This document shows, one piece after another, positions 1 to 64,000 of a stretch of DNA of 64,000 bases. The position numbers were made by a program, and so were the translations under genes. This DNA comes from a plasmid. Position 1 is the first letter of the stretch. The number at the start of each line of letters is the position of its first letter. Under the pieces are notes generated by a model. The model did no database searches. It had not been told where the DNA came from and saw nothing but the letters and a program-made list of their open reading frames with translations. The stretch lies in sequence record NZ_CP135254.1; one strand, written 5' to 3'.

Positions 1-1020
1 GTGACTGAACAGCACAATCCGCAACACTGGAGTCAGCTGGATACGGAAGAACAGATCCGTTTCTGGCAGGGCGTTGAAGATGGCCACGTTGAATCTTTTC
101 TGGTTTCCCCGGAAAAGAAGCGTACCCGTCGTCGTCGTGGTGAGCACTCCACCAAACCCAAATGCGAAAACCCGTCCTGGTTCCGGCCATCTCACTATAA
201 GGCGCTCGGTGGCCAGCTTGGCCACGCCTATAACCGTCTGGTGAAGAAAGATCCGCTCACGGGGCAACACAGCCTGCGCATGCATATGTCCCTGCACCCA
301 TTCTATGTCCGGGAACGTCAGCGCGCCGGGCGAAAATATGCTTTCCGTCCTGAAAAACAGCGTCTCCTCGATGCGCTGTGGCCGGTGCTGGTCAGCTTCT
401 GTGATGCCGGTAAACACACGGTAGGGATGTGCGTGTCCAGGCTGGCCAGAGAGCTCAGTCCGAAAGACGGCAAAGGTAAAGTCATTCCGGAAACTGAAGT
501 GACCATTCGCCGGGTTTCGGCGCTGATAGCCGAGCAGGTCCGCTTTGGTGTCCTGGGGGTGTCAGAAGAAACCGCCTGGGATCGGGAGTCCCGTAAACGT
601 CTGCCAAAGTACGTGTGGATCACCGCCGCCGGCTTCAGGATGCTGGGCGTTGATTTGATGAAGCTGCAGGAGCAGCAGCAGAAGAAACTGCGCGAAAGCG
701 AGGAACGTCAGGCACTCATTAAAGAGGGCATGTTAGGCGAGCATGAGGATATTTCTGTCCATAAGGCGCGTAAGCGCTGGTATGAGCAGCGTAGTCGTGA
801 GGCCCTGCAGTATCGTCGTGCACAAGGCGCGGCACGCAAACGCGCCAACCGCCTGGCCAGAATGCCCCGGGACCGCCAGGTCTATGAGATGACCTGCTGG
901 CTGAAGAAGACGCTGCCGGCAGACGAGCTCTATGGCTATTCTGAGAACAAGCTTGAGCAGCTGGCGGTACAGCATCTCTATCAGCTGGAACTCTCGCTGA
1001 GCCATCCAGCGCCGCATTAG
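1..1020 (+). CDS. repA: IncFII-family plasmid replication initiator RepA (RepA1-like); the 5' end may be cut by the window edge
   Basis: 339-aa ORF beginning with GTG at base 1. The central block ...EKQRLLDALWPVLVSFCDAGKHTVGMCVSRLAREL... follows the conserved IncFII RepA1 core pattern (RRRAIDALLQGLCFHYDP...CSITTLA). A terminator hairpin and a DnaA-box origin-like region lie downstream. Confidence 0.6.
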   Translation: MTEQHNPQHWSQLDTEEQIRFWQGVEDGHVESFLVSPEKKRTRRRRGEHSTKPKCENPSWFRPSHYKALGGQLGHAYNRLVKKDPLTGQHSLRMHMSLHPFYVRERQRAGRKYAFRPEKQRLLDALWPVLVSFCDAGKHTVGMCVSRLARELSPKDGKGKVIPETEVTIRRVSALIAEQVRFGVLGVSEETAWDRESRKRLPKYVWITAAGFRMLGVDLMKLQEQQQKKLRESEERQALIKEGMLGEHEDISVHKARKRWYEQRSREALQYRRAQGAARKRANRLARMPRDRQVYEMTCWLKKTLPADELYGYSENKLEQLAVQHLYQLELSLSHPAPH

Positions 1021-1048
1021 TCCGGCCAGCCAAAATTTGTAAAAAAAT

Positions 1049-1070
1049 AGCCCCTCCGGGGCTTTTTGTG
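1049..1070 (+). terminator. Rho-independent terminator downstream of repA
   Basis: Hairpin agcccctccggggct followed by a T run. Confidence 0.5.
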
Positions 1071-1099
1071 CTGGTATTTTTTGGCCATTTTTGTCTTTC

Positions 1100-1400
1100 C
1101 TTCCTTTTCCCGCCTGAGTTTTTCTCTTTCCCTGATGATTTCGCCGGCATGCTGGCCATCAAACGCCCCCACGTGATCAGTTATCCACAAAAATCCGCAA
1201 ATAGATAAATGAGAGAATCTGCAAATAAATAACAGGAAACCCGCAATACAGTCTTAACCCAGTATTTTTATCCCCTGCATTGCAAGCAGCAGGGAGATCT
1301 TTTGTCTCTGAACACCATTGTGAATAAATCAAAAAGGCCTTCGCTTACAGCGGCCGCAAGCGTCCACGTCGCTCAGAACCAGAAGTGCCTCCCGCCGCTA
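1100..1400. promoter_or_regulatory. Probable IncFII-type origin (oriR) region
   Basis: DnaA box TTATCCACA at 1181-1189 inside an AT-rich stretch immediately downstream of repA, which is the usual IncFII layout. The coordinates are approximate. Confidence 0.4.
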
Positions 1401-2004
1401 TGCGGCGGGCATAGGCACAACACATAATTTAGTTACATCATCCGGTTAGATTCCCCGTGAACCGCACCAGCGCAATCCTCAGCACCGCACATACCACTCA
1501 GAACACCGCAGAAACCTCGCCTCCCACCACCGGAGAACGCTGACGCTTCAACAACATATGTGCCCCCTCCCCACCACTGAAAAGCGCCGCCGCCCCCGGC
1601 CAAAGGCCGGGGAAGACATCGCTTTTAATGATGGGTGTTGTAACTACTCTTTTCATCGCTGTGGGTGGAGCTGCGGTCAGTTGTCTGGTACACGCTCGTA
1701 AGCGGCCCTCCGGCCCGCTAACGCGGAGATACGCCCCGACTGCGGCTGTCGCCTTGTCGTGACCACTCCGACCGCGTACAGAGGCGTCTGTGATGTTTTA
1801 AGCGGGTATGGCTTATCAGGGCGGGGGAAGGGATTGGCAGAACCTGTCAAAACAGCAGCCGGCTGCGCCGGGCTACGGCGCCATTTGCCCTCGGTACTCC
1901 ATTCAACTACTGCTGGCGCCTCTATGCCGCTGAAGCGGCATCCTGACTCCAGATCCACATCGATCACATCTTCTATACTTTCAGTCTGGCCACTGGAGGT
2001 AACC

Positions 2005-2226
2005 ATGTGCGGACGTTTTTCTCAGTCATTAACGCGGGAAGAGTATCTTTCTCTCTTCGCCAATAAAGCCGATCGAAATATTGCCTACGACCCGGAACCC
2101 ATCGGTCGCTATAACGTCGCCCCGGGTACCAGGGTGTTACTTCTGAGCGAACGCGACGAACAGCTGCAGCTCGATCCGGTTCACTTGTATACGAGTAATA
2201 AAGTTGGATACCTGATCCGCCTCTAA
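2005..2226 (+). pseudogene. SRAP (SOS-response-associated peptidase, YedK/HMCES-like) gene fragment, 3'-truncated
   Basis: Begins MCGRFSQSLTREEYL...YDPEPIGRYNVAPGTRVLLLSERDEQLQLDPV, the hallmark N-terminus of YedK-family proteins. Similarity stops after about 63 codons, where the reading frame runs into the AAAGTTGGATACC repeat region. Full-length SRAP proteins are about 220 aa. Confidence 0.6.
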
Positions 2227-2336
2227 GCCGCATTCTACGACATGAAAAACAGCATTATAAAAATAAAGTTGGATACCAAACTGCAAATCCAGCACCGATA
2301 ACGAGAAAGCATAGAGTAAAAAAGTGGGATACCAAT
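2196..2336 (+). repeat. Three direct repeats A(A)TAAAGTTGGATACC spaced 56-65 bp apart
   Basis: Copies at 2200-2212, 2265-2277 and 2321-2333 (the third reads AAAGTGGGATACC). They sit exactly where homology to the SRAP gene is lost. Confidence 0.5.
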
Positions 2337-2513
2337 TCAGTAAGCCATGCCTAGATGTGACGATTAAACACTTCATGCGCTCTCAGGTCTGCTCTCGGAT
2401 TTATCTCCAACACACGAGAACGAAGCTCGCGATGATCTATGTGAGCCGAACGGCGCTCCCACGTCTGACCATTTTGTTCAATGCCTTGAGTTAATTCGAT
2501 GCAGTCATCCAGA

Positions 2514-5321
2514 TCAAATTTCGGAAGCAAAGGCTGGACTGACCTGTGCCCCCTGGTTCATGATCTCGACATAGCCAATTAGCTCTGCAGAGTAACTACC
2601 ATCCCCATTGGCGGCCCCCTTATGTTTCAGTTCCCGCTGCAGAGTCGGCTCAATAACATGCGTGAATATTTCCTGCCGTTGTTCGAGCGCAAACTTCGAT
2701 AATGTTACCGGTGCCTGCAGATATTGCTCAACCTGCCGCTCAACCACCGGAACTCGTGTACCATCTTGCTTAACGGCAATCGGCTGAACCACGACTCGAC
2801 GTTCACCATTGCCAGAAGAAGCTTCGACCATCCACAGAGAGAGCAGAACAGGGGTATCTAAGTCGCCAGAAACGGCAATGCCAATTTCCTCAGGCGGAAC
2901 ACTGCGCCAGCGGCCAAGCTCTTCCTGAACCAGAGGGTGATCCAAGCCCATCAACTCCAAGTTATCGCTGCTTGTCGCTAAATCTCGGTTCAATGTGAAT
3001 CGTTGTTGACTCGACCCATCAATAGTCACTAAGTCATAGGTCTCGTTGTCGATCTTGACCAAGCGTTGCTGACGATCTGCCACCGCTGCCGAAAGGAAGC
3101 GTACCAGCCGATCCAGACTAGATGAAACATCGGAAAATGGTTTGTAGTCATCAAGACTGAAACCATCAAGGTCTTGGAATAGGTCAAAAACAACCTGTCG
3201 AGCTTCCCGTGAATTTGAGAGCGCAGCCTCAAGTTCCACTTGTGTTCGTTTCAATTCAGGGTCTGACAAAGCTTCTTGGTAGAGTCGGTCATAATTTAGA
3301 CGCTCAGATAGCTGACCAAGAATCTGTGCACGCAGGTCTTCAGCTACGTTACCTTGATCGTCAACCTTACCGACTGTCTTGGCTATTTCCGTCAGCTTTT
3401 CATCAAGCATCAAGAAAATTCGCCCTTCGATGGTATCGGAGAGAACGAGGTTGTAGACCTGCGCCGTGTGGTTTTGACCATAGCGATGAATACGCCCGAT
3501 ACGCTGTTCCACATCCATCGGGTTCCATGGCAGATCGAAATTGAACAGGATGCGCGCAAATTGCAGATTCAAACCTTCACGGCCAGCTGCAGTACAAACC
3601 AGAACACGCGGCCCATTCTTCAAGCGGAATTTCCGTTCTGCCGCCAGCTTGGCTCCATGATCGCCACCACGCAAAACCACCACTCCCTGTCCTGGATACG
3701 CCTGTTCAATCTCGCGAGCAATTAGATCGACAGTCCCAAGATAGGTGGCGAAGATAACGATCTTCTCGCTGGCATTTTGCCGCCATAAATAACCCAGACC
3801 ATCAAGCAGCTTCTGCGCCTTAGTTTCACGCTGCTGCGGAAACACATTGAGAAGATCGCCAATTCGCAAACGCTCTTCTGGCAAGTGAAGCTCCACAACA
3901 GCCGACGCAGCTTCTTCGGCATTGGTTGCCAAGTATTCACTGCCATAAGGATCGGAGGCCATCTCAAGCGCCTCTGCATCAAGCTTTTTGACCAAACGGA
4001 ACTTGAGATCGGCCAACACTCGATCCACTTCGCTACGCCCAATGCTGTCGTAAGGCAGAGCATATTCTTCATGAATCAAAACTCGAGCTTCTTCAGTCAG
4101 ACGTTCACGCCCTTCAATATCAAGATCTTTATCGCGCAGTAATGCCTCGTGGAGGGTCAACATAAGCAGACGACGCTTGAGCGTTCGGCGTACAGCCGCG
4201 AAGCTTGATGCTGCTATCTTCTGGAAAATGGCCATCAAAAAGCCCAGCGCGCGCCCCTGGTTTCCTTGACGACGAGCCAAGTCAAAACCATCCTCCAGAT
4301 ACTCGCGCAACCTCTCGTAAAACAGCCGCTCATCCTCATTCATAAGGAACGACTCGGTATGAACCCAGCGACGAGCAAACAGTGGTGAACCATCTGGTTG
4401 GCAAGCATCCGCCTTGGTCCGGCGAAACATCACAGTATTGAGACGGTGGCGGTTCTCCAGCATTTCCTCTGGGCTACCAAACAAAGTGGGGTTCAGGAGC
4501 TGCGCCAGCATCCAGAACTGAAAGTGATTGCCCTGATGCGGCGTGGCCGATAACAACATCAGGTCACGAGAGTGATCTTTCAGCGCCTCGGCGAGCTTGT
4601 AATTCTCCGTCTTCCGGACCTTACCACCCGTTCGAGAAGCCGTCAGATGATGAGCCTCATCAAAAACCACCAGATCCCACCGAGGAGCATCCAGCAAGCG
4701 TTTAATACGCGCCGGACGTTTGAGTGTATCGATGCTCGCAATCAATCGATCGTGCTTGGCAAATGCATTGGTTTTACGGTCAGTTATGTCGCCCTCAGAA
4801 CCGAACACTTCAAAATCGAGGTTGAATACCTCGTTCAGCTCCCGGTGCCAGTTATTCACTAACCCTGCAGGTACCACCATCAGTGCGCGATTCAGCTCCC
4901 CTCTGCTGGCCAACTCACGCAAAATCAAAGCTGTTTCAATGGTTTTGCCCAACCCCACCTCATCAGCGATCAGATAGCGTCGGGGGGATGCTGTCGCAAT
5001 CCGGTGCGTCAGCACCACCTGGTGCGGCAGCAGGTCAATCTTTGCGGAAGTCAGTGCCGATGCACTTTCCATGACGGGCAACGCATGGGCCTCATAGGAC
5101 AACCACGCTTTGCGCGCCCGATCTGCGCCGCCATCAACGGCACGCAGGATGCGCTCGGTGCGTGAGAGCTGGCGCCGCACAGCGCCAACAGGTACGCGGC
5201 GTTCACCAACCCCAAAGAAAGCGCGCAGGTAACCATCTCGCACAGGATCAAGCACCACCCCCTGCCCGAACTCATGGTGAATAATCCGCTCACCTGGTTG
5301 AAACAATGCATCCGCTTCCAC
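2514..5321 (-). CDS. SNF2-family (SWI2/SNF2) helicase, candidate BrxHII-like component of the defence operon
   Basis: 935 aa with an ATP-binding motif DEVGLGKT, a DEAHH box, LLSATP, and a helicase C region (QRIGRIHRYGQ). It is the last gene of an eight-gene co-directional operon. Confidence 0.75.
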   Translation of the reverse strand: MEADALFQPGERIIHHEFGQGVVLDPVRDGYLRAFFGVGERRVPVGAVRRQLSRTERILRAVDGGADRARKAWLSYEAHALPVMESASALTSAKIDLLPHQVVLTHRIATASPRRYLIADEVGLGKTIETALILRELASRGELNRALMVVPAGLVNNWHRELNEVFNLDFEVFGSEGDITDRKTNAFAKHDRLIASIDTLKRPARIKRLLDAPRWDLVVFDEAHHLTASRTGGKVRKTENYKLAEALKDHSRDLMLLSATPHQGNHFQFWMLAQLLNPTLFGSPEEMLENRHRLNTVMFRRTKADACQPDGSPLFARRWVHTESFLMNEDERLFYERLREYLEDGFDLARRQGNQGRALGFLMAIFQKIAASSFAAVRRTLKRRLLMLTLHEALLRDKDLDIEGRERLTEEARVLIHEEYALPYDSIGRSEVDRVLADLKFRLVKKLDAEALEMASDPYGSEYLATNAEEAASAVVELHLPEERLRIGDLLNVFPQQRETKAQKLLDGLGYLWRQNASEKIVIFATYLGTVDLIAREIEQAYPGQGVVVLRGGDHGAKLAAERKFRLKNGPRVLVCTAAGREGLNLQFARILFNFDLPWNPMDVEQRIGRIHRYGQNHTAQVYNLVLSDTIEGRIFLMLDEKLTEIAKTVGKVDDQGNVAEDLRAQILGQLSERLNYDRLYQEALSDPELKRTQVELEAALSNSREARQVVFDLFQDLDGFSLDDYKPFSDVSSSLDRLVRFLSAAVADRQQRLVKIDNETYDLVTIDGSSQQRFTLNRDLATSSDNLELMGLDHPLVQEELGRWRSVPPEEIGIAVSGDLDTPVLLSLWMVEASSGNGERRVVVQPIAVKQDGTRVPVVERQVEQYLQAPVTLSKFALEQRQEIFTHVIEPTLQRELKHKGAANGDGSYSAELIGYVEIMNQGAQVSPAFASEI

Positions 5322-5330
5322 TCGTCGACC

Positions 5331-5840
5331 TCAGGTAATTCGTAAATGAAACAGTCCAGCTACTTTGGCGCCTTCACGCAGCAAAATTTCCTGTGGATAC
5401 TCATTAGCCTCCCCCCATAGCAGGCGACCAAAATCAATCTGATTCTCACGATAAGGCGCCTCGCATAACCATAAAACAGCATCATTAGTAACCAGTTGTT
5501 TAAGTCGACTGTGACCTTGAGGTAACCAGAAGATCAACGCAGCTTCACCACCGTAATAATCCTGAAACGAGAGAATGGCGCTTTTAATCGTTTCTCCCAG
5601 CCAGATTTCTCCCTGTTCAGGAGCTAACAGATCGAGACAACCATCAAGCCCGGCGACAACTAATGTCTGGTTGTCATTGCTAGGGAGATCATCGGGCCAA
5701 CGTCCTTGCGATTGTAGAAACTGCCGCAAACTCCAGACCTCACTTGCGACACAGACTTGATTGCGAGCCTCTTCGTCCCACAACCAACTGGTGCCTCGTC
5801 GTTGCCACACGGTATCTACAGTCTGTCGCATTATGCCCAC
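5331..5840 (-). CDS. Hypothetical protein (169 aa), operon member between the methyltransferase and the helicase
   Basis: ORF with 9-10 bp overlaps or gaps to both neighbours and no recognisable motif. It could be a BrxA- or DUF3780-like accessory, but that is speculative. Confidence 0.35.
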   Translation of the reverse strand: MGIMRQTVDTVWQRRGTSWLWDEEARNQVCVASEVWSLRQFLQSQGRWPDDLPSNDNQTLVVAGLDGCLDLLAPEQGEIWLGETIKSAILSFQDYYGGEAALIFWLPQGHSRLKQLVTNDAVLWLCEAPYRENQIDFGRLLWGEANEYPQEILLREGAKVAGLFHLRIT

Positions 5841-8800
5841 TCCTCATCATCGTCAAATAAGGAGCCCTGCACCGGTAATGGTGCCAAACTTGCCTGCCAA
5901 TTTCGGTAAATATGGACTGCGAGGGACGCTGCATTGCGGGTAGCTTGATCCGGACCATTACGGTGCAACCATTCCAGCAGTGAACGCAGCGCAACATGCG
6001 GCTTGAAATTATCGTTATTCAGCGTATCCGAGGCACTAATTCCACTGCCATCAAAGCACGCTCCGATCAATACCAGCGCTTGGTCGAGATCGGAGGTTAG
6101 CTTACGTCGATGTTTTCGTTGCCAATCACGGGAAAAATCGAGTGGATTAGTCCGAGTGAAAACCTTCTTCGCCTCCGAACACCAGTTACGCTGAACAAAA
6201 TCATCTGGGGTAGTCACAGTTCCACGCAAATACTTTTGCAATTGATCGCGCTTCATCTCGTTAACCGAACCAAAAGTGCGCAAAAATTGTCGGGTCATGG
6301 GCTCAGCGTTCACTGGTGGTGCTTCGTTGCCTTTATCTGCATCCTCATCAATCAGTTGGTTAATACCAACCAGAGCCTCCCTAACTGAAATCGTACGCCC
6401 TTCATCAACGTACACTTTGCCGTAATGGCGAGAGAAGTATTCCAATGCTTTACCACGGCGAATAACCTGAATATCTGCAGCGGGCAAACCTGATTGAGCA
6501 TGATTCTCCAACATTCCTTGCAATTGACGCACATCAGCCATCACCTCACGACGCATCCGCCCCCAACTCACCGGCTTTGGCTCTTCCGTGCGCTTGCGGC
6601 AGACATGGATGATGTCGTATTCGATAGTTTGAGAACCGAAGGTACCTGGCTTTGCTCCATCACCTTTTGTCTCATCCGAGCGAATTGGGTAAGTTGCTTC
6701 AAGGTAATACCCGGCATCGAACAGCGACTCCAATACCGCCACCCAAGGCTCATCCGCACTATGGTGGAAGGTGAAAGCCAAGATACCACCGGGCTTCAAG
6801 AGTCGATGCGCCTCACGCCAGCACTGGGTAAGCAGCCGCTGATAGAAACCATCTGGATCTTCCGGCTCGCGAGCCCGATTGGCTACTGCCTCCAGAGACT
6901 TTGGGGTGTACTCGGAGCCAAAGATTGCTGGGTATTTGTTCTTGAGCGCCAGGCGAAGCCATACGTAGAAGAAATCGGACAGCTCCGAATAGTGCAGTAA
7001 GCCACCGAACGGAGGATCGGTAATCACCAGATCTAGGCTACCGCTTTCAAGTTGTGACAGATCTGTAGACGAGCCCTGATGCACTTCCACGTCTACAACT
7101 GCATCACCGGGGAATACCTTTTCGCTACTTGATTTTTCAACACCATCACTGCGAACCCGAGATACAGATTGGGGACTGACAAGTTCGTAAGGATTCTTAC
7201 CCCATTCAATCCCTTCTATGACACCATCAGCACAAGATGACCAGCGCCCACTACCCATAATACCGAAGCAAGACCCTTCGACAACATTTGTCTTGGGGTG
7301 ATAGTTGTTATTACTCATGTGGGGCACCAACTTGTCATAATTGATATCCCAGAAACAGAACATATTTCTATAGCGAATACTCTGCTGGAAAGCACCTAGA
7401 AGAGCCTCTCTAACACTCCAAGGGTAATCGCCAATGGTGAGAATTCCTCTCAGCAGCTGGGCTTGTGCCAGCAACTGACGAGGGTTGAACATCGTCCACC
7501 AGTGCGTATAGCCGTGGTTTGGAATGCCGCCGTTATTCATGTGTGTCATGAAACCGAAAGGCACCTCTGAACGAGGCCAATAGTCTTTGAGATCGGTATC
7601 CTTTCGTGCTTCCCATTCAACGAGCGCGGCATCGTATTGGCATGCGTGAATTGCATCATATGCGGCGAAAAAACGCCCACTATAGGGTTTGCCTGCGGCA
7701 TCGCGCTTGGGGGCGTAACCATGTACCGCATAGGCAGCCATAGGCCCGGTCTTGCCTGTGGCTTTGATGGTGGTCAGTACGTCCTGAGTTGTGCCGCAGG
7801 CTGCGCAGACGTAATGGGATTTTTTCGGTACCGTGCCATTTTGCGGAGCAAAAATGACCTTTGTTTCTGGGCACGTCACTTCCTCCGGCAGCGCGCCGCG
7901 CACCTCCAGCAGCCGAATCTTGGATGCGCGTTCATTGTCCCACCGCGTGGTTGCAGCCACATCATCCTGCGCCGAGCCGCCGTAAGGCTGGCTATTCGTA
8001 TCCTGCTTAGGCGAACCCGCCAGCCATTGCGGATGCACCAGCAGGCTCAGTTCCACCTTCTTGTTCTTGCCCTTGCCGAGGTTAACCATCGCCGTATGGC
8101 CACAATGCGGGCAGATCACGCCCTTCCGGCGGTCGAGCACAGAAAACGGATGTTCGGAAGGTGCCACATACAGTGGCGCATCTGGGGCCATCCGCGCCAT
8201 ATCTTCCTCAACATGGAAGTCGCCGCCGCACTTACTGCACGAATGCTCCCAGTGTTTGACGCTGAGCGTTTTCACCGCCATCACCGGGCTTGTCATGATC
8301 GGCGTGCGGTGACCGCAGCCCGTTACCTGACAAGGGCCGTGCTTGGCCCAGAATGTGTAGATAATCTCCGGGCCTTCGTAACGGTAATCCTTGCGCTCGT
8401 CACGAGGGATGGTCAGCGGGTCGAAATCGGCGGGCATCACCTTCTTGGTCGGTAAGTGCGTCCACGAGCCTTTCTCACCTTCCGGGCCATCGCAGTAGTA
8501 GTACGGCATGATCTGCGGCTTGACCTCGGCCTCAATGTCGGCCAGCAGCTTTTTCACTTGCTCTAGATCGACATTGGCCAGTTCCTGCTTGACCACAAAC
8601 CACGCGACGGGATTCAGGTCGTTGCCGACCATCTGCATTCCAAGGCGCGAGCCTTCCACCAGTGTGGTGCCGCCGCCCATGAAGATGTCGGCCACCTTCA
8701 GGTCCTTGAACGCACCTTTTTTCTGGTGATTGGCATAGTAGTTGTCCCACACTAGCTTGGCTGCGTGCGATTTGTCTTCCGGGGCTTTGGTCGCCGCCGC

Positions 8801-9046
8801 GATCAACATTGAGCGGAACACGCTGGAGCGCCGCCGCGCCCACCACTTCGACATCTGGTAAATCGGCTTGCCCGCGTTGCCTTCGATGATCGCCACCTGA
8901 TTGACGGGCAGGATCGGGAAGTCCACCTCCAGGCAAGTCTTGGGACGATTCGGATCGTTGAAATCGACAGTTTCAAGCGCGACCGTCTTGCCTGCGCCGA
9001 CGGCTTTGGCGACTTCTTGCGCCAGTAGTTCTTTTTTGGTGGCCAT
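5831..9046 (-). CDS. Large N6-adenine DNA methyltransferase with Zn-ribbon motifs (DUF1156/COG1743-like; candidate PglXI-type BREX methylase)
   Basis: 1071 aa with the DPPFGG catalytic motif (a DPPY-type amino-MTase motif) and several CxxC pairs (CSKCGG, CPHCGH, CAACG) typical of COG1743 methylases. It is tightly coupled to the HerA gene upstream and the 169-aa ORF downstream. Confidence 0.6.
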   Translation of the reverse strand: MATKKELLAQEVAKAVGAGKTVALETVDFNDPNRPKTCLEVDFPILPVNQVAIIEGNAGKPIYQMSKWWARRRSSVFRSMLIAAATKAPEDKSHAAKLVWDNYYANHQKKGAFKDLKVADIFMGGGTTLVEGSRLGMQMVGNDLNPVAWFVVKQELANVDLEQVKKLLADIEAEVKPQIMPYYYCDGPEGEKGSWTHLPTKKVMPADFDPLTIPRDERKDYRYEGPEIIYTFWAKHGPCQVTGCGHRTPIMTSPVMAVKTLSVKHWEHSCSKCGGDFHVEEDMARMAPDAPLYVAPSEHPFSVLDRRKGVICPHCGHTAMVNLGKGKNKKVELSLLVHPQWLAGSPKQDTNSQPYGGSAQDDVAATTRWDNERASKIRLLEVRGALPEEVTCPETKVIFAPQNGTVPKKSHYVCAACGTTQDVLTTIKATGKTGPMAAYAVHGYAPKRDAAGKPYSGRFFAAYDAIHACQYDAALVEWEARKDTDLKDYWPRSEVPFGFMTHMNNGGIPNHGYTHWWTMFNPRQLLAQAQLLRGILTIGDYPWSVREALLGAFQQSIRYRNMFCFWDINYDKLVPHMSNNNYHPKTNVVEGSCFGIMGSGRWSSCADGVIEGIEWGKNPYELVSPQSVSRVRSDGVEKSSSEKVFPGDAVVDVEVHQGSSTDLSQLESGSLDLVITDPPFGGLLHYSELSDFFYVWLRLALKNKYPAIFGSEYTPKSLEAVANRAREPEDPDGFYQRLLTQCWREAHRLLKPGGILAFTFHHSADEPWVAVLESLFDAGYYLEATYPIRSDETKGDGAKPGTFGSQTIEYDIIHVCRKRTEEPKPVSWGRMRREVMADVRQLQGMLENHAQSGLPAADIQVIRRGKALEYFSRHYGKVYVDEGRTISVREALVGINQLIDEDADKGNEAPPVNAEPMTRQFLRTFGSVNEMKRDQLQKYLRGTVTTPDDFVQRNWCSEAKKVFTRTNPLDFSRDWQRKHRRKLTSDLDQALVLIGACFDGSGISASDTLNNDNFKPHVALRSLLEWLHRNGPDQATRNAASLAVHIYRNWQASLAPLPVQGSLFDDDEEWA

Positions 9047-9056
9047 TCAAGCTTCC

Positions 9057-10868
9057 TTAATCTTCTTGTGCGCGGGATTGGCGGCGCATGTTTTCTACGG
9101 CGGCAACCAAATCGACTTCGGCCTTGGGCGTGGCCCAGCGGGTCCAGAAGGGGATCGTTGCACTGCGCGGTTCATGTTTTGGCTTGGCCATCTTGATGCG
9201 GGTCGGCAGCAGGGTGGCGTCGCCAACCACTACAGCCTCGCCTACGTCCAGCGTCGGCAGCACCTCCATCAGCCCCTCCAGGCTTTCTGGCAAGAGCTGC
9301 TTGACCACCGCCTGGTCGGTCTTGTTGGCCAGGCGCAGGCTGATGATGTTGCTGCACTGGCTGAGAATGGTCGTGCTGACATCCGAGGGGCGCTGACTGA
9401 CCACCATCAGCCCAACTCCGTACTTGCGGCCCTCTTTGGCGATGCGCTCGTAGTTTTCCAAGGCGCGCTTTTCCAGCGGGCCAGTGGAGGCGGCGCTGCT
9501 TGGCAGGTAGAGATGCGCCTCATCGCAAACGATGACAATCGGGTGGCGCGCATCGCCGTCTTCGCCCGGGCTGCTCCAGAACTGGATTTGGTAGATCAGC
9601 CGCCCGACCAAGCCCACAACCACTGGCAAGATGTCCGAGGGCACCTCGGAAAAGTCGATGATTTTGATGCCCGGATTGACGCCATCGTTGACGTTGCCTG
9701 TACCGAGCAGTTTCTTGGCGAGATCGTGTAGTGCCTCGTAGGTCTCGTAGTCCTCCGGTGCCTGATACATGAACGCATAGCGGCGGTCGTTCATTTTGGT
9801 TTTCAAGCGAATGAGGAAGCGAGAGAGCTTGCCGTTCAACGGGCCTTTTTCGGTTTTGGGCTGTCCCTTCTTCGCACCGCTGACGTATTCCTCGCCTGTG
9901 GGAATGACCTCGTCGTTTTTTCGGTCGAGGGATTCCACCAAGTCATTCAACTTGTAGGGAACCGGTGTGTCGACCGTAAACCCTTCCAGCAACTCCGGCT
10001 TGCCTAGCGCATTGATGGCAGCGCGTTTCATTTCAACGACCGAATCCATCAGGGCAAGCGCCTGATTGGGCGCATTGTCACCGGAGCGATCCACAAAAAC
10101 GGATTGCATCTCGTCATATGTCAGCAGCCAGAAAGGCAGGAAGATCGCGCCGTCTTTCTTGGTCTTGATATCGCCAATGCCTGCGATGCGGTAATGCGAG
10201 GCGAATTTCATGCTCGAATACTCGCCATGCAAATCGAGCACGACGATATTCGCGTGAGGCAGTTGTGCGGACTGCTCAAGGATGGAGGCGACGGTGAAAG
10301 ATTTTCCCGAGCCCGTGCTGCCCAGCAGCGCGGCATGGCGCTGGAAAAGCTTGTCGCCATCGATGTAGGCACTGGCCTTGCCATCCAAGGTATAGGTACC
10401 GACCTTGAGTGGGGCTGCCGCATCCGCCTTGGATGAAGCGCTCAAAATCCCCATGAAGTCTTCGAGCGACTTTTCTTCAATGGGAAACACGGGCCGGTTG
10501 ATCTCCGGCAGGATGAAAACGGCACGTGTGAAGGTGTCCTTGCGCTGCCCATCCCGAGCACGATAGGTGCCGACCAAGCTGATCGACACGCCGTTTTCCT
10601 CTTGAGGCACGCCAGCCAGATCCGCTGGCGGATCAACTTCAGGTAGCGTCGGCAGCTCCACCGGATGCCGCCAAACTCGTTCGATGATGCCGATCAGCCA
10701 TTCATCGCCCATCGACTGGATGGCAACCAATCGACCGACGCGCGCCTTTTGCAGGCGTTGGCCATCCGTCACCCGCACGGTGATCCGCGAGGTTTCAACA
10801 CTGCGGACTTCGCCCAATGACTGCTCGTCGGTGAAATTGAAAATGCTCATCCTCGCCTCACTCCACAA
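9057..10868 (-). CDS. herA: HerA-like (DUF87/FtsK-HerA superfamily) ATPase, partner of the SIR2 protein
   Basis: 603 aa with Walker A GSTGSGKS and a Walker B/DEAH-like PIVIVCDEAH. It overlaps the upstream SIR2 gene by 11 bp, the canonical SIR2-HerA pair layout. Confidence 0.7.
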   Translation of the reverse strand: MWSEARMSIFNFTDEQSLGEVRSVETSRITVRVTDGQRLQKARVGRLVAIQSMGDEWLIGIIERVWRHPVELPTLPEVDPPADLAGVPQEENGVSISLVGTYRARDGQRKDTFTRAVFILPEINRPVFPIEEKSLEDFMGILSASSKADAAAPLKVGTYTLDGKASAYIDGDKLFQRHAALLGSTGSGKSFTVASILEQSAQLPHANIVVLDLHGEYSSMKFASHYRIAGIGDIKTKKDGAIFLPFWLLTYDEMQSVFVDRSGDNAPNQALALMDSVVEMKRAAINALGKPELLEGFTVDTPVPYKLNDLVESLDRKNDEVIPTGEEYVSGAKKGQPKTEKGPLNGKLSRFLIRLKTKMNDRRYAFMYQAPEDYETYEALHDLAKKLLGTGNVNDGVNPGIKIIDFSEVPSDILPVVVGLVGRLIYQIQFWSSPGEDGDARHPIVIVCDEAHLYLPSSAASTGPLEKRALENYERIAKEGRKYGVGLMVVSQRPSDVSTTILSQCSNIISLRLANKTDQAVVKQLLPESLEGLMEVLPTLDVGEAVVVGDATLLPTRIKMAKPKHEPRSATIPFWTRWATPKAEVDLVAAVENMRRQSRAQED

Positions 10869-11934
10869 ATTTTTTCAAAAAGTCATCTAGCTGCCAGAGC
10901 GGCTCTGGTGACCGCAGTGCATTCCCTTTCCAGCGACAAACGGCCCCGTCCCCATCTTTGAACACGGCAATCACGTGAGGGTGTTCGCCAAGTAGTTGTT
11001 CAATGTTCGGAGTCGGGTTGCGCGTGACAATGATTGCGGGCATGCCTGCGGCCAGGCGGCGCTTGATGACGCCTTGCAAATGATCGTCGTTGAAGCCAAA
11101 CCCGATACATAACAGCGCCTGAGCATCAGCAAGCGCCGCATTCATCGCTGTACGCATTTCGTCAAACAAGATATTGACCAATGCGTCTTGGTACTTCGAG
11201 GGGCCGGGCACAACGATGGCTCGTTCCGCGACGGAAACATCGTTGAGAACTTCCACTGGCCCCTCATCCGTTGTCAGCCAACTGATTGAGCCATGAGGCT
11301 TATACAGACGAACTGTTTTACAGATGCGGTGATCGACCTGCTGCTGGCGTTTCTCGGCCACCAGAACACGGCTGTATTGCGTCTGGAAGAGTGGCCGGGG
11401 GCGCGGCTTACGCCGACGGAACCCTGTGAATCCTGTGTCCAGAGGGATTTCCGCGAGATCGCAAAACAATTCCAACAACGTATCGTAGTTAGTCGTAATG
11501 ACATGGATGCTGTCCGTGTTCTGCGGTGAGCCACTAAACAAACGATTCAGGAGGCGTGACGGCGCATGACCACCGGCAACCTTTTCGCCAAGAATTTTTG
11601 CCTCTGCGGCGATGGCTCTATCAAGAATCAACTTCGCGGTTTCTCCGCGTAGGGCTGACACGATCTCTCCCCATTCCGCCATGCCAAGCGGAATGCCATT
11701 CAGCCCAGCTTCGAGATTTGCCTTGATTGCGTCGACTGATTGCGCCCAGGTATTCCTTGCCCCATCGGTGGACAGAGCATCGTGCACAGCGGTTGCCAAG
11801 TGCTCCGCCAAGGCACCCATGCCGGGAAGGCCATAGCCGCAGGAAAAGCCAGAGCCGACAAGCAGCACCGGGGTTTTGCGAAAAAACCCTTGGATATCTG
11901 CGAAAAAATCGTCTGGCAAGTCGGCGGCTGTCAT
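10858..11934 (-). CDS. SIR2-like (SIR2_2 family) NADase-type effector of a SIR2-HerA antiphage system
   Basis: 358 aa with the N-terminal PVLLVGSGFSCGYGLP motif (the Rossmann GxGxS of SIR2_2 family proteins) and an ITTNYDTLLE motif. It lies immediately upstream of herA on the same strand. Confidence 0.65.
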   Translation of the reverse strand: MTAADLPDDFFADIQGFFRKTPVLLVGSGFSCGYGLPGMGALAEHLATAVHDALSTDGARNTWAQSVDAIKANLEAGLNGIPLGMAEWGEIVSALRGETAKLILDRAIAAEAKILGEKVAGGHAPSRLLNRLFSGSPQNTDSIHVITTNYDTLLELFCDLAEIPLDTGFTGFRRRKPRPRPLFQTQYSRVLVAEKRQQQVDHRICKTVRLYKPHGSISWLTTDEGPVEVLNDVSVAERAIVVPGPSKYQDALVNILFDEMRTAMNAALADAQALLCIGFGFNDDHLQGVIKRRLAAGMPAIIVTRNPTPNIEQLLGEHPHVIAVFKDGDGAVCRWKGNALRSPEPLWQLDDFLKKFVE

Positions 11935-11940
11935 ATCTAC

Positions 11941-12960
11941 CTACTTCGATAGTTCAACGAAGGGCGACAGCACTTCCAGCAGCGAGAGGCCGCCGTGCGT
12001 CAATGTCGGGTAACCGCCCTGACTGCGCCACTTTCTGCGGCCCAGCGCCAACAGGTGCGCACCGTGCGGACTGTCAATTTGCAACGCAACGGGAGGCACA
12101 AAGGGGCCAGTGTCACCGTTACCAGCCTTGCTACGCCCGCTTGAGAACGTTTGCTTGAGGTGGGCGACAACCTCACCATCGGCATCGGGGAAGTAACCCG
12201 TGGCGGCGTAGCCGTGATCCGAGGTAATGACCAAGCGCCGCCCAGTGGCGAGGCGCTCAACAAAGGCCCAAAAGTCGTCACTAGAAAGTTGCTGCGCAGC
12301 ATCCTTGGTCAGCAGCTCCAGACCTTGGCCTGCGCCGTAGTCGTGCAGCTTGGCGTCTGGCCAGTGATGCCAGAACACCCAGTTCTTCGCGCCAGATGCA
12401 CTGCCCACCAAACCTTCGCAATCCTTCCACGGCAGATCGATGGTTTCGGTCTGCGCGGGTTGAAGTTTGTGTGCCAATCCACCGCCGTTGGCCTGCAACT
12501 GGCTTCGGCTGGACAAGCCCAGCGCTCGGGCAAACTCGTTGGTTTCGCCGGGTAATTCGGAGGCGGTCGCTGTGACGCCCTGCAGGGTGAATCCACGTTC
12601 TTTCGCTCCCTGCAGCAACCAAGGCAGTTCGCGCAGGCTCAGGGCATCCAGAACCAGCACGGCGCGGGCAGCACTGTTGCCATAACTCGGCTCGGCCCAC
12701 CAACGCGCAAGACGGTCTGAGGTGCGTTCCACGCCGCTGATCTCGGATTGTCCGAAGCATCGCCACAGATCCCAACCACTGGACGCAAGGAACAGATCGA
12801 GCTCGCCGATCTCGCGGTCGCGCTTTACGACCTCGCCCGGGGCATTGCCCTCGGCCAATGGTCGTGAGGCGATATCGAGCGTGCGTTCGATGATGAAACT
12901 CCACGCATCCGCTGCGGTGCCTTGAGTCAGACGCTGCAATATTCCTGCATCAAGCGCCAT
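11941..12960 (-). CDS. Short PglZ-like (alkaline-phosphatase-fold) protein
   Basis: 339 aa with RRLVITSDHGYAATGYFP, the TxDHG signature of the alkaline phosphatase superfamily to which PglZ belongs. Its start overlaps the stop of the upstream 718-aa gene (ATGA), and the SIR2 gene begins 6 bp after its stop. It is much shorter than BREX type-1 PglZ (about 850 aa). Confidence 0.45.
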   Translation of the reverse strand: MALDAGILQRLTQGTAADAWSFIIERTLDIASRPLAEGNAPGEVVKRDREIGELDLFLASSGWDLWRCFGQSEISGVERTSDRLARWWAEPSYGNSAARAVLVLDALSLRELPWLLQGAKERGFTLQGVTATASELPGETNEFARALGLSSRSQLQANGGGLAHKLQPAQTETIDLPWKDCEGLVGSASGAKNWVFWHHWPDAKLHDYGAGQGLELLTKDAAQQLSSDDFWAFVERLATGRRLVITSDHGYAATGYFPDADGEVVAHLKQTFSSGRSKAGNGDTGPFVPPVALQIDSPHGAHLLALGRRKWRSQGGYPTLTHGGLSLLEVLSPFVELSK

Positions 12961-15116
12961 CAGTTGTCCTCCTTCTCAAGACTCAGCTCGAAAGTCATGC
13001 CATCGGGCAGCTTCTTGAGCAGTTCCTTGAGCTGCGCGCCGGTGGCGGCAGACACCTTGATTGAGACTTCTGCCACAGGCGTGGCCGGGCCAATACCCCA
13101 GCCTTCGAGCTTGCCGATCAGGTTTAGCGGCGAGGTTGGCGGGTTAGAGAGCGGGATGCGCGGTTTGGTGGTGCTGCTTGTGCCGCCACCAAAAATGTCA
13201 CCTCCATTCTGCGACGTACCGGTGCCGGGAGTGTTATCGCCACCAACAGGTGCGGGTGGTGTGGTCGTGCCACCGCCAAAGATATCGCCGCCCGATCCAT
13301 TATTGGGGGTGCCTGCAGGTGGCTGCGGCACGGGTGGAGTAGTGCCGCCAGTGGCAGGCACAGCCGAGGGTTCCATAAGGAACACTTCATCAAGCTGACG
13401 CCCGGTATAGGAGAGTTTGGGCCGCAAGCGCCGCCACGCAGATTCCTCGTCCTCGCCTGCGTGGGTTTGCAGATGCTCCAGATTACGCAGGTTGATGGCG
13501 ATCTTGCCGCGCGCGCACAGACGGAGGATGCGCTCCTTCATCGCAGTTTCGCCCAGCCAAGGGATGCAATCCTGGCCTGCCGGGCGTGGCTCCTGCAGTT
13601 CGCGCAGCAGCTTGCCGAGGGATGCGTTCTCAGATGCCGCTTCGAGCACGAGCTCTTCGAAGTCTTCGGGCACGAAGAGATCGTTGGTCAGCGTTTCCTC
13701 GATGCCCTCGGGAATTTGTGCACCTTGCTTTTTCAAGTGCTCGACACTGAATAGAGATTGCTGCGGGTTTTGGTGATCGTAGCGGTGCAAGACAGCGAAA
13801 CGGTCAAAGCGCTTCTTCAGGTTGTCACGCAGGGTGCCTTCGAACTCTTTGTGGAGCTTTTTGTATTCCGCCGGATTTGTGGAATTATGGCCGCTCCATT
13901 CCTGCGCCTTCATTTCAGCGCGCGCGAGGATGAGCAGATCGCGATCCAGGAATGCATTGGTGGAACCAGATCGGGGCAACAGGAAGCGAACTGTATTGCG
14001 GCGCTTTTGCAGGTGATCTTTGAGCCAACGGCCCAGTGTCTGATCGATTTTTTCCGGTTCTTCCGGCAGTACCAGGACAGGCAAACGGTCATCCCAGCGC
14101 TCTGGCTGCTCGGCTTCATCTAGTGATGTCCATGGGTCTGTCTGCCAAGATCTAGGCAGTGCAATCACGCGGAAATTTTTTGCGACCTCATCGCTGCCGC
14201 CGATGACATAGCGAGCCTGTTTGGCCAACTGTGCCAGATCGGAGCCATCGGTAAATAGCTTGTCGTTACGGGCACAAACCATCAATTTGGCACGAGGGTT
14301 TTCTTCCTCACGAAAGACCATACGCGGGCCATCCTGATGGATGTTGAAGCTGTTCTCGACAATCGTTGCCAGCTCGACCTGGAAAGCATTGCCATCCACA
14401 GGCTTGTTTCGAGTGATGTCCACCTGCAGCGTGGCGGGATCGGCTCCCGCGAGGTTGCCGACGGCAATCGACCGCAGCCACAGTGCCCCCACGATCTCTT
14501 GCAGGTGTGGTGCAAGGTTGGCGTGGTTGTATACCGCCTCGGTCACCGAGATGATGTTGTGCTGCGCTTTTTCTCGCAGGGTGCGATGGTGCTCATTAGA
14601 AACCGAATCCAGCAGTGCGCCGATGCCCGATGCATCGTCATCCAGCCGGAAGTCGGCGGCGGTGAGCACAGGCACGGCTTCGCCACGGCTCTTGTAAAGA
14701 TTAGCCAAGATGCGAATCATGTCGCGCGTTTCCTGCGCGTCAGTGGCGATCAGCACCTGTTCCTCAAGCAGACGTAACAGGTGCGGTGCATAAGGCCAAG
14801 ACTCGGTGAACTCGCGACGCTTGCGATCCTGCTCGGCGGGCGGCACATCAAGCAGGCGGAAGTATTCTGAGACGTGCTGGGCAACTAGTGATTCAATGGT
14901 GCCATCGGCAATCTGCAAGCGGTTGTCGAACAGACGGTGCAACAACATCCGGCGCCGATCCTGCTGTATACGCTCGGCATTACCCCCCGCCTTGAAGTCG
15001 ATGGCCACCGGGTTGACGCGGTGAACCTGCTGGTAGGCATCGCTGCCGCCATTGCGCACGGATATCACGAGCACCAACAAATCAGGGGTCGTCTCAGAAT
15101 TCGGAAAATAAAGCAC
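12960..15116 (-). CDS. Large uncharacterised protein (718 aa), first gene of the defence operon; no P-loop; low-complexity Gly/Thr/Pro tail with repeated GGDIFGGG
   Basis: ORF translation shows no Walker A motif, and its C-terminal 120 aa is a G/T/P-rich linker plus a small terminal domain. It may be a 5'-truncated or divergent BrxC/DUF499-class component, or a novel protein. Confidence 0.35.
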   Translation of the reverse strand: MLYFPNSETTPDLLVLVISVRNGGSDAYQQVHRVNPVAIDFKAGGNAERIQQDRRRMLLHRLFDNRLQIADGTIESLVAQHVSEYFRLLDVPPAEQDRKRREFTESWPYAPHLLRLLEEQVLIATDAQETRDMIRILANLYKSRGEAVPVLTAADFRLDDDASGIGALLDSVSNEHHRTLREKAQHNIISVTEAVYNHANLAPHLQEIVGALWLRSIAVGNLAGADPATLQVDITRNKPVDGNAFQVELATIVENSFNIHQDGPRMVFREEENPRAKLMVCARNDKLFTDGSDLAQLAKQARYVIGGSDEVAKNFRVIALPRSWQTDPWTSLDEAEQPERWDDRLPVLVLPEEPEKIDQTLGRWLKDHLQKRRNTVRFLLPRSGSTNAFLDRDLLILARAEMKAQEWSGHNSTNPAEYKKLHKEFEGTLRDNLKKRFDRFAVLHRYDHQNPQQSLFSVEHLKKQGAQIPEGIEETLTNDLFVPEDFEELVLEAASENASLGKLLRELQEPRPAGQDCIPWLGETAMKERILRLCARGKIAINLRNLEHLQTHAGEDEESAWRRLRPKLSYTGRQLDEVFLMEPSAVPATGGTTPPVPQPPAGTPNNGSGGDIFGGGTTTPPAPVGGDNTPGTGTSQNGGDIFGGGTSSTTKPRIPLSNPPTSPLNLIGKLEGWGIGPATPVAEVSIKVSAATGAQLKELLKKLPDGMTFELSLEKEDN

Positions 15117-15300
15117 GCTAGCGGTTGATCTGTCAGGTTGAAGCCTGAGAGGCCGAGCGCAGATCGTCAGAAAAGGCGAAAAACGATCCTAATCTGACGC
15201 AACATAGGTGGGGTGCCTGACGCCCGGTTGAGGCATAGCCTAGATTGACATGCGCGATGCAACCCTTAACTTGCTTGCACCTATCGTTTCCATGCTAGCT

Positions 15301-15432
15301 TTATCGTAACGCTAAGGAAGCTCTGAAAAAGCCCATGTTTCGCGAAATCACCGCTCTGTAACCCGCATGGTTGCTGGGATGCATTTCTCGAGCGGGGGCT
15401 TTTTCAGACCTTCCTTAGCTTAGCGTACGATT
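15301..15432. repeat. Imperfect inverted repeat of about 33 bp (cgtaacgctaaggaagctctgaaaaagcc versus ggctttttcagaccttccttagcttagcgtacg) flanking an ~60-bp spacer
   Basis: Read directly. It lies in the promoter-proximal region upstream of the 718-aa gene, between the operon and the repB remnant. Confidence 0.4.
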
Positions 15433-15473
15433 TTTTCCGAATTCTGCGGTTCCCCCTGGAAGACCTACGCAAG

Positions 15474-16073
15474 TTGGGCCAGCTCAGAGGTGGAATCAAC
15501 GAAGGCGAGCGAATGAGGCATCTTTTCTGGCGTCTTAACTTTCTCCTTCTCTCCGGGGCAACAAACAGCGCCCAGATGTACCATGAGGCCGCCGCTCTTT
15601 CCTCCGAGCTGGATACTCGTTGGTCTTACCGCTCCAAAGAGCTTATGACGCTCTACAGCAAGGCGAAATCCTATGAGGCTGGGGAACGTGTCGAGTTCGG
15701 CGGAAAGTCGTTTGCACCGCTATACACGCCCAAAAACGACACGCTGATCAACCTATTCCAGATCTCACAGCAAGAACAAGAGCAACTGAAGACGATTATC
15801 AGCACTGACGAGGCTCAGAAGCGCCGCAGAGAGCGCGATAGACTGCGTGATGAAGAACGTCGCCGCGCCGCTGGCCAGCTTGAGCGTGAAGCCTATGAAG
15901 CCAACTCATTGAGCAGGCAAAAGCCCTGGGAAGCTATGGGCATGAGCCGGGCTAAATGGTATCGCCTGGGCAAGCCTTCACCTCAACAAAACAGTGAGAC
16001 AAGTCCCTCCCCTATTACTAATGGCGAAGCCTCAGCGGTTGCCCTTCAGGCGGCCAGGTGTAAAGCCGTTTAG
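15474..16073 (+). pseudogene. Truncated replication-protein remnant (position consistent with delta-repB of NTEKPC-I contexts)
   Basis: 199-aa ORF with a charged R/E-rich segment (KRRRERDRLRDEERRR) and no complete domain. Its position next to the klcA region matches the published delta-repB...klcA...korC...ISKpn6...blaKPC arrangement. The identity is inferred from context. Confidence 0.35.
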
Positions 16074-16221
16074 ATGGCTATTTCAAAGTGAGTGAGATTT
16101 CGTAACGGATGGCAGCCCTAGAGGCTGCTTTCTTTTGAGGGGTTAGCAGGCGTATAGCCATGCTGGATCTCAGTCTATCACTACCTGCTTAATATTCCAC
16201 CTTTAGATCCGGCAGCAGTTC

Positions 16222-16450
16222 GACCAGGTGGCCAACTTACCAGGCACCGGCAGCAGCTCGACCGGGTGGCCAAGTTCAGATCTGGACGCCAGAAGGAAAT
16301 CAACCAGGTGGCCAACTTACCAGGCACCGGCAGCAGCTCGACCAGGTGGCCAAGTTCAGATCTGGACGCCAGAAGGAAATCAACCAGGTGGCCAACTCAC
16401 CAGGCATCGGCAGCAGCTCGACCAGGTGGCCCATTTCGTACGTACGAAAT
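16222..16450 (+). repeat. Tandem array of about 80-bp units (about 2.7 copies), each with two CCAGGTGGCCAAC(T/G)T submotifs; possible iterons
   Basis: Units begin near 16222, 16305 and 16385 (the third is degenerate and ends in the palindrome cgtacgtacg). The ORFs called across it (16228-16623, 16266-16499) are probably repeat artefacts. Confidence 0.7.
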
Positions 16451-16535
16451 CAGGCGACGCTATGCGAAATCTTGGCGGCAATCCCCCGCGACTACGTGAT
16501 TTTTTTAACGTAGAGCGCGCTTTTTCTTGCCATAG

Positions 16536-16552
16536 TAGGCCATTTTGGCCTA
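16536..16552. promoter_or_regulatory. 17-bp palindrome TAGGCCATTTTGGCCTA, a KorC-operator-like site, upstream of the 92-aa ORF
   Basis: Perfect palindrome resembling the IncP KorC operator class (TAGGGCATAATGCCCTA). It is followed by the conserved leader gaagaccgggcacccgccacggtcaataccggagaactccgATG. Confidence 0.45.
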
Positions 16553-16606
16553 TAATCTTAATTAAGAAGACCGGGCACCCGCCACGGTCAATACCGGAGA
16601 ACTCCG

Positions 16607-16885
16607 ATGATCCACACAGCTAACCGCACCTTTCACCAACTCTATCGAGAATGGATACGCGAACGCCGCGAGCATATGCACAACGTTTTGACCTGGGAGC
16701 GTGATCGTTACGGTGCTCGCCTCGTCGGTCTGTTTTATCGTTACTGCAAGGTGGCCAACCCCTTTCCCCGTTGCACTCTGAATACTCGGATCAACTACCG
16801 CGCCCATGCGGTGAATCTGCCAGATTGGCCAGCCCGCAGCCTGGAGCTGAATAAAATGTGGCTCAGTTGGAGAGAAAAAAAGTAG
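16607..16885 (+). CDS. Hypothetical 92-aa protein sharing a duplicated leader with klcA (korC/orf6-region gene of KPC islands)
   Basis: ORF preceded by the same ~45-bp leader and RBS as klcA. No HTH is evident. Confidence 0.4.
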   Translation: MIHTANRTFHQLYREWIRERREHMHNVLTWERDRYGARLVGLFYRYCKVANPFPRCTLNTRINYRAHAVNLPDWPARSLELNKMWLSWREKK

Positions 16886-16899
16886 GCCGATTTGGCCTA
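16883..16899. promoter_or_regulatory. KorC-operator-like palindrome TAGGCCGATTTGGCCTA (imperfect)
   Basis: Second copy of the palindrome family, upstream of klcA. Confidence 0.4.
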
Positions 16900-16925
16900 T
16901 TTTTTATTGTACCCGCTTGACACAA

Positions 16926-16942
16926 TAGGCCAAAATGGCCTA
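16926..16942. promoter_or_regulatory. KorC-operator-like palindrome TAGGCCAAAATGGCCTA
   Basis: Third copy, followed by the duplicated leader and the klcA start. Confidence 0.45.
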
Positions 16943-16995
16943 TTATATATCTCAGAAGGCCGGGCACCCGCCACGGTCAATACCGGAGAACTCCG

Positions 16996-17421
16996 ATGAT
17001 GCAAACAGAACTTAATCCCCTGATCTGCTCCCTGGTCGCCACCCCTCGCCGTATGGCTGCAATGCCCCGCTATGTAGGCCGTTTCTATGTGGTTTTCGAG
17101 TCGATGCTTTACCAGCAAATGAAAGGGCTCTGCCGCGAGTATCGCGGGGCTTATTGGCTTATGTGGGAGCTGTCGAACGGCGGCTTTTATATGGCTCCTG
17201 GGCGTCGTGATGAAATGCTGAACATCGAGGCCATGAACTACTTTAGTGGCCAAATGAGCGCCGATGCTGCCGGGATTACCGCTTGCCTCTACCTCTATAG
17301 CCATCTGTCATTTCACACAGAAGGCGCTGACCAGGAGCGGTTTTCAAGGCTGTATCACAGCTTGCGGGATTGGGCTTGTGAGCATGACGAAAAAGAGGCC
17401 ATCTTGGCCGCAATAGACTAG
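16996..17421 (+). CDS. klcA: KlcA/ArdB-family antirestriction protein
   Basis: 141 aa (MMQTELNPLICSLVATPRRMAAMPRYVGRFYVVFESMLYQ...ILAAID) matching the KlcA family pattern. It sits at the typical position next to KPC islands. Confidence 0.65.
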   Translation: MMQTELNPLICSLVATPRRMAAMPRYVGRFYVVFESMLYQQMKGLCREYRGAYWLMWELSNGGFYMAPGRRDEMLNIEAMNYFSGQMSADAAGITACLYLYSHLSFHTEGADQERFSRLYHSLRDWACEHDEKEAILAAID

Positions 17422-17548
17422 CAACAGAAAGCCCCGGTGATGGCCGGGGCTCTTAAAGGAGGTGCATAGGTAGAAAAAGAAATGGTGCCCCTGGTATGGC
17501 TGCAACCAATCACAGGGGCTTTCACCGGTCAATTTGAGGATAAACGCG

Positions 17549-17704
17549 ATGAATACGGATATTGTATCACTTGCAAAACACATTGGCGACGCTCTGACGG
17601 CCCGCCGCCCCGTTCATATGCCGCGCATGAAGATGCGGGAGCTTGGCTTGCTCTTGATTGAACTGAAGGCGTATCGGGAGGCCGCCGCGACCGTTACCCA
17701 TTGA
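17549..17704 (+). CDS. Small 51-aa ORF (MNTDIVSLAKHIGDALTARRPVHMPRMKMRELGLLLIELKAYREAAATVTH)
   Basis: Not in the ORF track because it is under 60 aa. It has an ATG start and lies between klcA and the ISKpn6-like fragment. Function is unknown. Confidence 0.2.
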   Translation: MNTDIVSLAKHIGDALTARRPVHMPRMKMRELGLLLIELKAYREAAATVTH

Positions 17705-17734
17705 TAAAAAAGCCCCGGCATTGACCGGGGCTAT

Positions 17735-19031
17735 TTGAGGATTTATCGCATGATTAGACCTGAAACGCTTAGGCCGTTCGCTGAAGATTGGCAGGCTCCA
17801 ACCGCCGATGAAATCAAAGAGGTGTTGGAGCTGATTAGGCAACGAAAAGGGCTTAGTAAGCCTCTCAGTGGCGTTGATGTCGCTGATCTCGTTGGTTTGC
17901 CTGGTGAGAGAGGCAGCGGAAAGGGAACCCGAACCTTCAGGCGTTGGGTGAGCAAAACCAACCCTAGCCCTATTGCTTATGGTGCCTGGTCTATCTTGGC
18001 CCACCTGGCAGGTTTCGGGGCTATATGGGACGCTGACCGGGATTGAAACCATGACCGAACATAAGGCCGAACGTGCTCCCTGGGGAGACTTCCCGGCAGT
18101 AGTGAGGAACGGCGATCTAAAGGATCTCTCTAAAGAACCTGAATACGAAGCCGCCAAACATGGCGACCACAAGGCGATGAGCTATAAGCGCATGAAGCCG
18201 GCCGAGGACGAATTGCATTGCGAGATCAAGGCGCTGCTTGATCGCGCCAAGGCTACCGACGACCAGGAGCGTAACGAGCCGGAGCTGGACATTCCTGCCG
18301 AGATTTCTCGCCGCGAGAAGCGCCTGGAGGCGATCCAGGCGGCAAAGGCGCGCCTGGAAGCGCGCCAGCGTGAAGCGGACCAGGCCCGGGGGCGCAGCGA
18401 AGACGATGGCCGCCGGCCTCGCCATCCGGATGGCTCGGACAAGGGCGGTGGCTCGTACAAACGCGAGTTTGGTGTGCCGGATGACCGTGATCAGGAAAGC
18501 TTCACCGATCCGGACAGCCGGATCATGAAACACGCCGGTGGTGGCTCCGAGCAGAGCTACAACGGGTACACAGCGGTCGATGCCGAGCACCAGATCATCG
18601 TGGCGGCGGAGTTGACCAACTGCGCCGCGGACAGTCAGGCGCTGCTGGGCATGCTGGCAGCAGTTCAGGCCAACACCGGAGAAATGCCGGCCCAGACGCT
18701 GGCGGATGCGGGATTCCGTAGTGAGGCTGTTCTGGCAAAGGTCGCCGATCACCACGGCGATGTCATCGTTGCCCTCGGCCGCGAGGGACGTGAAGATGCC
18801 AAGGTCAATGCCAAGACCCATCCGCATACGGCGGCGATTGCGGCGAAATTGAAAACGGAGCAAGGCGATGCAGCTTACCGCCGGCGCAAGTCGATCGTGG
18901 AGGCTCCGAATGGTTGGATCAAGGCGGTGATGGGATTGCGTCAGTTCAGCATGAGGGGCCTGGACAAGGTGCAAGCCGAGTGGAAGCTCGTCTGCATGGC
19001 GCTAAATCTGAGGCGAATGGCGTATCTGTGA
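17735..19031 (+). mobile_element. tnpA: ISKpn6-like (IS1182-family) transposase region, split into two overlapping ORFs (17735-18046 and 17973-19031); a delta-ISKpn6 remnant
   Basis: The 352-aa ORF has IS1182-family features and converges on blaKPC as in Tn4401 and NTEKPC. The two ORFs together span about 427 codons against about 439 for intact ISKpn6 TnpA, which suggests a frameshift or truncation. The IS ends were not located. Confidence 0.5.
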
Positions 19032-19280
19032 GGGCGAAGGTTAAATGGGGCGGCTCAAATGCACCCCAGTCGTCATAACACGCCGCGCGCCGCAAGATTG
19101 GTATCCTTGGCGCCGACGCCTTGCCAATTGCAGAGAGCGCCGCCGCCATCGTCAGTGCTCTACAGAAAACCGGTCACACGGCTCTGCCGCGCAGACTCCT
19201 AGCCTAAATGTGACAGTGGTTGGTAATCCATGCCGCCCGCAAGGGCGGCGGTGGTGGGCCAATAGATGATTTTCAGAGCC

Positions 19281-20162
19281 TTACTGCCCGTTGACGCCCA
19301 ATCCCTCGAGCGCGAGTCTAGCCGCAGCGGCGATGACGGCCTCGCTGTGCTTGTCATCCTTGTTAGGCGCCCGGGTGTAGACGGCCAACACAATAGGTGC
19401 GCGCCCAGTGGGCCAGACGACGGCATAGTCATTTGCCGTGCCATACACTCCGCAGGTTCCGGTTTTGTCTCCGACTGCCCAGTCTGCCGGCACCGCCGCG
19501 CGGATGCGGTGGTTGCCGGTCGTGTTTCCCTTTAGCCAATCAACAAACTGCTGCCGCTGCGGCGCAGCCAGTGCAGAGCCCAGTGTCAGTTTTTGTAAGC
19601 TTTCCGTCACGGCGCGCGGCGATGAGGTATCGCGCGCATCGCCTGGGATGGCGGAGTTCAGCTCCAGCTCCCAGCGGTCCAGACGGAACGTGGTATCGCC
19701 GATAGAGCGCATGAAGGCCGTCAGCCCGGCCGGGCCGCCCAACTCCTTCAGCAACAAATTGGCGGCGGCGTTATCACTGTATTGCACGGCGGCCGCGGAC
19801 AGCTCCGCCACCGTCATGCCTGTTGTCAGATATTTTTCCGAGATGGGTGACCACGGAACCAGCGCATTTTTGCCGTAACGGATGGGTGTGTCCAGCAAGC
19901 CGGCCTGCTGCTGGCTGCGAGCCAGCACAGCGGCAGCAAGAAAGCCCTTGAATGAGCTGCACAGTGGGAAGCGCTCCTCAGCGCGGTAACTTACAGTTGC
20001 GCCTGAGCCGGTATCCATCGCGTACACACCGATGGAGCCGCCAAAGTCCTGTTCGAGTTTAGCGAATGGTTCCGCGACGAGGTTGGTCAGCGCGGTGGCA
20101 GAAAAGCCAGCCAGCGGCCATGAGAGACAAGACAGCAGAACTAGACGGCGATACAGTGACAT
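19281..20162 (-). CDS. blaKPC-2: Class A carbapenemase KPC, with a KPC-2-type residue at position 272 (His)
   Basis: The translation matches KPC along its full length ([33 protein letters not shown]...[27 protein letters not shown]). His272 excludes KPC-3. The listed ORF begins one ATG upstream; the true start is the second Met. Confidence 0.93.
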
Positions 20163-20236
20163 CAACGATATTCCTTGTTTGAAGGTGGAGCTAGGTGTAG
20201 CGGCCGGATGTAATCAGGCCGCTACAGCTGGGATTA

Positions 20237-20274
20237 GGGGTCTGACGCTCAGTGGAACGAAAACTCACGTTAAG
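20237..20274 (+). repeat. Tn3 38-bp terminal inverted repeat (bla-side end)
   Basis: Exact Tn3 IR sequence. Confidence 0.85.
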
Positions 20275-20436
20275 AAGTCATTTTTCAATATTATTGAAGC
20301 ATTTATCAGGGTTATTGTCTCATGAGCGGATACATATTTGAATGTATTTAGAAAAATAAACAAATAGGGGTTCCGCGCACATTTCCCCGAAAAGTGCCAC
20401 CTGACGTCTAAGAAACCATTATTATCATGACATTAA
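20275..20436 (-). other. Remnant of the blaTEM upstream/promoter region, with the bla coding sequence deleted
   Basis: The minus strand reads gacgtcaggtggcacttttcggggaaatgtgcgcggaacccctatttgtttatttttctaaatacattcaaatatgtatccgctcatgagacaataaccctgataaatgcttcaataatattgaaaaa (the Tn3/pBR322 bla promoter region) joined directly to the IR. Confidence 0.6.
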
Positions 20437-20437
20437 C

Positions 20438-21418
20438 CTATATGTCAAGACCCGGCTGGTTATACACGCGTTTCCTGAACAATTCAGGGCGTTTTTCATG
20501 CCATTCCTTGAGCGCCTGAACGGGTGTTTTGTGTTGGAGCGCGCGTTGCGGAATGCTGTGGTTGTAGATCTTGACGTAATTGCGCAGCGTCGATTCCAGT
20601 TCGGCAGCTGAACCAAAACGGGTCTGGTTGACGATGTCGCTGATACGACCGTTGAAGCGCTCCACCATGCCGTTGGTCTGCGGATGACGAGGCGGGATGA
20701 GCCGGTGCTCGATGCCGAGCTGCTTGCACAGGCGGTCGAACACGTGTGTGCCGCTGGGTTCCTTCTTCTTGCCGCCAGCCGTGAAGCGGTCGGTGAACTG
20801 GCTGCCGTTGTCGGTCAGAAGCTTGACGATCTTGACGGGACAGGCTTGCTGGACTTTGTTGAGGAAGTCGCCACTGCTGCCATCGGTCTGGTCGGCATAG
20901 AGCTCGATGAAGACCCAGCGCGTAGCACGGTCGATGGCAACGAAGAGATAGCGCCTTGCCGTCTCGTCGGGCATCTGCGGCAGGTACTTGATGTCGATGT
21001 GCACAAAGCCCGGCTCGTAGTCCTTGAAGGTCTTTTTCGTGGCGGGCGCAGTGCCTTCCTGCTCGACCAGGTTACGTAGATCCGAGACACCGTGGCGGCG
21101 CAGGCAACGTCCCAGGCCGGCACGCGAGACGGCTGGATTGATGAACTCGCGCGTGACCGCCAGCAGGTCGTCCGTGGGCAGCAGCAACGTCTTGCGCAGC
21201 TCCACCACGATGAGCTCCTGCTCGGGCGTGAGCGTCGTGTACATCTTGTTCGGCGCATGCGACTTGTCTTCAGGAGACTCGCGGTTTTGCCACTTTCGGA
21301 TGGTTTGGCGGGTGACGTTGTACATCCTGGCCAGTTCGGCCTGCGGGAGCGTCGAGTTCCTGATTTCCTCACGGATCAGGTGGGTAGTACGGGCTTGGCT
21401 GTGCAGTGCCTGGGTCAT
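20438..21418 (-). CDS. tnpA: IS481-family transposase (ISKpn27-like)
   Basis: 326-aa ORF containing a DDE integrase core. Its stop codon lies in the flanking target duplication. Confidence 0.7.
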   Translation of the reverse strand: MTQALHSQARTTHLIREEIRNSTLPQAELARMYNVTRQTIRKWQNRESPEDKSHAPNKMYTTLTPEQELIVVELRKTLLLPTDDLLAVTREFINPAVSRAGLGRCLRRHGVSDLRNLVEQEGTAPATKKTFKDYEPGFVHIDIKYLPQMPDETARRYLFVAIDRATRWVFIELYADQTDGSSGDFLNKVQQACPVKIVKLLTDNGSQFTDRFTAGGKKKEPSGTHVFDRLCKQLGIEHRLIPPRHPQTNGMVERFNGRISDIVNQTRFGSAAELESTLRNYVKIYNHSIPQRALQHKTPVQALKEWHEKRPELFRKRVYNQPGLDI

Positions 21419-21522
21419 CGAGTTGCCAGTGAAGAGTCGGATTGGAACAGTGTACGCAAAACGTGTCTGGCCTTGAAGAGCGGCCAGCTACGCATGGGTA
21501 CATGATCCCACGAGTCCAGACA
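20443..21522 (-). mobile_element. IS481-family insertion sequence (ISKpn27-like), 1080 bp, with a 6-bp target duplication CCTATA
   Basis: The ends TGTCAAGACCCGGCTGG and TGTCTGGACTCGTGGG read inward. CCTATA is duplicated at 20437-20442 and 21523-21528. The element is inserted just downstream of the tnpR stop, within Tn3. Confidence 0.75.
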
Positions 21523-21540
21523 CCTATAAAAATAGGCGTA

Positions 21541-22260
<720 letters not shown>

Positions 22261-25200
22261 ATGCCCGTTGACTTTCTGACCACTGAGCAGACTGAAAGCT
22301 ATGGCAGATTCACCGGTGAACCGGATGAGCTTCAGCTGGCACGATATTTTCACCTTGATGAAGCAGACAAGGAATTTATCGGAAAAAGCAGAGGTGATCA
22401 CAACCGTCTGGGCATTGCCCTGCAAATTGGATGTGTCCGTTTTCTGGGCACCTTCCTCACCGATATGAATCATATTCCTTCCGGCGTCCGGCATTTTACC
22501 GCCAGACAGCTCGGGATTCGTGATATCACCGTTCTTGCAGAATACGGTCAGAGGGAAAATACCCGCCGTGAGCATGCAGCGCTGATACGTCAGCACTATC
22601 AGTATCGTGAATTTGCCTGGCCCTGGACATTTCGCCTTACCCGTCTTTTATATACCCGGAGCTGGATAAGCAACGAACGTCCTGGCCTGCTTTTCGATCT
22701 GGCGACAGGGTGGCTTATGCAACATCGTATTATTCTCCCCGGAGCCACTACGCTGACCCGGTTGATTTCAGAGGTAAGGGAAAAGGCGACGTTGCGCCTG
22801 TGGAACAAACTGGCACTGATACCGTCAGCCGAACAGCGTTCACAGCTGGAGATGCTGCTGGGGCCAACTGATTGCAGCCGCCTGTCTTTACTGGAATCAC
22901 TGAAAAAGGGCCCTGTGACCATCAGTGGTCCGGCGTTTAATGAAGCAATTGAACGCTGGAAAACTCTGAACGATTTTGGCCTGCATGCTGAAAACCTGAG
23001 TACACTCCCGGCTGTGCGCCTGAAAAATCTCGCACGTTATGCTGGTATGACTTCGGTGTTCAATATTGCCAGGATGTCACCGCAGAAAAGGATGGCGGTT
23101 CTGGTTGCCTTTGTCCTTGCATGGGAAACGCTGGCGCTGGATGATGCATTGGACGTTCTGGACGCCATGCTGGCCGTTATCATCCGTGACGCCAGAAAGA
23201 TTGGGCAGAAAAAACGGCTCCGCTCGCTGAAGGATCTGGATAAATCTGCATTGGCGCTCGCCAGCGCATGTTCGTACCTGCTGAAAGAAGAAACACCGGA
23301 CGAATCGATTCGTGCTGAGGTGTTCAGCTACATCCCAAGGCAAAAGCTGGCTGAAATCATCACGCTTGTCCGTGAAATTGCCCGGCCCTCAGACGATAAT
23401 TTTCATGAAGAAATGGTGGAGCAGTACGGGCGCGTTCGTCGTTTCCTGCCCCATCTGCTGAATACCGTTAAATTTTCATCCGCACCTGCCGGGGTTACCA
23501 CTCTGAATGCCTGTGACTACCTCAGCCGGGAGTTCAGCTCACGGCGGCAGTTTTTTGACGACGCACCAACGGAAATTATCAGTCGGTCATGGAAACGGCT
23601 GGTGATTAACAAGGAAAAACATATCACCCGCAGGGGATACACGCTCTGCTTTCTCAGTAAACTGCAGGATAGTCTGAGGCGGAGGGATGTCTACGTTACC
23701 GGCAGTAACCGGTGGGGAGATCCTCGTGCAAGATTACTACAGGGTGCTGACTGGCAGGCAAACCGGATTAAGGTTTATCGTTCTTTGGGGCACCCGACAG
23801 ACCCGCAGGAAGCAATAAAATCTCTGGGTCATCAGCTTGATAGTCGTTACAGACAGGTTGCTGCACGTCTTTGCGAAAATGAGGCTGTCGAACTCGATGT
23901 TTCTGGCCCGAAGCCCCGGTTGACAATTTCTCCCCTCGCCAGTCTTGATGAGCCGGACAGTCTGAAACGACTGAGCAAAATGATCAGTGATCTACTCCCT
24001 CCGGTGGATTTAACGGAGTTGCTGCTCGAAATTAACGCCCATACCGGATTTGCTGATGAGTTTTTCCATGCTAGTGAAGCCAGTGCCAGAGTTGATGATC
24101 TGCCCGTCAGCATCAGCGCCGTGCTGATGGCTGAAGCCTGCAATATCGGTCTGGAACCACTGATCAGATCAAATGTTCCTGCACTGACCCGACACCGGCT
24201 GAACTGGACAAAAGCGAACTATCTGCGGGCTGAAACTATCACCAGCGCTAATGCCAGACTGGTTGATTTTCAGGCAACGCTGCCACTGGCACAGATATGG
24301 GGTGGAGGAGAAGTGGCATCTGCAGATGGAATGCGCTTTGTTACGCCAGTCAGAACAATCAATGCCGGACCGAACCGCAAATACTTTGGTAATAACAGAG
24401 GGATCACCTGGTACAACTTTGTGTCCGATCAGTATTCCGGCTTTCATGGCATCGTTATACCGGGGACGCTGAGGGACTCTATCTTTGTGCTGGAAGGTCT
24501 TCTGGAACAGGAGACCGGGCTGAATCCAACCGAAATTATGACCGATACAGCAGGTGCCAGCGAACTTGTCTTTGGCCTTTTCTGGCTGCTGGGATACCAG
24601 TTTTCTCCACGCCTGGCTGATGCCGGTGCTTCGGTTTTCTGGCGAATGGACCATGATGCCGACTATGGCGTGCTGAATGATATTGCCAGAGGGCAATCAG
24701 ATCCCCGAAAAATAGTCCTTCAGTGGGACGAAATGATCCGGACCGCTGGCTCCCTGAAGCTGGGCAAAGTACAGGTTTCAGTGCTGGTCCGTTCATTGCT
24801 GAAAAGTGAACGTCCTTCCGGACTGACTCAGGCAATCATTGAAGTGGGGCGCATCAACAAAACGCTGTATCTGCTTAATTATATTGATGATGAAGATTAC
24901 CGCCGGCGCATTCTGACCCAGCTTAATCGGGGAGAAAGTCGCCATGCCGTTGCCAGAGCCATCTGTCACGGTCAAAAAGGTGAGATAAGAAAACGATATA
25001 CCGACGGTCAGGAAGATCAACTGGGCACACTGGGGCTGGTCACTAACGCCGTCGTGTTATGGAACACTATTTATATGCAGGCAGCCCTGGATCATCTCCG
25101 GGCGCAGGGTGAAACACTGAATGATGAAGATATCGCACGCCTCTCCCCGCTTTGCCACGGACATATCAATATGCTCGGCCATTATTCCTTCACGCTGGCA

Positions 25201-25266
25201 GAACTGGTGACCAAAGGACATCTGAGACCATTAAAAGAGGCGTCAGAGGCAGAAAACGTTGCTTAA
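22261..25266 (+). CDS. tnpA: Tn3 transposase TnpA
   Basis: 1001-aa ORF starting MPVDFLTTEQTESYGRFTGEPDELQLARYFHLDEADKEF, the Tn3 TnpA N-terminus. The stop lies inside the terminal IR. Confidence 0.9.
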   Translation: MPVDFLTTEQTESYGRFTGEPDELQLARYFHLDEADKEFIGKSRGDHNRLGIALQIGCVRFLGTFLTDMNHIPSGVRHFTARQLGIRDITVLAEYGQRENTRREHAALIRQHYQYREFAWPWTFRLTRLLYTRSWISNERPGLLFDLATGWLMQHRIILPGATTLTRLISEVREKATLRLWNKLALIPSAEQRSQLEMLLGPTDCSRLSLLESLKKGPVTISGPAFNEAIERWKTLNDFGLHAENLSTLPAVRLKNLARYAGMTSVFNIARMSPQKRMAVLVAFVLAWETLALDDALDVLDAMLAVIIRDARKIGQKKRLRSLKDLDKSALALASACSYLLKEETPDESIRAEVFSYIPRQKLAEIITLVREIARPSDDNFHEEMVEQYGRVRRFLPHLLNTVKFSSAPAGVTTLNACDYLSREFSSRRQFFDDAPTEIISRSWKRLVINKEKHITRRGYTLCFLSKLQDSLRRRDVYVTGSNRWGDPRARLLQGADWQANRIKVYRSLGHPTDPQEAIKSLGHQLDSRYRQVAARLCENEAVELDVSGPKPRLTISPLASLDEPDSLKRLSKMISDLLPPVDLTELLLEINAHTGFADEFFHASEASARVDDLPVSISAVLMAEACNIGLEPLIRSNVPALTRHRLNWTKANYLRAETITSANARLVDFQATLPLAQIWGGGEVASADGMRFVTPVRTINAGPNRKYFGNNRGITWYNFVSDQYSGFHGIVIPGTLRDSIFVLEGLLEQETGLNPTEIMTDTAGASELVFGLFWLLGYQFSPRLADAGASVFWRMDHDADYGVLNDIARGQSDPRKIVLQWDEMIRTAGSLKLGKVQVSVLVRSLLKSERPSGLTQAIIEVGRINKTLYLLNYIDDEDYRRRILTQLNRGESRHAVARAICHGQKGEIRKRYTDGQEDQLGTLGLVTNAVVLWNTIYMQAALDHLRAQGETLNDEDIARLSPLCHGHINMLGHYSFTLAELVTKGHLRPLKEASEAENVA

Positions 25267-25299
25267 CGTGAGTTTTCGTTCCACTGAGCGTCAGACCCC
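25262..25299 (-). repeat. Tn3 38-bp terminal inverted repeat (tnpA-side end)
   Basis: Reverse complement of the Tn3 IR. Confidence 0.85.
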
Positions 25300-25305
25300 T
25301 TATCC

Positions 25306-25654
25306 CGAAGAGCTGTCCGTCGCCGGTAGCTATATTGAGGGCGCCACAAAATCCATCACCATCAACGCGTATGAACGCGACCCGGCCGCACGGCGGGCCT
25401 GTATCGCGTATCATGGTGCCGTCTGTCAGTGCTGCGGATTCGATTTTGAGAAAACCTGGGGTGAGCACGGGAAAGGATTTATCCACGTTCATCATATCCG
25501 GCCGCTGAGAACACTCGGACCTGACTATCAGATTGACCCGGTCAACGAGCTGGTCCCGTTGTGCCCGAACTGCCATGCCATGATTCATCGGGGCAATGAG
25601 GCAAAGCCGTTGTCCGTTGAGGAATTACGCGCCATGATGAGGCCCTCCGGCTGA
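25306..25654 (+). pseudogene. HNH endonuclease gene, 5'-truncated by the Tn3 insertion
   Basis: The reading frame continues out of the Tn3 IR into an HNH domain (CQCCGFDF...HVHHIRPL...LCPNCHAMIH). There is no independent start upstream, because the listed ORF begins inside the IR. Confidence 0.45.
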
Positions 25655-25691
25655 ATGCCGGCATTTGAAATACTGTTAACCGGAGCTCTGC

Positions 25692-25970
25692 ATGCGCGTT
25701 GCTGAACATATCATCCTCGATGCCCTCACTCGCGGAGGATGCATCAAAACCTTCTGGCGTATATCGTCACGACAGGCCGCTGAATCGTCAGCACGGATAC
25801 CCGAGGGGTATATTCTGGAGTCACCCGGGGAGCGGGAAGATATCGTGCTCAGTCATGCAGACTTTCATGCGCTGGAGAAGCAGCTGGAGCAGAAGGAAAC
25901 GTGGGAGCAGGTGGTCGGCGTGACCTGTTTTGGTGGGGTAACCTGGCAGCTGAGAGCCGGGTCCGTGTGA
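25692..25970 (+). CDS. Hypothetical 92-aa protein
   Basis: ORF only. A degenerate copy of its 3' end occurs at about 36560-36680. Confidence 0.3.
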   Translation: MRVAEHIILDALTRGGCIKTFWRISSRQAAESSARIPEGYILESPGEREDIVLSHADFHALEKQLEQKETWEQVVGVTCFGGVTWQLRAGSV

Positions 25971-26286
25971 TGAGTGGCTGAATTGCTGAAATAATTCTTT
26001 TATTTCAGCAGTGGCATTCCTGCAGTCCACGACTACAGTCTTCTCACCGGATGCATTGTGTCTGTCCCACACTCCGGGGATTTGCTCCCTTTGACGAACC
26101 ACAATTGTGTCCGGCCAGCCTTTCACGCTGGCTTTTTTTATGCAATCAGGCACGGTCCCTTCAGAACGCTGTATGGCGCGCCAGTCCCTCCCGTAATGAC
26201 AGTCAGGCCTGTCTTTTGAACAGGCTTACCTGTCATAATTGTCACTATATTGACTGACCACTATAAGACCAAAGGGAGTGAGTCCG

Positions 26287-26899
26287 CGTGGCGCTGACAC
26301 ACAAAACAGGGCATCTGGCATGGTGCGCACTTGTCGCGCTGGCACTGGCCAGAAAGGAGCAGGGAGAGCTGTCTCCTGCACAGGAAAACCTTTTTCTCAC
26401 CCGCTGGCTGGCGACAGCGCTGAAACAGCGGCGATTTCCGCGCGATGTTACACCCGATATCGAATGGTTACTGAATCAGGGGCGTTTGCTGGGTGTGAGA
26501 GCAAAACTGGCCGACAAACTGGACTATGTCTGGCGCTCCTGCAGCGGCGAGCTGACTGAACAGAACGACATGTTCCGGCTGACGTATGCGCTGGAAACAG
26601 CGAAAGACATGGGCTGGAATTACCGCGTAATGAGCGACAGAGAATGGGCCGGGCGATATGCCTTGGTACTCAATCCTGGAGTAAACGGCGTTTATCTCTT
26701 ACGGACAAACCTCGATGCCGCTTTTGACGACAATGGCCAGCAGACAAATCCGCTGACAGCACGTCTGACAGGGAGCGTAGCAGGGGTAATGAAGCTGTTA
26801 AATCGCTGTGGCTGGCAGGCAGAGCCTGAGTCTGGTGCCTCCCTGCCCCACCAGTATTCACTGATGGCCGGACAGGGAGTGCCAGGAAAGGGGGATTAG
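26287..26899 (+). CDS. Hypothetical protein (about 204 aa, GTG start)
   Basis: An RBS-like aagggag lies 8 nt before the GTG. No recognisable domain. Confidence 0.35.
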
Positions 26900-27849
26900 T
26901 GGCGGATCTGCGCCAGGTCTTCTTCCGTCAGACCGGTCACTTTCATGACAGTATTGCGGTCAATGCCGTTCTGCAGCATGGTACGGGCAATTTTAAGAGT
27001 AGCTTCGCGCTCGCCTTTTTCAATACCACGTTGTTCACCCAGCTGGATGCCCTGCTCGATCCCCTGCTGGATACCCTTCTCAATACCTTTTTGCTCGAGC
27101 TGTTGTGCGATCGTCATGAGGGCGTCTCCGTGTTGCGGCACACGCTGTGCCAGTTCGCGTACAAAGGCTTCGGCGTCCGATGTTTCACCTGCCTGCACGA
27201 TATAGTGTACCAGCGATACTACCTGTGATGAAGACAGATATCCGGCCAGCAAAATGGGCGCCAGGCGGTCAACCAGTTCAGCGAGATCGCGCTGATGAAT
27301 ATGTTTCTGCAGCAAGGTCAGGGCAGCCATACTGCGATGCCCGGCGATTTCATCATCCGGAATGACCGTGACGTCTACCAGCGGGAAAGCGCTGCTGTAG
27401 AGTGTTCCGGCCAGAATCGGGTCGTCAAACTCATCCAGCCAGCGGGTGGAGTACGGATACGGGCTGCGTTTACCGGTATAGAAAAGGACCGGTATCACCA
27501 GTGGCAGCTTCTTATGGCCAGCTTCCAGGTGTCGCTGCATGGCGGCCACCGCATAGCGTATCAGGCGAAAAGCCATATGTTTGTCGGGTGAGGACTGATG
27601 CTCAATGAGCACGTGAACGTAGCCATCCCCGGCGGTAGTTTTCAGGCTGTAGAGAACGTCGCTGAAATACTGGCGGAGATCATCCTCAATAAACGAGCCG
27701 GATTCCAGTTTCAGTGTGCTGAGGTCGCAGATGGCCTGCAGCTCTGCCGGGAGGTGCAGCTCCATGAAATCCCGGGCAATATCCGGTTGCGTCAGAAACT
27801 GCCTGAACGTAGCATCGTGAGGAGTGGGTGTGCTGTTTTTCTTCTTCAT
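26896..27849 (-). CDS. rpn: Rpn-family (YhgA-like, PDDEXK_7/Transposase_31) recombination-promoting nuclease
   Basis: 317-aa protein from the MKKKNSTPTPHDATFRQF start, with the typical Rpn N-terminal nuclease region and a C-terminal repeat (GIEKGIQQGIEQGIQLGEQRGIEKGE). Confidence 0.6.
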   Translation of the reverse strand: MKKKNSTPTPHDATFRQFLTQPDIARDFMELHLPAELQAICDLSTLKLESGSFIEDDLRQYFSDVLYSLKTTAGDGYVHVLIEHQSSPDKHMAFRLIRYAVAAMQRHLEAGHKKLPLVIPVLFYTGKRSPYPYSTRWLDEFDDPILAGTLYSSAFPLVDVTVIPDDEIAGHRSMAALTLLQKHIHQRDLAELVDRLAPILLAGYLSSSQVVSLVHYIVQAGETSDAEAFVRELAQRVPQHGDALMTIAQQLEQKGIEKGIQQGIEQGIQLGEQRGIEKGEREATLKIARTMLQNGIDRNTVMKVTGLTEEDLAQIRH

Positions 27850-27973
27850 CAGCCCTGGCTCTGAAAATTGACCCGGATATGCTATCACAGGCACGAGCGG
27901 CACATAATGGCCTGGCGGATGATGATGTTTTTCTTTCCTGTAAGGCCGCTCAGTCAGTCTTCTCGCATATCAA

Positions 27974-28237
27974 TCATTCAGGGATGCCGGACAACTCACG
28001 TTTGCGAACAGAGCGATCATAATCTTCGGCTTTCACGAAAATCCTGATATTCGAACAAATTAATTCATTCATTCCATCTTTACTGTCCGTTTTCACACAC
28101 AATCCAGCCCAGAAGGGACCATTTGCAATGGCAGGATCTGTTGTGTCCGAAACGGAGTCGTAGAGTCGCGTTCCCAGAATAGTGAGTCCTGCAACGATTA
28201 CCGTATAAATTACCAGGGGTATCTTTTTTGTTTTCAT
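27974..28237 (-). CDS. Small secreted or membrane-anchored protein (87 aa) with a signal-peptide-like N-terminus
   Basis: MKTKKIPLVIYTVIVAGLTILG hydrophobic N-terminus. It is transcribed downstream of the resolvase gene. Confidence 0.3.
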   Translation of the reverse strand: MKTKKIPLVIYTVIVAGLTILGTRLYDSVSDTTDPAIANGPFWAGLCVKTDSKDGMNELICSNIRIFVKAEDYDRSVRKRELSGIPE

Positions 28238-28256
28238 CTTACTTCCTTTGTAAACG

Positions 28257-28877
28257 TTATTTATCAGCGCTGGAGCAGACCCGGATCACAGTCATTTTAG
28301 AAACGCCAGCCAGGCGAGCTGTTTCTCGCAGCGATTTTCCATTGACCAGGCGCAGAGTGCGAATCAGTTCGTGTTTCTGCGCATCGGCCACCCTGCCCCG
28401 GTATTTTCCTTCTGCTTTCGCCTTACTGATACCCTCTGACTGTCGACGTCGACGGTCTTCGTAATCTTTTCGGGCAATAGCGGCCAGCATATCCAGCATC
28501 ATGCCATTTACGGCCTTCAGCATGCTTCGGGTAAAGTCATCACTTACTGTGCTGGATAGCGCCAGATAGCTGGTCGGTAGATCAAGACTGACGATGGCCA
28601 GCTGCTTGTCTGTAATTTGCTTTCTGAGTGTCTCCCAGCCTGCATCATCCAGGCGAGTGAGCCTGTCGACCTGTTCAATGAGGATCACATCACCAGGTTC
28701 CGCATCACCAAGAAGCCTGATCAGTTCAGGGCGGTTCATTGTCGTACCGGAGACATTATCGATATACCAGCCAGCAATACGGTGGCCATGTTGGTTTGCA
28801 AACGCCTTCAGTACATTTTTTGCCCGGCTGGCATCCTGCTCTGAAGTGGATGCCCGGAGATACCCAAAAACGAACAT
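28257..28877 (-). CDS. Serine recombinase (resolvase/invertase family)
   Basis: Starts MFVFGYLRASTSEQ, with the catalytic Ser in YxRxSTxxQ. Length about 206 aa. Confidence 0.7.
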   Translation of the reverse strand: MFVFGYLRASTSEQDASRAKNVLKAFANQHGHRIAGWYIDNVSGTTMNRPELIRLLGDAEPGDVILIEQVDRLTRLDDAGWETLRKQITDKQLAIVSLDLPTSYLALSSTVSDDFTRSMLKAVNGMMLDMLAAIARKDYEDRRRRQSEGISKAKAEGKYRGRVADAQKHELIRTLRLVNGKSLRETARLAGVSKMTVIRVCSSADK

Positions 28878-29255
28878 TTTTTGTCCTGATGGTAACATTT
28901 AAGTGGTACTGCTCATCATGGTATCACTTAAGTAGTCACAATAAAATTACCCGGTATCTTTTTGGGTGGTACATATAAAGTATACTGGGCCGATTTTCTC
29001 CGCTTTATGCCATACCTGCCGAATTTTAAGCAGAATTCACGTAGCGTGATCGATTGTAAAGATCGCTTAACTCCCCTCTTAATAAATCTCATATCACTAT
29101 GTAAAGAAGCCATTTCCCGTTCCAAGCCTCACTTAAGGTGCTTTTTAGAAACAGCAGCTATCGATGGTTGGTACTGTTTAAATATCCAGATTAAACCTTT
29201 CCCTCTGGGTCAGATGAGTGATAAAGTTTCACCTATAAGACCCATTGGAGGCATT

Positions 29256-30689
29256 ATGTCTGAATTTGAATTACTGGCGCAGGATCTGCTTGAGAAAGCA
29301 GAGATAGACGAAAAGCTCCGGCAGGAAAATGATAAAAAGCTAATTGAGCAGGTGCTGGAAATCTATGATCAGAAGTACGTGGCCGAGTTACTTAGGAAAG
29401 TCGGCAAAAACGAGTGGACTCGCGAGACTCTTAATCGCTGGATTAATGGTAAGTGTTCACCTAAGTCGCTGACGTCAGCCGAAGAGGCTCTTCTGCGAAA
29501 AATGCTGCCGGAAGCGCCAGCGCATCACCCGGACTATGCTTTCCGGTTTATTGACCTGTTTGCCGGCATTGGCGGTATACGAAAAGGCTTTGAAGCCATC
29601 GGTGGCCAGTGCGTTTTTACCAGTGAATGGAATAAAGAGGCTGTGCGCACGTATAAAGCCAACTGGTTTAACGATGAGCAGGCACACACGTTTAATCTCG
29701 ATATCCGGGAAGTTACGCTCAGTGACAAACCTGAAGTACCAGAAACTGATGCCTATGCCTACATTGACGAGCATGTGCCGGATCATGATGTACTTCTGGC
29801 TGGTTTCCCTTGTCAGCCGTTCAGCCTTGCTGGCGTGAGTAAGAAAAACTCACTCGGCCGGGCGCACGGTTTCGAATGTGAAGCGCAGGGAACCCTTTTC
29901 TTTGATGTCGCGCGCATTATCCGCGCCAAAAAGCCGGCTGTCTTTGTGCTGGAAAACGTTAAAAACCTGAAGAGCCATGACAAGGGTAAAACCTTTAAAG
30001 TCATTATGGAGACCCTGGACGAGCTGGGTTATGAAGTGGCGGATGCGGCTGACATGGGCAAAAGCGATCCTAAAGTCATCGACGGAAAGCATTTCCTGCC
30101 TCAGCACCGTGAACGTATCGTGCTGGTTGGTTTCCGCCGCGATCTGAATATTCACCAGGGTTTTACCCTGCGGGATGTCAGTCGTTTTTATCCGGAACAG
30201 CGGCCGTCATTTGGCGAACTACTGGAGCCAGTGGTGGACAGCAAATATATCCTGACGCCAAAGCTCTGGGAGTACCTTTACAACTACGCCAAAAAGCACG
30301 CGGCTAAGGGGAACGGCTTCGGTTTTGGCCTGGTAAACCCTGAAAACAGGGAAAGCGTTGCCCGTACGCTTTCTGCCCGCTATCACAAAGACGGATCTGA
30401 AATTCTGATTGATCGTGGCTGGGATATGGCTACGGGTGAAACAGATTTCGCGAACGAAGAAAATCAGGCGCATCGGCCACGCAGGCTGACGCCGCGTGAG
30501 TGCGCGCGCCTCATGGGCTTCGAGAAGCCCGACGGCAGGCCTTTCCGTATTCCGGTGTCGGACACGCAGTCTTACCGTCAGTTCGGTAACTCCGTAGTGG
30601 TTCCTGTGTTTGAAGCGGTTGCGAGACTGCTGGAGCCTTACATTCTGAAAGCCGTTTCTGCCGGTGCTGGGAAGGTGGATAACATCTGA
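29256..30689 (+). CDS. ecoRIIM: DNA cytosine-5 methyltransferase, Dcm/M.EcoRII-like (CCWGG-type)
   Basis: 477 aa, collinear with E. coli Dcm and M.EcoRII ([38 protein letters not shown]..., [36 protein letters not shown]..., ENVKNL). An RBS ggagg precedes the ATG at 29256. The longer listed ORF from 28962 is an upstream extension. Confidence 0.8.
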
Positions 30690-30723
30690 GTGCACCTCCC
30701 GGCAGGGTATGCCGGGAGATTAT

Positions 30724-31932
30724 TTAAGCAAGATCGGCGTAAAGCCCTGTGAGCTCGGCAATAAAGGCGCCCAGCGTCATTAATTCTGCCCTTACCGCTT
30801 CCGGGTATTTTTTATGTATTGACGACGGCACGACCAGCCTGACCCCTTCCGCCTGCATTTCTCTGTACTGTGCCTGTGATACGCCCTCCTGCAGCGTAAA
30901 CAGATGAACCGGAGAAATTCTGTTGGCTTCATTCAGTATCTGGCGCCAGCGATCTTTGCAGGTGGTCTTAACTGCCAGCATACGCAGATTTTCTGCGGGA
31001 AATTCGGCGTCGTGGTAAGCCTCTGCGGAAGGGAAAAGGAAGTCAGGTTTTTTATTGCCCTCCGTAACTGCCTGCGTAGCAAAGTGCCGTAGCCCGTGCT
31101 CAATGAAGAGATGCTCCAGGTGCAGCTCCAGTGACTTTCCGGCCCGGGATTTACGACGATTACTGACAGAGTTGGCCAGCGCAATGAATTCATCCACGGA
31201 GCCAAATCCTTTCCGGATTATGTCCAGAACATGGAGTTCCTCAACCAACAGAAAAATGTCGTACTCGACGCGCCGACGGTCAATAAGCTGCTCATCCGGA
31301 TTAAGGGAATTTTTCACATAATGGCCGGCGGCATACTCAATAATTTCATTTCCGGACGGAAAGCGCTGCTGCCAGTCCTCCGGGATAGTGTATTTATGAT
31401 TAACGGGCATTTGCTGCAGAGACAGGCCGCCTAGGATTCGCCCGGCAGCCCCGGATATAAGCGTTCCGGGGATCACTTCACCAATAGCCGTCTCAATAAT
31501 GTCCTCTTCATCAGGGCTGACGCAGACCCAGATGTCGACAGCCGTACTGTCCCCGCCGTGCTCATTAAGCCTGAAAGCCAGAAGAGTCAGGGCTCCGGTA
31601 TTTTCAGGATCTTGAAGCGGGCTGCCTCTTCCCCAGCGTGTAATCCTCTTCTCGTTTCGGGTTTTACCAAAATGACGGCTGTTGTAATAAATTGCCCGGG
31701 CTTCGCTGTCCGGGCAGTCATGTGATGACACATGTGCTGTGATAAAGACTGAAGGGTTGAGCTCACGGGTATGGTTGATAGACGGAAATAGCTTCTCAAC
31801 GATACCAGAAGGGATATAAAGCCCGACCTGATGACCGCCTGTTGCGCCAGTGTCATTGGCGGAAAGGCGTTTAATGTAAACGAAGTAATTCCCGCCTGCG
31901 ATCTCAAGTAGCCAGTTATGAAAAGCCGACAT
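30724..31932 (-). CDS. ecoRIIR: EcoRII-like Type IIE restriction endonuclease
   Basis: 402-aa translation is near-collinear with R.EcoRII as recalled (MS.FHNWLLEIA..NYFVYIKRLSANDTGATGGHQVGLYIPSGIVEKLFPSINHTRELNPSVF...). It converges on the methylase gene, as in the EcoRII system. Confidence 0.8.
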   Translation of the reverse strand: MSAFHNWLLEIAGGNYFVYIKRLSANDTGATGGHQVGLYIPSGIVEKLFPSINHTRELNPSVFITAHVSSHDCPDSEARAIYYNSRHFGKTRNEKRITRWGRGSPLQDPENTGALTLLAFRLNEHGGDSTAVDIWVCVSPDEEDIIETAIGEVIPGTLISGAAGRILGGLSLQQMPVNHKYTIPEDWQQRFPSGNEIIEYAAGHYVKNSLNPDEQLIDRRRVEYDIFLLVEELHVLDIIRKGFGSVDEFIALANSVSNRRKSRAGKSLELHLEHLFIEHGLRHFATQAVTEGNKKPDFLFPSAEAYHDAEFPAENLRMLAVKTTCKDRWRQILNEANRISPVHLFTLQEGVSQAQYREMQAEGVRLVVPSSIHKKYPEAVRAELMTLGAFIAELTGLYADLA

Positions 31933-32245
31933 ACATATCCCTCTGTTGTCCTGAAATTCAACTCGTCATTTTTCCACAGTCAGACAGAAGCTGCTAGGAA
32001 GGCTTTTGTAGATGCTCTGCCTGCAGCTGAAACCGACTGTAATCAGAAAAAAGAAAAGTATCCTTCTGGGCTCCTACGGCTCGCCAGATTCTGATGGTGC
32101 AATGCAAGGTCAAATCCTGCAGCTGGCTAAAGTCCGCTATGAGCGAACAGCGGACGTTGGACTTCCCAACCTTACAAGGTAATCTAGTTTGCAAAGTTAG
32201 CGACCTCGCGCAGCCGCACTAATAAAAAGAATAGGAACGGTACAA

Positions 32246-34999
32246 ATGAACTGGATTGGTTCTCGGTGGTGGAAATTCGACTTCCATAATCACACTCCGG
32301 CATCGGACGATTATGGAAAAGGCCCTAATCAGGCCCAGTATATGCAGATCACTCATAAAGATTGGCTGCTCAACTACATGCGACAAGGCATCGATTGTGT
32401 CGCTGTCACGGACCATAATTCAGGCGCTTGGATTGATCCGCTCAAGCATGCACTCAAGGAACTGGCATCTGAGAGTCATGAAGATTATCGACCACTCTAC
32501 TTATTCCCTGGTGTTGAGCTTACTGTTCAGGGGAATATCCATATTCTGGCCATTTTCGGAGAAGACAAGACAACCTCTGATATCGACTCACTGCTTGGTG
32601 CGGTCAGGTATCGCGCCACCAAAGGAAAGAGCGACGGCTGCTCTGAATGCTCGGCAGTTGAGGTGATCGACGAAATTGCTAGGTCAGGAGGGCTTGCAAT
32701 ACCTGCTCATGTAGATCAGGTTAGCGGACTTTTTACGGTCTGTACGGGCAACACACTAGAGCAGGTGCTTGACAACAAATGTGTTTTTGCTATGGAGGTA
32801 ACGGACCTTGCTAAAGCAAAACCGCAGCTCTACATTAGCAAGAATTTGAATTGGGCAGAGATTCTTGGAACCGATTCCCATCATCCGTCCGGTACCGGAA
32901 ATCAACGCTATCCGGGTAGCCATTTCACTTGGGTAAAAATGTCGGAGCCATCTTATGACGGATTACGGCTGGCGCTCATTGATGGTGCTCTTTCACTGAA
33001 GCGGTCGGACAACTTCACTGGTGACCCCAATATCCATGGACAACTTGCCATCGAAAGTATCGTGGTTGATGATGCGAAGTACTTAGGGCGAGGGCAATCT
33101 TTATCTTGTCAACTGAACCCCTGGCTCAACACTATCATTGGTGGACGAGGCACTGGGAAATCGACATCGTTGGAATTCCTGCGGATTGCTCTTAAACGAA
33201 AGGGAGAAATCCCCAAGAGCCTTGAAAAGGAATTTACCAAATACAGTCAAACTTCGAAAGACCGCCAAGATGAAGGGCTGTTAAAAGATTCCACGAAAAT
33301 AACTGTAGGCTTTCGAAAAGACGGTGGCCGTTTCCGAATCACCTGGTCTAATACCGACGACATATACAGCATCGAGGAAGAGACCGCTCCCGGAGTCTGG
33401 TGTGCTTCCGAGGGAGACATAGCACAACGATTTCCTGTCAGGATTTACAGCCAGAAACAGATATTCGAATTGGCAAAGCATCCCCAAGCACTCTTGCAAG
33501 TTGTCGATGATGCCGCGGTGGTCAATCATCGTGATTGGCAGCTTAAGTGGGATGAACTGGTTTCCAAATATTTCTCGCTTCGCGCCCAAGAGCGTGAAGT
33601 TCAGACCGGGCTTCAGGAGGAATCGGTAACCAAAGGTCAGCTTGAAGACGTCAAACGCAAACTCGATGTTTTTGAAAAGGCGGGCCACGCGGATGTCCTT
33701 AAGGCTTACCAACTCAGACAGAACCAGAGTAAGGCTATGGACTCTTGGGTAACGACTTGGGAGGGTTCCGCCGAACAGGTCCGAGATATTTCTGGAAGAC
33801 TGCTGCCAGCAGAATTGGATCTACAATATTTCGACATTGGGAATGCGGATGACAAAGAACTCTTCGATACCATCAAGGGCATCCGTGCGACGTTTGAGAA
33901 GCTTCAGACAGAGATGAACTCGATCGCGCAGCGGATTGATGATGTAAAGAACTCATGGAATCAAACTCGGTCAGACTTGGGAATATCGAAAAGAATTACA
34001 GCGGCGAGCCATGAATACACCGGCCTCCTCGGTCAACTCAGCGCAGCAGACGCAGGTGATCCATCTGCATATGGTGTTCTGGTTAAGCAGCGACAAGATT
34101 TCGAAGATAAGCTCAAGGGATTCGACAAAAAGAGAGAAACTCTTGCGCAGCATCAGAAGAGCGCGGAAGAATACTTGGTCAAGCTCCATGAGCATCGAGC
34201 ATTGATAACCAAGCTCCGTGAGGACTTTCTCAAGGATACCCTCGTCGGCAATTCATATGTACAGATCAATGTCATTCCGTTTGGAAACAAGCTTACGGTT
34301 GAGGAAGAATTCCGTAACCTGATCGGCCGCAGTAGTGGCGGATTTGACCGCGACATTGGAGTTGTTGACGGGGATGAGGGCTTGCTGGCTTATTTAACGC
34401 AAGACCAATCCAATACTATGGATGATAAAATTGAGAAAATAAAATCATCGCTACTTGCAATCCATGAAAACGATACTGTGGCGGTGGATTCCTGCAAAGA
34501 TCGACGTTTTGTATCCCACATTCAGGGGCTAACTCCGGAACAGATAGATCGAATTCAGTGCTGGTTTCCTGGTGATTCTCTGGATATCAGATATAGCCTC
34601 AAGAACGGCGAGAGTTTCAAACCCGTAGAGCAAGGATCTCCGGGGCAAAAAACGGCGGCTCTCCTTGCATTTATCCTTTCATATGGCAATGAGCCTCTTA
34701 TACTTGATCAGCCTGAGGATGATCTTGATAACCACTTGATCTATGATCTGATCGTAACGCAATTGCGTGAGATCAAACAAAAACGGCAGGTTTTAGTAGT
34801 CACGCACAACGCTAACATCGTCGTGAATGGTGATGCGGAAAACGTCATTGCCCTTGATATTCGGTCTGGCCAAACCAGAATTGTGACGCAAGGGGGTCTT
34901 CAAGAACCTTCCATACGCGATGAGATATGCAGAGTGATGGAAGGTGGCAGAGAGGCCTTTACCCAAAGATATAAACGAATCAATGCAGCAATCACATAG
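32246..34999 (+). CDS. PHP-domain phosphoesterase fused to an SMC/ABC-type ATPase (Ppl-like single-gene defence candidate)
   Basis: 917 aa. The N-terminus carries PHP motifs (FDFHNHTPASDDYG, VAVTDHN, AHVD). The central part has Walker A GGRGTGKST and coiled-coil-like segments. The C-terminus has a signature/Walker B LILDQPEDDLD and VLVVTHNANIV. Confidence 0.65.
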   Translation: MNWIGSRWWKFDFHNHTPASDDYGKGPNQAQYMQITHKDWLLNYMRQGIDCVAVTDHNSGAWIDPLKHALKELASESHEDYRPLYLFPGVELTVQGNIHILAIFGEDKTTSDIDSLLGAVRYRATKGKSDGCSECSAVEVIDEIARSGGLAIPAHVDQVSGLFTVCTGNTLEQVLDNKCVFAMEVTDLAKAKPQLYISKNLNWAEILGTDSHHPSGTGNQRYPGSHFTWVKMSEPSYDGLRLALIDGALSLKRSDNFTGDPNIHGQLAIESIVVDDAKYLGRGQSLSCQLNPWLNTIIGGRGTGKSTSLEFLRIALKRKGEIPKSLEKEFTKYSQTSKDRQDEGLLKDSTKITVGFRKDGGRFRITWSNTDDIYSIEEETAPGVWCASEGDIAQRFPVRIYSQKQIFELAKHPQALLQVVDDAAVVNHRDWQLKWDELVSKYFSLRAQEREVQTGLQEESVTKGQLEDVKRKLDVFEKAGHADVLKAYQLRQNQSKAMDSWVTTWEGSAEQVRDISGRLLPAELDLQYFDIGNADDKELFDTIKGIRATFEKLQTEMNSIAQRIDDVKNSWNQTRSDLGISKRITAASHEYTGLLGQLSAADAGDPSAYGVLVKQRQDFEDKLKGFDKKRETLAQHQKSAEEYLVKLHEHRALITKLREDFLKDTLVGNSYVQINVIPFGNKLTVEEEFRNLIGRSSGGFDRDIGVVDGDEGLLAYLTQDQSNTMDDKIEKIKSSLLAIHENDTVAVDSCKDRRFVSHIQGLTPEQIDRIQCWFPGDSLDIRYSLKNGESFKPVEQGSPGQKTAALLAFILSYGNEPLILDQPEDDLDNHLIYDLIVTQLREIKQKRQVLVVTHNANIVVNGDAENVIALDIRSGQTRIVTQGGLQEPSIRDEICRVMEGGREAFTQRYKRINAAIT

Positions 35000-35104
35000 A
35001 ACGGAGTTGCACTTGAACGGCAATTGCGCTGAGCTCAATTGCCGCCAATGCTTGGTCGTTAATGTCTGCTCCTGGCACAAAGCAGACATACTCAGAAAAG
35101 CAAC

Positions 35105-35701
35105 TCATGAACGAGCATCAGCGTCCTCCATTATCGCTTTCACTCTTAAAATGGTCTGCCGTGTGGTGTCAAATTCGCGGGCGATCGCGCTGATACTCTT
35201 CCCTTCACTAAGACGCAAGAACACCGCTTTCTTTTGTTCGTCATCCAGAGCCGGCGGGCGGCCGAAACGCTTTCCGGATGCCTTAGCCCGCGCAATACCA
35301 GCATGTGTACGTTCAAGTAGCAGATCGCGCTCAAATTCAGCAACCGCCGAGATTACCTGCATTGTCATCTTTCCGGCCGGACTGGTGAGGTCTACCCCTC
35401 CCAGCGCCAGGCAGTGTACCCGTATTTCTGACGCAGAAAGTAGCTCAACGGTTTTTCTGATATCCATGGCGTTTCGCCCGAGGCGATCCAGCTTCGTTAC
35501 GATTAAAACGTCCCCGTTTTCCATTCGATCAAGGAGACGCATAAATCCAGGGCGTTCAGCAGCCGCGACTGAACCACTTATGTACTCTTCAATCAGTCGC
35601 TGGGGTCTGATGGAAAAGCCGGCCGCTTCGATCTCACGACGCTGGTTTTCAGTGTTCTGTTCGAGGGTCGATACCCTGCAGTAGGCAAAAACTCGTGACA
35701 T
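35105..35701 (-). CDS. Serine recombinase (resolvase)
   Basis: [15 protein letters not shown]...DRLGRN...; 198 aa with a C-terminal HTH. Confidence 0.75.
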
Positions 35702-35704
35702 ATA

Positions 35705-35830
35705 GTTATTTTATGTACGAAATGGATGTACTTATTATAGCGCATGTCCGAAACTAAAAACACTAACTTTCGGACATACTATATCTTACATGTACGAAAC
35801 CGGTCGGTTTTGTACATCCCATATTGTATG
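35705..35830. promoter_or_regulatory. Probable res/crossover site for the adjacent resolvase
   Basis: Repeated dyad elements (atgtacgaaa...tttgtacat; tgtccgaaa...tttcggaca) immediately upstream of the resolvase gene. Confidence 0.45.
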
Positions 35831-35953
35831 CTCTATGTGTTCCACTTAAAGTAATATTATTGTGACCACATAAGTTGTGGCTGGCTGGCAAAGTCAGCAC
35901 TGAATGCCTCCCTGCCCAACCAGTTTATATTGGTATCCGATTTTTCTACTTGC

Positions 35954-36472
35954 CTATTTTCTTTTGGCCGGAAACATCAGCATCAGGGTGTGAACACCGT
36001 TGATATCGATCGTATGGGCGCCTTCCGTGAAAGCCTCAAAAATCCCGACGTCTTTCAGACCGCCCAGTATCGCATCGACGTCAGTTTCTGACAGCTGACG
36101 CGCTGTTTTGTATTCCAACATGTTAGTGTTAGGGTTCGATGCGCGCTCAGACTCGACTTTCATTTTAATTTCGGCAATGACCGCAGGAATATTATCGGTG
36201 TTGAGCTCCAGTGCTCTAGCCTGAATACACGCGGCAAACTCCTTGGGGATTACAAACCACACGGGATATCCCCGCGACAGCGGCATACCTTTACTACCCT
36301 CATCCAGATTACCATTCCAGCGTATGCCGGTACATTCGCTGAAGGGCTGGTTCAGTTCGTCCCGGTAGTTAATGCGGGCGACGGACACGTCCCATTCGCC
36401 CGCATCGTAAAGCACATCTAGCACCTCTACATGGCCTCTGGGGGATAAAACATCTGTGGGTTTTACGTACAT
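35954..36472 (-). CDS. Hypothetical protein (172 aa)
   Basis: ORF with RBS aggaga 6 nt before the ATG (MYVKPTDV...). No recognisable domain. Confidence 0.35.
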   Translation of the reverse strand: MYVKPTDVLSPRGHVEVLDVLYDAGEWDVSVARINYRDELNQPFSECTGIRWNGNLDEGSKGMPLSRGYPVWFVIPKEFAACIQARALELNTDNIPAVIAEIKMKVESERASNPNTNMLEYKTARQLSETDVDAILGGLKDVGIFEAFTEGAHTIDINGVHTLMLMFPAKRK

Positions 36473-37179
36473 ATTCTCTCTCCTGTAAGCGTGGATGATA
36501 TACAAATTAGCTATGAATTATAGTTATATTACATAACTAGTTTTTTAGCTAGAATTAATCAGTTGAACGTGAAAAAATTGTCCTCAGCTATGCCAACTAC
36601 CATGCTCTGGAGAAGCAGAAGGGAGCCCGGGAGCAGGTTATCGGGGGAGCCAGTACTGGCTGCGCGACCTAGCAGCTCAGAATGGAGCGAGAACAGTAAA
36701 TAGGGGTCTATTTGGATATCGAAAATTATTCAGCCGAGATACGTCTGGTGAGCAGAGTCTCTTAAATGTAAAGCTAGAGCCTTTCAATAATATAAAGGTT
36801 CATTCATCAAAAAATTAGAAACAGTGCCGACAGTAATGCCTATACATAAGCCCGTAGATCGCGTCTGCCAGTCACTCTGGGATATACCCTAATGTGTCAG
36901 GCTAACGCGCCCTCCAGGCTTGTCCAGCCCCTCGCTTTTCCGAGCTGACTCGCGGTTTCGATTTAACACGGTGGTGGAATAGCCAAGCATGGTAGAGGTC
37001 GTGATCTAACGATTGATTGCACAAGGCACAGGATATCGGCTGAAATGTACCGCCTGGCAATTGATGCTTCATAGAACTATTCATCCGTAAACAGAGTCGC
37101 TAATGCGGCTTTTTTTTGGGGGGACGTTTAGTAGCGGAGGTTTCTATGTCAGGACAAGTCAGGTCGCCTTAGTTACTCA

Positions 37180-37360
37180 ATAAATGAAATCATGTTATAA
37201 TTAAATCATGATTTCATTTATTTTTATGCTATTGTAATTTAAGTCATTATTGTTTTGCATGTTTTACTGAAATCATTAAATCATGATTTAATGTTGTTCC
37301 TTTACCTCAGCTATGTCATAGTTAGCTTAGTTGTAGAACTTGATAATGAAATCATGATTT
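37180..37360. repeat. Centromere-like repeat array (AAATCATGATTTCAT / AAATCATGATTTAAT dyads) upstream of the ParA-like gene
   Basis: At least four copies of a palindromic ATCATGAT-core motif within 180 bp. Confidence 0.5.
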
Positions 37361-37376
37361 AATGAAGGGTGATACC

Positions 37377-38003
37377 ATGGGAAAGGTTATATCGATCGTT
37401 GGTCAGAAAGGCGGTGGTTCAAAAAGCACCGAAGCTAGAACGCTTGCTGTTGGATTTTCAGAAGCTGGATGGAAGACGCATCTGGCTGATATAGACACCA
37501 AACAACAAACCTCACTGAAGTGGACAGAACGACGCGAGAAAAGTGGGCTAAGCCCGATAGATTGTGCTCTTTACCGCCGGGTTGAAACTGCTGTCAGGAT
37601 GAAAGATAGCTGTCATTTGCTGATCATCGATGGGCGCCCTGCAGCAGAGACAACGTCACTGGATGTCGCAGATGAATCTGACCTCGTCATTATTACCACG
37701 GGGACTACTATTGATGATCTTGAACCCTCACTTGAACTGGCTCGTGAATTGATAAAGAAGGGGATTGATAAGAGCAAGATTGTCTTTATCGTTTCTAAAT
37801 CACCATCTCAATCGCAGGGCGAAAAAGCTCAGGAAACAATCAAAGCGTGGGGTTATAAAGTAATCAATACAGTCATCCCCTTCAAAACCAGTTACGGCGA
37901 AGCTCTTGATACTGGACGGGCATTACATGAAACGCCATTCAAATCGTTGAATGAGACTGCAAAACAAATGATTGAAGAGATTCATGATATAATTAATTCA
38001 TGA
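37377..38003 (+). CDS. parA: Small ParA/ParF-type partition ATPase
   Basis: Deviant Walker A GQKGGGSKST. About 208 aa. Confidence 0.7.
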   Translation: MGKVISIVGQKGGGSKSTEARTLAVGFSEAGWKTHLADIDTKQQTSLKWTERREKSGLSPIDCALYRRVETAVRMKDSCHLLIIDGRPAAETTSLDVADESDLVIITTGTTIDDLEPSLELARELIKKGIDKSKIVFIVSKSPSQSQGEKAQETIKAWGYKVINTVIPFKTSYGEALDTGRALHETPFKSLNETAKQMIEEIHDIINS

Positions 38004-38035
38004 TAGCATGATTTAACGATATCATTACCCTGAGC

Positions 38036-38275
38036 ATGAGGAAGTTTATGAAAGGCCCTGGTAAATCAATTAAAATTGAGCCCCCGAAAGAGGACGAACC
38101 GACACTGGATGTTACCGGAAAAGGGGCTGTTCCGGATTCGGCTGTCAAACCTATCCAAATCAAAGTTCCGGTGTCGAAACATAAAGAAATGAAGGCATAT
38201 GCAGCAGAGCAGGGGATCTCGATGACCGATATGCTCCTTGCCGGGTATGACATGTACAGAAATAAAATGAAATAA
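38036..38275 (+). CDS. ParG-like small partition DNA-binding protein (candidate)
   Basis: 79-aa basic protein immediately downstream of parA. Its C-terminus (MKAYAAEQGISMTDMLLAGYDMY) suggests a ribbon-helix-helix fold. Confidence 0.4.
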   Translation: MRKFMKGPGKSIKIEPPKEDEPTLDVTGKGAVPDSAVKPIQIKVPVSKHKEMKAYAAEQGISMTDMLLAGYDMYRNKMK

Positions 38276-38289
38276 TGTTAGCATGACAT

Positions 38290-38450
38290 CATGAAAGTGG
38301 TTTTTCATGATGTCATTCTTTCATGCGATTTTTTAAGCCTGTCTCTAGCTCCAGAAACCCTCGGTTTTGCACTTCATCGATAATGACACATATGTTTGAG
38401 CGAACCTGAAAAAACATGACTTCATGACTTCATGACTTCATGCTGTTTTT
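38290..38450. repeat. Second repeat cluster (catgacatcatga...tcatgatgtcat dyad; catgacttcatgacttcatgacttcatg tandem heptamers)
   Basis: Read directly. It flanks the par module on the far side. Confidence 0.4.
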
Positions 38451-39724
38451 TAACAGAGCCTTGCTGACGGAATGTCCGCCCATCTTGTGGTATATGCTGG
38501 CGACAGTAAATCTCGCTTCATCTGCCAGTCAGGAGCGATGCCTCGTCCCGCAAACCAGACTTTCCCAAGTCCTGAATGATTAATCCCGTCCACAACGTTC
38601 ATCAGGGCTTCGCTGTTTGCCCGGGGCTGAACATCATCAAACAGACTCAACTGAGAAACCCCCGCAGGCGTGAAATCGTTCAGCATCACGCCGGCTTTGG
38701 CATAACGGTGCTCGGGGACCCAGATGCGTCCGAGGGCTCTGACGGCAGCGGCGATGATATCCCGCGAGTCTCTGCTCGGGAACGGCAGACTCTCGCTGGC
38801 CATGTTTCCGTAGTAAGGCTCCTTCACGGCAAACGGCGACGTTTTCACAAAGACCGCGATGTGTCTGCAGTACTGCCGCTCACTGCGTAGTTTCTCCGCA
38901 GCACGCTCCGCGTACTGGCAGACAGCCTGGCGCATTGCGTCATATTCCGTGATGCGTTCACCAAAACTCCGGCTGCAGACTATCTGCTGTTTTGGCGGAG
39001 GCGCTTCTTCCAGCGAAATACAGCTTTCTCCGTTGAGTTCCCGGACGGTTCTCTCCAGCACCACGTTGAAATTCTTCCTGATGAATGCTGGATTCGCGCG
39101 CGCCAGCTGCAGTGCTGTGGTGATCCCCATTGTGTTCAGCTTCTTCGAGATCCGGCGCCCAACACCCCATATTTCTTCCACCGGCTGCAGTGAAAGCAGT
39201 TTCTCTGTCCGGCGGGGATTATCCGGGGTCAAAGCCAGTACGCCGCCAAACTGCGGCCACTCTTTGGAAGCCCACTGGGCTGATTTTGCCAGCGTTTTGC
39301 TGGGTCCCATACCGACGCCGATGGTCAGCGCGGTGTGGCGGTGCACATACTCTCGCAACTGGCGCCCAAAATCCTCAAAATCCACGCAGTTGTCGATGCC
39401 GGCGACGTCGAGGAACATCTCATCGATACTGTACTGCTCCACGCGCGGCGCCAGCGCCTCAAGGCAACGCATGACCCGTTCTGACATACTGTGGTACAGC
39501 GAATAATTGCTGGAGAACACGGCCACGTTATGCTTTTCCGCCAGTCCCTTCACCTTAAACCAGGGGGCGCCCATCGGAATACCGATGGCGCGGGCTTCGC
39601 GGCTGCGTGCGATTACGCAGCCGTCATTGTTGCTGAGGACTATCACCGGCCTGTCGCGCAGGTCCGGGCGAAAGACCTTCTCGCAGCTGGCATAGAAGCT
39701 GTTGACGTCAGCCAGGGCAAACAT
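38450..39724 (-). CDS. impB: Error-prone DNA polymerase V catalytic subunit (UmuC/ImpB/MucB family)
   Basis: 424 aa with MFALADVNSFYASCEKVFRPDLR, a typical UmuC-family N-terminus. Confidence 0.85.
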   Translation of the reverse strand: MFALADVNSFYASCEKVFRPDLRDRPVIVLSNNDGCVIARSREARAIGIPMGAPWFKVKGLAEKHNVAVFSSNYSLYHSMSERVMRCLEALAPRVEQYSIDEMFLDVAGIDNCVDFEDFGRQLREYVHRHTALTIGVGMGPSKTLAKSAQWASKEWPQFGGVLALTPDNPRRTEKLLSLQPVEEIWGVGRRISKKLNTMGITTALQLARANPAFIRKNFNVVLERTVRELNGESCISLEEAPPPKQQIVCSRSFGERITEYDAMRQAVCQYAERAAEKLRSERQYCRHIAVFVKTSPFAVKEPYYGNMASESLPFPSRDSRDIIAAAVRALGRIWVPEHRYAKAGVMLNDFTPAGVSQLSLFDDVQPRANSEALMNVVDGINHSGLGKVWFAGRGIAPDWQMKRDLLSPAYTTRWADIPSARLC

Positions 39725-39735
39725 ACCGGTACTCC

Positions 39736-40197
39736 TTACAGGCGGGCGCGGGTACGATGAATGAAGTGCATCACCACGCCGAACAGCGTGAGTTCTTCCG
39801 GCCAGAGCGTCGGATAAGCCGGATTCATCGGCTCCAGGGCAGGGCGGGGATGCAGACGCAGCCGCTTTACCGTAAACCCGCCGTCCACTTCCGCAATCAC
39901 CACATCGCCGTCCACGGCGGTCTCCGACCGGTCCACGACCAGAATGTCGCCGTCATACAGACCGAGGTCTTTCATACTCTCTCCGCTGGCGCGCAGGAAA
40001 TAAGTGGCTGCCGGATGGCGGATACACAGGCTGTTTAAATCCAGCTCCTGCTCAACATAATCCCCGGCAGGGCTCGGAAAACCCGCCGCACAGGCATCCG
40101 CAAACAGGGGCAGCTGCAGGGAAGATGGCGTGGCCGGAAGAGTGAACACCGCCTCCGGGTCAAACAGGGGCTCCCTGCGACTCATTCCGGCAGCCAT
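39736..40197 (-). CDS. impA: UmuD/ImpA-like LexA-type self-cleaving protein
   Basis: Contains the S24 peptidase motif GESMKDLGLYDGDILVVDR. Confidence 0.8.
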   Translation of the reverse strand: MAAGMSRREPLFDPEAVFTLPATPSSLQLPLFADACAAGFPSPAGDYVEQELDLNSLCIRHPAATYFLRASGESMKDLGLYDGDILVVDRSETAVDGDVVIAEVDGGFTVKRLRLHPRPALEPMNPAYPTLWPEELTLFGVVMHFIHRTRARL

Positions 40198-40427
40198 GTG
40201 TCGTCCTGCCAGATGGCTTCAAGTGTGTTCATGATGTCCGACTTTTCCTTGTCGCTGCGCGCGCCGCTGACATCCAGCGCGGTCTGCGAACTTTTTCCGA
40301 TGTTCAGCCAGAGTTGAGGGTATCGTGGGGTGAGGCGGCGCTCAATTTCCTGCTGCAGTGCGGCAAAGGTGCCGCTGCGCATGGCCTTCACCTGCTCCGG
40401 GGAAAAACGGACGGAAATCTGCAACAT
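40182..40427 (-). CDS. impC: ImpC (DinI-like) small SOS protein
   Basis: 81 aa, collinear with ImpC of impCAB (…LTPRYPQLWLNI…GARSDKEK…LEAIWQDDTWLP). Confidence 0.7.
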   Translation of the reverse strand: MLQISVRFSPEQVKAMRSGTFAALQQEIERRLTPRYPQLWLNIGKSSQTALDVSGARSDKEKSDIMNTLEAIWQDDTWLPE

Positions 40428-40441
40428 GGCGCACCTCTTTA

Positions 40442-40457
40442 CTGTATGGATGTACAG
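40442..40457. promoter_or_regulatory. LexA box (CTGT-N8-ACAG) in the imp operon promoter
   Basis: CTGTATGGATGTACAG, about 15 bp upstream of the impC start. Confidence 0.55.
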
Positions 40458-40630
40458 TTATTATTTTCCCGGTTGTCAGAATTTGCAAGCCTCTTTATGC
40501 CGTTCCGGGCTAAAACATTGCTGTGGTTGCGAAAAAATGAGTGACCTGAAAAAACGTATATCGGGGCTACACAGGTAGCGGTATCCTGTAATATACAGAT
40601 AACCAATGAATTTTTATCCAGGAGGTCTTT

Positions 40631-40861
40631 ATGTCCCCCGTCTTCAGAAATGCTCTCCGCTTTGCCGGCGTACCCGTCGACAGCAGCGAACCGGTACGCA
40701 GACAGTACGGCAGCCGCATGATTGGTATCGTGACGGTATGCCTGCTCCCGCTCCTGGTGTTCGACGTCCCGCTGTGGGTTTTCGTGCTCTCCCAGGTTAT
40801 CTGGGGCGCGGGCGTGTATATCGGCCTCTCCGTGGCCGGAGATAAATCCCGGAACCGCTGA
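40631..40861 (+). CDS. Small hydrophobic protein (76 aa)
   Basis: An RBS aggagg precedes the ATG. Two predicted TM segments. Confidence 0.3.
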   Translation: MSPVFRNALRFAGVPVDSSEPVRRQYGSRMIGIVTVCLLPLLVFDVPLWVFVLSQVIWGAGVYIGLSVAGDKSRNR

Positions 40862-41295
40862 TGCTTTGTCGCTGATTGTATAAAAAAAACACAGGCGTGA
40901 TGACGCCTGTCCCACCGCGCTTCTCCGCTGTCTGCCTTCAGGTTATCCACAATCTTAAACCCCGTGTTTGTGGACAGGTATGCCGATACTCCTCTTTCCC
41001 TGATGTCGCTGAAGGCCTGCCACCCGCTGCCAGTGTCTCGCGTCCGGTCGGGTACGGGACGGGCGGCTTTTCCGCTCAGGCCCGGCGTCGTTGAGAGTGT
41101 ACGCCAGTCCCTCGCCCTTTTAAGGAACGCCCTTCAAGCCGCTTTCGCGGCATATCCTTGCCGTCGAAAAGACTGACGGCTGCGGTATTCCACGGTCGGC
41201 CTGACCCGTGACCGGACGCGATGAACAGGCAGCGTGCGGCAGGGAACGGTATCGCGGTGATGCCTCCTGCCCCCTCTGACTACAGGAGTGCTGTC

Positions 41296-41892
41296 ATGTC
41301 CAGATTCATTCTCGGGAACTGTATTGATGTGATGCGCGGATTCCCCGACCGTGCCGTGGACCTTATCGTGACTGACCCACCTTATTTAGTAGGGTTTAAG
41401 GACCGTTCCGGGCGCAGTATTGCCGGCGATAAAACCGATGAATGGCTGGCGCCTGCCACCCTTGAGATGTACCGCGTGCTGAAAAAAGACGCGCTGATGG
41501 TCAGTTTCTACGGCTGGAACCGGGTGGACCGCTTTATGGCCGCGTGGAAGGCGGCGGGGTTCTATGCCGTGGGCCAGCTTGTGTTCACCAAAACCTATGC
41601 TTCCAACCGCCGTAATGCGAAAGACCGTCGCGGATTCGTGGACTACCGCCATGAAGGGGCTTATGTCCTTGCCAAAGGCCGCCCGGTGCCGCCCCTCAGA
41701 CCGCTGCCGGATGTGATGCCTTTTCCGTATACCGGCAACCCACTGCACCCGAACCAGAAACCGGTGGAGGCGCTACAGCCGCTGATTGAGTCATTCAGCG
41801 CCCCGGGCGCGATTGTCCTCGACCCGTTCGCAGGGAGTGCCTCGACCTGCGTCGCCGCATACCGCGCCGGACGCCGCTATATGGGGTCGGTT
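41296..41892 (+). CDS. Orphan N6-adenine (DPPY-motif) DNA methyltransferase, with its 3' end replaced by the Tn3-family IR
   Basis: MSRFILGNCIDVMRGFPDRAVDLIVTDPPY...; RBS caggag. The reading frame runs into the transposon IR, giving an altered or truncated C-terminus. Confidence 0.6.
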
Positions 41893-41915
41893 CCGGCTGA
41901 GGGCGAAATGACACC

Positions 41916-44813
41916 CTAAGCTTTCGGTTCCTTGGGCCAAAGATATTCGCCAGTCAGTAGAATGTGCGCCCAGCCCAATGGGGATATGTGGGGAAGAAAT
42001 TCAGGGGGAACATCCAACCCTTCGTTCCGCCGCTCCGTGACGGCATGACCAAGATGGACGGTATTCCAGTAAATGATCACCGCAGTCAATAAATTGAGCC
42101 CAGCGATTCGGTAGTGCTGCCCCTCTGTCGTGCGATCGCGAATTTCCCCCTGCCTCCCGATACGGAGCGCATTTTTGAGCGCATGGTGGGCCTCTCCCTT
42201 GTTAAGACCGATCTGAGCACGCCGCTGCATGTCCGTATCCAGGATCCACTCAATAATGAAAAGGGTCCGTTCAATACGACCAACTTCACGAAGCGCAACT
42301 GCAAGGTTGTTTTGTCGTGGGTAAGAAGCGAGCTTGCGCAGGAGTTGGCTGGGCCTGATTTTGCCAGCGGTCATCGTCGCGGCACAACGGAAAATATCAG
42401 GCCAGTTCGCAACGATAAGATCCTCCCGGGCTTTTCCACCTACCAACTTGCGTAACTCCCTGGGGGTCGTATCGGGATTAAATACGTACAACCGCTTCGA
42501 TGGCAGATCCCTGATTCGCAGAACGAGATTGTAGCCGAGCAGGCTACTGGCTCCGAACAAATGGTCGGTGAATCCTGCTGTATCGGCATACTGTTCGCGA
42601 ACATGGCGACCGACCTCGTTCATCAGTAGTCCATCGAGAATATACGGTGCCTCGCTCACGGTCGCCGGGATCGACTGACAAGCGAATGGCGCGAACTGGT
42701 CGCTTACGTGAGTATACGCTTTGAGGCCGGGAACAGAACCATATTTGGCATTGACCATGTTCATGGCTTCGCCATGCCGCGCTGTCGGGAAAAACTGACC
42801 ATCGCTCGATGCTGACGTGCCCATCCCCCAGACGCGTGACATCGGCAGTTTACCCTGCGCGGCCACCACAATTGCCAATGCCTGGTTCATGGCTTCGCTT
42901 TCAACATGCCAGCGGGCAAGGCGTGAGAGCTGCCAGTAATCATGCGTGTTTGTAGCTTCCGCCATCTTACGCAGGCCCAGATTGAGCCCTTCAGCGAGCA
43001 GGACGTTGAGCAGACCGATCCGGTCGCGACATGGAGCCCCGGTTCTCAGATGGGTAAACGCATCTGTGAAACCAAGGGCTGCATCAACTTCAAGCAGCAT
43101 GTCGGTAATCCGAACGGACGGCATTCGGCGATACAGATCCAGTATGAGTGCCTCGGCACCATCCGGCACGTCTGCTGTCAACCTGTCGATCCGCAACGTT
43201 CCATCTTCTATGCTACCGTGCGGAATAGTGCCGTTACGGGCAGCCCGGGCCAGCCGCTTAAGAGCGATCGTGAGTCGCGCCTTTCTGTCTGCCAGCCAAT
43301 CCTGTGGGTTGGAAGGCACGGCCAGTTTTGCATTTTCCTGCGCCGCGATCATCGGCACCAGTACCTGCTTGAGGTCACCATAGCGGCGCGAATGAGCGAG
43401 CCAGACATCTCCGGAACGAAAAGCATCCCGGAGGTGAAAGAGTACAGCCACTTCCCAAAGACGGGTATCTCCTTTTTCCTGAGCTCGTAAATGACGGTTC
43501 CATTTGGAGCTGGGCCGCAGGAAACGCCTTTCTGGCGATGCAACACCTTTCATCTCTCCGATCGACAAAGCTGCTGCTACCAATGGTCCGGCGACCGGCG
43601 CGGCTTCGAGCTTCAGACAGCGCAACATGCGGGGCGCATAACGACGAAAGCGATGGTATCCCTGCCCGACATATGCAAGAGGCTCATCGGCTAGCGTGTT
43701 GCTGAGTTGAGTCCCTGTCGCTACCAGTTGAGCGAGCCGGTCCCATGCAACCGAACTGGCGACAGCCATCTCCAGCGGGGTTCCGTCACTGCGGGCCTCA
43801 AGCAACGAAGCTCCCAGCGCGGTGAAGGTACGGATCGTATCCGTGAGTGTGGCTTTAGAGCCGGAAATTGTTTCGTCATGCTGGCGCTTCGCTTCCCGCC
43901 AGGTTTTTCCTACGATCCTGTCATGGGTTTCGACTATGGCATCAGCAATCGCCGCTTCCCACTCCACAACACAGACGGCAAGGATCGCCCAGCGGCGGTC
44001 CGAAGTGATGTCACGCAAACCGTCGGTGAAGTAGCGTTCACCCTGCCGACGCAGCCGGGCAATGCGATGGGCAGGTATGCTGGCCAAAGCACTATGATTG
44101 ATATTCAGGGTACGCAGAAATTCGAGCCTGTCGAGCAAACGGTTAGCAGCAGCCGAGTTGTTACCAACCTCGAAGTTGCGAAGCCAGATGAAACGACTGA
44201 TATTGCCGGCGAGCATTTCACTCAGAAGTTTGTCCAGGTGATCGCGAACATCCGCTGTTAAATTTTCCGCAATCCGCGTTTCAATCCGCCGCTCAGCGGC
44301 GACCAGAGCATCCGCGCACAAGCGCTCGATTGTCGATACTGCGGGCAGAATGGTGGAAGTTTCCCGACACCGCACAATAAAACGATGAGCAAGATCCTCG
44401 TTTGATCTGGCATCTTCGGCCTGGCCGAAAGTCCACTCCCGCAGATCACGGGCACCACGGCCCGTGAAGGTCTTGTAGCCGTAAATTTCGCGCAGCGTGT
44501 CCATGTGCTGCTGACGGGTTTGGCGCCGTGTGGCATAAGTGAGAAGCGCATCAGCCGGAACTCCAAGCTGAGCACCGACGAAGGAAAGGACTTCACGCGG
44601 GATCATCTCACCAGGAGCCAGTGCACGGCCCGGATATCGTAAGGCACAAAGTTGCAGGGCAAAGCCAATCCTGTTTTCCGGTCTGCGGCGCTGCCTAATG
44701 TTTTCCAGGTCATCATCGCCCAGCGTGTAGAACTTCAGTAGCGACAGTTCGTCCGTGGGCAGATCGAACAGCGCTGCTCGCTGCCGTTCGGTGAAAATAT
44801 GGCGTCGTGACAT
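41916..44813 (-). CDS. tnpA: Tn3-family transposase
   Basis: 965 aa, with the DDE Tn3-family architecture. Its stop lies in the IR. Confidence 0.8.
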   Translation of the reverse strand: MSRRHIFTERQRAALFDLPTDELSLLKFYTLGDDDLENIRQRRRPENRIGFALQLCALRYPGRALAPGEMIPREVLSFVGAQLGVPADALLTYATRRQTRQQHMDTLREIYGYKTFTGRGARDLREWTFGQAEDARSNEDLAHRFIVRCRETSTILPAVSTIERLCADALVAAERRIETRIAENLTADVRDHLDKLLSEMLAGNISRFIWLRNFEVGNNSAAANRLLDRLEFLRTLNINHSALASIPAHRIARLRRQGERYFTDGLRDITSDRRWAILAVCVVEWEAAIADAIVETHDRIVGKTWREAKRQHDETISGSKATLTDTIRTFTALGASLLEARSDGTPLEMAVASSVAWDRLAQLVATGTQLSNTLADEPLAYVGQGYHRFRRYAPRMLRCLKLEAAPVAGPLVAAALSIGEMKGVASPERRFLRPSSKWNRHLRAQEKGDTRLWEVAVLFHLRDAFRSGDVWLAHSRRYGDLKQVLVPMIAAQENAKLAVPSNPQDWLADRKARLTIALKRLARAARNGTIPHGSIEDGTLRIDRLTADVPDGAEALILDLYRRMPSVRITDMLLEVDAALGFTDAFTHLRTGAPCRDRIGLLNVLLAEGLNLGLRKMAEATNTHDYWQLSRLARWHVESEAMNQALAIVVAAQGKLPMSRVWGMGTSASSDGQFFPTARHGEAMNMVNAKYGSVPGLKAYTHVSDQFAPFACQSIPATVSEAPYILDGLLMNEVGRHVREQYADTAGFTDHLFGASSLLGYNLVLRIRDLPSKRLYVFNPDTTPRELRKLVGGKAREDLIVANWPDIFRCAATMTAGKIRPSQLLRKLASYPRQNNLAVALREVGRIERTLFIIEWILDTDMQRRAQIGLNKGEAHHALKNALRIGRQGEIRDRTTEGQHYRIAGLNLLTAVIIYWNTVHLGHAVTERRNEGLDVPPEFLPHISPLGWAHILLTGEYLWPKEPKA

Positions 44814-44907
44814 ACAAATTCGTCCCTTTTGAAGTATAGTCTGTTTTGGACAACAGCCAGCCCATATAAATCAGGGCGTTCCGATACAAAAATCCAGGAG
44901 GGTTCAA

Positions 44908-45513
44908 TTGGGACATCGTGCCGCCATTTACTGCCGGGTTTCAACAGCGGATCAGTCTTGTGAACGCCAGGAATTTGATCTGCGAGCCTTCGCCGGCCGT
45001 GCCGGCTACGACGTGGTGGGAATATTTAAGGAAACAGGTTCAGGAACTAAACTCGACCGGGCCGAGCGAAAGAAAGTCCTGGCGCTTGCCCAGTCCAGAC
45101 AAATTGATGCAATCCTGGTCACTGAGCTTTCCCGGTGGGGGCGCTCGACGCTCGATCTGCTCAATACGCTACGTGAACTGGAGAACTGGAAGGTTTCCGT
45201 GATAGCCATGAATGGAATGGCGTTCGATCTTTCGTCGCCGTATGGACGAATGCTGGCGACGTTTCTTTCCGGCATTGCGGAGTTTGAGCGGGATCTCATC
45301 AGCGAGCGGGTCAAGTCAGGCCTTGCTGTTGCGAAGGCACGTGGTAAGAGGCTTGGTCGTCAGGCCGGAGTGCGACCAAAATCAGACCGACTTTTGCCTA
45401 AGGTGGTTGCGATGAGGGCCGAGGGACGCAGCTATCGCTGGATCGCACGCGAGCTCGGTATCAGCAAGAATACCGTCGCTGACATCGTGCAACGACACAG
45501 AGCTAACGCTTAG
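44908..45513 (+). CDS. tnpR: Serine resolvase of the Tn3-family element
   Basis: MGHRAAIYCRVSTADQ...; 201 aa. It ends inside the right IR. Confidence 0.75.
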   Translation: MGHRAAIYCRVSTADQSCERQEFDLRAFAGRAGYDVVGIFKETGSGTKLDRAERKKVLALAQSRQIDAILVTELSRWGRSTLDLLNTLRELENWKVSVIAMNGMAFDLSSPYGRMLATFLSGIAEFERDLISERVKSGLAVAKARGKRLGRQAGVRPKSDRLLPKVVAMRAEGRSYRWIARELGISKNTVADIVQRHRANA

Positions 45514-46172
45514 GGTGTCATTTCGCCCTCAGCCGGAACCGACCCCGGCCATAACCGGGTGAACCCGTCGGTCCGCGGAATGGCCGCCGCGTAAAAGATC
45601 TCACAGCATCCGGCAAGCAATAAATATATCCAGCCCAAAACTTCTGGCCTCAGTGTTAACGAAATGCGCCATTTTGACCTGTGGTATGTCTTTTCTGACA
45701 GCCATTCGTCACCGGCATGGACGGATAATTATCCATCAGCTGCTGTTCAGGCTTTTCAGGATAATGCGGCTCAGAGCAGCATCTGTCTGCAAACGGTGTC
45801 CTGTGTAATCATTTTCCATCACTACCCGTGTCAGTTTACGTTGCCAGCTCTTACTGACAGATACTATTTACTGACACGCGGCGGATAGTAAATTTCAGCC
45901 ATGTTCTGGAAACAGACTGAGCAAATTTCTCAGAATGGAAACGCACCCTAGCCCCGCCAAGGCTTCGCTTTACGATAATTTACCTGAAGGCGGCCATTTA
46001 CCTGACGGTGCATGATAAAATGTAACCACAGACCGACCGAATTTAACTTATTAATTTAATTATCTAAATTTCTTACATCAGTCAATCAGGCTGTGCATTG
46101 CATTTTTGGAGTGCACAGTCTCTGGGTTGCCTGATTCACAATTCGTAAGTCAACATCTCAGGGGGAGATTAA

Positions 46173-47354
46173 GTGACAGAAAACCCAATCGGATTAACCA
46201 GAAAAGTTATCAAGCCCGTTTCTAATTTTTTCAGTTCACCTGTAGCGGGCGGTATTGTGCTTATTATTGCTTCGGCAGCCGCTATCATCGTGGCCAATTC
46301 GCCCCTCAGGGAAGGTTATGAAACACTCCTGAAATACAAAACAGCAGGCCTGTCCGTTGAGCACTGGATAAACGATGCCCTGATGGCCGTATTCTTTATG
46401 ATGGTCGGGCTGGAAATCAAGCGTGAGCTTGTCACCGGCCAGTTAGCCACCTGGAGCCAGCGTGCGTTGCCGGGCTTTGCCGCACTGGGTGGTCTGGCCG
46501 TACCTGCCCTGATTTACGTGGGGTTTAATGCCGGTCATGACGAAACCCTTTCCGGCTGGGCCATCCCGGCGGCCACGGATATTGCTTTTGCGCTCGGTGT
46601 ACTCGCCTTACTGGGCAGTCGTGTGCCAGTCTCGCTAAAAATTTTCCTGTCGGCGCTGGCTATTCTGGATGACATGGGGGCGGTGGCTATCATCGCGCTC
46701 TTCTATACCAGCAACATTTCGCTTCTGATGCTGGGTGGTGCAGCGGCAATGGTTGCTCTGCTGTTTAGCCTGAACCGTGCCGGCGTGACGCGCCTGCTGC
46801 CCTATCTGCTGACGGGGGGAGTACTGTGGTTTTTCATGCTTCAGTCAGGCGTGCATGCCACCGTCGCGGGTATCCTGCTGGCGTTCTTTATCCCGCTGCG
46901 AACCAGGAATGCGGCTGATGAAGTGCCTCTGGACAGGCTTGAGCATGCCATCAACCCCTGGGTCACGTTTATGATACTGCCGCTGTTTGGCTTCGCCAAT
47001 GCGGGCGTCGCGTTGTCGGGCATGACGATGAATGACCTGTTGTCGCCGGTTCCGGTAGGCGTGGCGCTGGGCCTGTTTTTGGGTAAACAGGCAGGTATCT
47101 TTGGCCTGTCGCTACTGGCCGTCAGCCTGGGCCTGGCGAAACGACCAGAGAAAAGTACCTGGTTACAGGTTTATGGTGTCTCGGTACTGTGTGGGATTGG
47201 TTTTACCATGAGCCTGTTTATCGGCAATCTGGCCTTTACAGGCAGCCCTCTGCTCGTTGATGAGGTCAAGGTGGGGGTTCTGGCAGGGTCCATACTGGCC
47301 GCTCTGGCCGGTATTTTGATACTGCGCTTTGCGCCTTCTAAGCAAGTCAGGTAA
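46173..47354 (+). CDS. nhaA: Na+/H+ antiporter NhaA
   Basis: 393-aa polytopic membrane protein with the NhaA-family pattern ([14 protein letters not shown]..., ...[15 protein letters not shown]..., [12 protein letters not shown]). Confidence 0.8.
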
Positions 47355-47374
47355 CGTATTATCTACAGGAAAAT

Positions 47375-47397
47375 CCCCGTGATAACGGGGGTTTTTT
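47375..47397 (+). terminator. Rho-independent terminator after nhaA
   Basis: ccccgtgataacgggg followed by a T run. Confidence 0.55.
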
Positions 47398-47614
47398 CAC
47401 ACTGTCAGTGTATATTCTGAAGAGAAAATTGAAATTATTTAATTTTATTATAAATAATTACCTTTCTATCTTTCACATTTTACAGGCGGAGCCCTGTTCA
47501 GATAAGTCAGGATGAACGCTGGCATATCAGTTAAAATATTATGTTATTCAAATAAATAGTCGGCTAACGTGGTTTTTTACACGACTGGCCCTCTAACCCC
47601 GCTACTGAATACTG

Positions 47615-47636
47615 ACCGCCAAAAGGCGGTTTTTTT
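47615..47636 (+). terminator. Second terminator-like hairpin
   Basis: accgccaaaaggcggt followed by a T run. Confidence 0.45.
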
Positions 47637-47780
47637 GTTCAAAGAAACTGATCTCAGTATCGCGCCCGGGGCAGCTGGCCAACGTCGCCGGCATCGCGCC
47701 GGCAAAAATCGAAAAACAGAAATATCAGCAAGATAGCTTAAACAGGTGTCGGGAAATTTCGTTGAGATATTTTGAAGGAA

Positions 47781-48095
47781 TCACAGTGTAAGCAGGCGCT
47801 TTTTCAGGGAGGCGCGTTCTTGCGGGTTGCGTCCCTTGTGATTGGCGATGCGATCCGCCGTGGCGGCCTGGCGCTTGACGGGCCAGTAGGAGCGGCCATC
47901 CTTGCCCATCGACCAGACGCTGCTGGCCTGGTTTTCCAGCAGGGGCAGATGGGCGCTCAGGGCTTCGGGCGACGCGCTGGTCAGCGCCGTGCGCTCACGG
48001 GTGCGCCAGCGCTGATGCCAGAGCTTCTTGTCCTCGCGCTCGCTGCCGCAGGTCGTGTGCCCGACGATGGGTGTTTTGCGGCGGCTGCGGCTCAT
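47781..48095 (-). CDS. Hypothetical 104-aa basic protein
   Basis: ORF in the GC-rich transposon cargo (MSRSRRKTPIVGHTTCGSE...). Confidence 0.3.
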   Translation of the reverse strand: MSRSRRKTPIVGHTTCGSEREDKKLWHQRWRTRERTALTSASPEALSAHLPLLENQASSVWSMGKDGRSYWPVKRQAATADRIANHKGRNPQERASLKKRLLTL

Positions 48096-48349
48096 AACGT
48101 AGTGGTCTCCAAGAACATTCAGGACTGATCCCAGGCGTCGATGGTCAAGACCTGATCGGCAGGACAGGCGGCTACGCGGTCGGGAACTGGATGGTGTTCA
48201 GTCTCATGCCGACCCCATTCGATTGATCGCGTCGCTTGCGGCACGCTGCGACGCAAGGAGGTTTGCGACCTGGTTTAGCAGCCGTGTCCGCTGCATGTCT
48301 GTTACCTATCTCCCCGACCGCTCATTGGACCAACTCCAGAGATTGGGCT

Positions 48350-48706
48350 CTATCGCTCAGCCAATACGAAACCGGCATTGGCTGATGCCACAACCGAGAC
48401 TAACACAAATGGCTCGGTACCTGTATTTCGCGCCCCGTGCACTTGGCCCGGTCTTGCCACGGCTATCTCACCTTCCCTGAGGGCACGAACAATCCCATTG
48501 CCCTGAAAGTAATCAGCCATTCCCGACAAAACAGTCCACGTGTCTTGGCCGTGAGGATGAATGTGAGCCGCAATTTCCTGCCCGGGATGGACATGCCAAA
48601 CCACGATAATTGAGTCTCGGGTTTCAAGCACAACGGAACGAATAGGCTCGCCTTCGGACGGCTGAACATACTCGGCTACAGAAAATATTCTCGATTCAAC
48701 AGTCAT
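48350..48706 (-). CDS. Cupin-domain protein (about 118 aa; an alternative start at 48745 is possible)
   Basis: Two-His cupin motifs (HVHPGQEIAAHIHPHGQDTW...GQVHGARN). Confidence 0.45.
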   Translation of the reverse strand: MTVESRIFSVAEYVQPSEGEPIRSVVLETRDSIIVVWHVHPGQEIAAHIHPHGQDTWTVLSGMADYFQGNGIVRALREGEIAVARPGQVHGARNTGTEPFVLVSVVASANAGFVLAER

Positions 48707-49097
48707 CGGAGATCCCTCTTTCACAGTTGTCGTTACGGTCTTCATCGTCGGCATCCTGACGCACGGCGGGCAATTGCTGGAGCAACGCCGGCAGCCATTC
48801 CTGTACCGTCTCCCACACCACATCGAGGTTGATGTCGAAATAGCCGTGAGCCATGCGATTACGCATATTGCGCATGCTGCGCCACGGCACGTCGGCATGC
48901 GCCTGGGTGAACTCGACGTAGCCATCCATCACCTTTGTGGCCGCCTCGCCGATGACGATCAGGCTCATGATGACGGCCTGCTGGGTGCGCTTGTCGGCCA
49001 AGAAGTCGTCCTTGGCCATCCCTTCCACGAAGCTGCGCGCATCGGTTGCGGCCTGCTGAATGTGGTCGAGGTAATCGGGCAGGCGGTTCTCGCTCAT
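48696..49097 (-). CDS. hepT: HepT-like (DUF86, HEPN-family) toxin
   Basis: 133 aa ending in the HEPN Rx4-6H motif region (RNRMAHGY). It overlaps the upstream MNT gene by 4 bp. Confidence 0.6.
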   Translation of the reverse strand: MSENRLPDYLDHIQQAATDARSFVEGMAKDDFLADKRTQQAVIMSLIVIGEAATKVMDGYVEFTQAHADVPWRSMRNMRNRMAHGYFDINLDVVWETVQEWLPALLQQLPAVRQDADDEDRNDNCERGISDDC

Positions 49098-49390
49098 ATC
49101 GGTTGCGCCTCCGCGAGCACCTTGGCCCGGAACTTCGGCGGCAGGTCGCCGGGAGTCAGCAGATCGACGTCAACGCCGAGCAGCGATTTCAGTTCTTCTT
49201 CCAAATCGCCCAAGTCCAACAACGTGGCACCGGGCAGCGCATCGACCAACAGGTCGAGGTCGCTGCCATCCCGGTCGGTGCCATGCAGCACCGAGCCGAA
49301 GACGCGCGGGTTCGCGGCGCGAAAGCGGCCTACCGCTTCACGCACTGCGCTTCGCTTCATGTCAAGCACAACAGACGGTCGCATGCGCAT
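49094..49390 (-). CDS. mntA: MntA-like nucleotidyltransferase antitoxin
   Basis: Minimal NTase fold GS...DLDLLVD. It pairs with hepT, as in HEPN/MNT TA modules found next to Tn3-family transposition genes. Confidence 0.6.
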   Translation of the reverse strand: MRMRPSVVLDMKRSAVREAVGRFRAANPRVFGSVLHGTDRDGSDLDLLVDALPGATLLDLGDLEEELKSLLGVDVDLLTPGDLPPKFRAKVLAEAQPI

Positions 49391-49458
49391 CCTTTCTTAT
49401 CGAAACTCGTTGAGATGATATGCAATCAAGAATAGAATTTCAAGAAGAAGGAAACCGC

Positions 49459-52425
49459 ATGCCCCGCCGTTCGATCCTCTCCGCCGCCGAGCGCGAAAGC
49501 CTGCTGGCGTTGCCGGACACCAAGGATGAGTTGATCCGTCACTACACGTTCAGCGAAAGCGACCTCTCCATCATCCGGCAGCGGCGCGGCCCGGCCAATC
49601 GGCTGGGCTTCGCGGTGCAGCTCTGCTACCTGCGCTTTCCCGGCGTCATCCTTGGCGCTGATGAGCCACCGTTCCCGCCATTGCTGAGACTGGTCGCCAA
49701 CCAGCTCAAGGTCGGCATCGAAAGCTGGGACGAGTACGGGCAGCGTGAGCAGACCCGACGCGAGCACCTGGTCGAGCTGCAAACGGTGTTCGGCTTCCAG
49801 CCGTTCACGATTGGCCACTACCGGCAGGCTGTCCAGTTGCTGACCGAGCTGGCCATGCAAACCGACAAGGGCATCGTGCTGGCCAGAGCCTTGATCGAGC
49901 ACCTGCGGCGGCAGTCGGTCATTGTGCCCGCCCTCAACGCCGTCGAGCGGGCGAGCGCCGAAGCGATTACCCGCGCCAACCGGCGTCTCTACGACGCCTT
50001 GGCTGAGCCGCTGACGGACGTGCATCGCCGTCGCCTCGACGATCTGCTCAAGCGCCGCGACAACGGCAAGACGACGTGGCTGGCCTGGCTGCGGCAATCC
50101 CCGGTCAAACCGAACTCGCGGCACATGCTGGAACACATCGAACGCCTCAAGGCGTGGCAGGCGCTCGACCTGCCCTCCGGCATCGAGCGGCTGGTTCACC
50201 AGAACCGGCTGCTCAAGATCGCCCGCGAGGGCGGCCAGATGACGCCCGCCGACCTGGCGAAGTTCGAGCCGCAGCGGCGTTACGCGACCCTGGTGGCGCT
50301 CGCCATCGAGGGCATGGCCACCGTCACCGACGAAATCATCGACCTGCATGACCGCATCCTGGGCAAGCTGTTCAATGCCGCCAAGAACAAGCATCAGCAG
50401 CAGTTCCAGGCATCCGGCAAGGCGATCAATGCCAAGGTGCGGCTGTTCGGGCGCATCGGCCAGGCGCTGATCGAGGCCAAGCAAGCGGGCCGCGATCCGT
50501 TCGCCGCCATCGAGGCCGTCATGTCCTGGGATGCTTTCGCCGAGAGCGTCACCGAAGCGCAGCGGCTCGCGCAACCCGAGGACTTCGATTTCCTGCACCG
50601 CATCGGCGAGAGCTACGCCACGCTGCGCCGCTACGCGCCGGAATTTCTCGACGTGCTCAAGTTGCGGGCCGCGCCCGCCGCCAAGGACGTACTCGACGCC
50701 ATCGAGGTGCTGCGCAGCATGAACAGCGACAACGCCCGCAAGGTGCCCACCGACGCGCCGACCGAGTTCATCAAGCCGCGCTGGCAGAAGCTGGTGATGA
50801 CCGACACCGGCATCGACCGGCGCTACTACGAACTGTGCGCGCTGTCGGAGCTGAAGAACGCGCTGCGCTCCGGCGACATCTGGGTGCAAGGCTCGCGCCA
50901 GTTCAAGGACTTCGAGGACTACCTGGTGCCGCCCGCGAAATTCGCCAGCCTCAAGCAGGCCAGCGAATTGCCGCTGGCCGTGGCCACCGATTGCGACCAG
51001 TACCTGCATGACCGGCTGACGCTGCTGGAAACGCAGCTCGCCACCGTCAACCGCATGGCGCTGGCCAACGAGCTGCCGGACGCCATCATCACGGAGTCGG
51101 GCCTGAAGATCACGCCGCTCGATGCGGCGGTGCCCGATACCGCACAGGCCCTGATCGACCAGACGGCGATGATCCTACCGCACGTCAAGATCACCGAATT
51201 GCTGCTGGAGGTAGACGAATGGACGGGCTTCACCCGGCACTTCGCCCACCTGAAGTCAGGCGACCTGGCCAAGGACAAAAACCTGTTGCTGACCACGATC
51301 CTCGCCGACGCGATCAACCTGGGCCTGACCAAGATGGCGGAATCGTGCCCCGGCACGACCTACGCCAAGCTGGCCTGGCTGCAAGCCTGGCACATCCGCG
51401 ACGAAACCTACGGGGCGGCACTGGCCGAGCTGGTCAACGCGCAGTTCCGACATCCCTTCGCCGAGCATTGGGGCGACGGCACCACGTCATCGTCGGACGG
51501 CCAGAACTTCCGCACCGGCAGCAAGGCCGAGAGCACCGGCCACATCAATCCGAAATACGGCAGCAGCCCAGGGCGGACGTTCTACACCCATATCTCCGAC
51601 CAGTACGCGCCGTTCCACACCAAGGTCGTGAACGTCGGCGTGCGCGACTCGACCTACGTGCTCGACGGCCTGCTGTATCACGAATCCGACCTGCGGATCG
51701 AGGAGCACTACACCGACACGGCAGGGTTCACGGACCACGTCTTCGCGTTGATGCACCTGCTGGGCTTCCGCTTCGCCCCGCGCATTCGTGACCTGGGCGA
51801 CACCAAGCTCTACATCCCGAAGGGCGATGCCACCTACGAGGCGTTGAAACCGATGATCGGCGGCACGCTCAACATCAAGCACGTCCGCGCCCATTGGGAT
51901 GAAATCCTGCGGATGGCCACCTCGATCAAGCAGGGCACGGCGACGGCCTCGCTGATGCTCAGGAAGCTTGGCAGCTACCCGCGCCAGAACGGCCTGGCCG
52001 TCGCCCTGCGTGAGCTGGGACGCATCGAGCGCACACTGTTCATCCTGGACTGGCTGCAAAGCGTCGAGCTGCGCCGCCGCGTGCATGCCGGGCTGAACAA
52101 AGGCGAGGCGCGCAACGCGCTGGCCCGCGCCGTGTTCTTCAACCGCCTGGGGGAAATCCGCGACCGCAGCTTCGAGCAGCAGCGCTACCGGGCCAGCGGC
52201 CTCAACCTGGTGACGGCGGCCATCGTGCTATGGAACACGGTCTATCTGGAGCGGGCCGCGAACGCCTTGCGTGGCCACGGTCAAGCCGTCGATGACGGCC
52301 TGTTGCAGTACCTGTCGCCGCTCGGCTGGGAGCACATCAACCTGACCGGCGATTACCTCTGGCGCAGCAGCGCCAAGATCGGCGCGGGCAAGTTCAGGCC
52401 GCTACGGCCGCTGCAACCGGCTTAG
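49459..52425 (+). CDS. tnpA: Tn21-subfamily transposase TnpA
   Basis: From [31 protein letters not shown]..., collinear with Tn21/Tn1721 TnpA. The stop lies in the terminal IR. The listed ORF begins 13 codons further upstream. Confidence 0.85.
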
Positions 52426-52437
52426 CGTGCTTTATTT
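52421..52437 (+). repeat. Outer 17 bp of the Tn21-family 38-bp IR (CTTAGCGTGCTTTATTT)
   Basis: Matches the reverse complement of the Tn21 IR end. It is interrupted at the position IS5075 and IS4321 target. Confidence 0.7.
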
Positions 52438-53764
52438 AATGAGATGGTCACTCCCTCCTTCCCGGTATTATGCTGAGGACAGGCTTTCATTCGGAGAACT
52501 ATCATGGAAAACATTGCGCTCATTGGTATCGATCTGGGTAAAAACTCTTTCCATATTCATTGCCAGGATCGTCGCGGGAAGGCTGTTTACCGTAAAAAAT
52601 TTACCCGGCCAAAGTTGATCGAATTTTTGGCGACATGCCCCGCTACAACCATCGCAATGGAAGCCTGTGGCGGTTCTCACTTTATGGCACGCAAGTTGGA
52701 AGAGTTGGGGCATTCCCCAAAGCTGATATCACCACAATTTGTCCGCCCGTTCGTTAAAAGCAATAAAAACGACTTTGTCGACGCCGAAGCTATTTGTGAA
52801 GCTGCATCGCGTCCGTCTATGCGTTTTGTGCAGCCCAGAACGGAATCTCAGCAGGCAATGCGGGCTCTGCATCGTGTCCGTGAATCCCTGGTTCAGGATA
52901 AGGTAAAAACAACCAATCAAATGCATGCTTTTCTGCTGGAATTTGGCATTAGCGTTCCCCGAGGAGCTGCCGTTATTAGCCGACTGAGTACCATTCTTGA
53001 GGATAATAGTTTGCCTCTTTACCTCAGCCAGTTATTGCTGAAATTACAACAGCATTATCACTATCTTGTTGAGCAGATTAAAGATTTGGAATCCCAGTTG
53101 AAACGAAAGTTGGACGAAGATGAGGTTGGACAGCGCTTGCTGAGCATTCCCTGCGTCGGAACACTGACAGCGAGTACTATTTCAACTGAGATTGGCGACG
53201 GGAAGCAGTACGCCAGCAGCCGTGACTTTGCGGCGGCAACAGGGCTTGTACCTCGGCAGTACAGCACGGGAGGTAGGACGACATTGCTGGGAATTAGTAA
53301 GCGAGGTAATAAAAAGATCCGAACTTTGTTGGTTCAATGTGCCAGGGTATTCATACAAAAACTGGAACACCAGTCTGGCAAATTGGCCGATTGGGTCAGG
53401 GATTTACTGTGCCGGAAAAGCAACTTTGTCGTCACTTGTGCTCTGGCAAACAAGCTGGCCAGAATAGCCTGGGCCCTAACGGCACGACAGCAAACTTATG
53501 TAGCATAACGGCAGAAATACACCGGTTTAAAGAATTACTGATCTGGTTTTGCGAATACTGATATTGATGATACTAACGGCCCACCGGCCTGTTGAGGAAC
53601 CTGTAAAACGGAAAGGCTCATTGAAGCCGTATATTTTCTGGAGGTTCATCAGGCGCGGAACTCATCAAGGCGCGGGAATAAAATCCCATTCAGACGCCGG
53701 ATAGATTCAAGCAAGCCAACTTGTCGTCAAAATCGGTGTTGCAAAAACGGGAGTGACCATAGAT
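52438..53764 (+). mobile_element. IS110-family insertion sequence (IS5075/IS4321-like, 1327 bp) inserted site-specifically in the Tn21-family IR
   Basis: 1327 bp lie between the two IR parts. This IS group is known to target Tn21-family IRs at exactly this position. Confidence 0.75.
52504..53508 (+). CDS. tnpA: IS110-family transposase (IS5075-like)
   Basis: 334 aa (MENIALIGIDLGKNSFHIHC...), with the DEDD IS110 family N-terminus. Confidence 0.8.
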   Translation: MENIALIGIDLGKNSFHIHCQDRRGKAVYRKKFTRPKLIEFLATCPATTIAMEACGGSHFMARKLEELGHSPKLISPQFVRPFVKSNKNDFVDAEAICEAASRPSMRFVQPRTESQQAMRALHRVRESLVQDKVKTTNQMHAFLLEFGISVPRGAAVISRLSTILEDNSLPLYLSQLLLKLQQHYHYLVEQIKDLESQLKRKLDEDEVGQRLLSIPCVGTLTASTISTEIGDGKQYASSRDFAAATGLVPRQYSTGGRTTLLGISKRGNKKIRTLLVQCARVFIQKLEHQSGKLADWVRDLLCRKSNFVVTCALANKLARIAWALTARQQTYVA

Positions 53765-53785
53765 TCCGTTTTCTGAGGCGACCCC
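53765..53785 (+). repeat. Inner 21 bp of the Tn21-family IR (TCCGTTTTCTGAGGCGACCCC, one mismatch)
   Basis: Completes the 38-bp IR together with 52421-52437. Confidence 0.7.
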
Positions 53786-53906
53786 TATCTGGATAGCAAC
53801 CTGTTTTAGCTCAGGAGGGAGGTGTTCCAGATTGATATGATTATCACCCGAAATGTCATCATCCGGACTTTCGAAGAGCCAGCCGTAACTCATAAGGTCT
53901 CCTGTT

Positions 53907-54110
53907 CTATTTCACAAATTTCCAGACACCTGACGGTACCCGGTCATACAACTTTCCCATCGTCATCTCCGCCAGCCGGTGATCAACCGCGGCATTGAAA
54001 TGCTCAAGCTCATCATCTGACAGAGAATATTTATTTTTTTCTATAATCCTTTCCAGGGTTTCCTTCGATGTACAGCGCCGTAGTCGTAAAATCCATTCCT
54101 GTTTCGTCAT
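53907..54110 (-). CDS. Hypothetical 67-aa protein
   Basis: ORF. Last gene of a five-gene minus-strand cluster. Confidence 0.3.
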
Positions 54111-54143
54111 TGGTTTTTTATATCCTTAGGTGTCCCGGTAGTT

Positions 54144-54515
54144 TCATTTTGGAAGAAGCTTTCCTTTCAGCCAGTTATGAGTGAACCATTTTGCATATAT
54201 GATGTAACCCACAAAAGTTAAGAGTGCGGACAGACTATATATCCGGAGAACAGGTACCACGTGATGAAAACGTATCATCTGACCGGATTCATCTGCCAGA
54301 CTCATTAATACATTGCTGTATGTTTCAGTCTGAAAAAACTCGTAGTAAGGTACCATCACAACATGAAGAAAAAATAAATTAAGCAGATACGTCAGAGAAA
54401 ACGCGTGTTCCTGCCCGTTATAGGGCGCATACTGCGCAAAGGCGAACATCCATCCGGTGAAAAGCAGAAAACACATCGTTAAATACACCACCACCCATAT
54501 CGCTGTTTTCATCAC
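54144..54515 (-). CDS. Hypothetical membrane protein (123 aa, 3-4 TM segments)
   Basis: Hydrophobic segments in the ORF translation. Confidence 0.35.
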   Translation of the reverse strand: MMKTAIWVVVYLTMCFLLFTGWMFAFAQYAPYNGQEHAFSLTYLLNLFFLHVVMVPYYEFFQTETYSNVLMSLADESGQMIRFHHVVPVLRIYSLSALLTFVGYIIYAKWFTHNWLKGKLLPK

Positions 54516-54555
54516 TGCCCCTCAGTTATATAATTTTTCTGTAACGCAAATTTCT

Positions 54556-55050
54556 TCAGGCGTTATGGCCCGTGCCGTTCTGCTTCAGATAATCACTGAT
54601 GCTCAGGCCGGACAAGCGAATTTTATCAGAAATCTCCCTGAACTGCTCCTCCCAGCCGTCCTGCAGCTCCCTGATTGCCGCGATCTGGAAAGCAACACTG
54701 AAAGGCGTTCTGCCCAGTTTCTCGGAAAGCCAGAACAGATGCCTGCCAATCTCTTCGTCCGGTACCGAATCGAGCGCATCACTCAGTAAGGTTTTTTCGT
54801 CTTCCTGCCAGGGATGACCGGCTCGCGGAAAACGCGGATCAGGCTGGCGGTCTTTTTTCTCCCTTTTTTCCCGTCTGGCAACGGTCGGCGCATCGCCTTT
54901 TTTCAAGCCGACGCGCGCTTTCATGGCGCCGATAGCGGCGACGGCCAGTACCAGCGTTTCACGCTCCTGGCGCGTGAGCAGGCTGTCCTCGCAAATCAGG
55001 GTGTTCAGGTTATCGATCAGCTTATTCAGCCCGGGTTCAGTGACTTTCAT
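54556..55050 (-). CDS. Hypothetical 164-aa protein
   Basis: ORF only. Confidence 0.3.
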   Translation of the reverse strand: MKVTEPGLNKLIDNLNTLICEDSLLTRQERETLVLAVAAIGAMKARVGLKKGDAPTVARREKREKKDRQPDPRFPRAGHPWQEDEKTLLSDALDSVPDEEIGRHLFWLSEKLGRTPFSVAFQIAAIRELQDGWEEQFREISDKIRLSGLSISDYLKQNGTGHNA

Positions 55051-55080
55051 TTTATGCTCATATTCCTTGTGTGGTGGCGA

Positions 55081-55653
55081 TCAGTCCCGGCTCTCATTCA
55101 CCTGGACGGTGACCGGCAGGCCTGCATCAAAACAGGCCTGATACCAGCTGGCCACCTGCAGGGGATCGCCCTCTTTTATCCGGCGTATGCCGCCGGCATC
55201 CGTCAGCTGCAGGCAGGTGGTACCGTCCAGACGGATCACGTAGGCCGCTTCCCTGATCGTGTAATGGCCGTCATCCAGCTGCAGCTCCACCGCGTCACCG
55301 GCAGCCGTCTGGCGTAACGGCAGACGCCGGACGTCTGTCAGTCGTTTTCGTGCCGTTTCAGCCTCGCGTGCTTCCTGGAAGAGCGGTTCTGCAGTGCAGC
55401 GACCGGCCTCCGTCAGCTCGACGGCCAGCTGCAGGTTCGGGGCGCGCAGGGTGCGCAGCCAGCCCGCGGCTTCCATGCGCCGGCAGGAGGCGCGCAGGTT
55501 CGGCCCGTACACCGGGGCGTCCCCGCCCTGCTCCAGCACCCGCTCAATATCCCGCGTCGCCACCGGGCCCGGCCGTTTCGCATCAAGGGCGGCCAGCACA
55601 ATCAGCACCCGGCGCTGCAGCGGCGACGGACGTCGGGATTTTTCCCGCATCAT
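55081..55653 (-). CDS. Hypothetical 190-aa protein
   Basis: ORF. Overlaps the upstream gene by 4 bp. Confidence 0.3.
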   Translation of the reverse strand: MMREKSRRPSPLQRRVLIVLAALDAKRPGPVATRDIERVLEQGGDAPVYGPNLRASCRRMEAAGWLRTLRAPNLQLAVELTEAGRCTAEPLFQEAREAETARKRLTDVRRLPLRQTAAGDAVELQLDDGHYTIREAAYVIRLDGTTCLQLTDAGGIRRIKEGDPLQVASWYQACFDAGLPVTVQVNESRD

Positions 55654-55907
55654 TGTCCCTCATTCCTCTGGGAAATGAGCGTTTTAAGCCGTTTATAGTC
55701 TGCTTCGACCCGTGTTGTGGCCAGGCCAGTGTGTCCACGCAGCGCCAGGAGATACCAGAAGCGGAGGATGTCATGAGCCTTGTTCACTTCCCAGACATAA
55801 TGGGTGCCATCCCTGCGAAAATCGCATTGCTTTATTTCCTCTTCTGCCATCTGCGTCATCTGCTCATAGCTGAGCGAAAACAACATATCTTCATACATCC
55901 TGCACAC
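55650..55907 (-). CDS. Hypothetical 85-aa protein, first gene of the cluster
   Basis: ORF. An AT-rich region with palindromic repeats lies upstream. Confidence 0.3.
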   Translation of the reverse strand: MCRMYEDMLFSLSYEQMTQMAEEEIKQCDFRRDGTHYVWEVNKAHDILRFWYLLALRGHTGLATTRVEADYKRLKTLISQRNEGQ

Positions 55908-56322
55908 TCCGTCTGAACATGTCCGGTTTAATCAAAAATCATACTTCGTATAATTTACATCACATTTAGAAAACATCATATCAGATATGATTTTATAATT
56001 AATGAAAAATATCACATTCAGTATGATTTTATGTACTTGGCTTGATTATCATATCCTTTGCGCGTTTCCCGCCGTGCAGATCCGAAAATTGTCTTAAGCG
56101 GATCCGCACGTCTTCTTTTATGAATGGTAGTCCCCCTATACCGTAATTTTTCTGCCCCTCTGTGCATTACAAGCCGTTGTTTAACATTCTCAATCGTTTA
56201 TGCTTTGAGGGTCTGTCAGCACAGCGACAGATACATCGTCCAGCCGGGCATTCTGTCCGGGGGACAAAACATCAAAACGATGGAGATTAAGCCTATGGCT
56301 TATGTTAATCCTTATATGAAAG

Positions 56323-57024
56323 GTGGTGGAAAATATGAGTTCAAAATCAGGGGTAAACCCAAACGACGAAGTTAATCAGACTGTTGAAACTTCTCTAAAT
56401 GCAGGCATGAATGAACAGGACGTGGCATCTCTCGATAAAATCGGGAAGTTACAGGACGAACAGCTCCAGCGGTGCGGAATGACTGTGCCATCAGGAACTG
56501 AGGTGTTCCGGCTTCAGCTCGGTAGTCACGGCGGAAGCAGTGTCTTTTTCAATCGTAATGGCGAGGATTGCCGTTACAGTCTTAATGATGGTGAGAATGG
56601 CTCTATGTACGTGGCCAAAACTCCCGACACGGCAATGAAGGAAGTTTTTCAGCATAAAACAGGGCTCAGGGAATCAGATCTCGATAATTACATAATGGGT
56701 ACAGTAGTCATTGAGAAAGATATTCGGGTCCTTCAGGTCAGTAAGCTGATTAAATGCAGTGATTTAAGGTTGAATGATGTAACAACTTCAACACGTGCAG
56801 TGACTCATCAACTGGCTGAAAAAGTTCATTCAGCAGGGTTTGATGGAATGGAGTTTCCGTCAAATGTCACCAGTGACCCATGCCTTGTGCTATGGCATGA
56901 CGATCCGGCCGGAACCGGGATGGCCATAACCCGGAGCCAGACAAGTCTCAGTCAGTTTGAGTATCAGGGTAAGGAAGCGGCAGATATTCTTGTTTATGAC
57001 CTGGGAATTCCTGTTGAGGAATAA
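56323..57024 (+). CDS. RES-domain protein (candidate NAD+-targeting toxin)
   Basis: Pattern ...GGSSVFFNRNG...YVAKTPDTAMKEV...FDGMEFPS...CLVLW fits the RES domain's Arg/Glu/Ser signature blocks. A preceding RBS is present. Confidence 0.45.
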   Translation: MVENMSSKSGVNPNDEVNQTVETSLNAGMNEQDVASLDKIGKLQDEQLQRCGMTVPSGTEVFRLQLGSHGGSSVFFNRNGEDCRYSLNDGENGSMYVAKTPDTAMKEVFQHKTGLRESDLDNYIMGTVVIEKDIRVLQVSKLIKCSDLRLNDVTTSTRAVTHQLAEKVHSAGFDGMEFPSNVTSDPCLVLWHDDPAGTGMAITRSQTSLSQFEYQGKEAADILVYDLGIPVEE

Positions 57025-57055
57025 TTGATAAAGGGGGGGCAAGCACCCCCTTTCA

Positions 57056-57745
57056 TTAAACGGCGTTCTGTGTGCCATAGTTGCGAGCCAGCCGGCGTAA
57101 TTCATTCATCACTTTTTCATCCGGATTGCCTTTCAGAACCTCGGCGACGGTAAACGAACGCCCTGCAGGGTTCAGCCCATCCAGGACAGTATTTCTCTGT
57201 TCCATAAAGAAAGAATACTTCATTCGGTCACTGAAGCTGCTCAGCATAGTCAGCAGTTCGGCCACACCCCGGAGCACGCCTTTGTCCGAGATCCCTTCCT
57301 CATCAGTAAACTGAAACACCGGGTAGTAAAACTCACCGTCAATATCAAGAGCAAGTAACTGATCGGTATCTTTCCAGGTTTTAACTGTGGGTTTACTCTT
57401 GCCCACCATTTCTGCAGCTTTAGCTGAGGTGTAAACCCCGCCGTCATTTTCCAGTCTCTGAAGGAAAAGGGCCTTACTGTGTAAACGTCGCTGCTGACGT
57501 TTTTTTTCAGGCGTCAGGCTGTTAACTGCGCGATTTTCAAGTAACTTCAGGATGACATCCATGGTAAAAACCGCATCGGTATTCCCCATACTTTCAGGAG
57601 CAATCGGTGTTTTACCTGACCGAACTTCCTCTACCAGATCCTGAAAAAAATTCTCAAGACGCTCTGCAGCAATGCTGTTGTCCAAAAAATTATGCATAGT
57701 GGAGGAACGATCATTACCGTTTCGTTTTTGAGTTGATGTGTTCAT
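57056..57745 (-). CDS. Hypothetical HTH-containing protein (229 aa), convergent with the RES gene
   Basis: Probable HTH segment (GVYTSAKAAEMVGKSKPTVKTW) followed by a C-terminal domain. Could be an Xre-like RES antitoxin; see findings. Confidence 0.35.
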   Translation of the reverse strand: MNTSTQKRNGNDRSSTMHNFLDNSIAAERLENFFQDLVEEVRSGKTPIAPESMGNTDAVFTMDVILKLLENRAVNSLTPEKKRQQRRLHSKALFLQRLENDGGVYTSAKAAEMVGKSKPTVKTWKDTDQLLALDIDGEFYYPVFQFTDEEGISDKGVLRGVAELLTMLSSFSDRMKYSFFMEQRNTVLDGLNPAGRSFTVAEVLKGNPDEKVMNELRRLARNYGTQNAV

Positions 57746-58274
57746 AAAACCTCCTTTTCGATTTCATGCTTTATAGACTACGTTAAATCGTTAAGTTGTG
57801 CAAGTTTTGTTCTCACCCCACCTTTTATAGTTTTTAACTATTGATTATTGAATTTTCTTCGGTATTAATTATTTCGTCATTTGAGATCCGAAAAAAGGTT
57901 GTTCCGGATCTGCTTTCCGGCCTCCGGTGCGCAGCGGCCCGGAAACACAAGATGTAGCGTGTTTATCAGCTGACGTTGACGCTATATGTTGTGTCTCCCC
58001 TCTGCCCCGTGACCGCCCGCTCACCACCGGAAAACGCCGCTTTGCTTATTCCCTGACCGTGGTACACTTCCGGAAACTGTGAAATAACGGAAAAGTCGGA
58101 TCACCATAAAACGGGCTTCCGGTAATTTATTAGTGTGGTTATATGTCTGCTTACTATCACTCTTAAAATGATAATGAAATGGGATAATCATCCTGGTGAC
58201 AGACTCAGGGTTGCGCTCAGTAGATTGTGCTGCGCGTCATAATTACTCTGAGTGACTATTTAAGGAATGATGTG

Positions 58275-58592
58275 ATGGATGAAGAAGAACCGGTACCTCA
58301 AAAATTTGACAGCCTTAATGATCTTCTCAATGAACTGAACCGGGCTGGCCACCCAAATGACCAGATATGGTTTTATGGTGCCAACGGCGATTACAGTGAA
58401 CCGGTCGCATTTCTGGCAGTGGACTCGCGTTTAATCGCAGAACGCCGTGATGATGGCTCATGGTGGACCGTCGACGGATACGGGGATGCTAATGATCCGC
58501 GTATGCCTGAACCGGAGGATGCCTGGGATGTTGAATCGTATCGCGGTCAACTGGATATGTGGTTTGATAACGGAATCCGAGAAAATGAATGA
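58275..58592 (+). CDS. Hypothetical acidic protein (105 aa)
   Basis: ORF from MDEEEPVP. No recognisable domain. Confidence 0.3.
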   Translation: MDEEEPVPQKFDSLNDLLNELNRAGHPNDQIWFYGANGDYSEPVAFLAVDSRLIAERRDDGSWWTVDGYGDANDPRMPEPEDAWDVESYRGQLDMWFDNGIRENE

Positions 58593-58713
58593 TGGCTGGC
58601 GGGATTTCTAAACAACAATGGAATAAAGGTTTAGTCAGCTTACTCGCGAACTTCAGCTACCCCGATCTGACTGACTCATCCAGGGGCATTACAATAAAAT
58701 AAGGAATGTAGTT

Positions 58714-59049
58714 ATGAATGATATTCAGAACTCTGTGTCAGAACAAATGATTGCCCTGCTGACACGCTGCCTGCAGCTGCAGTCTGAAAAAGACGGTATT
58801 TCACGCCCGATGCCTGACAAAGCCCCGGTAGGTCTGTCTGATACCTTTGATGACTTTGCCCGCCAGATCCACCAGGCCTGCCTGTACGCGTCGATGACCG
58901 ACAGCCTGTTAGCACTTCAGAACCGCCTGGCAGATGCCGGCCGGCAGCTGGAACAGCGTGGTCAGCTCCACGTCGAATACGGTGATAGCTATGCCGCCGC
59001 CGCGCTTGCCTGGCTTGAACGAACCACGGGCACGGTGAAAAGCCAATGA
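58714..59049 (+). CDS. Hypothetical 111-aa protein, translationally coupled to the downstream recombinase
   Basis: An RBS-like ggaatg precedes it. Its stop overlaps the start of the next gene. Confidence 0.35.
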   Translation: MNDIQNSVSEQMIALLTRCLQLQSEKDGISRPMPDKAPVGLSDTFDDFARQIHQACLYASMTDSLLALQNRLADAGRQLEQRGQLHVEYGDSYAAAALAWLERTTGTVKSQ

Positions 59050-59840
59050 CCGTTCCGGCTATCCCTGCGTACCCCGGGACTCACTCCGGTTCTGCCCTCA
59101 TGCAGCTGCCGGTGGCGATCGACTACCCTGCGGCACTGGCGCTGCGCCAGATGGCTTTGGTACAGAATGAACTGCCGAAATATCTGCTGGCACCGGAAGT
59201 GAGCGCCCTGCTCCACTACGTGCCGGATCTTCACCGCAAGATGCTGCTGGCCACGCTGTGGAATACCGGCGCCCGCATTAACGAAGCGCTGGCGCTGACC
59301 CGGAGTGATTTTTCGCTGGCGCCGCCCTGGCCTTTCGTTCAACTGGCCACTCTGAAACAACGGGCCGAGAAAGCCGCCAGAACGGCCGGCCGTGCTCCGG
59401 CCGGTAATCAGGCTCATCGCCTGGTTCCGCTTTCCGATCACCAGTACGTCAGCCAGCTGCAGATGATGGTGGCCACCCTGAAAATTCCTCTGGAAAGACG
59501 AAACAAGCGCACCGGCAGAATGGAGAAGGCGCGTATCTGGGAGATCACAGACCGTACCGTCCGCACCTGGCTTAGCGAAGCGGTGGAGGCCGCGGCGGTC
59601 GACGGGGTTACGTTTTCAGTACCGGTGACACCCCATACGTTCCGTCACTCCTACGCGATGCACATGTTGTATGCCGGCATCCCCCTGAAAGTTTTGCAGA
59701 GCCTGATGGGCCACAAATCGATTAGCTCGACGGAAGTCTATACGAAGGTGTTTGCGCTCGATGTCGCGGCACGGCACCGGGTGCAGTTCCAGATGCCAGG
59801 CGATGAGGCGGTGGCGCTGCTGAAGGGAAATGGCAGGTGA
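59046..59840 (+). CDS. resD: Tyrosine site-specific recombinase (F-plasmid ResD-like multimer resolvase)
   Basis: 264 aa with the catalytic R...HxxR...Y pattern (TPHTFRHSYAMHML...SSTEVYTKV). It sits just upstream of the RepFIA replicon, as resD does in F. Confidence 0.65.
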   Translation: MTVPAIPAYPGTHSGSALMQLPVAIDYPAALALRQMALVQNELPKYLLAPEVSALLHYVPDLHRKMLLATLWNTGARINEALALTRSDFSLAPPWPFVQLATLKQRAEKAARTAGRAPAGNQAHRLVPLSDHQYVSQLQMMVATLKIPLERRNKRTGRMEKARIWEITDRTVRTWLSEAVEAAAVDGVTFSVPVTPHTFRHSYAMHMLYAGIPLKVLQSLMGHKSISSTEVYTKVFALDVAARHRVQFQMPGDEAVALLKGNGR

Positions 59841-60069
59841 CCTCTGTCAGTGTAGTCACCTCCCTGCACATGCTAGGGTATTGTCAGCCAGCAGAACTGG
59901 ACAGGATGATCAGTATGTCAAACTTCCGGCCACGGATATGATCGAGCCAGCAGTGCTCGCCGCAGCCGAGCGACAGGGCGAAGCCCGCGAGTGAGCGAGG
60001 AAGCACCATTGAACAGTACTCATATATTCTGCTTACGCTCAATACCTGAAAAATCTCCTCCTCTCGGGG

Positions 60070-60086
60070 TTATCCACTTATCCACG
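60070..60086 (+). promoter_or_regulatory. Two tandem DnaA boxes (TTATCCAC TTATCCAC) of the RepFIA origin
   Basis: Read directly. They lie about 100 bp upstream of the iterons. Confidence 0.6.
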
Positions 60087-60181
60087 GGGATATTTTTATA
60101 ACTACTTTTTTAATAGTTGTTAGATCTTCTTTTTTAGAATGCCTTGCAGGCCTTTATCCATGCGGGTTTCAGAGGAGGATC

Positions 60182-60273
60182 TGTGACAAACTGCCCTTTC
60201 AGTGTGACAAATCACCCTCACCCCCCCCCCCTTTCTGTGACAAATTGCCCTTAACCCTGTGACAAATTGCCCT
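60182..60273 (+). repeat. RepFIA ori2 iterons (four direct repeats TGTGACAAATTGCCCT)
   Basis: Four ~19-bp direct repeats upstream of repE. Confidence 0.85.
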
Positions 60274-60314
60274 CTGAAGATGTGGCTTTTCACAAAGTTA
60301 TCCCTACTTGTTGA

Positions 60315-61127
<813 letters not shown>

Positions 61128-61140
61128 TCCGAGGGTTATC

Positions 61141-61470
61141 TGTCACAGATTTGAGGGTGGTTCGTCACATTTGACCTGACCAGCTGAGGGTGATTTGTCA
61201 CAGTTTTGCGGTTCACTCCTGTCAGTTTTCGGCTTACTCATAGTTTTTTTGCCAGTAATTGCTAGTGAAGCCGAATCTGAGGGCAGTTTGTCACTTTCCC
61301 TGAGGGCAGTTTGTCACAGTTAAATGAGTGCAATTTGTCACACAGACCTTTGAATGCTGAGTGCCATTTGTCACAGTTAAACTCTTGCCCTCCCCCTTAT
61401 GAAGCGATTTAACAGCGTACCTGAGACCTAGTTTTATTCGTCATCATTGATGAGGGCAAATTGTCACAGT
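61141..61470 (-). repeat. RepFIA incC iterons (at least five copies of the same iteron in the opposite orientation)
   Basis: ttgtcacag / tgtcacaaa units at about 61141, 61192, 61295, 61318, 61345, 61385 and 61455. Confidence 0.8.
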
Positions 61471-61639
61471 TATTGCCCTGAATCGGCTGTCAACGTATGT
61501 GCATATACTCGGAGTGTTTCCCATAATGGACACATCTTTTTGCACAGAGCGTAAGTGCTACCTGCATGAACGGTTCCCCTGCGCTTCCTCGCCAGTTCGC
61601 TCGCTACTCTCGGTTACATGGCTGCGGCGAGCGCTGCCA

Positions 61640-62100
61640 GTTTTTAAGTAGCAATCTTTCAGCATGATAGCAGCAATCTTTAAGCATGATTGCTGCAATG
61701 ATGTTGATAACAGCAATCATGCTGCATGCTTTTTAAGCGCAATATTTTCACGACATATTTACCAGATAAAAGAATACAGATGCTACGCAAAGGCACACAG
61801 TTCCTGTAGTTTTACCTTTATGATTGCAGCTATCTTGCTGATAGATTGTTGTAAACCAGATAACACATTTTTGTATTGCAGCAAGATTGCATCAAGTTCC
61901 TTTTAACTGTTATTGCTTTCATAAATTTATGACAAGCAACCTGCTGACAGTATCTGCGGTATTCAGAATGGTAGATTTAATCTTGCTGCTAGATTTATGA
62001 TTATTGCAATCTTGCTGCAAGCTGCTATCTTGTTCTGGAATGATTTCTTTTCCTAACCTCAATCAGGTTTATACTAACGTTTGCTGCAAGATAGCAGCAA
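61640..62100. repeat. Centromere-like repeat cluster (GCAGCAATCTTGCTGC-family dyads) upstream of the second parA
   Basis: Multiple imperfect copies of tgctgcaagat/atcttgctgc. A similar cluster lies at 63125-63220, downstream of the ParG-like gene. Confidence 0.5.
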
Positions 62101-62114
62101 GTAAAGGGGGCTGA

Positions 62115-62747
62115 ATGGCCTGGATAGTTGGTTTTATTTCCCAGAAAGGTGGCGTAGGCAAAAGCACTAAAGCGAGAGCGTTAGCGCGTGAAGCATCCGC
62201 CGGTGGTATCAAAACAAAATTAGCTGACCTCGACTTAGAACAGGCAACGAGTGCAGAGTGGCACCGCAGACGTCTGTCGGCAGGTTTGCCACCGGTTGCT
62301 TCAGTTGAAGTATTTTCAACAGCAAAACAAGCGATAGAATCTGCCGGTGAGTTTGAACTTCTCATTCTTGATGGCCCAGCTCGTGCAAGCAAAGGGACTT
62401 CTGAAATTGCTAGGGTTGCCGATCTTATCGTTCAACCAACAGGGGCATCCCTTGACGATCTTGTCCCGGCCATTAAAGTTTTCAATGCGCTGGTAAAAGA
62501 AGGTGTACCACGTACAAAACTGGTATTTGCTTTAAGCCGGGTAGGTACAGAAGCCGAAGAGTTGGATGCTCGTGCGTATATCAGTGAAGCGGGTTATGAA
62601 ACATTAGCTGGATGTCTCTTTGAGAAGCCGGCATACAGAAAAGCGATGAACTCAGGACTCGCGGTTACAGAAACACGCTATAAGGGTTTAAACGAGAGAG
62701 CTGATGAACTCATACAGGCACTCATCGATAAGATTGGAGAAGAATAA
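62115..62747 (+). CDS. parA: Small ParA-type partition ATPase (type Ib)
   Basis: Walker A SQKGGVGKST. 210 aa. Confidence 0.75.
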   Translation: MAWIVGFISQKGGVGKSTKARALAREASAGGIKTKLADLDLEQATSAEWHRRRLSAGLPPVASVEVFSTAKQAIESAGEFELLILDGPARASKGTSEIARVADLIVQPTGASLDDLVPAIKVFNALVKEGVPRTKLVFALSRVGTEAEELDARAYISEAGYETLAGCLFEKPAYRKAMNSGLAVTETRYKGLNERADELIQALIDKIGEE

Positions 62748-63121
62748 TGGCTGATACATCAAAACTTAAAGCTAAAAGAGCCCGCGGTGGGCTGGGTGTA
62801 CCTCCTGGCCCCGACGAAGTGGCTACCAGCCTGAACGCACCTGAAATAGCTCCTGCAGTCGCTGCCACTGAAGTACAGATACAGCAGGCTGACTTATCGC
62901 CGGTGTACCATGAGCCTGTGGATACGCAAACAGTGACTGAGGGATATACACGCCGCGATGGTCGTTCTGCGAGAAAAACGAACAGGACGCTGGCATTTGC
63001 AACACGTGTCACACCTACTTTCGATCAAGAAATCCGGGATATAGCTGAACGTGAGGGATTGAAACTGGTAGAAGTCCTTGAGAAAGCCGTTGAGGCATAT
63101 AAGGAAAAACAGGGGTATTAA
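62747..63121 (+). CDS. ParG/ParB-like small centromere-binding protein (candidate)
   Basis: 124 aa, start overlapping the parA stop. The C-terminal 40 aa (FDQEIRDIAEREGLKLVEVLEKAVEAYKE) suggests a ribbon-helix-helix fold. Confidence 0.45.
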   Translation: MADTSKLKAKRARGGLGVPPGPDEVATSLNAPEIAPAVAATEVQIQQADLSPVYHEPVDTQTVTEGYTRRDGRSARKTNRTLAFATRVTPTFDQEIRDIAEREGLKLVEVLEKAVEAYKEKQGY

Positions 63122-63124
63122 GCT

Positions 63125-63350
63125 TGAATGCAGCAAGATTGCTGCATTCTTTATATAGATGATATCTTGCTGCAAGATATATGCTAGCTAAATGCTAGAT
63201 TGCTGCAAGATAAATGCTATAATACTCAAACTGAGTAACTAAAAGACTTAGTCAAGTACGCAAGTTGAGTAGTTACCTGTTGTTTAGAATCATAATTACT
63301 CAATTTGAGTAGTTAAAGCATGTGGATAAATACTCAAATTGAGTATCAAT
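63125..63350. repeat. Repeat region holding the second ParA/ParG-type site (tgctgcaagat copies) followed by parC-like TACTCAA(A/T)TTGAGTA dyads upstream of parM
   Basis: Read directly. At least four tactcaa...tgagta copies lie between 63225 and 63345. Confidence 0.55.
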
Positions 63351-63360
63351 GGAGATGGGT

Positions 63361-64000
63361 ATGAAGATTTTTTGCGATGATGGTTCTACAAACGTGAAAC
63401 TTGCCTGGTTTGAAGACAAGACACTGAAAAGTGCTGTGTCAGTGAATTCTTTTCGCCATAACTGGAAAGTCGAGGGCTTGGGCAGCAGCCGTACCTATAA
63501 CTACCTGCTCGATGGCCGAAAATATACCTATGACCCGGTCAGCGAAGCAGCGATCAACACGACGCACATTGAGTACCAGTACTCCGATACAAACGTGTTG
63601 GCTGTTCACCACGCATTACTGAACAGTGGGATTGAACCCCAGGATATTGATCTCACCGTTACGTTACCTATCAGCGAGTTTTACACAGCTGACTGCCAGA
63701 AAAACATGCTCAACATCGAGAGGAAAATTAGCAACCTGATGCGGGAAGTCACCCTGAACAAAGGGGGCACTTTTACCATCAAAAGCGTTGAAGTTATGCC
63801 TGAATCACTTCCAGCTGTCTTTACTCGCCTGGTTGCTGATAATGTTGGCCAGTACGAAAAATCATTGGTTATCGATCTCGGTGGTACGACCCTAGACGTC
63901 GGGGTTATTGTTGGTCAGTTTGAAGACGTATCGGCAGTACATGGTAATCCGGATATCGGTGTATCAATGGTCACGAAAGCCACGCTGACAGCGCTGAAAA
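63361..64000 (+). CDS. parM: Actin-like partition ATPase ParM/StbA (partial; runs off the window end)
   Basis: MKIFCDDGSTNVKLAWFEDKT...VLAVHHALLNSGIEPQDIDLTVTLP... is collinear with R1 ParM (MLVFIDDGSTNIKLQW...VVAVHHALLTSGL...). It is not in the ORF track because no stop codon falls within the window. Confidence 0.8.
   Translation, partial: MKIFCDDGSTNVKLAWFEDKTLKSAVSVNSFRHNWKVEGLGSSRTYNYLLDGRKYTYDPVSEAAINTTHIEYQYSDTNVLAVHHALLNSGIEPQDIDLTVTLPISEFYTADCQKNMLNIERKISNLMREVTLNKGGTFTIKSVEVMPESLPAVFTRLVADNVGQYEKSLVIDLGGTTLDVGVIVGQFEDVSAVHGNPDIGVSMVTKATLTALK

Follow-up and report, generated by a model that had tools for sequence, protein, structure and literature searches.

The gene at positions 32246..34999 (+ strand, ATG start, 917 aa) of the window that we analyzed, a 64-kb stretch of plasmid DNA, probably encodes a stand-alone defence protein of the TrlF/Ppl family that joins a PHP nuclease to an SMC/Rad50-like ATPase and most likely acts by a Ppl-like mechanism. 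The gene is defined by the ORF list, its translation, profile matches and the RefSeq annotation, in which its product is entered as WP_075606932.1, "TrlF family AAA-like ATPase". Ppl itself was reportedly described by Gao et al. in 2020 as a single-gene antiphage system. The original prediction had named the protein Ppl-like from its motifs, and when we ran the PADLOC Ppl model (PDLC02208) against it, residues 4-912 aligned to profile positions 3-892 of 894 (E 3.7e-156), a full-length match that bears this assignment out.

We then considered how close to Ppl the protein is. It scored 640.6 bits (E 6.9e-192) against the NCBIfam TrlF model NF045780, whose curated cutoff is 350 bits, with residues 5-912 covering positions 2-943 of 944. 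On the Ppl equivalog model NF042955 it reached 625.8 bits, below the 1000-bit cutoff, while the Ppl named by PGAP scored 1330.5 bits on this model and also exceeded the TrlF cutoff. A third model, for Spaf_1101 family AAA-like ATPases (NF045781), gave 278.6 bits against a cutoff of 475. The plasmid protein and the PGAP-named Ppl align over their full length with 30% identity and 49% similarity (E 8e-124), all motifs falling in register, and they have in common the PHP nuclease, the ABC ATPase with its coiled-coil insert and a C-terminal GG..AF..RY.RI tail. Both are also encoded by single genes on plasmids or other mobile elements; true Ppl was located on plasmids by tblastn, for example WP_000233113.1 on IncF plasmids. 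Since identity is only 30% and the protein passes the broader TrlF cutoff while missing that of the Ppl equivalog, it is a member of the family rather than an orthologue of the tested Ppl. Judged by its sequence, the gene is a further, divergent member of the known Ppl/TrlF family and not a new kind of system. This family is large, comprising 1281 clusters (50% identity) at E <= 1e-30 in the library searched, and none of ten family representatives of Ppl-like length reached the equivalog cutoff for a true Ppl. A search of the literature for the meaning of TrlF gave no explanation of the name, only papers on spectroscopy and other irrelevant matches.

The nuclease domain occupies residues ~5-262 (32258..33031, + strand) and has the fold of PHP metal-dependent phosphoesterases. 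All of the motifs quoted in the original prediction are present in the translation, those of the N-terminal His/Asp ladder being HNHTPASDDYG (residues 14-24), VTDHN (54-58) and AHVD (154-157). Although the Pfam PHP model gave no match to the whole protein or to residues 1-280, even at E <= 10, the PHP identity of the domain is settled by profile-versus-PDB and fold searches. A profile built from 118 relatives matched the structures 9etk, 3e0f, 7ug9 and 2anu, which are PHP phosphoesterases and RNase AM, with E values from 1e-9 to 7e-8. The AF2 model of the domain (pLDDT 97.4) recovered only PHP domains among its top 22 Foldseek matches in the PDB, led by 3o0f, EndoQ 5zb8 (TMq 0.66), 2anu, RNase AM 7ug9 and the PHP domain of Pol III alpha. 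Across 118 diverse relatives with 33-53% identity, nine predicted metal ligands (H14, H16, D56, H57, E91, H99, H155, D210 and H212) do not vary. Thus, the reading of the ladder as PHP stood up to the possibility that the N-terminus belongs to some other fold, and the suggested AlphaFold model likewise returned a PHP fold. Endonuclease Q, RNase AM (YciV/TrpH) and the PHP domains of Pol X and Pol III alpha share this fold and the His/Asp/Glu trinuclear-metal ligand pattern; these are, however, stand-alone or polymerase-fused housekeeping enzymes with 16-23% identity to the plasmid protein.

The remainder of the protein is an SMC/Rad50-like ABC ATPase head split by a coiled coil. Its N-terminal lobe (residues ~266-427, 33041..33526, + strand; Pfam AAA_23/AAA_15) carries the Walker A motif GGRGTGKST (residues 299-307, 33140-33166) and the Q-loop residue Q403, and its C-terminal lobe (residues ~666-912, 34241..34981, + strand; Pfam AAA_21 and SMC_N) carries a signature-like SPGQK (34637-34651), the Walker B/D-loop DQPEDDLD (residues 821-828, 34706-34729) and the H-loop VVTHN (residues 851-855, 34796-34810), all likewise on the + strand. 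G299, G302, K305, S306 and Q403 in the first lobe and S798, D821, Q822, P823, E824 and H854 in the second are invariant in the same 118 relatives, so that the plasmid copy shares with the TrlF family its full set of invariant residues. Between the lobes lies an antiparallel insert of ~240 aa (residues ~428-665, 33527..34240, + strand), in which AF2 placed helices at 428-456, 458-504, 534-575, 579-600 and 607-665 (pLDDT 74-98), in agreement with the coiled-coil-like segments predicted there. The full-length model had a pLDDT of 93.6 and a pTM of 0.83. In the profile search against the PDB, the ATPase portion matched the heads of SMC3, SMC and Rad50, and Foldseek matched it to SMC, MukB, JetC, Rad50 and RecN heads, with 5xei, MukB and JetC matching over both head and coiled coil. 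No solved Ppl was found by Foldseek or by sequence search of the PDB, the latter returning only ABC-F and Rad50 fragments. Taken together, profile, fold and residue evidence confirm both halves of the architecture first proposed, including the SbcC/Rad50-like nature of the ATPase.

That proposal had also described the protein as SbcCD compressed into one polypeptide. The functional analogy holds, in that SbcCD and Mre11-Rad50 also combine an SMC-like ABC ATPase and coiled coil with a metal-dependent DNA-end nuclease, and the heads are structurally similar. The likeness ends at the parts themselves: the nuclease of the plasmid protein is PHP-fold rather than calcineurin-like, both parts are in one chain, and the ~240-aa coiled coil has no CxxC zinc hook, since residues 428-665 contain no cysteine. 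The gene is also accessory rather than core. A housekeeping DNA-repair factor, that is a fused SbcCD-like enzyme, would fit the pairing of an SMC/Rad50-like ATPase with a metal-dependent nuclease, and one source labels a homologue "DNA repair ATPase". We consider this explanation very improbable because of the distribution of the gene, which effectively refutes it: only 17 of 5426 complete E. coli genomes (0.3%) carry the gene, at loci that vary and always in a prophage, an island or a plasmid, and copies in Synergistota and Chlorobiota have 80-82% DNA identity, indicating recent horizontal transfer. The gene is therefore not the conserved factor with orthologues in all relatives that could have overturned the original prediction, and its carriage on mobile elements is sporadic.

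The settings in which the gene was found are diverse. They include a prophage end adjoining pinE, a lambdoid prophage, an integrase/AlpA island that also has a TIR gene, the tail end of a Proteus prophage, and large plasmids, among them one from Hafnia with a related backbone. Searching the sequenced-phage collection yielded no homologue. Comparison with six relatives from six independent contexts gave dN/dS values of 0.12-0.31, and the gene is under purifying selection. Relatives also occupy defence islands or are embedded in other defence loci: 15 of the 82 family loci lie in BREX or type I R-M, and on an IncFIA plasmid of E. coli a relative with 37.6% identity is preceded by a helicase and an N6 methylase gene. 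When we looked up proteins from other phyla that are 83-88% identical, 7 of 8 lay within a type I R-M or BREX locus or immediately next to one, and in 6 of these the gene directly followed a methylase gene, overlapping it or separated from it by 2 nt.

On the plasmid, the gene forms a cassette of its own. The opening 64 kb of the K. pneumoniae plasmid pKP18-2110-2-2 (NZ_CP084988.1), a conjugative IncFII/IncU plasmid with KPC-2, has exactly the sequence of the window. The gene was present in 41 near-identical plasmid records from Klebsiella, Raoultella, Enterobacter and E. coli hosts, and it is fixed within this lineage of conjugative KPC-2 carbapenemase plasmids. It lies in the plasmid maintenance region, with ParA, resolvase and umuDC genes nearby. 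A serine recombinase of the resolvase/invertase family (35105..35701, - strand; Pfam Resolvase and HTH_7) is immediately downstream, and Pfam and annotation place a second one at 28257-28877 (- strand). In comparisons with six other contexts, similarity sets in at 32129-32142 and runs to 35079-35089. Because the DNA common to all seven contexts is thereby limited to 32129-35089, comprising the gene, 104-117 bp before it and 80-90 bp after it, we define a single-gene cassette of 2.95 kb. Its conserved 5' leader (32156..32245, + strand) accompanies the gene in every enterobacterial context and includes a ribosome-binding site, AGGA (32233-32236), nine nt before the ATG. A promoter and terminator scan was empty upstream of the gene, where no sigma-70 consensus was matched, and an Rfam search of 31900-35300 gave no matches.

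The neighbour outside the cassette is an EcoRII-type type II R-M system (29256..31938; Pfam and PADLOC MTase_II plus REase_II), consisting of a Dcm-type C5 methylase (29256-30689, + strand; Pfam DNA_methylase) and an EcoRII-type endonuclease (30724-31938, - strand; Pfam EcoRII-N and EcoRII-C). The gene had been noted as sitting next to an R-M system on a plasmid, which was taken to fit a defence role. The R-M system is real, but its adjacency is not inherited, because the shared DNA stops 104-117 bp before the ATG and the Hafnia plasmid carries the same cassette with no R-M between it and the resolvase gene. By these sequence comparisons, the placement of the EcoRII system beside the gene is a secondary juxtaposition.

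Since the gene is 307 bp from the R-M system, we considered whether it is functionally tied to EcoRII R-M or to methylation systems, as a second-line effector or as a guard that fires when R-M is inhibited. PrrC with EcoprrI is the model for such a guard, and its NTP-sensing logic is similar to that of Ppl. RloC and PrrC likewise pair an ABC ATPase regulatory module with a nuclease effector, and relatives of the plasmid gene are, like them, nested in type I R-M; their effector, however, is a C-terminal tRNA anticodon nuclease rather than an N-terminal PHP DNA nuclease, and they belong to no common sequence family with it. A tie of this kind would account for the R-M, BREX and post-methylase placement of the 83-88% relatives, for the helicase and N6 methylase before the IncFIA relative and for the 15 family loci in BREX or type I R-M. 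It is nevertheless unlikely for the plasmid gene. The gene does not share the orientation of the nearest R-M gene, which is divergent, and the edge of the shared DNA separates the two. Prophages, islands and the Hafnia plasmid, moreover, have the cassette at 91-98% nucleotide identity but no R-M with it. The tested Ppl also acts as a single gene and lies beside pifCA rather than R-M. Type I R-M and BREX operons are also known to house defence genes, and unrelated stand-alone systems are commonly embedded in them (bioRxiv 10.1101/2024.01.29.577857). In the window, tblastn detected no hsdM or hsdS remnants beside the gene.

Whether the protein acts alone may also depend on a second gene. A co-oriented partner encoding SLFN_AlbA_2 and HATPase_c_4 domains follows the TrlF gene in 56 of 80 species-representative loci and is likewise present downstream in the nearest outgroup (49-51% identity) of the plasmid protein's clade, which is a different clade of the family from that of Ppl. 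The plasmid copy and its clade differ from this arrangement. The gene that follows the plasmid copy is the resolvase gene on the opposite strand, and tblastn found no partner homologue anywhere in the 64-kb window. A 246-aa ORF that overlaps the 3' end of the gene (34944-35684), examined as a candidate HsdS or AlbA_2 partner, had no tblastn matches. The clade at >=67% identity (at least 67%) is entirely without an immediately downstream co-oriented partner, yet widespread; some of its loci do contain an AlbA_2/HATPase_c_4 gene elsewhere, for example L089, where it lies 237 bp downstream, and L007 and L095, where it lies upstream.

Stand-alone action is therefore not guaranteed, since the partner missing here is present in the outgroup and in most representative loci. 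This same pattern would be expected if the TrlF gene were an orphan in decay or already inert, deprived of its AlbA_2/HATPase_c_4 partner and of its function. We regard this as quite improbable, because every invariant catalytic residue is kept, the dN/dS values hold across the six independent contexts and the partnerless clade spreads widely. The tested Ppl is likewise without a partner.

The protein might instead be directed at other mobile elements, as a Wadjet-like weapon against incoming plasmids or competing elements, or might stabilize its carrier by post-segregational toxicity. JetC of the anti-plasmid Wadjet system is among its structural neighbours, the gene occurs exclusively on mobile elements, and it lies in the maintenance region near ParA, the resolvase and umuDC. 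Wadjet and Lamassu are, however, multi-gene systems (with kleisin/KITE partners or an LmuA-type effector), and the cassette has no partner genes: kleisin, KITE and JetD-type proteins are all absent, as is an antitoxin-like partner. The LmuB HMM gave a weak, partial match to the protein (1.4e-7). Since the documented function of its homologue Ppl is defence against phages, a role in conflicts between mobile elements has a low probability.

A stand-alone, Ppl-like defence function thus remains the favoured reading, and the antiphage activity, substrate, polarity, NTP control and trigger of the plasmid protein are here modelled on E. coli Ppl. According to the summary in PMC12904381, E. coli Ppl is an NTP-inhibited 3'-5' ssDNA exonuclease that is activated at 3'-OH ends; the primary reference for this mechanism is Xu et al., Mol Cell 2026, as cited in PMC13434339. 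Ppl protects against T7, and Bas63 gp130 counteracts it (PMC11482910). By analogy, the plasmid protein would most likely attack DNA ends as a 3'-5' exonuclease that NTPs inhibit. As long as nucleotide levels are normal, NTPs on the ATPase and PHP sites would hold the nuclease off. Phage infection would then drain the NTP pool and form free 3'-OH DNA ends, to which the protein would bind; its PHP domain would degrade the strand 3' to 5', and phage DNA replication would be halted. Given the 30% identity and the score below the Ppl equivalog cutoff, trigger and substrate may differ from those of Ppl.

The edges of the cassette are marked by two 24-nt inverted repeats, a left (L-type) repeat, GTCCGCT-ATGAGCGAAC-AGCGGAC (32132..32155, + strand), at the upstream edge and a right (R-type) repeat, GTCTGCT-CCTGGCACAA-AGCAGAC (35064..35087, + strand), at the downstream edge. 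These are the only two matches to the repeat motif in the 64 kb, compared with 0.28 expected from shuffled sequence. The consensus sequences are GTCYGCT-NTGAGCGANN-AGCRGAC for the left repeat and GTCYGCT-CYTGGCACNN-AGCRGAC for the right. The left repeat could form a DNA hairpin (z -3.1), a structure that is only predicted because the variable stem position was not compensatory in a covariation test. At least 120 IMG/VR contigs contain the R-type repeat. A full-text literature search with the repeat sequence gave no matches, although a name for such repeats could exist. These two conserved repeats also flank other defence genes. A ~200-aa tyrosine recombinase that adjoins some cassettes was considered as their recombinase; just 11 of the 129 loci have it, and the window does not.

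We tentatively suggest, as a possibility that we consider rather doubtful, that the TrlF gene is cargo of an integron-like cassette system of Enterobacterales. L and R repeats would bracket single defence genes or small operons, the cassettes would be joined through 66-bp R-18nt-L junctions, and they would be exchanged among prophages, islands and conjugative plasmids. The TrlF gene itself would have been captured from a clade that is elsewhere hard-wired behind the methylase genes of type I R-M and BREX.

If the protein is active, resistance plasmids that carry it, together with the EcoRII R-M system and an Hma-like operon on the same plasmid, would spread phage resistance as well, a point of relevance to treating carbapenem-resistant Klebsiella with phages. 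The divergence of its clade from Ppl could reveal which of the NTP- and DNA-end-sensing features of Ppl are general. For the family as a whole, its two-gene majority, the methylase-linked placement of relatives and the repeat-bounded cassettes would matter more than the plasmid gene itself.

The first 64 kb of the Klebsiella pneumoniae plasmid pKP18-2110-2-2 (NZ_CP084988.1), a 142-kb, IncFII/IncU, conjugative carrier of KPC-2, are identical in sequence to the window. The TrlF/Ppl-family ORF at 32246-34999 (+) starts with an ATG, with AGGA nine nucleotides 5' of it, and spans 917 codons; RefSeq names its product (WP_075606932.1) a "TrlF family AAA-like ATPase". The original prediction had assigned this product to Ppl on the basis of sequence motifs, all of which were found, namely HNHTPASDDYG (residues 14-24), VTDHN (54-58) and AHVD (154-157) in the N-terminal part and GGRGTGKST (299-307), DQPEDDLD (821-828) and VVTHN (851-855) in the ATPase part. 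Consistent with this assignment, the PADLOC Ppl model matched the protein over its full length (E 3.7e-156; protein residues 4-912, profile positions 3-892 of 894). On the NCBIfam models, the protein scored 640.6 bits for "TrlF family AAA-like ATPase" (cutoff 350) and 625.8 bits for the "anti-phage protein Ppl" equivalog, below the cutoff of 1000. The PGAP-named Ppl of an IncF plasmid (WP_000233113.1), retrieved by tblastn on plasmids, reaches 1330 bits with the Ppl model and 476 bits with the TrlF model; Ppl is thus nested within a broader TrlF family. Aligned over their full length, the two proteins are 30% identical and 49% similar (E 8e-124), with the catalytic motifs all in register. Thus, the window protein is a TrlF-family relative of Ppl, but its sub-cutoff score and limited identity indicate that it is not an equivalog of the tested protein.

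The PGAP-named, validated-type ppl itself adjoins pifC and a P-loop NTPase gene on IncFIA/FIC plasmids (comparison locus L004:1227-8673), and a nucleotide-binding-protein pair lies nearby. We take the P-loop NTPase gene, from its position rather than its annotation, to be the T7-exclusion gene pifA; ppl, pifC with the putative pifA, and the nucleotide-binding pair would then make up a small group of defence genes close to the replication region.

Since the Pfam PHP model gave no match on the window protein, we applied three independent tests to the predicted N-terminal PHP domain. First, a profile built from 118 full-length relatives (33-53% identical) matched the sequences of solved PHP enzymes, namely V. 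cholerae RNase AM (9etk, 1e-9), 3e0f (3.5e-9), RNase AM 7ug9 (1.8e-8) and TM0559 (2anu, 7e-8), in every case on residues 12-126. An AlphaFold model of residues 1-264 (pLDDT 97.4) had PHP domains as all of its best 22 PDB fold matches, among them 3o0f, Endonuclease Q (TM 0.66), 2anu, RNase AM and the PHP domain of Pol III alpha. Finally, the classical PHP metal-ligand set (H14, H16, D56, H57, E91, H99, H155, D210 and H212) was invariant in 118/118 sequences. Taken together, the profile matches, fold search and ligand set bear out the PHP domain.

The SbcC/Rad50-like ATPase and coiled coil proposed for the remainder of the protein were likewise supported. Sequence profiles matched this part to the heads of SMC3, SMC, SMC5/6 and Rad50, and the ATPase part of the full-length model (pLDDT 93.6, pTM 0.83) resembled SMC, MukB, JetC, Rad50 and RecN in fold. 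Walker A residues G299, G302, K305 and S306 are invariant in the alignment, as are Q403, S798, D821-Q-P-E824 and H854, while helices 428-665 form a coiled coil that splits the ATPase head. No cysteine occurs within residues 428-665, and the protein therefore has no zinc hook, in contrast with SbcC and Rad50. The likeness to SbcCD drawn in the original prediction holds as an analogy and goes no further.

E. coli Ppl is inhibited by NTPs bound to both its PHP and NTPase domains, and becomes active when phages deplete the nucleotide pool and their homing endonucleases produce 3'-OH ends (PMC12904381); the primary source on this mechanism is Xu et al. (Mol Cell 2026;86:180), as cited in PMC13434339 and a Druantia preprint. 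Ppl impairs T7, and Bas63 gp130 counters it (PMC11482910). Because the window protein retains the architecture and the catalytic residues of both domains, this mechanism is the most likely one for it: the protein would be a nuclease held in check by NTPs and released upon NTP depletion and the appearance of 3'-OH ends. By this analogy, its activity, polarity, NTP control and trigger would all follow Ppl, although the trigger above all may be different at this distance (30% identity).

A neighbouring R-M system had been put forward as fitting a defence role. This EcoRII-type system is genuine and consists of a Dcm-like C5 methylase (29256-30689, +) and an EcoRII-N/EcoRII-C endonuclease (30724-31938, -), but it is a secondary neighbour. 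On a related Hafnia paralvei IncFII plasmid (L098:5730-5872), the homologous resolvase gene lies 142 bp from the TrlF cassette, whereas in the window 3.16 kb carrying the EcoRII genes (28970-32129) occupies the same place, indicating that the R-M system and TrlF gene were joined secondarily at a resolvase-adjacent accessory site.

Other genes of the window include an operon at 2514-15077 (-) encoding a DUF499 protein, a hypothetical protein, a SIR2 family protein, an ATP-binding protein, a DUF1156 protein, a second hypothetical protein and an SNF2-related protein, which by product names resembles an Hma (helicase-methylase-ATPase) defence system in which a SIR2 and ATPase pair is embedded. The window also encodes an antirestriction protein and carries blaKPC-2 together with ISKpn27, a resolvase gene and a Tn3 transposase gene (16996-17421, 19281-20162 and 20438-25266), so that resistance, anti-restriction and several defence genes lie within ~35 kb of one conjugative plasmid. 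They are followed by a small HNH endonuclease weakly matching type IV methyl-directed restriction enzyme models (25268-25654, E 6e-9) and an Rpn/YhgA-like recombination-promoting nuclease (26896-27849). A DUF86 and nucleotidyltransferase gene pair adjoining a Tn3-family transposase (48696-49384) is, by product names, a HepT/MNT-type toxin-antitoxin.

A conserved housekeeping repair factor with orthologues in all relatives was the alternative to a defence role. Among 5426 complete E. coli genomes, however, just 17 contain a close copy (13 chromosomal, 4 on plasmids). A further survey of plasmid records gave 41 with a copy at ≥97.8% nucleotide identity, and in 40 of these the identity is ≥99%. 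Copies whose nucleotide identity is 83-98% occupy independent contexts: an E. coli prophage end adjoining pinE, a 269-kb E. coli plasmid, the Hafnia IncFII plasmid, a lambdoid prophage of K. pneumoniae, an integrase/AlpA island of Salmonella close to a TIR gene, the tail end of a Proteus prophage and a Pectobacterium island. The only DNA common to these contexts runs from 32129/32142 to 35079/35089, that is, the gene with 104-117 bp upstream and 80-90 bp downstream, and dN/dS against six of these copies was 0.12-0.31. This sporadic, mobile and context-variable distribution, the short stretch of shared DNA and the dN/dS values therefore rule out a housekeeping DNA-repair role, and these sequence comparisons support the window gene being a functional single-gene unit.

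The wider TrlF family comprises 1281 50%-identity clusters at E ≤ 1e-30 in a representative library, and its contexts were read from 80 species-representative genome loci. In 56/80, the TrlF gene is directly followed by a co-oriented one whose ~420-aa product has SLFN_AlbA_2 and HATPase_c_4 domains (e.g. L025:12791-14062 and L058:12759-14009, among L011-L087), so most of the family is organised as two genes; a model dedicated to this partner is absent from PADLOC v2. The clade nearest to the window protein (49-51% identity) has the partner; the window clade (≥67% identity) and the tested Ppl have none directly downstream.

Of 82 family loci, ten have the gene within BREX, in the interval from pglX to pglZ, and five have it within or adjacent to type I R-M. 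Relatives that share 83-88% of residues with the window protein come from Synergistota, Chlorobiota, Spirochaetota, Acidithiobacillus and metagenomes (among them L006:8001-10772, L007:8001-10772, L089:7001-9763, L091:4142-6904, L095:7001-9763, L226:6001-8763 and L228:6001-8757). Their genes lie between hsdM and hsdS of type I R-M with overlapping stop and start codons; in type-3-like BREX, 2 nt 3' of the PglXI methylase gene and 5' of the SNF2 helicase gene, with further genes before the helicase in some loci; right behind a type 1 BREX; or, in one copy, between transposases. For L006 and L007, the two loci whose DNA was compared, identity to the window gene across phyla is 80-82% and does not extend beyond the ORF, and the sequences point to a very recent movement of the ORF alone between phyla. 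Such placements could reflect functional coupling of the TrlF protein with R-M and BREX systems, a minor alternative. [quoted passage not shown]

The cassette is edged by 24-nt inverted repeats, a left type, GTCCGCT-ATGAGCGAAC-AGCGGAC (32132-32155), and a right type, GTCTGCT-CCTGGCACAA-AGCAGAC (35064-35087), which share stems GTCYGCT/AGCRGAC and have loops NTGAGCGANN (left) and CYTGGCACNN (right). These are the only motif matches in the 64-kb window, versus 0.28 expected from shuffles, and the repeats travel with the gene in other enterobacterial contexts. The right-type pattern occurs in at least 120 IMG/VR contigs; 80 fetched IMG/VR loci (L106-L185) contained 109 right-type and 87 left-type repeats (0 in shuffles), forming 52 left-to-right units of 0.5-5.2 kb and, between cassettes, 12 junctions of the form right-18 nt-left, in which the offset is always 42 nt. 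The cargo of these units is diverse, includes many uncharacterised genes and lies in either orientation, with PADLOC matches in 3 of 10 proteins scanned (PD-T7-1, 4e-157; PDC-S06; a TIR protein). In the Pectobacterium locus (L010), CBASS (SMODS and S_4TM) with a SMEK gene is also bracketed by repeats. Outside the window, repeats lie at L010:17128, 20459 and 22654 and at L100:5845-5910. A junction-like element is present, without annotation, in 717/5426 E. coli genomes, for example in a CFT073 island.

The repeats had no Rfam match, their stems showed no compensatory variation, and their sequence had no match in the full text of the literature searched. They may be protein-binding palindromes, or may supply phage recombinases with portable homology, akin to the "linker sequences" that have been proposed to explain mosaicism among lambdoid phages. 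A conserved tyrosine recombinase of ~200 aa (annotated "site-specific integrase"; WP_001305361.1 of CFT073 is an example) is encoded directly behind the Pectobacterium TrlF cassette (L010:12859-13467, -) and at L230:11124-11726 (-), and Salmonella and E. coli APEC O78 retain remnants of it (L103:~8864-9468 and L002:14864-14980); being found in only 11/129 repeat-bearing loci, it is not an obvious cassette recombinase.

Because a standard PADLOC run would call Ppl and RefSeq already names the family, the window gene is a further member of a known family. More potential novelty lies in the contexts of the wider TrlF family and in the cassette repeats than in the window gene itself.
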